A program made the position numbers and the translations under genes. A DNA stretch of 64,000 bases, taken from the NCBI RefSeq assembly GCF_009914755.1, contig NC_060925.1; one strand, given 5' to 3'. The notes beneath the pieces were generated by a model. The model searched no databases and was not told the origin of the DNA. It was given only the letters and a program-made list of their open reading frames with translations. Within the stretch, counting starts at the first letter, position 1. The number at the start of each line of letters is the position of its first letter. Source of the DNA: the human T2T-CHM13v2.0 reference genome, Homo sapiens. Positions 1 through 64,000 of this stretch are shown piece after piece.

Positions 1-791
1 GTAATAATCAGTGCAAGCTGAAGGAGATGCTCAATACATGTCTGACTTTGAAATTGTTTTTATGTGGCATTGGGCTAGCAAACCCTGATGCAGCCTTTTT
101 CTGCTTCTCTTGAAAATATTTGTAAAAATGCAAAAAAGTCATGAATTCATGCAGGCCTTAGGAATTAGGATGGTGTTCAACTAGGAAAACTAGAATTGGT
201 ATTCCCAATTATATGATGAATGCAACTTGTTTGATAACATCATATATGACATAAGAACAAAGTCATGTGTGATCCACTGTGGAAACAGTTTGGACCTCGC
301 CACCTTCTGCTCCCTTGCATAAAAGCACAAGGTTCTTTTAAACCTGAAAACAGCATAGCTATTCCTCTACTTTACTGCTAATGGTTGGGTTTTTTGTTTT
401 CTTTTTGGAAAGCAGCCAGTGAGTTTAAATTCCTAGATCCCCCCACAACCCTGTTCCCAGCCACTCTTTCAGTTCATTCCATTTGAAAACTGCCAGCTCA
501 AGAATCCACCCAAGCAGGAAGTGTGAATTAGGAGGAAGGGTGATGGCTTGCATTCTAAGCATCTGTTAATGGGGCAGATGTAGGAAAGGCCTTAGTAGTT
601 CTGTAAACTTGGGAGGAAGGGTGTAGTTTGCACTACTAGTTCTAGGCTCGGAAAGCCAGGCAGTGCTGATCTACCTCAGTCCAACAAAGCTACAGAAAAT
701 AAAAACTGCTGTACTCTGCCAACTGGCATTTAGCTGTAGATCTGAAGAGACAAATTTAAGTATACAGTGAGTGGGGATAAGAGCAAATCAC

Positions 792-1098
<307 letters not shown>

Positions 1099-1196
1099 TC
1101 ATGTGTACTGTATGCTGGGAAATACTGAACATGTGTACCTGTCTAGTTAGCGTAAATGTTGAAAAATAATGGCCCCTTAGAAAAACCATTACATAC

Positions 1197-1541
<345 letters not shown>

Positions 1542-1632
1542 TTAAAGGAAAGCCCTCTTGAAAATTATTTACTACTGAAACCAAATGAAAATGTTAGAGA
1601 ACTTTGTGGTATATTCAATGGAATATTTTTAA

Positions 1633-1941
1633 TTTTTTTTTAAGAGACAGGATCTTGCTCTTTGTCACTCAGACTGGAATGCAGTGGTGCAGTGGCCTAA
1701 TCAGAACCCACTGTAACCTTGAACTTCTGAGCTCAAGCAGTCCTTCCATCTCAGCCTCCCAAGTAGCTAAGACTACACAGGCACATGTCAGCATGCCCAG
1801 CTAATTTTTAAAATATTTTTTTGTAGAGATGGGGTCTCACTCTGTTGCCAAGGCTGGTCTCAAACTGCTGGCCTCAAGCCGTCTTCCCACTTCAGTCTCC
1901 CAAAGTGTTGAGATTATAGGCATGAAACACTGTTCCCAGCC
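1633..1941 (-). mobile_element. Alu (AluJ-like, diverged)
   Basis: Diverged dimeric Alu in reverse orientation. Confidence 0.88.
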
Positions 1942-3099
1942 AGAAATTTTGTTTCAAGGCATATCTCTATGAAATAGGCCAGAAACTTATTAGGAAAGAA
2001 CAAGTTAAGATGAAAGGACAATGGAATGAGAAAAAGGGGGAAATGGCAAAGACCACAAGACAACTAAAAATGCAATCAAAGAATTAAAACCTACATTGAA
2101 AGCAATAGGGAGTATAATTTTCACTGAAGAAAATAAGATCAAGGCTGTCATAAGACATAACATATGTTTTAAATTTACTCTATAGGAAAAACATTTTGAG
2201 GATAGGAGCAATGGCTTATTTACTTTTTAAAATATCAACAGTTCTTAGGTCAGAAGCTGGCACCAAATAATTGCCTTATGGTCAAACAGTTATTTCAATC
2301 ACTGTTTGCCAAATGAGGAATGAACAGTGACCTGCCCAAAGTCACAAAGCCAAGAAGTGGCAGCGCTTGCCTTTTAGGATGCAAACTCTGGACTTTGCAA
2401 AACGCATGGAGGACTATTAAGAAAGGGAGTTTAAACATGCATTATACATGGTTTCATAGTGAACCATGTTCCTTAAGCTAGTCCTTGGCTCTTCTGTTCT
2501 TCTGACCACCAACCTTGTGGCTTGTCCTCCCACTTTTACCCTAACCATGGTCTTTGGATTTAAACTCTGACCCTGTCTCTTCTCAGTAAGGTACTAGTTT
2601 CCTTCCCACCCTAACTGACTCAGATTTAAAAAAAAATAGCCACTCGTGGTTTGACCTGGTTCTAATGCCTTCCACACTAGGTGCCTACCTTGGTAAGTAG
2701 GAACAGGACATAACCCAGGAATCTCTTCCTTATGCTTGATAGTATCATTTTCTTTTTGTTCTGGTAACAGTTGACTCCTATCATGTGACTAGCTGTTTCA
2801 TTTTTCTTTTGATGATACAATATCAGCCTGAAGCACTGGACTAAAGAGAGGTGGAGGAGGTGGGGGATGAGCAGCCTAATAGCATGGCTGGACTAGGTAC
2901 CCCACTATGTAAACATTTCTCCTTTCCAGTTGATAAATGAAGCACAGAAAGGTGAGGGCTACACATACGATTATTTAAAAGAAGCAGAATCTTAAGTAAT
3001 AACAGTCGGTCTCAAAACAGTAAGCGCTGATGATTTTAGGTTCATTAAAAACAAGACAGACACGCCCCCCCCCACCCAAAGAAAAATGCTTACTTTTAA

Positions 3100-3435
<336 letters not shown>

Positions 3436-4849
3436 GATAGATGAAGATAAATACTCACCATCAGGAATAGTTGCATGTTTTAGGGATTTTTTTGGTGGTT
3501 ATTTTTATTTTAAATGTTTTGTTGAATGGTTTTTACCACTGCAAAGCAGTAAAGAGGGCCCAGGTTTTGAAATCGGACTTATGTTTGAACTTGTCTTGAA
3601 GATATACCAGTGTATGACCTTTGGCGGGTTAACTCTGTGCAGCTGATCTGCTCATGAGGAAGCAGGAGTGGCCCAGGCTTCTTTGCAGGGTCACTGTCAG
3701 CGCCAGACAGTAGGTGTTGGCACGATGGACAGACAGCACAACAATGCCCTTGAATTGGCAGCTCCTGCTTGGTGGCCTTTACTTGCATCTTTACGAGATG
3801 GCCAGTAGGATCCTGTGTGGCTTTTGAACCCTGAGCAGCCAGCCGTGGGCCTCCCACTTTAGCCCCAGAACTGACTGGACTCACCAGCCCAAACAACCAG
3901 CCAGAGAAGCCCACCAGTCCCTTGGTCCTCACAGAAAGCAAGTTTCATACAGCTCTTGAGATTGATCTTCTTTGTTCAAGTCCTTGGCCCTCAGTTTCCT
4001 CATCAATACAACAGGAAACTCAAATGTGGTGTACCTTATGGAATAGCTAGCATTGTAGGAATTTTCAAAGAGTCCTTGCCGTCTGGTATATATGAGCAGT
4101 TTCTATTCACAAAAAATTGGCGTGGCCTTTGTTTTGTGGTGTTTGGGATTTTTAAAAATTATTTTCCTGAAATAACCACTCAACCACTCAACAAAGCAAT
4201 GACCTTGGAGACATATCAGGCCCTGAAAACACACCAAATGCACCCTATTCATCATTGGTTGAAACATGTTTTCTCTGCTTCATGTTAAAAGTACAGAACT
4301 ACCCAGAACAAAAAGTGATTTTCTGCTTCTTTGAAGAGCTGTGACTTCTAACATCAGAGCGTATGCTACTCAAACTGCTGGAGAGGTTGAATGCTGCTCC
4401 AACAACTCTTCAAAGCAAACACAGAGATAGTGTGTATGTGGGAGACCAGGAGAGAGTCAGGGAGGAAGCACTGGGAGATCTTAGCCAGTTTCCAAGGGAC
4501 TGAATCCCAGCTAGCTGTAGGCATCACTAAACAGATCCAGATGTGGAAGGAGTCAGCAACTCAGGGTATCTGCAAGAGCTCAATAGAGAGCAGAGGTTGC
4601 ACCCCTGTGGCTTTTCCGATAGGGAGATGGATGATAGAGCTGGAAGCTCATGAGCTAATTGAAGTAGCTTTCAAATGATGTATTTATAAGCTTTGGAAAC
4701 ACATGGTCTCTTTGATATGAGTTTGTGGATGTTTTTGCTGTTATTTAACACTGATTTATTCAGACTTTTTTTTTACATATTTTTGCTTATGAAAAATCAA
4801 ATCCTATAACAAAGCTTAATATCCTCAGTGTCTTTACCTGGTTTTCTGA

Positions 4850-5030
4850 TTATATATATATAATCACAATACCAAATTGGTGTTTTCCAAATTGGTCACA
4901 AATTTTACTGAATATATATATATGTTTTACTGAAAATACATATTTTTTATTTGTATATTTATATATAAATTTACATATTTATATTTTATTTAAAATATGT
5001 ATTTTACTGAAAAAATATATATATTTTACT
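4850..5030. repeat. AT-rich low-complexity / (TA)n tract with recurring TTTTACTGAA
   Basis: Direct inspection: four TTTTACTGAA units embedded in TA-rich sequence. Confidence 0.75.
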
Positions 5031-6412
5031 GAAGTGACTAATTCGCCAGCTGGTATTGTGATTTTTAATAGGTACCATTTTTCAGGCACCTGATGCACCA
5101 GGCACCATGGTAGATGCTTTCCATGTATCATCAACAACCTTCACAACAACCGTGCAAGACAATGTTGTTGTCCCATTTAAAAGAAGAGAGAAACCGAGGC
5201 TCAAGGAGTTTAAGTAGCTTACTCAGAGGAGAAAAGGGTATAAGTGGAACGGGAACCAGTCAATTCAAACCTGGGTCAATGACATTCTTTGGGGAAAAAG
5301 AAAAATAAAAAACTAGATCTTTGTCATTACTGTTGTTTTCATTGCTTCTGCTTTGTTTTTAATGTGCCTGGCATCTTTCTTTTTCATTTTAATGACTTTT
5401 TAAATTCTATCACAGAATCAGACTTTCCTTTCTTACTGCTCCTTTATCTTTCCTATATACACTAAACAACAAGTAAAACCAGGGAATGGACTATGGGCAG
5501 GAGTGTTTCCCAAGGTCATGTGGCATGATAAAAGACTGAGGGGCGAATCAGGTGGAATCTACTGGGAAGGTCCAAGACATAAACAATGCAAAGGAACTAA
5601 GGCCAGAGGACCAAGGATAGAGTCCATTGTGTATAATCTTGGTGTGCAGACCCAAGACAGGGTTAGACAACAGCAAGTATGGGCCAGAAGAGTTGTACAG
5701 ACCAGCTTCGAGAAACAGTATATGAGCATATCAAAATGGCTTAGACTTAAACCCTCAGAAGCAAGGCAAACAAGGTGTGAAGGGCCTTTGGGTAAACAGC
5801 AAACAAAGTAGTGTTGTGTGGTGTAGAATTCACCAATAGAGTAAGGTCATGAGGGGCAGTGTCCATCCATCATTTTTGCTTGCTATAATAAATTACACAA
5901 ATCTAGTGGCTTAAATTTATTCTCTTACAGTTCTTCAGGTCAGAAATCTAGGTTGGTTCTACTGGTTCCTCCGTAACCAAAGAAAGTGTTCACAAGGCCA
6001 AAATCAAAGGTTTTATTGGAAGGTTCTGGGAAAAATCTGCTTCCACACTCATTCAAGTGGTTGACCTAATTTAGTCCCATGCAGTTGTAGGGCTGAGGTC
6101 CCTGTTTCCATGTTAAAGGTCAGCCAGTGATCCTTCTCAGCTTTCAGAGGCCTCCGGCATTCCTGGGCCCACCACCCCTGCCACCATCTTTTTTTTTTTT
6201 TTTTTTTTTTATACTTTAAGTTTTAGGGTACATGTGCACATTGTGCAGGTTAGTTACATATGTATACATGTGCCATGCTGGTGCGCTGCACCCACTAACT
6301 CGTCATCTAGCATTAGGTATATCTCCCAATGCTATCCCTCCCCCCTCCCCCCACCCCACCACAGTCCCCAGAGTGTGATATTCCCCTTCCTGTGTCCATG
6401 TGATCTCATTGT

Positions 6413-10240
<3,828 letters not shown>

Positions 10241-10303
10241 TATGATGTTAGCTGGTGATTTTGCTCGTTAGTTGATGCAGTTTCTTCCTAGTCTCGATGG
10301 TCT

Positions 10304-11320
10304 TTACATTTTGACATGATTTTGCAGCGGCTGGTACCGGTTGTTCCTTTCCATCTTTAGTGGTTCCTTCAGGAGCTCTTTTAGGGCAGGCCTGGTGGTG
10401 ACAAAATCTCTCAGCATTTGCTTGTCTGTAAAGTATTTTATTTCTCCTTCACTTATGAAGCTTAGTTTGGCTGGATATGAAATTCTGGGTTGAAAATTCT
10501 TTTCTTTAAGAATGTTGAATATTGGCCCCCACTCTCTTCTGGCTTGTAGGGTTTCTGCCGAGAGATCAGCCGTTAGTCTGATGGGCTTCCCTTTGAGGGT
10601 AACCCAACCTTTCTCTCTGGCTGCCCTTAACATTTTTTCCTTCATTTCAACTTTGGTGAATCTGACAATTATGTGTCTTGGAGTTGCTCTTCTCGAGGAG
10701 TATCTTTGTGGCATTCTCTGTATTTCCTGAATCTGAACGTTGGCCTGCCTTGCTAGATTGGGGAAGTTCTCCTGGATAATATCCTGCAGAGTGTTTTGCA
10801 ACTTGGTTCCATTCTCCCCATCACTTTCAGGTACACCAATCAGACGTAGATTTGGTCTTTTCACATAGTCCCATATTTCTTGGAGGCTTTGCTCATTTCT
10901 TTTTATTCTTTTTTCTCTAAACTTCCCTTCTTGCTTCATTTCATTCATTTCATCTTCCATTGCTGATACCCTTTCTTCCAGTTGATCGCATCGGCTCCTG
11001 AGGCTTCTGCATTCTTCACGTAGTTCTCGAGCCTTGGTTTTCAGCTCCATCGGCTCCTTTAAGCACTTCTCTGTATTGGTTATTCTAGTTATACATTCTT
11101 CTAAATTTTTTTCAAAGTTTTCAACTTCTTTGCCTTTGGTTTGAATGTCCTCCCGTAGCTCAGAGTAATTTGATCATCTGAAGCCTTCTTCTCTCAGCTC
11201 GTCAAAGTCATTCTCCATCCAGCTTTGTTCCGTTGCTGGTGAGGAACTGCGTTCCTTTGGAGGAGGAGAGACGCTCTGCGTTTTAGATTTTCCAGTTTTT
11301 CTGTTCTGTTTTTTCCCCAT
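10304..11320 (-). pseudogene. L1 ORF1 (338-codon span) with a single premature stop at codon 49
   Basis: ATG GGG AAA AAA CAG at 11320 is in frame with the stop at 10304. TGA at 11176-11174 (CGA>TGA). The 248-aa ORF 10304..11050 is the remainder. Confidence 0.93.
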
Positions 11321-12224
11321 GTTTGTGGTTTTATCTACTTTTGGTCTTTGATGATGGTGGTGTACAGATGGGTTTTCGGTGTGGATGTCCTTTCTGTTTG
11401 TTAGTTTTCCTTCTAACAGACAGGACCCTCAGCTGCAGGTCTGTTGGAATACCCTGCCGTGTGAGGTGTCAGTGTGCTCCTGCTGGGGGGTGCCTCCCAG
11501 TTAGGCTGCTCGTGGGTCAGGGTTCAGCGACCCACTTGAGGAGGCAGTCTGCGGGTTCTCAGATCTCCAGCTGCGTGCTGGGAGAACCACTGCTCTCTTC
11601 AAAGCTGTCAGACAGGGACATTTAAGTCTGCAGAGGTTACTGCTGTCTTTTTGTTTGTCTGTGCCCTGCCCCCAGAGGTGGAGCCTACAGTGGCAGGCAG
11701 GCCTCCTTGAGCTGTGGTGGACTCCACCCAGTTCGAGCTTTCGGGCTGCTTTGTTTACCTAAGCAAGCCTGGGCAATGGCGGGCGCCCCTCCCCCAGCCT
11801 TGCTGCCGCCTTGCAGTTTGATCTCAGACTGCTGTGCTAGCAATCAGCGAGATTCTGTGGGCGTAGGACCCTCCGAGCCAGGTGTGGGATATAGTCTCGT
11901 GGTTCGCCGTTTTTTAAGCCGGTCTGAAAAGCGCAATATTCGGGTGGGAGTGACCCGATTTTCCAGGTGCGTCCGTCACCCCTTTCTTTGACTCGGAAAG
12001 GGAACTCCCTGACCCCTTGCGCTTCCCAGGTGAGGCAATGCCTCGCCCTGCTTCGGCTTGCGCATGGTGCTTGCACCCACTGGCCTGCGCCCACTGTCTG
12101 GGACTCCCTAGTGAGATGAACCCGGTACCTCAGATGGAAATGCGGAAATCACCCGTCTTCTGCGTTGCTCACGCTGGGAGCTGTAGACTGGAGCTGTTCC
12201 TATTCGGCCATCTTGGCTCCTCCT
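11321..12224. promoter_or_regulatory. L1 5' UTR: CpG-rich bidirectional promoter (sense promoter on -, antisense promoter on + towards the FGGY exons), YY1 site intact
   Basis: CpG-dense segment. YY1 motif CAAGATGGCC (- strand) at 12206-12215. Known L1 5' UTR architecture. Confidence 0.85.
11776..11991 (+). CDS. ORF0: L1 antisense ORF0, intact 71 aa (MAGAPPPALLPPCSLISDCCASNQRDSVGVGPSEPGVGYSLVVRRFLSRSEKRNIRVGVTRFSRCVRHPFL)
   Basis: GCAATGG strong Kozak start at 11776, 216 nt to TGA. Matches the recalled primate L1 ORF0 peptide. Internal donors after nt 106 (CAG|GTGTGG) and nt 191 (CAG|GTGCGT). Expression at this locus cannot be shown from sequence. Confidence 0.85.
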   Translation: MAGAPPPALLPPCSLISDCCASNQRDSVGVGPSEPGVGYSLVVRRFLSRSEKRNIRVGVTRFSRCVRHPFL

Positions 12225-13709
12225 CCTGCCACCATCTTTTAAGCCAGCAATGATGGGTCAAATCTTTCTCATGCTTTGAACCACTCCGATTTCTATTTCT
12301 GCTTCATCTCTCCTGTCTTCCTCTTCTACTGTGTCGCTTGACTGACTCCTCTGCCTTTCTCTTCTGCTTTTAAGAGCTCCTGTGATTACTCTGGATCCAA
12401 CCAGAGAATCCAGGATAATCTCCCTATTTTAACGTCATCTGGCTATTAAATAATTCTATCTGCCCAGTTCCTTTAAAGCAGGGCCTCAGTTAGTGTTTAA
12501 TTGAATAACCAGGGTACAGAATATTGAGGGGACATATTTAGGATTCTGCTTACCACATTGTGGTAGCACAGTCATCTGCATTTCTCAAATGTGGATAGGA
12601 TTTAGGCAATGCCAAGTGTTAGCCTAGATTCCAGACACTTACTGACACCTCTAAATATTTTTGGTAAGATGTGTCCCCCTTTCTCTTCCAAGCGGGTGAT
12701 TATCTCAGACTTGTCCTCCAATGTCCCTTTTCCCTCTAGAGGCTTCCTATAAATCTTTCTCTGATCCTCCTCATTGCCTTGTCCATCAGCTCCACCTTCA
12801 TTATTGACTGAGCAAGCAGAGCATTTCTGCCTCTCCATTGTGTTCTGGAAAGCTTTCAGTGAATTCCCCTGAGCCTTGGATACCCCCATCAAGCTCTGAT
12901 GACCATAGAAAAATCTCAGGACTTGTGAATCCCATTTTCTTGTCTTTTGTAATCTTTTGAGATCCCTTGGGAAACTATTTTTAAGCCTTTTTTTTCTTGC
13001 TAATATGTATAAACACTTCAATTCCTTTAACAACTAGGAAGGAAAAAGTGTAATTGCTAATACATTTATTAATAATCTCAACTATTTTAGAACCTATGAA
13101 CCTATAATTTATAATACCAAGGTTTAGAGCAGTCATTTCCACAATTTATTGTGCATTAGGACTGTGGTGAAATGCAAATTGCTGGACCCACACCAAAGGT
13201 TCAGTAAATCTAGAGTAGGATCCCAGGAAACCTACACTCGACTAGGATCCCAGGAAAGAGTTGAGAGAGGTGCCGTAGTTTAGACAGCTACTAAGTTGCA
13301 AGATTTAAGGTGAAGTCCAGGGTGGACAGTAACCATCTGTCTCTTCTTTTTATAGTGAATGGAAGTGTGTAGGTTGATAAGTACTAAGGCTTCCTCAAGG
13401 AGTTCTTGCAAGAGTCCCCCCACTCTGTGTCCCTGGGCACTCAGGGGCTTCTCCATACTCCTGCATGCCTGTACCTTTAACATTATGGTCCCAGCGCTGA
13501 TGAGCAACTTCTGCCCTGGCTTCCCTACACTGAACAGTCACTAGTCTCCAGTGCCCCTCATTAATATCCTCAGTAGTACCCACAGCATGGTGAAGGAGAT
13601 ACGTTACTCCCATATCCCAGTAAATGAATGGGATTGAGCCTTTCATGCAATTCGAGAGAAAGAGAATGAACACTTATTAAGAGAAACGGAAAGAAAATGA
13701 ATACTTATT

Positions 13710-14101
13710 TTACTTTTGTAAGTTTACTTTACGTTCTGGGATACATGTGAAGAACGTGCAGGTTTGTTAAATAGGTATACATGTGCCATGGTGGTTTGCT
13801 GCACCTATCAACCCGTCATCTAGGTTTTCAGCCCCACATACATTAGGTATTTCTCCTAATGCTCTCCCTCCCCTCCACCCCACCCCACCACAGGCCCCAG
13901 TGTGTGATGTTCCCCTCCCTGTGTCCATGTGTTCTCATTGTTCAACTCCCACTTATGAGTGAGAACATGTGGTGTTTGGTTTTCTGTTCCTGTTAGTTTG
14001 CTGAGGATGATGGTTTCCAGATTCATCCATGTCCCTGCAAAGGACATGATCTCATTCTTTTTTTATGGCTGTGTAGTAGTCCATGGTGTATATGTGCCAC
14101 A
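13710..14101 (-). mobile_element. 5'-truncated L1 3' end (L1PA8-like)
   Basis: L1 3' UTR and ORF2 C-terminus (MSFAGTWMNLETIILSKL) on the minus strand. Confidence 0.85.
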
Positions 14102-15923
14102 TTAAGAAAATGAACATTTAAATGCCACCTCTTTGCACAGTTGGCACCATAAGAGTTACAGGAGTATGTAGCTCTTGTAGACTCAGTACAGCTTACTGAA
14201 AAAAGTAATTCACTTTGCAAATGATACCTCATGTAATCCTCACAAAAATAATTTGAGGTATTATCCCTTTTTTTGTGGATGAAAAAATTGAGCTCATAGA
14301 TGTTACAAAATTCATATAGTGTCATGCAGCTAAATTAGAGAAAATGTCAATATTTAAACCCAGGTGCCTTCCTCTAAAGCTCATTGTTTCAATTGGCATA
14401 CACCGCTAACCTCGAAAATCCCAATATTTACATAAGTGCTTTATATTCATAATCTAGGAGGTTAAAATTAGGCAATGCAGTTATTTGCATTGTTTTGGCC
14501 ATTATATATAGTTTTCATGCACCCTAATATTAATTGTAAGAGCTTTCTCTTATAGTTCTCTTCATTACACAATATCCAAAATAGATAAAATGTGCTTACC
14601 CTTGCAACTCTCACATCGGGCTTCCCTACACATTTGTCTGTCTCGCCCAAACATTCAAAATAGGCACAGGCACATCAATAAACACACTCCTTCTACTCAT
14701 GCTTCCTCTCCACTTCCTCTTGTTGGAACCATTCAGCCTCCAGCTAGGGAATCAGTTCATCTGGCCTATCCTAGCCTTTTCAGCCATTTCAAAGCTGTGC
14801 CTCTCCCAGGACTTCTTTGGCACTCCCAGGGCACTGTCACCACCTCCCTTCGAAGACAGCTCCCCGAGGGTCCTTTGTAGCCTCTCAAGCAGTCTTCATG
14901 GCACTCCTTGCAAAGTTCCGTCATGGGTTGACTGGGCTGAGGTCCCTGGTATTTGAGAGAAAATTAAATGGACTTAACGATCATCTGCATATCAGATGAG
15001 ATGTCAAGGAAACAAGGACCTCAGACCACAGTGTCTTTGCACTTGAGAGATAAATATCTTTCACTAAGTCACATTTCAATACCATGGCTCTAGTGTTAGT
15101 GGTGAGGGAATACTGGAAACGGTTGTATGAGAATTGTGTTTGTGGCTTCCCTTTTGATACTGAATACCTTCTATATTATGATCCATGCAAGAAATCTCTT
15201 CTAGAATTTCTTCCCAGGAATAATTTTGTCTCCCTTCAAGGATAGCTATGTTTTATTTATCAGAAAAAAAGCTATTTCACCCTCATGTGTCCCTTTTTGC
15301 CATAGCTGCTAGCAAGCTCAGGATTTAAATTTAGTGCTCAATTACATTGATTATATCATTCTCAGTTTCTGGGGAAAAAAATTATCCTCCCGTTTCTGCT
15401 CTATGATTTCTGAGCTCTGGAGGCACTGGAAATTTAGAGAAGGGTCCGTGATATCTTTTTGCATGAATACCAATGCTTTTTGGAAATTCTCGTGGATATC
15501 TGCTGGGGATTAAGGAAGTTAAATCCAGCTATGTCACACCCTTTCTTCTCTCTTATGGATTCTTACTAATTGAGAAGGATATCAGAACCCATTACATTAT
15601 CAGTATTATTATACAAAGCACTGGGGTTCCTAATAAATATTGTTAGGGGAATGCATCTTATATACAAAGTCATATTTTACCCCCACTCCCAACAAAAATC
15701 ATCCAAATCTGGTCTTCAGGAGTGGGTCAGCCACACAGAGGATCATGGCTTAATCCTCTTCCCATTGATGACCAGAGAGAGGAAGCCAAAGGGAGGCAGC
15801 CTCCTGGACAGGCTCTAGAACAGTGCACTAAGCCATGGCCCAGCAACTTCCCTAGGAGACCCAATAGCAGAGGTGCTGTTGAGGCCAGGCCAGTACAGGA
15901 GAGACAGAGAAACCGTGTGTGAA

Positions 15924-16107
15924 TGGTGTTCATGACTAGTGATCATTGCCAGGACCACCGCATGCTAGCATGGTGCAGGCAGCTCGCAGAAAGTGTTCAG
16001 CTCAGGGATGTTCAGCTCATGACTGGTGTTCATGACTAGTGATCATTGCCAGGACCACTGCATGCCAGCATGGTGCAGGCAGCTCACAGAAAGTGTTCCA
16101 CTCAGGG
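15924..16107. repeat. Direct tandem duplication, two 84-bp copies with a 100-bp period
   Basis: 15924-16007 vs 16024-16107, 5 mismatches by eye, 16-bp linker. Confidence 0.93.
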
Positions 16108-16519
16108 GGCTATGACCAGGCTGAAATCCTGCTTACTCTGCACCTTTTTATAATTCATACTCCCAGATGGGGTGCCTTTTTCAAACTCAAGACAAAGGCT
16201 CTATATGAGGTACAGGGACCCTTCCTTTTACCCTATTCTCATAAAAGCCACTTCTCTGATGAGAAAGGGTAAGTTTAGGGATGGTGGAGGGCAGGTGGCA
16301 ACATGGAGCAAGTAACTAAAAGTGTTCTTCCAGTGTTCTTTTCTCTTGGGGCATGGTCTCCTCCTCTCTGATTGTGTGAGGAGCTGAGGCAGTAAACTTT
16401 GTCCACCTGTACTTGTAGAATTTAACAAAGAAGGATAGGACATAAGGAGAGAAAGTGGTGTCTAAAAGGTGAAAAGAAGCATTGAATTGTCACTGGTTCA
16501 TAGTTCACAGTGCTGAGTG

Positions 16520-17801
<1,282 letters not shown>

Positions 17802-18665
17802 TCAGCTCCCTTATTTTGATGCAAACCGCATGTCCATACCTGGTTGAGCTCAGGACAACACACACCATAGGAACTGAGTAAATGAATGTTGGTGAATTAA
17901 TTTTATAATGTGATAATCTAAAGTGAACTATGGTGCTGATGCCCACAAAAGTTGGGCTCGGCTTGAAGAACCCAGCAGCCCTCACCCTTTAGAAATGTCC
18001 CAAGAGAACACCTTGATGAGTGGGAGACATGAAAGCAGGACTGTGAGCAAGTCCTGATGGCATACAAATCCGGCATCCTGTTCAGTTCTGGACTCTCTCA
18101 GAGATTGACATACTCCATATAAACATCCGATTCTGATTGACTTTAATGGGATCCCCTTGCAACCCACAGATTCTAAGTTATCCCCTAGTAGGTATAATAT
18201 TTGTAGGAGACATATTATATTACCCTGGATTGGACACTGAATGCTGTTACACTGAAGTCTGACAGTAGCAGAACTCAAAACAAGATCATCTTGTACTAGA
18301 ATGCCACTGTTAGTGTTGATTTCTTGTAAGCCACAGAAAATAGGTATTTGTAAGAAAAGAAAATGTTTTAAAATAAAAAGTATTTAATTATCGTCTAAGA
18401 AATATCAAACATAATCTTCCTGTGGTATTTGTTTTGTTTTTGTTTAAGGTCAGGGTATTTTCTCTTGGGGAGGAAGGGATAGTTTTTCCCAGGTCTGGAG
18501 ATTAAACAACTTAATAGGCATTTCACGTTCCGCTCACAAAAAGGGGATTTGCATATGAACTTGTTTCGGCAAGAAAACACATCTGAACGTATTTCATGGG
18601 AACTATCTTTATCCACGGCAGCTTCTTTTGACCATCTTCTTCTTTTCTTCCCTTCATGCCTGCAG

Positions 18666-18740
18666 GTCACCGGATTGAAACTGTCTCAGGACCTTGATGA
18701 TCTTGCCATTCTCTACCTGGCCACAGTTCAAGCCATTGCT
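18666..18740 (+). CDS. FGGY: FGGY internal coding exon (75 nt, phase 0/0): VTGLKLSQDLDDLAILYLATVQAIA
   Basis: Pyrimidine tract plus CTGCAG| acceptor at 18665 and GCT|GTAAGA donor at 18741. The peptide is recognised as human FGGY C-terminal domain and joins in frame to the next exon. Confidence 0.96.
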
Positions 18741-20139
18741 GTAAGATACTGTAATGCCATTTTTAAAGAGACTTAGAGCCATCAGTATACTCTAGGCCAC
18801 TGGCTCCCCAAGATACAGCACATGCTTTTGTGACAGAGATTCTTAATTAAAAGATTGTTTGCAAAAAAGAGATTCTTGTATGTCTGGAAGGAAGTGTTGA
18901 TGAAAGGCCTCACCTGCTTTAACTAATAACCTCACATAACAAAAAGCTGAAAGGAGTTAAAATCTGTGAAGATTATACTTGTCATTTATCTAATTTGTCT
19001 TCTAAATTTAATTAAATAGAAGCAAGCAAACAGATGCTATGTATGCTTGCATTAAGAAAAGTTGTTAAGAATGTCTGATTTATAAAATACATTATATTGT
19101 TCACTTTGCAAAAGGATTCATGATAGGGGTCCTTTAAATAGTAAGCTTCCTTAGAACATGAAAGTGTTTGTTTTTAGATAATTAGCTGCTTAAGTGAGGT
19201 TAGGATGATTAGGGAGGAAGAGGGGAATTTAAATCTGAAATGTTAGGAGTTTCTACACTAAAGATAAATCAAAAATGGAAATGAAATCCTAAAAGCTTAA
19301 CCATTGTCTAAAGAATCTTCTTATCTAGAGGTGGCTATGGATGGGCTACAAGAGGGTTCTAATCCTGAAATCACATCCAGAAGGTTGTGTGTGTGCATAT
19401 ATTACAAAGTGCATTTTAGGAGAGTAGATCATGGTGTTCGGGGTCTCACAGCAGGTATGTAACCGAAATTAAGTTAATCCAGTGAGGCTTAGCCACTTCT
19501 GAAAAGAGAATAGGAATTAACAGAAAGGAAAAATCAGTTTATCTAATTTTAATTCAAAATTTATTTTTCAGTAACACCTGTTTTAAGCAAATATGTTTAA
19601 TGCTATACGTACATATATGATATTCAATTATTCTGTTTCTTCACACAACTGTTTTCATAACTTTATTCCTTTAAACTATATGTATATTTATTCATACCAC
19701 CAACAGAAGTGCTTTTTTAATGCTCAGATTTGTCCATGCACCATGTATGTGCAATAAAGAATGGAACCTCCCAGATAGTAATAATACTAATACTGAAGGG
19801 ATATAACTTCTTTAATGCAACTACATAGAAGTATGGAATCAGTCAACTTGATTAAACAGCCCTTTTAGATTCTACACTAGTTTTACTATATCTTCCTGAA
19901 GCAATTTTCTTATTGGTCTTAATAGCTTGGCCAATTCAGTGAAATCAGTCAAATATCTTTATGCATGGAAACTTGGTCAAAAGCACACAATTCTGACATC
20001 TGTAAAAATGTAGGAAATGAACAGTAAGATGAAAATAGAGAAAAAAAGTGTGCATCAGTAGTAAAGATAATTATTTAGCTGTCCTGTTTTATAATAATAA
20101 TGATGATTATGATGATAATAATGAGTGAATTAAGAGGGT

Positions 20140-20465
<326 letters not shown>

Positions 20466-20485
20466 GAGTTAAGAGGTATTTTATA

Positions 20486-20886
<401 letters not shown>

Positions 20887-20991
20887 CTAAGGCTCTGTGT
20901 GATTAATTAACTTGTGCAGGGCCATATAGCTTGTGGCAGAGGTGGGATTTGAACCCCCAGCATTCTAAAACAAAATTAGACATGTGAAGTA

Positions 20992-21335
20992 CAGTCATCT
21001 GCTACATAACGTTTTGGTTAACGAGGGACTTCCTATATGATGGTGGTCCTATAAGATTATGATACTGTATGTTTACTGTACCTTTTCTATGTTTAGATAT
21101 GTTCAGATACACAAATATTTACCATTGTGGTACAGTTGCCTACAGTATTCAGTACAATACCATGCCGTATAAGTTTGTAGCCCAGGTGCAATAGGCCATA
21201 CTATATATAGCCTAGGTATGTAGTAGGCTATACCATCTAGGTTTGTGGAAGTACACTCTATGATGTTTGCATGACAAAATCACCTAACAATGCATTTCTC
21301 ACAATGTATTCCCATGGTTAAAGGACATTTGACTG
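20992..21335. mobile_element. Tigger3a/MER7-type TcMar-Tigger MITE
   Basis: Termini CAGTCA...TGACTG flanked by TA on both sides. Internal text resembles Tigger3. Confidence 0.8.
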
Positions 21336-24080
21336 TATTGAGGAACTTTTATTTTCAGATTTGTTAATGTTATTGTATAAAAGAGTCATAGAATGAATAG
21401 CTTATATTGAAATGAATAATCTTGGAAAATCAGAGTGGTGTGATATTCCCCCTTTTGAGCACATGCTAAGAGGAGGACATGAAGGATGAGGCCAAACAGG
21501 AGGGACCAAGGGGCACCATCACATAGTGGTAATGACAGTTACCTTTCGTCAGACACGACTGTGTGCCAGGCACCAAAGACAGTGCCTTGCCTACTGGTAG
21601 CTTAACACTGTAACCCTGTAAGTAGGTGGGTTTGTTCTCATTTTACAGACAAGGGGAGGACCATTTGCCGAGGTCAAACAGCTAGAGTATGGTAGTTGGA
21701 ATCTGAACCTTTCTCCATCTCACTCCCAGGCTTCTGCTCTTTCCACTTTACCATGCTGCATTTTCCTTTGATCTGTTTGTAAAAGCTACATGGGTGAAAT
21801 AAGCTTTCAGATATTCCTAAGAATCGTTTTTACTTAATATATATTAGAAAATATCATTAATTTGGCCAGGATTGTCTCACAGAGGTTCCTTTCCTGGTAA
21901 GAGTACTGCAGCAGAAGTCCAGAAATGTATAAATGAGGTTAAACTTAATGCGGGCAGGAGAGAGGAAGAAAAAAAGCCAGCTACATTTTCTCAAGTACCA
22001 CACACTTGGAAAATCAATCTTGTATTTAATGGGCCGTACATGTATTAAAAGCTATCATATTTATTCTGTCCATTGTCTTAATGACCTTTATAATACCATG
22101 AAAGGAAGGCATTTTAAGACAGAGATTTTTTTCAATAAGCCTTTTTTGTGGAGTCAAGTGAATTGTGAGGGGTTCAGTCTGTTTTGCAAATGTATCTGGA
22201 TGTGCTGATCTTTTAGGCAAAAAAATGTGCATTTTAATGAGGTATTCTGATAACAGATATTTTCCCATAATGTTCAACTTGGGAAAAAAAAATGTTGTTT
22301 CATTAGCCCTGAATATTGCCGGAGCACTTATTTGTTGTCGGTCAACTGAAAGTTAAGCAAATTTCTCTCTATATATAGTCATATCTTTGGGTGCTGTTTT
22401 GTAGGGGTGAAATGAAATTAAAGAGGATTGTAATCAAGTTAACTTGGGACTGTGCAAAACCCTCCATGAAGTAAAATTCTCTCTTGATCATGCTTAATTG
22501 AAAGACCTGTCAACCACCCGGTTTATCCATAGCCTGTTCATCTATAGTTTTCTTTGCAGAACAGACCCTTAAAAGGTACTATTTGCATTTGAAGTCTCTT
22601 GATTTGCATTCGGTTCTGTACATTCCCAGTGGAATAGCCTAATTTTAATTTAAATTTCTCTGTGAAAACATTTTTTCCAGAAAGGTGAGCACAAAATCAT
22701 TTTCACACAAAGCCCTTTGGTGGGGCATTTCAGTAGGGTGGAGTATTACACAGATTGGAGTCTGGGACACCGAAAGGGAAGGTCCTCTAAGGAACCGCCA
22801 GACTGAGTGGGAAATTCCAGCCGACAATACCACATGGGGGAGAGACAGGCTGTCTGTCACAGCCCCTCTCGAGGGAGTGCCTCTCATTCGGATCATTTCT
22901 TTCCTTTTCCCAGGAAATGTGCTTTGTTTTATTCTTGTCTCAGGCCTGCTAATCGCAAGCCCCTAGGTCCCTGGTTTTAGAAATATCAAAGATACCAGTT
23001 TTTCCTGACATTTCCATACAAATTAGGAGACAGCAATTCTCCCATTCCATACAGACTGTATTGCTTAGTCAAATTATATATCTCCTAAGTGGAGAAAACA
23101 ATATGCAGGTTTCACATTTGCCTTAAGATTAGAGATGCTATTAAAGTGCATAGCAGAGTGCCTAGCATATAGTTGATAACCAGAAGAACTCTCCTTGTAT
23201 GCACCTTTCGTGAGCTGGACACTTCTACAAGTTTTACCTTTGCTGCCTACAGCAGCAGACTTGTATGGTAGGTATTACTAGATTTCATCAAGCCTAAGAC
23301 CACATTTTTAATTTTTTTGCATGTTGACATTTCTGACAATCTATAGAATTTTTAACTAAATGAATATGATACTATTATTCCCATGGCAAAAAAAAAAATG
23401 GCAATTGAGTTATAGAAAGGTTAAGGTACAAGAAATATGTGAAATGCCTAAATGCCAGCCTGGGTTTTTTGAATTCAAAACTCATGCTCTTAGCTACTAC
23501 AATTCATGCCGTTAGAGCAGACTGGGGTTGCCCAGAATCCACAGGCATCAAATGATCCATGATGGACTTCAGGCATCTGTAGACCTCCTGAAATTATTTA
23601 TAGTACTATTTTGTATGTGACTTTTTTTTTCTGGGGAGGTCAGTAGGTTTTGGCATATTCTCAAGGGGGTTCATGACCCCCCAAAAAGCTTAACAAAGAA
23701 CATCTGGGAATAATCAGCCCTAGTTAGTATGTAGGATCTGGCCTTATATGGCACAACATGTTTGAATTTTTTTAAACACACTACATCTGTAGATTGTTTA
23801 TGGAGGCCCAGGTTTTACCTAATCCATATTTTTACCAGATTCATGAATAGCTTCAACAAACCCTCAAGACCTCTGGGCTAGAACTGCTGTGCCTTTTGCT
23901 CCTGAACTGCCCCTGTCCCTCATGATTTATGCCAAACCAATTAGGATTTCATGTCCTATGGTTCCCAGATCACCCTCTGACCACTCCTGTCCCCAGGTTC
24001 CCCCATCCCCTGGGGTGACAGCTCCCCAGACAGCCTTGTCAAAGGAGGCTCCATTTGCCCTCTACCCCCAACCCCCCTAA

Positions 24081-24420
<340 letters not shown>

Positions 24421-25730
24421 CAAAACCCTATTCCTTACCTTGGCTAAACTCCGATTCTTCTTGCCCTCAGCTAAAACACCTCCTCTCCCTCACTACATTC
24501 CTAGGTTTCAACCTGAACAATACTGTCACACTTTCACTAAAAACCAAGATATTGGCTCATGCCTTCTTCTTGGTGGCTGTGCCATCTGTGGAGACACATT
24601 GTCCTCCCAGATCCTTGACTTTCTTATCTCTTCTGACTTCTCTTCCCTCCTTTTTAGCAATTCACTCCCAGGTCTACACTTAGGACTGTGACATCTCCCC
24701 AGATTGCTCAATCTCTAAACATTTCAAAGACTTGCTACCCACCAAAAAATCCTCTTCCTCTATTTTTTCTGGAGCCCCTTTCTCAAACATCACCATGTGG
24801 CTGCCCCCTTATGGCCACATCACAGTTCATCTTTTTGTTTTTAGTCCTTATCCCAAATAAATTTTGATTTTCGAACTCTAGTTTTTGAACTTTCAAGTAA
24901 ATTAAGATTTTTCAGATGTTCAACTCTCCTATCTAAAACTGAAGAATTCTACATTGAGATTCACTTCCATAACTCTAAGGCAATAATGGTTTTTACTGAG
25001 TTTAATGAACTTAGCAAGACAGACATGAGGATAATGCATATTAGGAAGATATTAATGCACAAGAACTGAGACACAAGGCTGAATTGAAAATATGGTGAAG
25101 CCCTGAAACAACCAGGGAATGGATTTGGCTCAGAAGTCTCCTTTTAGAGAACCACTACCTGGTTTCAGGCAATAGCAGCGGTAATTTTAGCCCTTAGCCA
25201 CCCTGAAGCCTTGGATCTCACCTTCTTTATGCAGTTAGAGCCCTCTTTCCATGATTCTGCTGCTGGATTTTTTGGTGCTTTTTCTAAGGAAAAAGCCTTT
25301 AGTTCCCATTTAGTAAAGGAAGACTGACCAAGATACCATTGACTCTGTTTCAGAGTACTATTGCAATCACTGCTAATACAGGGCCTGGGCTATAGTAGAC
25401 ACTCATTAAATATCTGTTTGAATGAACTATGTTACCATTAACTGTGTTGACATTGTCAACTGTTTTTGTCAGTGTTGTGTAACTACTGATAGAAGCAAAT
25501 GGTGTAATTAAGAGGGTTTTGGAATCAGTCAGGCCCAACTTGAAATTCCCACTCTGCGATTTAAGTAACTGTGTGATCATAGACAACATAATCTCTGTGA
25601 GTCTCAGCTTTCTGAGATAGTGTATGTAGAGCTTAGTACAGTGTCTAGCACTGAGTAGACATTTAAGAAGTGTTCCCTAGTGTTTACTTTTGTGACTATA
25701 CTGATGCTATCTTCTGCTTTTCCTTTCAAG

Positions 25731-25851
25731 TTGGGGACTCGCTTCATTATAGAAGCCATGGAGGCAGCAGGGCACTCAATCAGTACTCTTTTCCTATGTG
25801 GAGGCCTCAGCAAGAATCCCCTTTTTGTGCAAATGCATGCGGACATTACTG
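25731..25851 (+). CDS. FGGY: FGGY internal coding exon (121 nt, phase 0/1): [40 protein letters not shown](G)
   Basis: CTTTTCCTTTCAAG| acceptor and CTG|GTAAGT donor. Contains the FGGY-family C-domain motif (CGGLSKN..QxxAD.TG). Confidence 0.97.
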
Positions 25852-27084
25852 GTAAGTCTGGGAAAGAGGAGAGAAGGTCACTTTTTGGCTTGGCAGCAAA
25901 TGGGCATGGCCAAGTTCTGGGTGAAGTGAGAATAGGAGGATATATGCGGTATGCCAGATTATTAGAATAATCCTGAAGTCTTTATATTCACAATGGAGAA
26001 AGTGACTTCTATGACGTCTTTATATGCATGATGGAGAAAGTGATTTCTGTGTATATCCAACCATTGAATAATGGTGAGAAATAACACGAGAGAAGTTGGC
26101 CAGGACTAGATCTTAATTCAAGCATTTACACAACAGTTTTGAATACCTCTTCTGATCCACACATTGTGGAGAATATTGAAGATACGAAGATGAATAGGAC
26201 ATGATCCTTGCTCCCCACCACCCAGGAACTCACAGTCTATTGAGGAAGGGAGACAGCAAACAGGCATATTAAAGATAGTATGGCAAAAGCTTGGCGTGAG
26301 AAAAGTACGGGGTATCATGGAAACATAGTGGGGCACCTTGTCTGGTTTGGGACCTAATGGCAGCTCAGGGCGTGTGGTCTGGAAGAAGTGATAAGAAAGC
26401 TGTCTTGAAGAAAGAATGCAGAGGCTGGATGCTATAGGATCTGTGGGTATGATTGCAGACTGGGAATTTGAGCCCTAAGACCCTGAGATCCTGTGATTCC
26501 TTCTCAGCTCATCAGAATCAGGGATCATAATAGAGATGCAGGGAATCACAAATAATGGGCTGAGCTCTTTGTGATATCAGCAGACAGTGGGGGAGAAGGA
26601 TCCTTAGCAAGCCCCTAGGACCCAAGGAAGGGGCCCCATTGGCAGGAGGCTTTCTGTTGTCGCAGAGAGTGGCCTGGACCTCTGTCTCTCTGGACCTGAT
26701 ACCCTCACCCCTTTTACTCCTTGCCCCTCTAGTGTCTCCTGGGGACTGGAGACCCATTCTCTCCCAGGACCCATCACTGGGTGGCCAGGTACCACCAGGG
26801 CAGGGCAAGGGGAGGGAAAGTGGGGGAGGGTTGTACCCATCCCATAGTCCCAACTCCAGCCTGATAAGAGCCCACTTGACCCTACCTCCATTTATCATTA
26901 TCCTTTGCTGTCCCTCATCCCCTACTTTCTTACCTCTGACTTCTGGCCAGGTCAAAGTCCCTGCCCCATTATATCCTCCATCCCCCTCTAAGCCACACAG
27001 ATTCCTGCAGATGAGAGCCTTGTCTAACACGATGGACGTAACTGATCTTTGCACATCATGAGATGAAACTAAGTAAGTCACTTA

Positions 27085-27546
<462 letters not shown>

Positions 27547-27961
27547 TCACGCTGTAGACACTTAATCCTCCCATACCACCAAAGGTAGAAATCGGTGCCC
27601 CCATCTTACAGACAAGCAAGTTGATGGGTGGGTAGGTGAATTAAATTGGCTATCTAAAGTCAAACAGCCAGTATGGGGCAGGACCAATATTGTAACTGTG
27701 GTGTGTCGGGGCCCACCGTCCCTTTGTACTGTACTGCTGACCCAGGTTTCTTGACTTTTCTGCCAAGTTTGTAACCAGTTGATGATGACGCCACTTTCCT
27801 GAGATGTCCAAAACCCTATAGAAGTGGGCCGTTCAAAGCAGAAGGAGGAAAGACATAAAAAGAGCCCAGATTGCCTTATAATTGTCCTCAGGAGAAAAAC
27901 CATAACATTTTATCTAAAAATCAGCTGGCTAGTTCAGATAACATTCAAGCTTAAAATTTGA

Positions 27962-28156
<195 letters not shown>

Positions 28157-29669
28157 TGATAGCCAAAAAACTTCCTATCTGGATGCAAGAGGAAAGATGA
28201 AAGTCAGCTTTGGAGAACACAGTACTCTAGAAAATGGGAAACAGGGCCTCCCAGAGCAGAACAGCTAGCTGTGAGTGACCCCGGCACTGACTCCGCGCTG
28301 CAGCCCTGGACTTTGTGAAAATGGGTCATCTTCCAGGCCCTACATCCCTGGGCTGACTCAGAAGCACGGCGGGGAGTGCAGCGGCTTCACAGAAAGTTCT
28401 GCTTTGGAAACTGTTCTCCTCTAGGCTGTTGAATGAAAAGGCTGTTAATCGTTATTTGGATTCCGATTGAAACTGGACCTTTTGTCTCTAACTATGGACC
28501 AGTTACAGTTCCAGACAAAGAGACCTTTTATTTAGCCTGGAATTCCTCTGCCTTTGGAAGCCTGTGACTGACAAGTGATGGCAAAGTGCATCTGCCTTTG
28601 AATGCTTTGGGTTCTGCTAAACTCATTAATGCATCAGATAAAATAGTTCACATTCCAGCCAAAGCTGCCCTCTTCCTCTCCTTCACCCAGGACTCAGAGA
28701 AAAGAACACATTTGCATTTGTCCCTGTAAAAGGCACGTACACAAGCAGCCAGTATAGAGGTAGTGTCATTGGTGCCTTTAAACATTGTATTGCTCTAGTT
28801 TTCCTACAAAGACAGTTAGGGAGGACTGTAGACCTGGAACATGATTCTCAGAAATGCATGTGAAAAACACATTCGAATTTGGGAGATTTTTTTGGAGATA
28901 GTGTGGAACAGTGGAAAAAGCAGATCAGCTCTGTGACTTTGGGCAAGTTACTTTACCTCTCTGAGCCTCAGTTCCCTCTTCTGAAACAAACAAACCAAAA
29001 AACATTATCATCTCCCTCATGTAGATCACTGCTGAGGAATAAATGCTTGCGAGTTTGTGAGCATCAAACTCTGTGCCTAGTCCAAGTAGGTGATCAGTAA
29101 ATGTCAATTCTCTTATTCCATCTAGGAAGCCCCATGCCAAAAAGAAAGAGGGGCATTTGAGGGAAAAAAAAAGCAGCTTATTATTTTGAAAGTGAATCTT
29201 TGCCATGTTGAGAACAGCCTGCTCTGTACAAGCAGGGAGAGCGGGGCCTTGCCAGCTTGGGAAATGCTGTCTACATGAGGAGGAAGAACCTCCTTGTACC
29301 CTGGTCATTTGGTTAACTGTGGTTTCAAGAAATACTTGGTATGTACTAAGTAATTGTTAAGTTTCCCCCACTGACTTGGGACTAAATGTTCCTTCTTCTA
29401 AGTTTTATTTTTTAGTACTGGTAGTTTCAGTAGGGGTTTCCCTCTTCTGGTCTTACTCATTATTTTAATTATTTGTTCTTTCATTTATTCACTCAAAAGC
29501 ATTCTCTGTGCACACCAGTGTGCCAAGCCCTGAGGTTGGCACAGGGATGCTAAGAAGAACAGTAATGTCCAGCCAAGAGGTTCTTTATAAAACACAGAAA
29601 AAGTGCCCTTGGTCTTATGACCAATATCCAGAGTGAGTAGAGTGGGGACCCAGAGGACAAAATGTGTCG

Positions 29670-30052
29670 GTGTCAGTCAGGTCCAGGCAGGGAACAGATA
29701 CACACTCCAGTTAGGTTAACCGGAGGGAAGTTGAATAGTCAGTGTACAGAGCTGTGGGCAGGGTGCTGGAAGCCCAGACAACCAAGAAGTACCTTGGGAT
29801 ACTAACAGTGTTTCCACCCCTGGGCTCACAAGGGTGAGGGTAGGGAGCAGGCAATCTGAGCCTGGTGGGATGTGTGAAGAGGGCAGCCCAGCAGAAGCTT
29901 AGCCAAGGATGAAACCAGAGGGCAGGGGCCCACAGCTGTGATCCCCACTGGCCAGTCTCCCAGGCTCAGAGTAGGTGGAGGGAGGAAGGGAAGAGGTGGG
30001 ATTGGTCTTAGAGGCAAATGGAAGCAGTGGATTGATTTCACCCTGGGTAACA
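29670..30052. mobile_element. Ancient ERVL-type solo LTR (family uncertain)
   Basis: Begins TGTCAGTCAGGTCCAGGCAGGGAACAGATACACACTC. Related text occurs at ~40820-41210. Confidence 0.45.
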
Positions 30053-32483
30053 GGTGTGAGGAGAGACTTCAGAAGTAAGGTAAACTTTAAGAATAACAAC
30101 TAATGCTAATTTAGTGCTTTCTCTAAGCCAAGCACCATTTTAAGAGCCTTATTATAATAGCAGTTTTAATTCTCACAGCAACTCTATGAGATAGGCGGAA
30201 TTTTAACCCCATTTTTCAGATGAGAAAGCTGAGGCACGGAAAGATTAGGTATCTTGCCTAGGATCACACAGCTAAGTCAGTGGGGAAGCCAGGATTCAAA
30301 CCCTGGCAGTCTGGGTTCAGAGCACTTTGGGCAGCAACTTGAGAGCTGATAGGGGATTCACCAGGTTCACTCACATCTCTGGTTCGCAAGGGGAGGGGCC
30401 TGTGAGTAGTTCCTCCCTGCTCACAACTCAGGGAGCTTTTGGCAGGGTAGGAAGGCCCGGGAAGTGAATGGTGTTTGGAGGCACTGTCTTCAAAAACGTC
30501 CCAGGTCCATAGAGAAGGCTTGATGGTCATAGTCGCACACCCATCTGTATCATTCCTAGGATTCTTCAACGGCTTGCAGTGCTCTCTCCTGCTGGTGTCA
30601 GCACAGCCCTGTAGTGTGGCCTGGCATCTGTCCTTCCCCTCTGGATGGTTGATGGGAACCTTTATTGTCCCTTCCCCACTTATCCAGTTTTTAGTCCAGG
30701 TCTAGTACATGCATAGAGGCTTCACTTGCCATCTACCTGAATTCTAACAGTAGCAGCCATCATTTCTCCAGGGCTTACTGTAGGCCAGGAAATATGCTAA
30801 GCACCAAGTGTGTGCCCTCTCATTAAGCCTCACAACACACCTGTGTGGTACATCTTATCATCATCCCCATTTTACATTTGGGATGATCCCCATTTGCATT
30901 TGGGAACCAAGGCTTAAAGAGTGTAAGTGACTTACTGGACACAGAGCTAGTGGAACCAGGAAATAAACTCAGGTCTGAGCTTCTCCCAGCATTCCCACCC
31001 CACCTGACACCATGTTGGCAATGTCTTAAGTCCTGGCCCAGTTGAGAGCTGGTATTCCTAAATTCTCTGGGGTGTCTGTGGGAATTTACTCCCCTGCCCT
31101 TTTTCTCTGGGTAGCTGGAGGAAAGAATTGAGTGGGGAAGTAATGGGATGTAGAGAGAGTGTCTTCTCAGACAAGATAGGAAAAGAAATCTAGGCTTTGG
31201 GAAAATAACTCTTATGGCTTGAGTAGAAGACAGTTTTTACACCACAAGTTTACCTCTGTAAAGTTTGCTGCCATCTCCCGATTAGCAGACTAATCTATAC
31301 ATTATAGACCTAAGAATCCTAAATTATTTCTGTTAATCTTAAACCTACCATGAACCCTCAACCTCTGGGCATTGGCATATGGAGGGCTCCTCCCTGCCTG
31401 GTGGACTCCTGCTCACCCTTCAGATGCCTGTTTAAGCCTCATCTCCACCGTAATCTGTGATGACCGCTACCCCAGAAATGTAAGTGACTCATCATTCAGT
31501 CACTTACCATGTGCTAGATACTGGTCTAAATGCCAGGGATTCCGCAGTAGTCAAAACAGAGTCCCTACCCTCAAGTAGCTTAAGTTTTTGGAGGGGAGAC
31601 AGACATTAAACAAGATAAGTAAGTAAAATACAATGTTGGAAGGTGGGATGAAGCAGTTAAGGGGGTAAGGAGTGTTGAGGGAAGTTGTAATTTTAAATCT
31701 GATGGCCAGGGAAAGCTCAGTAGGAAGGTGATGTTTGCGGAAACACTTGAAGGATGGGCCGGCAATTAGCATGTGGGCATCTAGGAGGAAGTGTTCCAGA
31801 CAGGGAACAGCATGGGTAAGGGCCCCGAGGCACACTCAGGAAGCAGCAAGGAGGCCAGGACTACGTGGCTGGAAGGAGAAGAGGAGGATATCAGAGAGGG
31901 AGAAGTGGGGCCAGATCTGGGAGGGAGAGCCCCTTGTCAGCCACTGTAAGGGCTGTGGCATGCACCCTGAGAGAGGGGAGAAGCCCCTGGAGGGATGAAT
32001 CACACCCTCTCTTGCTATCTCCTTTCCCTTAGCACATCTCAGTTAGAGAACCAACCCCCTCCGTAGCCTTCATCTCTCTCATCCATTTCCCTCTGAAACC
32101 TGAATAGCAGGGCACAGTCCGATTCATCTCAGTATTCCCTCGGCCAGCAGAGCGCTTAATAAACATCAGTGGATCTGAACTTGAATCAAATGGCAGGTAG
32201 CAGCTTGCAGAAGCCTGAAAAACCTGGGCACTGAGGTCTCGTGAGTTGATATATATGGTGTTGGTTCCCTTGGGCTCTTGGCTACTGCACCAGCAGGCAC
32301 AGGCAGTGAAATCTTTTAGAACCAAATAATCCCAAGGAATAAAGAAGGGAGGACTGCAGGGAGTCGGGCGGGGGGCCTGCTGCTGCCCTGATGTCAGGTG
32401 TTTTTGCCACTGCGGCTGCTTGTTGGCTCCTCACACTCCCCTGGCTCTGCTCCCTAACCAAGGTGTGGCCTTGTCCTGCGCAG

Positions 32484-32578
32484 GCATGCCTGTGGTCCTG
32501 TCGCAAGAGGTGGAGTCCGTTCTTGTGGGTGCTGCTGTTCTGGGTGCCTGTGCCTCAGGGGATTTCGCTTCTGTACAG
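32484..32578 (+). CDS. FGGY: FGGY internal coding exon (95 nt, phase 1/0): (G)[31 protein letters not shown]
   Basis: TTGTCCTGCGCAG| acceptor and CAG|GTATGT donor. Phase matches the preceding exon, and the E...GAA motif of FGGY kinases is present. Confidence 0.97.
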
Positions 32579-34239
32579 GTATGTGAAGACCAGGGGGTGG
32601 GCTGTGGCTCCTCCCCTGTCTGAGGCCATCCTTCCTCTTGACAGCAGCTCGCATTTTACAAAATACACACAGGATATAATTAAGAAATGATAGGTTCCAG
32701 CCAGGGAAAGCACAAACACTTCTAGCCTCAGACATATTTATTGCAGTTTTCATTTGACTTGGCCTCGGTTCGTGTTGGTCGTTCTGTTTTTCAGTTGTTT
32801 TTTTTCTTTCTTCTTTAAAATACCTTTTAAATTATTCCTTTTAAATTTCCCCTTGACCACTTTTCTTTGAGCACATGAAACAGGTAAGGCTCAAAACTTC
32901 AGTGTTTCATGTGTATTTCAGATTTTTATTTGCTTATGTCAACCTCACCATTTTCTAAATACCTTGAAGGCCTCTATCAACAAGAGACACAAATGAAACT
33001 GTCAGTATGAAATAAAAAAGGAATTAAAAGGGAAAATAAGGAACAAAGATATAGGAAGAAGGAAACAATTTGGTGGCTGTGATTAAACACATAATTTGGC
33101 TCAGAGCTTCCTGGCAGGCAAGACAAAAAAGAACACATGATAAATTGCATAATTCTTACTTTCAAAAAGAGGAAACATACTAGTTTCTGGTGAGAGGGAA
33201 AACTTTTCCTCTCACCAAATTGCGAAAGACTTTGCACACATGGGGCTTTGTGGAGAGGTTTTGAGTGCTAAAATAATACAAGGTAAACAATGAATGTGGT
33301 ATGGAAGCTAAGAGCATACAGGCTCTGGCATTAGACCACCTGGGCTCAAATCCTAGCTTGATTACCTACCAGCTCTTGTGGCCTAAACAGTCTTCTCTGT
33401 ACTTCCACTCCTTTATCTGTAATAGTAATTGACAGCGCATCGTGAGTTCTGTGTGTCAAGCATGCTCATTTAGTCCCTGCAATAGCTCTATTATCCCCAT
33501 TTTATAGTTGAGGAACCTGAGGCATAAAGAAGTTAAATAACTTGGCCTAAATGAAACAGCTAGTAAATGCCAGAATCAAGAAGTCTGGCTCCCACTTCTC
33601 AACTGAACGTTCAAGAGATATTTGTTCAGCAAAGCAGCAGAGTCCAAATGACTTGCCCATGGTCTCAAGCTTAGGACTACAAGCCAGGTATCTAGTAGCT
33701 CAGGAATTAGAGCTTTGTTTATTGTGAACCTCTTATGTTCCAGACACTATGCTAGGTGCTTTTTGTATAATCTTCCTAATACCTATAACAATGCTTCATG
33801 AGCCACAGAGATTGGGCCATAGAGATCCAAAATTTAAGGGTACACTATTGGGAACAGACAGATGTAAAAGTGTGATGCTGTTTGTACTGCATTTTGGAAA
33901 ATGTGGTACACTACACACTATCCAAGCCTCTGAAACTAATGACTGTGAAATCTCCCTCACAAGGAATTAAATCCACTCATGAATTCTTGTGGATTCTGAG
34001 TGAGTCTTTAAACAAAGGTGGTATAGTTCAGTTCTCGACTTTTTCTGGATAGTCTCGTCCTTTCTCAAAAATAGCACATGGAGATATTTGTTGTTGAAAT
34101 ATCAATGAATTGTCAATTATTATTTTAGTGTATCAGCTGACGGAGATGTTCTCACAATTAAATATCTTGCCCTTCCTGCGGCAAATTATAATAGTTAAAA
34201 CAGGGGGGATGCTTACTAAGGTTCTGCAGAGGTTACCCT

Positions 34240-34605
34240 GTGTTGTGAACTGAATATTTGTATTCCTGCAAAATTTGCCCTGACCCTCAATGTGATGGTA
34301 TATGGAGGTGGGTCTTTGGGAGCTAATTAGGGTTAGATGAAATCATGAGGGCAGGAGCCTAGTCTGATGGGTTATGATGGTCTGATGGGCCCTTATACAA
34401 AGACACCAGAGAGCTTGCTTGTTCTCTCTGCCATGTGAGGACACAGCAAGAAGTCCATTTCTATAGGCCAAAAGAGGGCTCCCACGAGACCCTGACATTG
34501 CTGGCACCCTGATCTCAGACTTTGAGCCTCCAGAACTGTGAGAACATAGATTTCTGTTGTTTACCCAGTCTATGGCATTTTGTTATAGTAGCCTGAGATA
34601 AGACA
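34240..34605. mobile_element. MaLR solo LTR (MLT1A-like)
   Basis: TGTTGTGAACTGAAT... start, CCATGTGAGGACACAGCAAGAAG, CCTCCAGAACTGTGAGA and ...TAAGACA end. Confidence 0.8.
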
Positions 34606-37600
34606 CCTCATTTAATCTTGACAGTCATCCTGCTTGCAGGATGCGTGTTTTTATCCTTCTGTGATAGGAAGCCAAGCTTCAGAGATGTTTTAAGTAATTT
34701 GTCCAAGGCTACACAGAAAGGGCAGAAGCAGAATTGAAATGAAGGTCTCTCTGGGTCTATATCTTATCCTGTCATTCTTTTTCTAATTTGTTCGATTTGT
34801 TTTTTCTTTAAAAATATTTTCTGGCTTCTTAAGTGTTCAGTGGTGTATTTTCTGAAAAGAAATGCCATAGGTCACAAATCAGGAGATAGTCTGTAGCTCA
34901 AACAGAGAATAGCCTTTCAAGATGAGGCTGCTATACTAGATACATCATACCATGACTCATGGCTTCATTGATATCTTATTCAAAACTGGGATCTCCAGCT
35001 CCAAAGGAATTCCACTCACATCTTCCCCTAATGGGAAACTGAGCTTAATTCCACACTGACATCTTGACTACATGAGATTTGCTGTTAGTCTTCTGTAACA
35101 GAATCTAAGATATAGTAGATCAGATTTGGAACTGATGACTTGAGTAGCAGCTGCAAGGCTCACAGCATTGTAAAGACAAGCTCATGTCTCCTATTCAACC
35201 CAAGGATGTGTGTGCCTGTCCTGATCGTTTTCAGGAGACACAATCTAGTAAAGGGAGCCACCAGCTGAGAGAGTCCTGAGGTCTTATCTGTCATCACTTA
35301 CCTGACAGACTCCCCATAGTCTGGAGCTCTGTGCTTGCTTTACTGTCCTCAGACGATGTCACTTGTTCTCTCTGGGTGCTTGTTTTATTTGTCTGTTTTA
35401 TGTATTTTTTTTAATGTTTAAATAAGAATTGCCACCCATATGGGACTATCGAGATAAAGAGCCTTTGAAAGTTCCAGTGACCTCTCAGGTGTAATCAATA
35501 TCATTAGAATGATAAAATATTTGGAACTGCTTTGGAAATGAAAATGCATGTAGACTTGGCGTCATTTGCTCCCCTCCAAAGAAGAGGGGCCAACCTTTGT
35601 GCCCCAGGTCTGAGGACCAGCTTCAGATTCTGGCAAGGTGAGGCAAAATTGAATTGCTTTCTTTCTGTGATTCATATTTTCAACCTGAACTTCAACACAG
35701 TCTTTTCTTTGAACTTCAGGGACCCTGGCTTGGTTTGCAGGGTATCTGCCTTTCCCTCCTTAAGAAAGTTGAGCAATTCCTGCCAGCACCTCAACTATTC
35801 CAGCAAGTCAGATGTTTTATCTTCTCATGGACCACACATCTGGTGGTTAGATGGAGGATTTCACCTCTTATCTAGATAGGCCAATTTTGGTAGACTCAAC
35901 CAGAGTCACCTCCTTCAGATGCTGGGAAGGCTGGGAAGAATCCAGAGGACCCAGACAGTAGAGGTAGGAAAAACTTTTATGTGCTTGAGGAGACAGGGTT
36001 TTCATAGGCCCCTGAATGGATGATTTTCAGCCGGGGGTAGAGTCCTATACCTTTCTTGGGTGATACCAATGGATCCACAGCTGTAGATTTTACTTGTAGC
36101 TTTTGTAGACTCTGTGTATCTCAATTCTGGGAGAATTTTATCAGGGGAAGGGAGACTGGATGGAATATTCTGGTGGGCCCTTAATGAAAGATTGGCCAAC
36201 AACAAGATCTATTGATATTGCAAATTTTGAAACATGCTGACAATTCCTAGCTTCCTTCTTTTGTTCTTTTATCCATTCAGATTCTCCTTCTCTTAGTTTG
36301 TCTCTGTCTCTCTTCCCTTGTCCTTTCCTGCTCTCTCTCTCCCTTTAGACATCTAAAGTCTTCTTACTATTTCTTTGTCAAATTCGGATCTCACAAAGGA
36401 TACTGACATAGCCATTCGTTCATTCTAAAGAATACAATGACTAATACTATCTTAAAGAGTTGCCCCTCTTTAGAAAGGGTGTTTTCCTTTTAGTAGTTTT
36501 CAAAACTGTGTCTTTACTAAAGAGAACAGTCTCCTTGTGGACAAGTATTCTTGAAGGCAAATCATGATCAGCTTTATATCTGCGGTTTAATGAAAAATAT
36601 GGAATCAAGCCACAGATATGCTGCTCTCACAGTAAAAATTTAGCTATTGAATAAGTGGGAGGGGACACAAAGAAGGCAGTTCACTTCCCCTCCCTTTACT
36701 CTTAGGAATGTGGAATCCCTGCAGTCTTGACCTCTGTGACCTTTCTACTTGATCCCTCCCCCATCATCAGTAGAGTACAAAATGATCCTCTGTAATTCTG
36801 AATATCTTGGAAAACAAATAATTATAATTAGAAGCTGAGAGTGTTCCATAACACTTCTCTAGGCTCCCAGGTCCTGGAAAATCAATAAACTGGAAAAAAA
36901 CTAAGTTTATGAAATATCACTATGCTTACACTTTCTAAGCACAGACAGTTAAAAGATTCTAAGAAATACAAGGACAAATAAATAAAACAAGAAGCAGTTT
37001 CAAGTCGTTGTGAGAGAAAACTCAATCAAATGGCAAAGAGACAGCAACATGAAATGGCTCTCCACTTTCTGTTTCCTTCAGGCCCCCTGCAGATGTCATT
37101 AGCTTTCTGTAATTTCTTATCTTCAGGGGCAGTTTTTATTCAAGTCTATTTAGACAAAACAAGCTTTAATTCCAGCAGTGCTATTTGTCTTGAACCACCA
37201 CCCCCCACCCTTGAAAAAAAGGAGTGGAGGAAGCATCTGAAGCAAAAATCAGTAAAAGGAGACAGTGACAAGAGATCAAAATGCATTCAGCAGTCATTTT
37301 AAGGGGAGTACCAGTGTAAAGAAAATAAGCCCTTGGAATCAGCCAATTAATCACAGACCTTCCTTCCTCCCACTGTGTGAGTGTTGCCACCCCTGTAAAC
37401 CACTGACTCCATGCACTCTCACCATCAACTTTCCCTGTCACGTTCCAGACAGACTCCTGTGTCTTCAAGACCAATACATGTAAGTGGCCAGTTGAGAGCT
37501 GTGATTACTCACCCTTTCTGTAATGTGTGCCCACAAGATAAACCATCCATGCTGACCGCAGTGGTCTACCCTTGAGGTCATTCCTTGCAAACATCCTCAT

Positions 37601-40227
37601 TGCTTAGCTGAAACCTCTACTTCTGTTCTTTTTCATGAAATTCACTTCATTTAGGGCCAGTTATACTCATCACCTGTTATGCATTTCAGAGCCTATGATT
37701 TTTGTATATAACATGTCTCCCATTCTATTTTATTTTGTAAGAGTCAACTTTCTGTGATTTTTTTTTTTAGCTCTATTTGGCTTTCTGTCACGATAAATAA
37801 CAGTTTTGCTATTTGCAAAATAAAGCTGATTATCATTATTTTAGTTTCCAGAGGTTAGAAAAAACTGAAATACCGTAGATGTTCAGAAGTATGAAACCAT
37901 CCCATTTCTCGGTGCATTCAATTTAGTTTACTTGCATTTTTTTCTTTGTCTGGAATACTAACATTTCATGTTCATTGGGGACAAAAATAAGAAAATTTAA
38001 TTAAGATGAGTGAAAATATGAAAACATTGATCTTGTTATCCTAAAATAACCTATTTTAAATTATTTACTTATTAACTATTTAATATTATGGTTTCTATTC
38101 TCTTAGTCTTTTTGTACATATTTTAAAATCATTTTATACTTTTAAATTACAAAATGTATTATACAATGCATAAAGTTTTATCTTTTTAGACCTTTTTCCT
38201 ATACTCAAAAATATGTAGTAAACTTCTTTATTTATCATTTTTGTAGGCTGCATAATTTTCTACCTAATAGAATATATTATAGCTTATTTCACCAGTCCTC
38301 CAGACTTGAATATTTAGGTTTTCTCCATTGTTTTAAAGAATGCTGCAACTGACATCTCTGTTACTAAATGTTTGCACACATCCTAAATTATCTCTATAAA
38401 ATAAAATTAGAGGCATATAATTGTTCAGGCAAAAAGTGTGCCCAGCATTTAGGGTTCTGATACATAGTAATAATTTATACTCCCATCAGTAGTGTCTGAA
38501 AACTCAGGGTTTACATTTCTTGTATATAAGGAATCTCTTGCCATGGATTTTAGTTCCATTTTAGTTCTATTTAGCTTTCATCCCCAGGCCTCTTATAATC
38601 CTACTTATTTCACATATGGTCCTGATATTATCAGCTTTTTTTTTTAGTAGCCTTTTGCCCTTTGCTGCTTAAGCATGTGTTTCTGGATGAGATTCTGATT
38701 CCTAATTAAATAGATTCAGATTACTGATTGAATTTTCTGAGTATCCTGTCCCATATGTCAGTGTCCCTCAGAAAGTCAACAGAAAACTTTGGAATGGTAT
38801 AATAATTAATAATTGAAAGAAGAATTCAATTAAGAATATGAAGTTGGCCCTAACATTCATTATTCTTATTGCCACACCTGGTTAACAATACATTCTTTTT
38901 TTTTTTTTTAAGAGTTTTTTCGACCCCTCCAGAAAAAAAAAAAAAATAGAATAAAACAAAAATAGATCAGGTTCTGATTAATTATAAAACCTCTGGTTTC
39001 AATCCAGTTTGCAGAATGATACCATAGGTATAAAAGTCAAAACATTAGCTGAAAATTGTAATTTTTTAAGGAAATTATTTCAATATAAGATACACATCAT
39101 TTGACTCTCTTGTTCCTTACAGAGTGATCCAAGAACAGGACCTGTTACTTTCCATCCATTGTCATTTCATAGACCCCTTGAAGCAACCCAGTGGTTGGTA
39201 GCAGCAATCTTTGTGCAGATGAGGACTCTGAAGCTCAGAAATGTTGTATAACTTGTTTAATACAAAGCCCACGCTCTTTGTATTCCATCAGACCATATCC
39301 TGTAGATACATATACATTGCTAGGGAAGTACACTATGGCAACTGAGACACCTCTCACAAGGTGGTATGGTTTATAAAAAATAGCATTATGTATTTGTCAT
39401 CATTGCTTGGTTGAGTGTCCAACACAGAAATAAAAATAAGCAGGGTGCCCTCTTTGGCATGGAAATATTCTAATTCATTTCCCCAGAGAATGACCATACT
39501 CACCAGTATTATTTTGCTCTACTTATTTGCTTTTAATCATAATATATGCCTGTTTACTTTTTGTAGCTATAAAAAGGTAGATAAAAGAAGCACTTTAGGT
39601 AGATATAAAAAGCACTTTAATTAAGAACATGAATTAAAAGATACTTCAATAATGAAGTACAATAGATTAAGGAATACTTTAATAGATTAAAATAACTTGA
39701 ATTAAAAGATACTTAAATGCTATTGTTATTAACACAAAGGTTTAGGCTAACAAAACGCATTTTCCCAAATATCTCTCTCACCTCCCCCCACAATTTTTAT
39801 TCAGGAATGTAAGAATTGGGCTTTTATAAAAGCAACCAAGGGCTAAACATCTACTAAGTTCTTAGAAACTTTGAAGGATTACAGAACTCTCTTTCTATAA
39901 TAAGGTTTACCTGTTTGACTTGATTTTGTTCAAGATGGCATTTCATACTGGTGTAAACCTAAACAAAAATGTGTAAGATTTATCTCATAGAAAGACGTGC
40001 CTGTAAGTAATTAATTCCTCACTCTAATTACTATTTATGCCTTTACTTTTTATTGTAAACATTCTTGTTGGAATAAACTAGAAATAGGTTTTTTTTCTTT
40101 ACACTAAAATAATTCATGAATAGCAATGAAATCCATGCTGTATAATATTCAAATGAGAGATCAGGAAAGACAAGGCTTTTAGTTAAATCAGTAATATTCT
40201 GTGATGGGGAAAATTGCCTTGAAAAAT

Positions 40228-40272
40228 ACACACACACACACACACACATGCACACACACACACACACACATA
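40228..40272. repeat. (CA)n microsatellite, interrupted
   Basis: Direct inspection. Confidence 0.95.
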
Positions 40273-40814
40273 CATACTACTAGAAAAAGTTTGAGGTTCG
40301 ATTCAGAGTGTGGAAGGTACAGTGTCTTAAAAGAGTTTCAGTTGCAGCATTTAGGCAGATGATCAAGAATATGCAGAAGAAAACAAAAGAAATCATAATT
40401 ATAGTTTCCTAACAGAGGTATTTGATCCTCTGCAGTGAACCATAAAAAACTAGCGTGGGATCAGAATCTTGAGTAGCATGTATTTAATTGTATGCATTTC
40501 AAAGAAATTTGAACATTTTAAAAAGTTACACCATATGAAAAATTGTATATAAAGACATTTTCTATAATATTATAATAATTTTACAAATGAGGAAACAGGG
40601 TTAGAGAGAGTAAGTGAGTTACCAAAGCCAATGGCTAGAAAGTGAGAGAGGCAGAATCCAAGTACTAGCCTGGGATTCCCAAACCAAAGACTGTTCAGCT
40701 CAGCCACAAGTGGAAATGGATTCTTATGGGGCTAAGTGATTACCATTACTTTAAAAACTAGTATCAGAAATAGATGACAAGAATTTAAATGTATATCAAA
40801 ATATCCCTTTGGTA

Positions 40815-41215
40815 AATGTTAGTGTCCTCACAGGTAAACAGAGGGCACCCTCAAATTAGAGTAATTTGAGAGGGTTTAAAAGAGGGACTGTTTACAAAAT
40901 TGCAGTCATAGAGACATAGAGAAATCACAGGGAGAATGTGACCCTCGGGTTTGTAACAGCTGGGCCTGTAGAGGCGAGGGAAAAGTGCAGTTACTGGATG
41001 CCCAGAACAGAGGGCTGTGTGGAGACTGCACAGTGACCCTGGAAGAAAAGGGCTGCACTGTTAACCCTATTCTCCCTCTCTCTAATCTCCTGCCTGCCTC
41101 ACCATTGGCTGGAATCAGAATCAGAGAGCAAGGGAACCTGTTGATGTATTCTGTAGAAGGCCACATCTCTAAGCTCAGAGGAGGGTGGGAAGGAATCTTC
41201 AGAAGCACTTGGAGA
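40815..41215. mobile_element. Ancient ERVL-type solo LTR (family uncertain)
   Basis: CAGGTAAACAGAGGGCACCCTCAAATTAGAGTAATTTGAG...GGGACTGTTTACAAA resembles the element at 29670. Confidence 0.45.
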
Positions 41216-44211
41216 CATTCAACTGAGTCACCCAGCCTGGACTATTCAGAGCGGTCTGCAGACTAGAGGGCAGTCTCTAAATGGTTTGTTCAGATTTGCT
41301 ATGAAACAAGGAACTTGCATCAGAATGTAAATCAATTATGTCACCAAGTGTACTGTTTAGTTCAGCTGTCATTTTATTCATAGCAAGATGTTCTCAATGA
41401 AGGAACCGGTGTGCTGGCTTACATCCTGGGGCCAACTCCTTTCACCACAGATGGGCCCTTTGAATAGCACTAAACTAGATTCCTTGCTCTGTAGGTAATG
41501 ATAAAAACGCTGGAATCCCTTTCCTTGTTTTGATTTTCCTACCTTAACTTCTGCTAAAGAGAAGAATAACGAGTATTTTTCTGTACCTACCCTGAGCCTG
41601 GCACTGTGCTAAGGTACTTTAGATGACATTTAATTCTTGCAAGTTAGATTATTCACTTCATCTTTACAGACAAGAAACAGGGCCAGAAAGTTTAAGTAAT
41701 GTGCCTGTGGTCTAGCAAGTGAGAGAGCCAGCACTCAAATTCAGATCTTACTCCAAAGTCCATGCCCCTCACTGTTTGTAGGCTATCCCAGGACTGTGCT
41801 TAAAATTATCTGACATTAACACCAAGAAATAAAGCAGGGTTGTTGGGGGATTGCCTTATATGGAGACCTATGACTATGTTCTGTATACATATGCTATGCA
41901 TGATTCCTGGGAATAGATAAAACCCAGCTCCCCCCAAATCAGATGGCACTGTTTGTGAATACGATGTTACTCCACGTTACAAGGCCTTGTCCAGCCCAGC
42001 CAGCCAGGTCAGAGATGAATTCAGTTTGTTTCTAAGTGGCTGTTGTCTGTTGCCATCTCTTTTTAAACCTGGGAGGTCAGGAAGAAGATAGGGAGAAAGA
42101 ATTCATGAGAGGGATGCATTTCCTTAGAAATGTTATTAATTGGCTGGGCAAAACAAGAGAAGGAAATAAAATAGCTGCTCCTTACTAAGTAAAGGCATCT
42201 TCTTCCCTTATCTCATTAAAAATTAAAAGCACTCTTGGTTTAAGTAGGGCAAATTAGTAATTAAGTGCTATATAATGAACTTGTATAAACAGAATATTGA
42301 AGGGGAAGCCAAATTAATCACTCTGCTGGCTTGTTTTTGCCCCCATTAATGCACCTTTTACTCAGGTCCTTCCTGTGATACCAGGATGCATTTTCTGCTC
42401 TCCTCTGCTGCTGGAGATTGGGTGGGCTGTGATAGTTGGGCTGACAGATGACAGTGGACTAGATCTGGAAAAGTCATGTGTAGGGGCCTCGATGGCCATT
42501 TCATTTTTTAAGCCAAGGCTCATCAGCACAAGCCTGCATGTGACGGGAACAGCCTTAGACAGTAGCAGGGCAAGGAAGAATTAGACACAATGTCGGTACC
42601 CAAGGAATTCCCAGTCTACTGGTGGCGGGAGGTTGGGCACAGATGGATACAGTTATGAAAAAGTCTAAGGTGTAATGGCAAAGACTATTTCCTTGGACTC
42701 AAATCTTGGCTCAGCCACTTACCTTGGGTGAGTTACTTAGTTTCTCTGTGTCTCAGAGGCCTCACCTGTGAAAGATTCCATTGCAATTACTCTGCAATGG
42801 AATGATGGAGCATTTGAGGAGTGACTTCCACTGTCTTAAGAGGGCTGGGAAAGTCTTCCAGAAGAGGCAACCTTTGGCTGGTGACGGAGCTAGAACTCAG
42901 GGTACCGTGGGACCCCCCAGGCCTATGCTCCTCATCTTTGCAGCATAGTGCCTCCTCTGAAAGCGGAAGAAGGAGCTTGGGCCTCAACCCAGGACAAATC
43001 TCTCTCCATTTCAGCTCAACATAGTAAATATTAGTAATAACATCTGGATCCTCAGTCTCATGATATGTTAGCAACTACCTGCCAAGTATGTGGGGTGAGG
43101 AGTAGAAAGAGTAAGTGAGCTGAGTCCATCACAGGCTGGGTAAGATGAAATCAAATGGAGCAGCAGAAAGTAGCCCTCTAAGTCACCTTGCTGAACCTCA
43201 CGGTGATGCCATCTCCTCGGCTTGCTAGCTGTGTGAACACACCTGGCTGGGCAAGCTACTTAATTTCTCTGATCTCAGTTCCATATTAACTGACCCCATT
43301 GAGTTTCTGCAAAGATTCTGTGAATGAAAGCACATTTAGCACAATGCCTATTCAGCAGAAAAGTACTATTATCATTCCCTGTGTTCATTTGATCTTCACC
43401 ACAACCCTATGAGGTAGGTGGCATCATTGTGCCACTCTATTAAGCAAGAAATTGAGGCACCAAGCTATTGAAAATCTCGCCTAAGGTCATCTAGATGGTT
43501 AGTGGCAGAACGATGGTTTAAACTCAAGTGGTCTGGCTCCAGCCCTGCCCTCTGCGTATCCCCCACAGCCCTGTGCTTTGGAGGGCACCTATAGCTAGGT
43601 TTGCATGTCACATGCTAGAAATAGGGTAGACGCTTCTCAAGGATGTCCGGACCTCTCTCTCACTACTGAGGAAGAAGTTATTTCCTTCTGCTTGAGGGAA
43701 TGGTGGGGCAGAGCCTACAGCTGTGGTGACCCTTTGACAGGTGGGGCAGGTAGAGCAGGCACAAGTGACTCACCAGGGAGCATTAGCCCTAGGATGCAGT
43801 AGGAATGCAGCTGCTGCACTGATCTTGGCAGTTTTGATTAGTGAACAGAATAATTTATTTGTCATTCATACTCTGCTTCCATAAAGGATTTAAGAAAGCT
43901 TACAATAAGTGACTAAATAGTTACTGGAATAAAACTCATAAGTTAGAAATGATGTAAAAAGAGGAAAATACACATATATATACATATAAACATGGGAAGA
44001 TACCAGCAAAGGACAAGGTGATTTGATTCTGTATCAGGTAGGAGAAAAGTACTAGAAAAGTATTAGTACTAATATTTGTATTCAAAGTACTGCCAAAGAA
44101 TGTTGAAAATCAGATTGTTTTAATTCTGGATTGGTGAGTGCCACACCAAATATCTATGGGACAGATCTGGCTTATCTATGGGTCTCTGATCTGGACTAGG
44201 CAGTTATTATT

Positions 44212-44310
44212 ATTTTTTTTTAAATGAGGTCTCGCTCTATTGCCCAGGCTGGAGCGCAGTGACATAATCATGGCTCACTGCAGCCTCAAACACCTGTTCA
44301 AGCAATCCCC
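44212..44310 (-). mobile_element. Truncated Alu fragment (AluJ-like)
   Basis: GGTCTCGCTCTATTGCCCAGGCTGGAGCGCAGTG...CACTGCAGCCTCAAAC. Confidence 0.8.
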
Positions 44311-45482
44311 TAGGGGGTTACTTTGACTGAACTTCAGGCAACCAAGGCAAAACTGGGAAAAGTGTCAAGTCATATGGAGTCAAAGAATTATACCAATTCT
44401 TTGAAAGAGACCACATTTTTCCTTATACCAAATTCTAAAATCATTATTTCTTTAAAAATGAACTTAGAAATCCTTCCATGGAACTCTTATAGAAGAAGGC
44501 AGAATTCATTATATACCACCTTGCTGAGAGCCCAGATCATAACATTGAAACCTGACTTCGGGTCTAGGATAGGCTGGGTTTATAGCTTTTTGGAGATGTC
44601 ACTTGACTCAGGGATAGAACCAAGAATACCCAGTTTGGTAGAGAGATAGCATGTCCCTTCACCTTTTTCCATGAATATTCCTTCCCTTGGCCAGCTTTGC
44701 AAACAAAGCTGTGTTACTGACCTAGGAGTGTCTCATAGTACCTCAGTACTAAAGCTTTTTACAAGCCTGGCATCAGAGAAGTGCTAAAATGAAGCACCCG
44801 TCAATCGAGAAGGGCAACAGATGTTGAAGCATATCAAATATCAGTAAACAGCAAGCCACAGAGACTGCTGAACTTGGCATCCTCATAGCAAAAATACCCT
44901 GTTGCCTTTAAGAGAGAACGCTGTGGACTTTTATAAACCACATTAAGTGATGTATTTTTTTCTCCATTTGGACAATTGCTACCCTATGAAATATTTTCCC
45001 TGAAAGATGGTCTGCTATCCTCTATTATTTTTTTTTAATCTCTACTTTTTTAAGGGCAAACTTAATGCTCACAGAGTGTTCTAGGCTCTCAGCCCTGGAA
45101 ATATAGGTCTCCAGAAATTGAGAGGAGTTTCATATTCAGCTTATCTAGTACCCTCTCTTTTACTATTAGCCGTATGATTCATATTATAAGTAATAAATCG
45201 AGCTGTATTTCAATCCTGTAGCTGTGCACTAGATTAGTCCCTTTACCTCTCTAAGCCTGCTTACTCATTTGTATAAAAATAAGACTATTAAGAACACATA
45301 CCTCATGCAATTGTTGTGAAAATTAAATGAGATGATATGCAAGAAGTATTTGGCACAGTTGCTAGTATGAATAAACTCTCAATGAGAGGTATACAAAATT
45401 ATAGCAATATTTATGATGATATCTATCATTACTATTAGCTGACTATAAGTCACATGCTGTGTTAATGCTTTACATATATTAC

Positions 45483-46330
<848 letters not shown>

Positions 46331-47197
46331 TTGCTTTTAACTACTAAAAGAAAAGGTAGTCCTTATAGAGAATTCACTTCTCCTCCTCTCCCTGTTGGAG
46401 TGAGCCAAGCCAACTGGAGAAGGGATGGCTGGTTATCATGGAGAGACGTTCACTTGGACTAAAGCTCAAAAGACAATAAATTGACCTAAGCATCTTTGAT
46501 GAATACTGCCTATACACCCAGCTGAGTTTGGCATTGAGGCCAGGAGCCTCAGGTAGCTTACCCCCTCTCTGAGGAGACAAGATTCAAGTACAAGTCATAG
46601 CCAAGCACACTACAAGATAGTGTCTAGTCAGAAGGAATAGGAACTCCTCTTTCTTGAGCCAGAGCCCTGGACCATTCACTATTCTAGGTAAGTAACTATA
46701 ATAGATATGTGATTATTCTCACATGAAAAATGAGGAAATGGAGGCTCAGAGAGGGCAAGTGATTTACCCAAAGTCACACTGCAATTAAGTAGTGGTCTTA
46801 GCAGCTTAAGTCTGTATGTCCTAGAACCTGTTTATGGGACTTATATCTGTTCCTCAAAGTTTTCTAATCTTTTTGTCAGTTTCAAAGCAGATAGTAAGAA
46901 AACTACATACATAATTCATATTGCCCTGGTCTTGTAGAAATGACCTTACAGAAACAATATTCAACCTTATTCACCTAATTCTCAGAACAGGTTTATGTGG
47001 AAAGTTTATTGTGTTCATTTTTTACAGATGACAAAGCAGAATCAAAAAAGTAAAGGAATTTACCCAAGTTCATACCGAACGTTCATATTCAACCTGGAAT
47101 TTGAATGCAGGTTTTTCTCTCCCCAAGCATATGCTCTTTCCACTTGGGGACGTCCAAGAACTGGACCATATGTAGTATAAGACCAAGTGTTTTTTAG

Positions 47198-47578
<381 letters not shown>

Positions 47579-50500
47579 TAAAGTGACCTGAAACCAGAGA
47601 GTGCTGTTGCATAATCTACTCTCTGGTAGTGACTACCAGCAGGAAAGAGTAGCCTGGCTTTGTGTAAGAAATGGGGCTTGAAATGGGCTGGAGTGGAAAC
47701 ATTAATTTAGGACAGGCAGAGAAGCAGCAGGAAGAGGGATTTTTAGATAAAGGTGCTGGTGAGAGCAAAGAAACAGATGCAGACAGAACGGAGATCAACG
47801 TTAACTCCTGGGAAGGGTCCCAGTTCAGGAGTAGTGAAAAAGAAAGTTGGATAGATAGGACCACAGTTGATTACAGGTAGGGGTTGTTAACCACAAACAG
47901 ATCAATTAGGAATTTGATCAGCAGTCTTGGGAGTACTTTTTGCTCAGTATTCCCTTATCCTTTAACTGTCTTTTAAAAAAATGTTGCAAGCTGATAGTCT
48001 CACTTTAAAAAAAAAAACGTTAAGTCCTTCTTAGATAATACTGCTTTCTGCTTAAGAAAAATAGCTTTTAAATTAGTTCAGCCTGTGAGTAATAATAAAA
48101 GTTTATTACTTATCTCTCACAGTTTTGAAGAGTCTCTAAAATAGAAGGGAATACTCTTTAAATGCCCCTAAAGTGCTATCCTCTTTCACTACAGTTCATT
48201 TGTGTATAGGGTGTTATAAAATCACACATTTGAGAATTTCAGGATGGAGAAAGCACCTTCTGAAGCAATGTCATTGAGAGATGGGGAGCAAGCCGCTTTC
48301 TACCAGCTCAAAATCTACTCCCTCCTCCCTCCCCAGCCCCTCCCTGACACCTGGGCCTAGAGGAGCCTGTGTGTTGGATAGAGTTGACGGCAGTGAAATT
48401 CCTACCAAGTTGGCCCTTTCAGTTTCACCTGTCAGTGTCTCTGATGAAGAGGGATCTTGACAAACCAGACTGGTTTGGATAATTGGACTACAGCAGTTGT
48501 CTTCATCTCAGTAAACTGACTAACCACTACAGAGGCTGGAGGAGAAATTTATAGAAAATCCTAAAATGGAAATTGAAGCAAGTGTTTCAATGACTAGGAA
48601 ACAACAGGCTTTAGTGAGGTTCCAACATATTATAGTATGGTGGGGTGCTGGGACTCCTGTCTTCAAGGGGCCCCTAAAAGTGATAGAGGGGATTCATTTA
48701 GTATGCCCCAGCTGCCATTTAAGCACTTTGTGGTTATTGGCTCACTTAGTCCTCACAACGGTCCCATGAGATCCTGATATTAGTTGTACTTTGCACACAA
48801 GGAACCTGAATCACCAAGAGGCCACGCGCTTTCCCAAGCTTACATAGCTGGTAAAAGGTGAAGCTCAGATACAAACCCAGATTTTCTGACTCTGTGGTCT
48901 GTTCACTGTAAATACTGAAACCCATCTCTATAAAGCTCCTTTGGGAAACTCATCTTGGTGAGGCCCACCTCTACACGGCCCTACCCCCATGTGCCCATCT
49001 CTTGCACCGCCCTTAGATGTTGCCATGTTTGCTGATCTCACTCAAGTGTGAGCTTCCATATAAGGGTCCAAGTCTTACTGATCCTTAGCCAGTAGTCAGT
49101 GCTGGATACATGTATGCTGTACCAGACTGGAGGTGAAGTTTTACAGAGACTTTGTAATCTTCCTGAAGCTGGCTAAGAAGGCAGCCACCTGTGACTAGTT
49201 ACACAGAAACCCAGCCACTTAAAGCAGTGGCACTGCTGGGGATGGACTTAGATTTAAAGTCGCTAGCAGGTAAAATCTGACCTATGTCTCCAGAAACAAC
49301 TTTACTTGTGCACATTAGCTGTGACTGTAAACTGCTGCTTAACGGTTCTCACTTGCTCTAATTTTTCAAAGACTGACTCCCCAGTCATTAGAGTCTGTTC
49401 TGTTACTAGTAACTCAGTGGATGATCTGGAACAAGAGGTCTACCTCTTTGGGCCACAGTTTCCTCATCTTTAAACTGAAAGAATCAGATTCTGGTTTTCA
49501 AAAATGTAAAGCAGTGGAACCTTTGGGAGGCCAATACAGAAAACAGAAGGTGAACTGTGTCTCTGGCTTATCCATCACACCCTCTTTCCCCACTGCCTGG
49601 CAGCCTTGGAGGGTCTTTGCTGAACATAAGCACTGGACTAGATCTTTCCAAAGGAAATAACTGAAAATATTATAATGTTTAATAATGATACTTAATAATT
49701 CAATAATAAAGTAACTTCAAAATAGCCTAGCCTACCTTGAGAAAAGCAGGTTGGAGGGCCCTCACCATGGGGTCACTGTGCCTGTCTGTGTTACTGTCAA
49801 ACATTGTGTGTTCCAGGCACGGAGGGGTGTCAGCTCAGCCTGATAATGTACAGTGGATTGGGGAAGCTAAAGCCTCTGGGCCTCATTCTCCTTGGCTGAA
49901 AACAGACTGCGTGTCATGGCACTGGTGAATTAGAAATTCTATCCAGCCACTCCTGGAGATTGATTTTCCGTCTGGGGATCTGACCTCTTGCTTCACTAGC
50001 AGAGGGGATCAGACTGTTCTGGGAGGAGTCAACGAGCTGGCCCTCAGAAAAGCCTTCTCTTTCTTTTTTGTTCTTTTTTTTTCTTTTCTTTTTTTTTTTT
50101 TTTTAACTGTATGTTTCAAAGGGAAAGTCTGATTACTTTGGGGACTTAACACTACCAGTTTGAATTCTTCTTGGTACTTACAGCCTTAAGATATCCATAC
50201 ACCCCCACATCCGTCCTTTGTGCTAGAAGATTACTGAAGATTTAATTCCATTTATGTCATTGGATTTGTAAAAAACCCCTTTTGGATTCAAAGATGAAGG
50301 CCTCACTTACTTTATTTTTGTCATTTTCACAGACCCCTTATGTAAATGCCTCAAGAGTAAGAATCTTGCTCAAGTGATTTTTGTATCTCCAATGGCTAAC
50401 AAGGAGCCTGACATAGAGTAGCTGCTTGGTAAATATGTGTTCATTCATTCAACAAATACCCCCAAGGTACAACGATAAGAAAAATAACTATAGTCCTAAT

Positions 50501-51921
50501 ACTGATCACCTCTGCAGTTGACTGGAAGAGACAGTTAAAAAGATAAGTACAAATAAATGTATCTTGGGTTAAGTGCTATAAAGGAAAAGAACAGGTTCAA
50601 TGGAAGGAAAAATTAGAATTGTTGATACATGAATGGAAGTAAATGACCCGGACTTCCAACTCTAAATCTCTGTCTCATTTCACCTCTTTGTAAATAATCA
50701 TTGCTATTATGTTAAATATCACAACTACTGTCATTTCTTGTTTACCCACTACATTCTAAGCTTGGTGCTGACATCTTTGTATTTATTATATAAAATTCTC
50801 AAAATTACTCTGCCCGTTAGGCTTTCTTATCACTTATTCCAAATGCAAAAATAAGGTCCAGGGAAGATAATTATGTAACTTGTTCATGATTGGAGAGCTA
50901 ATAAGTGTCAGAGATGAATTGAACCAAAGTTGGTGTGACAAAGCCTCTGTTTTAAGCAAAAGGGAAAAAAAATTCTCATTAACTCCAAGGATTATCATCA
51001 GGAGTCCAACAGGGTTCCCAATTTGGGAACTACTATATCATTATCATATGGCAAATGGTCCACTATGTTAGATGAGAGGACAAAAAAAAAAAAAAAAGTT
51101 GGGGGAGAAACTTTGCTGTAGAGTGGGAGGGAAAAAGAGGAAGATAGTCTTCTTGCATGGGCCGTCTTATCAGCCTAGCAATAATAAACTATCACCATAG
51201 CAACAGGAAGTCTAATTGATGGCAGATGTTGAGCCACTTTAAAAGCCACGCCAACTGAATGCCAAGCTGATGCTGTAAACCTCTCTCCTCTCCCGCGGCT
51301 AGACTAATCATGCTATGGTCATATTGGAGAGACCCATCTTTCAAGGGTGGAAGAAACTCTGGACTTGGCATCAGAAGACTTGAGTCTGAGCCTCACATCT
51401 GCCCGTGCTGAGCTCTGTTGCCTTGAGCAAGTCAGTTCATCAAAAGTAGAAGATAGTTATCATTAATTTTATCATCATTATTACTACCAGTAGTAGGAAC
51501 TCTCTGAAATTCAATTTCACAATCTAAAAGATAGATAATATTTGTGTAAGCATCGTCAGAAGGTTTAAATGGAATAAAAGATGTGGAAGTGCTTAGTAAA
51601 CTATAAAGTAATTCACAAATACAAAATATTAACACCAAGAGACAGCTTGACGTGCTAGAAAGAGTTTGCATTGGCATCAGACAGATATGGCTGCTTACAG
51701 ACTGCTTCATCTGAACGCATCACTTACATGCTCAGCCTCAGTTTTCTATCAGTAAAATTTCTTAGTGTAAATCTGTAAAATGTTCTACCCATGTTACAAA
51801 CCTGTGGCTTAATTAACCTCTCTACACTTCAGTTACTCCTCTGTAAAATGGAGGTGGCACTGGCACCTCCCTCATAAGGTCGTTGTGATGATTAAGTAAG
51901 TTAATACAGGAAGAACATTTA

Positions 51922-52954
<1,033 letters not shown>

Positions 52955-53139
52955 CTATGAAGTTTTCAATGGGAAAGGGACAACCAGGACAAAGAATTGG
53001 TAGAAACCATGAGAAATATTTTCTCAGAGACCAAGGTCTCCACAGGCCAGGATTTCTCAGAGTCTTCTTCGATATATTAAAAAGTATTTCTGGAAAAAAT
53101 TAGTTTGAAAACTGCTATGATGTTCAAGATAACTAGGTG

Positions 53140-53276
53140 TCTTTTTTTTTTTTTTTTAAAGAGATGGGGTCTCAATGTGTTGCCCAGGCTGGACTCTAAT
53201 TCTGTGCCCAAGAAATCCTCCCTCCTCAGTTTTCCAGGTAGCTGGGACTATGGATGTACTTCACAGTACCCAGCTC
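53140..53276 (-). mobile_element. Fossil Alu monomer (FLAM-like)
   Basis: Single diverged monomer. TSD AACTAGG(T/C)GTCTT. Confidence 0.8.
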
Positions 53277-55619
53277 TAACTAGGCGTCTTCATAGCAAGG
53301 CATCTGTTAAGACTTTAAAATGTAAACATGCATTGTGAATCTCCCAGGTTGGATAGGCATAGAGAGTATGGTGTTTCCCAAATTTACTTGATCGAAGAAT
53401 TAGTTTTTCATGGAGCATCTTACTTTGCTAAAGTTTCAAGTACCAAAATTGGGAAATGTTGATGTAAGCCCATAGCCAAGACAATCAAGCCTTAAGCATA
53501 GTACCACAAAACAGGTTTGAAAACTCCTACTAATCCTTCCATCAATTCATGTATCTATTTAACAAATTAAAAGAGTTCTATATGTGGCAGTGACTATGTG
53601 CTAGATGGTGGAGAAACAATGACAAGCAAGACTAGTATATTCTCTACCCTCTCAGAGTTCTGGTGGGCCTACTGGGGAGAGGGAAAAGTTGCCCACTAAT
53701 TTTATTGCAATGACAAGTGAAAAGATGGAGAGGACAGGTGCCATGACACCGGGAGCAGCGGCTTCTTACCTAACCTGGTGGGTCAAGGAGAGTTTCCCAG
53801 GGAAAATAACTTCTAAGTGGAGACCCAAAGGAGGAGTTACAGCTGTAGGACACATAGGAGCTTGCAACACACTCGCCCATGCATTCCATGTTGTATCCTC
53901 ATGACAACCTTTCTTGGTAGATGCAATGAGAGTGGTAAAAGTTACTAAGTGGTCATTACGACCTAATGAGTTCCTACTCAATGAGTCAGGCACTGTGCTA
54001 GGCATCTTACAAATTTATTGCATATAATCTTGACGGCAATGAGCAGTATCCTCAGTTTACAAATGAGAAGTTGAGGCTCATGGGAGATAAGTGGTTTCCC
54101 AACCCTGTACATGTAGTTAGTACAAAACCAGGACTTTCAGATCTGCCTGATTCCAAAGCCCATTACACTGTGGTCAACCAGTGCTGGGCCTGGACCGTGG
54201 CTGGTCCATAACAGGGTTTTTACTAGTCAGAAATACGGAAGAGTAAGCAGAATGTCATGAGTTCTTCCTTAAGCTAATTTTTTTCTTCTTAAATGACATA
54301 TTATCCTGAGATGTCCCCCTCCCAACCATTTGATGTAGAAAGTCCTGTGGGTTTTTTTTTTATATATTACTTGTCAGAGAAAACTTTGAGCTTCTTCTTA
54401 GCAAAATAAAAACTTTCTAACCATATGTCAGTCTCCCAAGTCATTTTGGAAGTGTTGCCATCTATGAAATCTAAAAATCATGGAAGTTCTGTGTATGCAA
54501 CTTTCTAGAACATATTCCTTCTAAAAGTGAGAGAAATATGAACCAGCACATTGCTGTGAGTTCTGCTGGTTCAAAATTGGATGAGTTGCTGAATTCCATG
54601 GGCACCAGCAGCCAAAAATGGAGATAAAATAAGATCAAGTGTCATCTTCCAAAATGTACAGACATACCACCAGTGACATTCAGGCATTCTACGTCCTGGT
54701 TTATAGACACCCTTTTTCTAAGTTTTAATAGATACTAGAAAAGTACCTAGCATTAAACCTGGGTTTTCATGAACATTTTTCCCTAGAAAATTTTAAAAAG
54801 AAAGAAAAGTTTTTTTCCCAGGACTTAAAGAAATATTTTATGACTAATCAATACTATAGGTAGTACTTGAGAAAAGAAAATAATTGTGAAGATAGGACCT
54901 GAATTACTAAAATGTGTGAAATAGTACGATAATATGTATAAAAGTGCCTCATGCATAAAAGGCCCCAGTAAATGCTTTCTTCCTCCCTGATTCACATGGT
55001 GAGCAAGTGGCGGGGGCCCAGGACTAAACCTCATAGCATCAGACTCCCAGTCCAGTGCTCCTTCCAAGATGCCTTTCAATTGTTTTCTTTCTGTCTACCT
55101 ACCTCACACTGTGTCCTTCATCTCTCTGTCTAGCCCCCAGGAAAAGTGCAGCAAGTGCAGGTATTTCTGAAATGACGAGTGGCTCGCAAAAAGGATCTGA
55201 TGAGTGTTAATAGTAAGCAATGTGTACCTAAGAGTGTAGACACTATTAGCATTTGGAAAAATAGGAATCTGAACTGAGAACTGGAAGGGCCCTTAGAGAT
55301 CATCCCACACAAACCCTCTTTTTACAGATGAGGAAGTTGAGACCCAGAAACGGGAAGTGCTTTGTGCATGGCCAGAGAGCTCGTTGCTGATCAAACCAGG
55401 ACAAGCATCCATATGAAACACGCAAATGTAAAATTACATGAAAAAAAAAACCCTTTACCTCCAGATGTGCTGCTTTCCAGAAAAGTGGCGAGGAAATACC
55501 ACAAAAATACCTTTACTTCAAAAAATTTGAAAATGTTGAAGGTCATGCTTCATATTGTGCCAGGCAAGAGAACATTGTACATAATTGTAAATCACCATTG
55601 GAGGAGGTGGTCCTGGTTG

Positions 55620-55995
55620 TATTCTTTTGTTTGTTTGTAATACACATAACATAAAATTTATCATCTTAACCATTTTTAAGTGTACAGTTTGGTGGTATTA
55701 AGTTCATTCACATTATTGTGCAACCATCACCACCATCCATCTCCGGAACTCTTTTCATCTTGCAAAACTGAAACTTTACCCGTTAAACAATAACTCTGCA
55801 TTGCCCCCTCCCCCAACCCCTAGCAACCACCATTCTACTTTCTGTCTCTGTGAATTTAACTACTCTTTAGATACCTCATATAAGTGGAATCATACAGCAT
55901 TTGTCTTTTGTTGACTGGCTAATTGCATTTAGCATAATGTTCTCAAGGTTTATCCATGCTGTAGCACGTATCAGAATTTCCTTCCTTCTTGGTTG
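55620..55995 (-). mobile_element. Old L1 (L1MB-like) 3' fragment
   Basis: Typical L1M 3' UTR text (ACCATTTTTAAGTGTACAGTT...ATAAGTGGAATCATACAG). Confidence 0.8.
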
Positions 55996-58900
55996 TATTC
56001 TTAATGCAACATAGCTTGTTCTCTGTGATCTGCTGATTATAACCATCGTCGCTGTGAAGACTTTGGCGTGCTTAACATTTTTGTGACTTCTTTCCAGTGG
56101 GGGAAATAGATAGCTCAGTTGTGGACGATAGCAGCAATGGGAAGCAGTATTTGAGAAGAAATCAGACTCTCTTCTTCCAGTCTTTTGCAAGTAGGTGACA
56201 CAAGAGGTAAACAGAATTGCATGCTGTGCCCCTCCACATCACCCCCTATTTTCTTTGTTTCTTCTGCCCAAGGCTTCAGTCAATCAGAGAAGCAATGAGA
56301 GTTGAAGATTTTAAAAGTGGGTTTTCAAATAAGACAAGCTTGGGTTCCAGTCCTACCTCTGAAACTTACTAAATATGTGATCTTGGGTAACGTGATTGAA
56401 CTCTCTGAGCCTCAGTTCTGTAATCTGTACATAGAGATAATAATACTTTTATCAAAAAAGCATGTCTTTTTTTTCCTTCTGATTGATGAGATGCTTTCTG
56501 TATTTTTTCTGGATTTAAACATAGTTTCCAAAGTTAAAATATTAATAGTACTTTTCCCTGTCCCATTGGGTTGTTTAGAAATGTAATGTGATATATGACA
56601 TTTTGGCCTCTCTGAGATGTCTTGTTCCAGCCCAAAGATTATTAGGGAACCTCATGTCATTTGAAAGGGGAGAAAGATAATTTATTGATAAGGTTCTGCA
56701 TGTCATATGTATCATTTTTTTCTCATCAAAAACACTGAGTAGAACTCTATTATGATACTTGGTCCTTTACTTCATACTTTTCTATCTTCCCAGCTAGTCA
56801 GAACCATGCCCACCCCGCAGTTCCCACCCCTTGGTCAGTACCTAGCATTATGCCCAGAAAAACTACAGATGCTTCTTCACACTCCCCTCCAACCCCCACA
56901 CCCCCATTACCAAAGTGTTTCTATAATGCTCTGGGAATCAGCATCTCAATTCCCCCATGGCCTCATGGTTAAACATACCATTCATTTGACCTCTCAACTG
57001 TGACAAAGAAGGAAGCCTGGGTGTAGAAACTGATTTCAGCTCCCCTCTGAAGTTGGGCGTCTCTCTTTGCTGACCACTTGGGAATTTTTTTTTCTTGCTT
57101 CTGACCCACCTCTCCCCTTTCTTTTGATAAACAGGACAGCTGTCCCCAAAGGGATGAATCCATTACCTTTCACCAGAGTTGAGTTCGTTTTCCATTTCAT
57201 CTTTCTGCTTAAAGAGAAAGCCCTTTAAAAGCGCAGCGCATACATTGAGTGCGTGTACTTAATTTTTAATATGTGTGTGCCCACAGCCAAGAGAACAGAG
57301 AACCTTAAATAATAATGAAACTGAATTGTACATGTCGTATGTTTTATGTGGCACTGATTCCTAAATATGCTCCTAGCAGCCAGGTATTATTTAATACATC
57401 CCCATTAATCAAGCTGCCAAATCTAAATGAAAACCATGTTTAAATATGTTTAATAAGATTATAGCTTTTGGTTGAATATCAAACTAACATAGCTACATTT
57501 TTCCTTCCAGCCAGCTCTCATTTACTGTCTTACATTTTTACTCTGAAAGCTTTTGCACTATCAAACCAATCTTGATTATAAAACAAATTATACCACAAAC
57601 TTTTAGTATCGTGAGCTTCAGCTGAGTCCCTCAGTGTAAATGTTAGGAGAAAGAACAGTTCTGAGATTTTTTTTCTGGCTAAAAAATGATATTTTTCTTC
57701 TTCTTGGGGTGAGCCTTTGAGTTTAAAAGGAAATTAAAAATTCAATTAGAGATACTAAATTGTTTGTAGCTTCTGTATTAAATGATGTCTGCCTTTTGCA
57801 TAGTTATTGAAAGTGTTTCATATTAAATGTACTTTTTCTTTTTGACGGTTCAGGCTTCTGTTAGTTTTGCAATAGTGACACCTAGGGGCTGTAGAGAACA
57901 TTGCATGGGCTGCTAAAATCTCAAAAACAACCCCTCTGCTCTTTTGCCATGGATAGAAAAAGTATTTGTGGGTCATTGGGGCTGATGGAGAAAGAAGGCA
58001 AATGGTACCCTGGGCGAGGTAGGTTTCCAGTTCTATTTACCAGGCTTCCAATATGCAAACAAAAAAAGGAGGTAAATAAAAAGAGGTTTTTATAAAAATA
58101 AAGAACTAGCTGAACTTGGAGTAACATACAGTATTCTAGCAGATTTTTAAAGTTATTGATAAAACAACATCATATTTATTAACATGTTTAATTCTCGTTC
58201 TTATTTGCAACAGTTTGCCTGCTGTTCTTGCCTTTGTAACAGGCATGTCCCGCGTTGATTGCAGAGAAGTGATGACTGTATGTGGTGCTTTGACTTGTTC
58301 TGTGCGAATGTCTCGCTTCTCACATCTCTAATTCTTCTATTTGCCTTGTTCAATATTCTATATCCATATTCACCCTTATAAAGTTGTCATTGAGACTTTT
58401 AGCCTATTTGTTCTCTCCACTGATATCATTATTTCTTCTAGCTTCTCAGAGCCCTTACATTTTCTCCATGTTTATATGGCTTGAAGCTTTTAAATTCTTG
58501 ATCAAAGCAATCATAAATGTGTCTGTTACAAACACATTAAAATTCTTCGATTATATAAAAACTGACAAACAAGTCTTATAAAACTGTTTTTGTACTACAT
58601 TAAGTTCAAAATAGGTGGCACATGTTTAACTTTGTACACTGTAGGAATTCTAAGAATCATTTCAAAAAGAAAAAGCAAATACAGTGCACAGCAATGCATA
58701 TAATTCTTATAGATGAGTATTATCTATCTGTCATATCTCTCTGTAAATAATGATGGTGACAATGATGATAGGCAAAGTTTATTGATGTTTTTTATATGCC
58801 AAGCACTGTTCTAACCACTTTGCATGAATTAACTCAGTCACCATGGGACAGGAACTGTTATTATCCCAATTTTTACCCACATTCACAGAATGCTTCTGTG

Positions 58901-60373
58901 TTCCAACAAGGAAACTTCAACAAAGTAGTGCATGAGCTTATCACAGGTCGTGTGCAATAAGAGTTTATGTTATTAGTTTTTCCTTGAACTGCTTGGGAGT
59001 CAGTGTCACTTTTCTTAGCCCCATTAGCCTGCCCTCCCTTTGGAGTGTGCACGTCTCCTTTACTGTCTGATACCTGTCTGCTTTCCTCACTGAGTGCCTC
59101 TAGCTTTGTCTAGCAACACCTGCCCTCATAGAACTTACATTCAGTTGGGAAGATCCTAAGAAACAGCAATCACAACAAGTAATATTGATTTCAGGTAACA
59201 AGAAATGTTACAAAAGAAAGCAAAGTGATATCAGGGAGCAAAAATGGAATGACAGACTGGGTGTGAAGGGCTGGCTTTGTGAGCAGGAGAGAGGCCCTCC
59301 TGAGGAAGGGATGTTCGTGGTGAGTCCCAAATGACAGAAAGGACAGCAAGTGCAAAGGCCCTGGAGTGGGAATGAATTGAACATGTGTGAAGGAAAGCAA
59401 AAAAAGCAGGGAGGCTGGAATGTGTTGAGTAAGGAGAATACTGTGGGGCTCCTCTCTCTTTCCTTTCTCTGCTGCCAACACTTGTGTTTTCTGTCTCAGA
59501 CTCTAGTTTCACTGAATTCAAAGAAATGGTTTGGAATTGCAAAATCCTGAGATGTCATCCACTGGGAGTGCTGGGGATAGGGGGACACGTGCAAGAGAAT
59601 TGGCCTAAGAAAGGTTATACCCTGAGTATCTTCCATATATACCCATAGCCCCACACATTTTTATCTTGCAAAGTCAGTTAAGATGAACATAAGGCAGAAG
59701 TGGAATCCCAGCACAGTTCATCCTCAGTGCTCCACAGCACGGAACAGACCTTGGATATCGTACTTCACACAAGTTTGGTGACTCTTTTTTTATGTCTGCC
59801 TCTCCACTAGACTGGAAATTGACTGAGGACAGAGCTTATGTCATAATCATTCTTCAGTCATTTTTCTTTCTTGCATTCATTTTATCAGTAAATGCTTCTT
59901 GAGTGCCATCTGTGTGCCAACCACTCGTACTAGGCCCATCTATCTCTGCTTGGATAAAATTCCAAGCAAGAAAGATACAGTCCCTGCTCTCAAGTTTCCA
60001 ACAGTATTGCAGAAGAGGCATACCATAAAATAGCATCATACAGTGTGCTATGCCTCAGCTTTGGGGAGGCAGAGAAAATGTTCCAAAGGAAGTGACAGTT
60101 GAGTCCAGTCAGGACTTGGAAGTATAAATAAAGGCGAGTATATGTCTGTATGTGTGTGTGTTTCTGTGTGTTTGGAGAGGGGTATGCATGTGTAGTGGGC
60201 CCGAGATGGGAGAGAATGTGTGCAGAATTTTAAACCTTGGGAACAAAGGATTCATGAACTCAGAGGTGAACTCAACTGTGTACTGGATGAAAATGTGAAT
60301 GAATGAGTACATGAATGTATAAATGAATGAATCAGTGAGTGAGTTTTTCAGAGGCAGCTCATGAAATGGAGAT

Positions 60374-60711
60374 TGTATTAGCGTGTTTTTACACTGCTAT
60401 AAAGATACTACCTGAGACTGAGTAGTTTAAAAACAAAAAAAGGTTTAACTGACTCACTGTTCTGCATGACTTACAGTCATGGTGGAGGGTGAAGGGGAAG
60501 CAGGCACCTTCTTTACAAGGCGGTAGGAGAGAGAGAGCAGGGGAAACTGCCATATTAAAACCATCAGCTCTCGTGAGAACTCCCTCACTACCATGAGAAC
60601 AGCATGATGGAAACAGCCCCCATGATCCAATCACCTCTCACCAGGTTCCTCCCTCAACATACGGGGATTACAATTCGAGGTGAGATTTGGATGGGGAGAC
60701 AAACTATATCA
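60374..60711. mobile_element. MaLR solo LTR (MSTA/THE1-like)
   Basis: TGTATTAG...TATATCA termini with near-perfect 5-bp TSD GAGAT/GAGGT. Confidence 0.85.
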
Positions 60712-62759
60712 GAGGTATAAAGCCAAAAGGCATTTTTATTAATTTACCCTGAGAAATCACTATTCCAAATTCTGCCCATTATTTCCATGTAGGCAGACTC
60801 ATATGGAGACCTATATCTTTATCAAAAATGTGCTTGTCAAGTAGATTATTCAGTGACTTATTGGGAGAAAAGGCTAGGCATTCATCTTATTGTAGGGATG
60901 GCTTTATCAATGGAACTGCATATAGCTGATGGCCAATATTCATCTTTATCCTGAACATTGCTTAGATGAGAACTATGGGGTAAACAAATGAGTGAAAAAA
61001 ATAAGTTAAAATGTCAAGGGTGTTCATAGAAGAGAGAGAGGCTGTTAATGTGGTCTAGATGCCAGAGGTGGAGAGCTGGCTTGGAAAGTAGGGACTAGAT
61101 TCTAGTCTTTGCTGTACTACTCTCTTGTGTGACATTGAGCAACTAGCCATCTTCAAACCCGTAAAGTGGAACTATGCCAGGCAATGTCTAAATTTAGTCT
61201 CTATCAGCTCTAGAATTTTGTGTTCATCTTAGTTATACCTGCTGAGGAGGGAGAGGTATTGAATGTGTATGGACACCAGCTGGGCAGCTTCCTCATGGTC
61301 CCTGGATGACAGCTTTGTCCTGGGGCACTCAATCCTCCAGAGTACCTTAAGAAGCTGTCCTAATCTGCCATACACTTGGGAGGGTTCTGGCTGTTAACCA
61401 CCTATGTTGGACACACTGCTGCTATTCTCCTTCCCCACTTTTATCTGTTATTCTAAAGTGATCTGAGAATTTGGCTATTCCTGATGTTGCCTTTTCTTAT
61501 ACTCCACGTAGGGAGCCTCTGCTCAGAGGGTTATTCGTAAAAATTAATGAGATACATGTAAAGCAGCCAGAACAGTACCTGGCACATGAAAAATAGTTTA
61601 ATACTATTTGTCATAATTATTCCTGCAGCCCTTCATTGTTGCCTTTCTTCCTCAGGTATTTTCTGCCTTGTTCTCCAACAAGCACAAGGGATACAGGGGT
61701 AAATAGGATACCATCTCTGTGCTGAGGGGTTTTGTCCAGTGCTATTTACTGAGTGCCTTCCATGTGCCAGGCACTAAGGTTAAATCATTAAGCCCCCACC
61801 ACAATCCATTGCAATACTCATTATACCCATTTCATCTTCCAGGAAAGTGCATCCCAGAACAGAAAAGTCATGTGACATTCCCAGCATCACACAATTAGTA
61901 AATGGCAAAGTTGGAATTGGAGCTCCAGTCTCACAGACTCCAAATCCAGTGTTCTTTCCACCATGTCACCCAGCTACCACAAGGCTGCCATTGCACAGTT
62001 TTGAAAGGACAAAGAAGCAGCAGTGCATGATGGAAGTCAGCATAATGGGAAATAAGCTCTCCTTCCCTGGGCATCTACTTCTAACTTGCAGAAGAATAGG
62101 AAGGCTAGTCTTGTGAGCCCAGCTCCCAGCAGTCCTTGCTTTAGCCCATCTGAAAAGGATCTGTCTTTAAAAGCAAGGAGCCAGAAAAAATAATTCATAC
62201 TAAAAACAAACTCTGTCATGAGTCATTTGACTTTGCTTTCCCCTGAACACATAGTTTATGTCTTGGGTGAGCTAAGGCTAAAGGAACATCTGATATGTTT
62301 TAGGCTAGCAGAGCCATTATTTAAGGAACTTCACATCCAATGTGCGCCCATTGGACCCTATGGTTTAAATCAAGTCTTCTGCTTATGGGGCCTGACAATT
62401 TGTTATTCTTGTTGTAGTTGTATTGGAGTGTGATTGTGTACATGTTTTATCAAGATGACAAGAATCACTCTGGTTCATGATTCAAAAGTTCTCAGGCTGT
62501 TGAACTAGCCTATGCAGTAGTTACTCTGAGTATGTGCGCTAGACAGGAATGTGTATATGTGCGCACATGTTCAGATGTGTGAGCACTTACAGAAAGAGAA
62601 GAGAATGAGAGAAAGGCGGATTCCAGCTGAGCATCTTACCATTCCTATCAGCAGAAGAGCGACCCAGCCCTGGGGCTGGGTCAGAGGATTTCTCAATCCT
62701 GGGAGAACAGCAGATAACCCCGAGCACAAAGCAAGTGTTTCTGTCTCTGTTGCCAACTT

Positions 62760-63770
62760 GCTTTTCTTTAGATCATTGAAAAATGACAGGAATACACTTA
62801 CTCTGTAAAAGCACGAACAATGTAGGAATATATAGAGTAAAAGCAAAAGGCACAAACCTCTCCTGATCCCAAAAGTAATCACTATTATGCGTTTTGTATG
62901 TCTGTCTTACATTTTTTATGTATTCACAGACATATATATACACATATATATCATATAGTAGAGATTGTATAATAGAATACTATACTGTTTAAATAGTAGA
63001 GGATGAAAAAGAGATAACTTTTTTTATCTACAAGATACTTTGGAATATATTAATACATATAAAGCTGCCCCATGTCTATTACATGCTGACAGTAATTCCA
63101 GAATCTGCATATATAAAAAACTGTTTAACCAATGTGTTGATAGACCTTTAGGTAGTTTCTAGTGTTTAGCTGTTACAGAGACACAAAGATTATTGTTGGT
63201 GTAGTTCTTTATATACAAATATGAGGACTTCTTTTAGAGAAATACAAAAAAAAAGTGGAATTTCTAGTGGAAGGATTTGTGCATTTAAAATTTTGTTAGC
63301 TGTGGCCAAAATGTCCTCCAAAAAAGCTGTCCCAATTCGTATTCCTGCCAATGATGTCCCTGTGCCTTTGCCAATGCTGGATATTGTCAGTTGTTTAATA
63401 TTTTTTGCCAATTTTCGGGCAGAAAATGACTGCTCATTGTTCTTTTCCTTTGCCTTTCCCCATTACTAGTAAGAATGAACATTCTCTTTATACCCATCAA
63501 GTACTTTTCTGTTAATGGCCTATTAATATCTTTTCTTCATTTTCCTATAGGGTTGTTTGTCCTTTCCTCATTGATTTAGAGGAGTTCTTTATCTGCTCTA
63601 CATACCAATTCTTTATCTATCATTACATACTGAAGACATTCTTATAGTATGTCCCTTCTTATCTACCTTTGCTTACAATATCTGGTACCGGAGTTTTAAA
63701 ACTTCATAAACTTTTATCTGTGAATCTCTTTATGACATCAGAATTTCTTGGAAATGTTCCCTTTAAACTA
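62760..63770 (-). mobile_element. Highly diverged L1 (L1ME-like) fragment
   Basis: Residual L1 ORF2 C-terminal/3' UTR-like text. Boundaries approximate. Confidence 0.55.
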
Positions 63771-63810
63771 TTTCTTTACTTGAAGCTGTGTTTTTCAGAC
63801 TGATAATGTT

Positions 63811-63875
63811 TTAGACTTTTATGTGCCCAAGAGTAAACTTTTATGTGCCCAAGTGTTTTAGACTTTTATGTGCGC
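63811..63875. repeat. Short tandem repeat, three copies of ACTTTTATGTGC(C/G)CA
   Basis: Direct inspection, period ~22-25 bp. Confidence 0.85.
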
Positions 63876-64000
63876 AGTAAGGACTGAGGAGGTGAGTGTT
63901 TTACCAAGGGCAAAGCTGAGATCAGAACATACCAGGCTGGCAGGTCCCTGTGTTTGTTAAAGACATTCTTAGTAATTTTATCATTAATTATGGGGAAATT

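What the first reader, a model, noticed from the sequence alone, without database searches (positions are those of the whole stretch)
11776..32578. L1 antisense-promoter/ORF0 unit aimed at the FGGY 3' exons: predicted in-frame ORF0-FGGY fusion
Seen: the antisense L1 has broken ORF1 and ORF2 but an intact 71-aa ORF0 on the FGGY strand, with donors SD1 (exon end 11881, phase 1), SD2 (11966, phase 2) and a third CAG|GTGAGG (12029). The FGGY exon at 32484 begins in phase 1, so SD1->32484 reads MAGAPPPALL...[26 protein letters not shown]... in the native FGGY frame. Splicing to the nearest exon (18666) gives short products instead (SD1: +GHRIETVSGP*; SD2: +RSPD*). Established: L1 antisense promoters drive chimeric transcripts and ORF0-exon fusions when demethylated. 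From memory (unverified), an L1-FGGY chimeric RNA was reported in lung squamous carcinoma. Inference: this fixed intronic L1PA2, rather than a new somatic insertion, is the likely source of such a transcript.
Basis: partly seen in the sequence, partly recalled or inferred. Interest (0 to 1): 0.82.

Follow-up and report, generated by a model that had tools for sequence, protein, structure and literature searches.

The report
Known L1 antisense promoter feeding FGGY
An old, dead LINE-1 element sitting backwards in an FGGY intron carries an intact antisense promoter, ORF0 and splice donors, and it is the already published source of the tumour "L1-FGGY" RNA; the proposed in-frame ORF0-FGGY fusion protein is correct arithmetic but has no support.

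Summary

None of this is distinctive. ORF0 is intact in 14 of 16 related full-length copies. Only 1 of 6 coding donor/exon pairs is in frame, against about 2 expected by chance.

The transcript is already in print:
- Criscione 2016 lists two L1PA2-to-FGGY ESTs.
- Sun 2022 describes intronic L1 antisense-promoter transcription into FGGY "exon 13". Their qPCR primers map to 11807-11826 and to the exon at 18666-18740.
- TEITbase places a start site in this L1 in 1735 TCGA tumours and predicts its transcripts as "Non-coding, Truncated", not chimeric.

Splicing into 18666 stops ORF0 after 10 or 4 extra codons. The in-frame fusion needs two constitutive exons skipped. It would keep only FGGY_C profile positions 175-197 of 198.

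Verdict: real, ordinary, already known.

The parts
6193..12224 (-). Full-length LINE-1 of L1PA2 age, poly(A) tail included (T run 6189-6210 on +). Retrotransposition-dead.
   Evidence: ORF map. ORF1 piece matches human L1 ORF1p, PDB 2yko, E 2e-137. 97-98% identical over 6 kb to the other copies scored (29 of 18720 candidates scored). Called L1PA2 in Criscione 2016 Table S1.
6177..6192 (.). Target-site duplication, left copy (16 nt shared; the first 2-3 nt may belong to the L1 5' end).
   Evidence: Longest shared flank string; read.
12225..12240 (.). Target-site duplication, right copy.
   Evidence: read.
11321..12224 (-). L1 5' UTR (about 905 nt), a bidirectional promoter. L1 nt 1-455 keeps 27 CpG (observed/expected 0.68).
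   Evidence: ORF1 ATG at 11320. CpG counts. That the ASP lies within the first 600 nt of the 5' UTR in L1HS/L1PA2-8 comes from Criscione 2016.
11776..11991 (+). ORF0, 71 codons, intact, good start context.
   Evidence: Its position agrees with the ORF0 start codon at L1 nt ~451 (Garza 2023 passage).
11879..11887 (+). SD1 donor CAG|GTGTGG, exon end 11881, phase 1.
11964..11972 (+). SD2 donor CAG|GTGCGT, exon end 11966, phase 2.
12027..12035 (+). Third donor CAG|GTGAGG, exon end 12029, 38 nt past the ORF0 stop.
11807..11826 (+). Site of the published L1-FGGY qPCR forward primer (inside ORF0, upstream of SD1).
   Evidence: Sun 2022 Table S23. One exact match in the window, none expected by chance.
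18706..18725 (-). Site of the published L1-FGGY qPCR reverse primer.
   Evidence: One exact match.
18666..18740 (+). First FGGY exon downstream of the L1 (phase 0), the acceptor of the published chimeric RNA by primer position. ORF0 reading stops at 18695-18697 (SD1) or 18676-18678 (SD2).
25731..25851 (+). FGGY exon (phase 0), FGGY_C profile positions 133-173 of 198. Holds an in-frame ATG at 25758 (GAAGCCATGG).
32484..32578 (+). FGGY exon that needs 1 nt from upstream, FGGY_C positions 175-197 of 198. The only exon in frame with SD1.

Best explanation
A LINE-1 of L1PA2 age inserted by ordinary target-primed reverse transcription into an FGGY intron, antisense to the gene, and has since lost ORF1 and ORF2. 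Its 5' UTR still holds the family's standard antisense module: a CpG-rich bidirectional promoter, ORF0 and three GT donors, all facing the FGGY 3' exons.

When the promoter is derepressed (placenta, many tumours), RNA starts in the L1. It splices from an L1 donor into the next constitutive FGGY exon (18666-18740) and runs on through 25731 and 32484. This is the published L1-FGGY chimeric transcript.

Read from ORF0, these RNAs end after 45, 67 or 71 codons, with exon junctions downstream, so they are short-peptide or NMD-prone RNAs. At most they could give a 5'-truncated FGGY from the in-frame ATG at 25758.

Shown: the anatomy, frames and primer sites, and the published ESTs and start site at this place. 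Inferred: donor usage, control by methylation, NMD, and what is translated.
For: Anatomy.

Only one candidate L1. From 34 kb upstream to exon 18666 this is the only L1 5' UTR facing the exon. The only other one (window -30007..-31010) points the other way and is 82.5% identical. An upstream FGGY_C exon at C1:59486247-59486387 shows that the scanned span contains the whole intron.

Print:
[quoted passage not shown] In one cohort 52 of 109 LUSC tumours were positive.
- Their primers map to 11807-11826 (+) and 18706-18725 (-).
- Criscione 2016 Table S1 lists ESTs BE566986 (bladder carcinoma line) and R64632 (normal placenta). The source is L1PA2 on the minus strand, each has a single alignment, and both are marked as previously identified in literature or C-GATE.
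[quoted passage not shown] It is expressed in 1735 TCGA tumours (of 10,079 analysed), 34 adjacent samples and 95 GTEx samples.

Mapping. By my arithmetic from published gene and exon ends, that start site falls near window 11825 and the R64632 5' end near 11912.
Against: - I saw no read-level data. Donor usage and the full exon chain of L1-FGGY were not visible: Sun 2022 Fig. S2A is an image, Tables S1-S19 are not held, and Zhang 2019 is not held.
- 'Exon 13' is the authors' numbering. In NM_018291.5 the window exons may be 12-14, because the last coding exon starts in phase 2 and so cannot follow 32578 directly. If their exon 13 were 25731, the reverse primer in 18666 would be unexplained.
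- EST BE566986 starts near 8694, inside the L1 body and not in the 5' UTR.
- TEITbase labels the 5' end L1HS_5end while Criscione says L1PA2.
- My hg19/hg38-to-window mapping is arithmetic, not a liftover. It reproduces the gene end to within 2 nt.
- Control by methylation was not testable here.
Confidence: 0.9

Rival explanations
1. Some L1-started RNAs splice SD1 (11881) directly to 32484, skipping two exons. They are translated from the ORF0 ATG into an ORF0(1-35)-Gly-FGGY C-terminal fusion protein.
For: The frame arithmetic is right. ORF0 has a good start context and no upstream ATG. ORF0-exon fusions exist in general: 57 of about 3200 genic ORF0 loci, as cited by Criscione 2016 from Denli 2015.
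Against: - It needs two constitutive exons with good acceptors to be skipped.
- The published assay includes exon 18666.
- TEITbase lists no chimeric coding class for this start site.
- R64632 starts past SD1.
- Both estimated 5' ends (about 11825 and 11912) lie downstream of the ORF0 ATG at 11776, although such ends are usually incomplete.
- The in-frame match is no more than chance gives (1 of 6 pairs).
- The product would hold only FGGY_C positions 175-197 of 198 plus the tail, so no kinase.
Confidence: 0.06
2. L1-FGGY arises from recurrent somatic L1 retrotransposition into FGGY. This is the reading of Zhang 2019 as repeated in later reviews.
For: Reviews of 2020, 2025 and 2026 describe it so. 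Reverse-transcriptase inhibitors were reported to lower L1-FGGY.
Against: - The L1 is in a non-tumour reference assembly. It has target-site duplications, seven or more ORF breaks, and only 96-98% identity to relatives.
- An L1 is catalogued at what maps, by my coordinate arithmetic, to the same place in hg19 and hg38.
- A normal placental EST exists.
- The same group later attributed the RNA to the intronic L1 antisense promoter.
- Both primer sites lie in germline DNA, in the right order and orientation.
Confidence: 0.03
3. The L1-started RNA is a working mRNA for a 5'-truncated FGGY, translated from the in-frame ATG at 25758 (or at 25833 or 32486). This truncated protein, not the RNA or ORF0, is what matters.
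For: TEITbase predicts 'Truncated' for some transcripts of this start site. If transcription starts downstream of 11776 there is no ATG left in the L1 part (none in 11779-12029). The first ATG in the FGGY frame is then 25758, in the context GAAGCCATGG.
Against: - An out-of-frame ATG at 18697 comes first.
- The product would lack all of FGGY_N and about two thirds of FGGY_C.
- The prediction is computational (CPC2/BLAST), with no protein evidence that I saw.
Confidence: 0.15
4. The L1 part of the published chimeric reads comes from another L1 copy, through mis-mapping of a repeat or trans-splicing, and not from this element.
For: Sun 2022 admit that short reads cannot fix the L1 of origin. The 216-nt ORF0 stretch has at least 2681 look-alike candidates in the genome; the 40 that were scored are 98-100% identical.
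Against: Cis-splicing into FGGY needs an upstream, correctly oriented L1 5' UTR in the same intron, and this is the only one. The ESTs have single alignments that start in this element. TEITbase places the start site here.
Confidence: 0.04

Closest known systems
L1-FGGY chimeric transcript (Zhang 2019, not held; Sun 2022, PMC9288060; TEITbase TE_2502; Criscione 2016 ESTs BE566986 and R64632)
   Same: Same locus, same strand logic, same L1 5' UTR. The published primers land at 11807-11826 and 18706-18725, and the published start site and EST starts map into this L1.
   Different: Nothing of substance: this is that object.
L1 antisense-promoter chimeric transcripts in general (L1-MET and others; Speek 2001, Nigumann 2002, Cruickshanks and Tufarelli 2009, as cited)
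   Same: An intronic full-length young L1, antisense to its host gene. Start within the first 600 nt of the 5' UTR, splicing from L1 donors to a downstream host exon, mostly in tumours, placenta and testis.
   Different: No difference in kind. Here the host part is the 3' quarter of a carbohydrate-kinase gene, so no functional host protein can result.
ORF0-exon fusion proteins (Denli 2015; seen only as cited)
   Same: Intact ORF0 with donors inside it (SD1, SD2).
   Different: Splicing to the nearest exon gives stops after 10 or 4 codons. The only in-frame partner lies two exons further on. I could not see whether FGGY is among Denli's 57 fusions.

Membership tests
L1 antisense-promoter chimeric transcript unit | Full-length young primate L1 (L1HS/L1PA2-8) with its 5' UTR present | tested here: met
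   6032 nt between the target-site duplications, with a 5' UTR of about 905 nt. ORF1p match. 96-98% identical to relatives.
L1 antisense-promoter chimeric transcript unit | L1 antisense to the host gene and upstream of host exons | tested here: met
   L1 ORFs lie on the minus strand and FGGY exons on the plus strand downstream.
L1 antisense-promoter chimeric transcript unit | GT donors on the antisense strand of the 5' UTR | tested here: met
   Three CAG|GT sites, shared with 15-16 of 16 relatives.
L1 antisense-promoter chimeric transcript unit | Transcripts that start in the L1 and join a host exon | tested here: met
   Taken from print and mapped here: ESTs, TEITbase start site, qPCR primers. 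No raw reads were seen.
L1 antisense-promoter chimeric transcript unit | Activity tied to loss of DNA methylation | not testable with these tools
   Only CpG retention could be measured (27 CpG, observed/expected 0.68 in L1 nt 1-455). The link to hypomethylation is reported in a review of Zhang 2019.
ORF0-host exon fusion protein | Intact ORF0 with a usable start codon | tested here: met
   71 codons, context tgggcaATGG, no upstream ATG.
ORF0-host exon fusion protein | Transcription start upstream of the ORF0 ATG | tested here: inconclusive
   The published start site maps near 11825 and the EST 5' end near 11912. Both are downstream of 11776, but both methods under-' ends.
ORF0-host exon fusion protein | The donor inside ORF0 joins the observed host exon in frame, without an early stop | tested here: not met
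   For the exon in the published assay (18666), SD1 gives a stop after 10 codons and SD2 after 4. Only SD1->32484 is in frame, and that junction is unobserved.
ORF0-host exon fusion protein | Junction reads or peptide evidence | not testable with these tools
   No RNA-seq or proteome data are available here. TEITbase gives no chimeric coding class. Denli 2015 is not held.
L1PA2 subfamily | Subfamily call by a repeat annotator | tested here: inconclusive
   L1PA2 in Criscione 2016 Table S1. The Dfam-based label of the 5' end in TEITbase is L1HS_5end. No annotator was run here.
L1PA2 subfamily | Age and divergence beyond human-specific L1 | tested here: met
   At most 98% identity to any of the other full-length copies scored, and 96.0-97.8% over the 5'-most 801 nt. 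At least seven ORF breaks. The 3' UTR reads GAG after GATGAC; that this is the non-Ta state is recalled, not checked.
Somatic L1 insertion into FGGY | The element is absent from germline or reference DNA | tested here: not met
   It is present in this reference assembly with target-site duplications. An L1 is catalogued at hg19 and hg38 coordinates that map to it by my arithmetic.

The most novel reading that the evidence does not exclude
In tumours with this L1 derepressed (1735 of 10,079 TCGA tumours in TEITbase), a minor isoform joins 11881 to 32484 and is translated from the ORF0 ATG. This would give a recurrent, tumour-enriched chimeric peptide across the ORF0/FGGY junction that could serve as a shared neoantigen.
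Probability: 0.05. Interest if true: 0.4.

Novelty: already known. Interest (0 to 1): 0.15.

Why it matters
L1-FGGY is used as a lung-cancer marker and as an argument for treating tumours with reverse-transcriptase inhibitors. Reviews up to 2026 still call it a somatic insertion.

The base-level picture here shows that a resident, dead, germline L1 with a standard antisense module accounts for the published assay. An RNA from this element needs promoter derepression, not retrotransposition. The authors themselves moved to this reading in 2022.

The fusion-protein idea would matter only as a possible shared tumour antigen. The evidence for it is frame arithmetic alone.

Tried and rejected
- Zhang 2019 and Denli 2015 are not held, so the original junction description and the list of 57 ORF0 fusions were not seen.
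- Sun 2022 supplement: only 11,238 characters of a docx are held. Fig. S2A (the junction sequence) is an image, and Tables S1-S19 are not there.
- A search for 'Primate-specific ORF0'/SD1/SD2 gave only unrelated papers.
- FLJ10986 with LINE-1: 0 papers.
- Pinson 2022 supplements: 0 mentions of FGGY in 3 files.
- Hancks and Kazazian 2016 did not hold the 3' UTR trinucleotide diagnostic, so its meaning stays recalled.
- FGGY mentions in PMC13040219, PMC10903961 and PMC12807651 are reference-list entries only.
- The FGGY transcript in the GTEx paper starts in an L2b, not in this L1.
- The FGGY exon between 64000 and about 120950 was not located, so exon numbers and the full length of the hypothetical fusion stay open.
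- No splice-site scoring model was available. Donors were only compared with the consensus by eye.
- ORF0 and FGGY co-occur in 4 papers of the library. In the 3 whose passages I read, the two are not linked. PMC12453358 was not read.


Full report
**Observation**

The window holds a full-length LINE-1 on the minus strand, antisense to FGGY.
- A 22-nt T run (the poly(A) tail) lies at 6189-6210. An identical 16-nt string flanks the element at 6177-6192 and 12225-12240, as expected of a target-site duplication.
- ORF1 starts at 11320 and meets an in-frame TGA at 11176-11174 after 49 codons. The rest matches human L1 ORF1p (PDB 2yko, E 2e-137).
- ORF2 starts at 10240. It is cut by in-frame stops at 9087-9085 and 7507-7505 and by at least four frame changes. 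The longest ATG-started piece is 317 aa.
- On the plus strand, ORF0 occupies 11776-11991 (71 codons, context tgggcaATGG). There is no ATG on that strand in 11500-11775.
- GT donors follow 11881 (phase 1), 11966 (phase 2) and 12029 (38 nt past the ORF0 stop).
- The FGGY exons start in phases 0 (18666), 0 (25731) and 1 (32484).

**Is it more than chance?**

No.
- Only 30 of 639 possible single substitutions would destroy ORF0.
- One search returned 16 full-length relatives by similarity over the whole 6 kb. Of these, 14 keep ATG plus 71 codons. The SD1, SD2 and SD3 GTs are kept in 16, 15 and 16 copies.
- The 216-nt ORF0 stretch has at least 2681 candidate look-alikes in this genome.
- Criscione 2016, citing Denli 2015, gives about 3200 genic ORF0 loci.
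- Of the six pairs of a coding donor with a window exon, one is in frame. Chance gives two.

**What it is**

The element is an ordinary old L1.
- It is at most 98% identical to any of the other full-length copies scored (29 of 18720 candidates scored). Over the 5'-most 801 nt it is 96.0-97.8% identical to 16 relatives.
- Criscione 2016 Table S1 calls it L1PA2. TEITbase, annotated with Dfam, labels the 5' end L1HS_5end.
- The 3' UTR reads GAG after GATGAC. That this is the non-Ta state is my recollection.
- L1 nt 1-455 keeps 27 CpG at observed/expected 0.68, against 0.20 for the whole window. The promoter therefore still looks like a methylation target. This is inference.

**Is it the only candidate source?**

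An FGGY_C-coding exon lies at C1:59486247-59486387, that is window -33754..-33614. The intron that ends at 18666 is therefore contained in the span I scanned. A blastn of this 5' UTR against window -33999..19000 found one other L1 5' UTR, at -30007..-31010. It is in the opposite orientation and 82.5% identical. The forward primer has a single match in the whole window.

**What is in print**

- Sun et al. 2022 (PMC9288060; outline, passages, section 8 and the held part of the supplement read). [quoted passage not shown] 52 of 109 tumours of one cohort were positive. The qPCR primers in Table S23 match the window exactly, once each: 11807-11826 (+), inside ORF0 upstream of SD1, and 18706-18725 (-), inside exon 18666-18740.
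- Criscione et al. 2016 (PMC4908685; passages and Table S1 read). They list two ESTs for FGGY with source L1PA2 on the minus strand: BE566986 (bladder carcinoma cell line) and R64632 (normal placenta). [quoted passage not shown] Neither was seen in their PacBio data, and neither was manually validated.
- TEITbase (PMC13184619; passages and Table S3 part 26 read). Entry TE_2502 is L1HS_5end, hg38 chr1(+):59653378, FGGY, chimeric, with coding prediction 'Non-coding, Truncated' and tumour-specific score 15.05. It is expressed in 1735 TCGA tumours of 10,079 analysed, 34 adjacent samples and 95 GTEx samples.

**Mapping of published coordinates**

This is arithmetic, not a liftover. I set the end of R64632 (hg19 60139806) equal to exon end 32578. 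That puts the hg19 gene end at window 121174, against 121176 annotated. With this offset, R64632 starts near 11912 and BE566986 near 8694, and both end in exon 32484-32578. Using the hg19 and hg38 gene ends, the TEITbase start site falls near 11825.

**Mechanism**

Derepression of the L1 5' UTR starts plus-strand RNA in the L1. A donor in the 5' UTR joins the next constitutive acceptor (18666, tcttcccttcatgcctgcag|G), and the normal FGGY splicing chain follows.

From the ORF0 ATG the reading ends as follows:
- at 18695-18697 via SD1 (45 codons);
- at 18676-18678 via SD2 (67 codons);
- at the ORF0 stop via the third donor (71 codons).

Exon junctions lie further downstream in each case, so these RNAs should be targets of nonsense-mediated decay. 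This is inference from the general rule.

If transcription starts downstream of 11776, as both estimated 5' ends suggest, the L1 part holds no ATG at all (none in 11779-12029). The first ATG is then the out-of-frame one at 18697, and the first in the FGGY frame is 25758. This fits TEITbase's 'Non-coding, Truncated'.

**The proposed fusion**

SD1->32484 is in frame, but several things count against it.
- It needs exons 18666 and 25731 to be skipped.
- The published assay contains exon 18666.
- R64632 starts past SD1.
- TEITbase lists no chimeric coding class for this start site.
- The product would carry only FGGY_C profile positions 175-197 of 198 plus the tail, with no FGGY_N. It could not be a kinase.

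I found no paper that links ORF0 with FGGY. Four papers hold both words. In the three whose passages I read they are unrelated.

**Open points**

- Exon numbering. The last coding exon (stop near 121030) starts in phase 2, while 32578 ends in phase 0. At least one more coding exon therefore lies beyond the window, and the window exons may be 12-14 of NM_018291.5. The authors' 'exon 13' may follow another transcript. If it meant 25731, SD1 would read on out of frame and SD2 would stop after 7 codons. That is still not the proposed fusion.
- BE566986 starts inside the L1 body, which I did not explain.
- Zhang 2019, Denli 2015, Sun's Fig. S2A and Sun's Tables S1-S19 were not visible and may hold the exact junction.

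**Somatic insertion versus resident element**

Reviews of 2020, 2025 and 2026 still describe L1-FGGY as a somatic insertion. The evidence against that reading:
- the element is present, with target-site duplications and decayed ORFs, in a non-tumour reference assembly;
- an L1 is catalogued at hg19 and hg38 coordinates that map to it by my arithmetic;
- a normal placental EST starts in it.

The resident-element reading is the one that Sun 2022 adopted.

**Verdict**

The source inference is right but already published. The fusion protein is unsupported. The finding is ordinary and already known.

Noticed in passing
window about 8694 (inside the L1 ORF2 region, + strand): EST BE566986 (bladder carcinoma line, Criscione 2016 Table S1) maps by my arithmetic to a start about 3.1 kb upstream of the 5' UTR start site, inside the L1 body, and ends in exon 32484-32578. 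This could be a second antisense start, or exonisation of L1 body sequence.
   Followed up: no
window about 32133 and about 31554 (RefSeq enhancer 31958-32485): A GTEx-based study lists FGGY transcript ENST00000471169.5 as starting in an L2b at hg38 chr1:59673686. TEITbase has an L2a_3end start at hg38 59673107. By arithmetic these fall just upstream of exon 32484, in or near the annotated enhancer. Other repeat-borne starts therefore also feed the FGGY 3' exons.
   Followed up: partly
window -30007..-31010 (L001, C1:59488990-59489993): A second L1 5' UTR lies in the upstream part of the scanned span, in the same orientation as FGGY and 82.5% identical to this one. Its antisense promoter would point away from the 3' exons.
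   Followed up: no
window 12038-12253 (+): A second 71-codon ATG ORF runs from the L1 5' end into the flank. It has no known counterpart and is probably chance.
   Followed up: no
L005, window about 120950-121030: The last FGGY coding exon starts in phase 2, so one more coding exon must lie between 64000 and about 120950. Exon numbers in the L1-FGGY papers may therefore not follow NM_018291.5.
   Followed up: partly
literature: Reviews from 2020 to 2026 still describe L1-FGGY as a recurrent somatic L1 insertion. The originating group reassigned it to the antisense promoter of an intronic L1 in 2022.
   Followed up: yes
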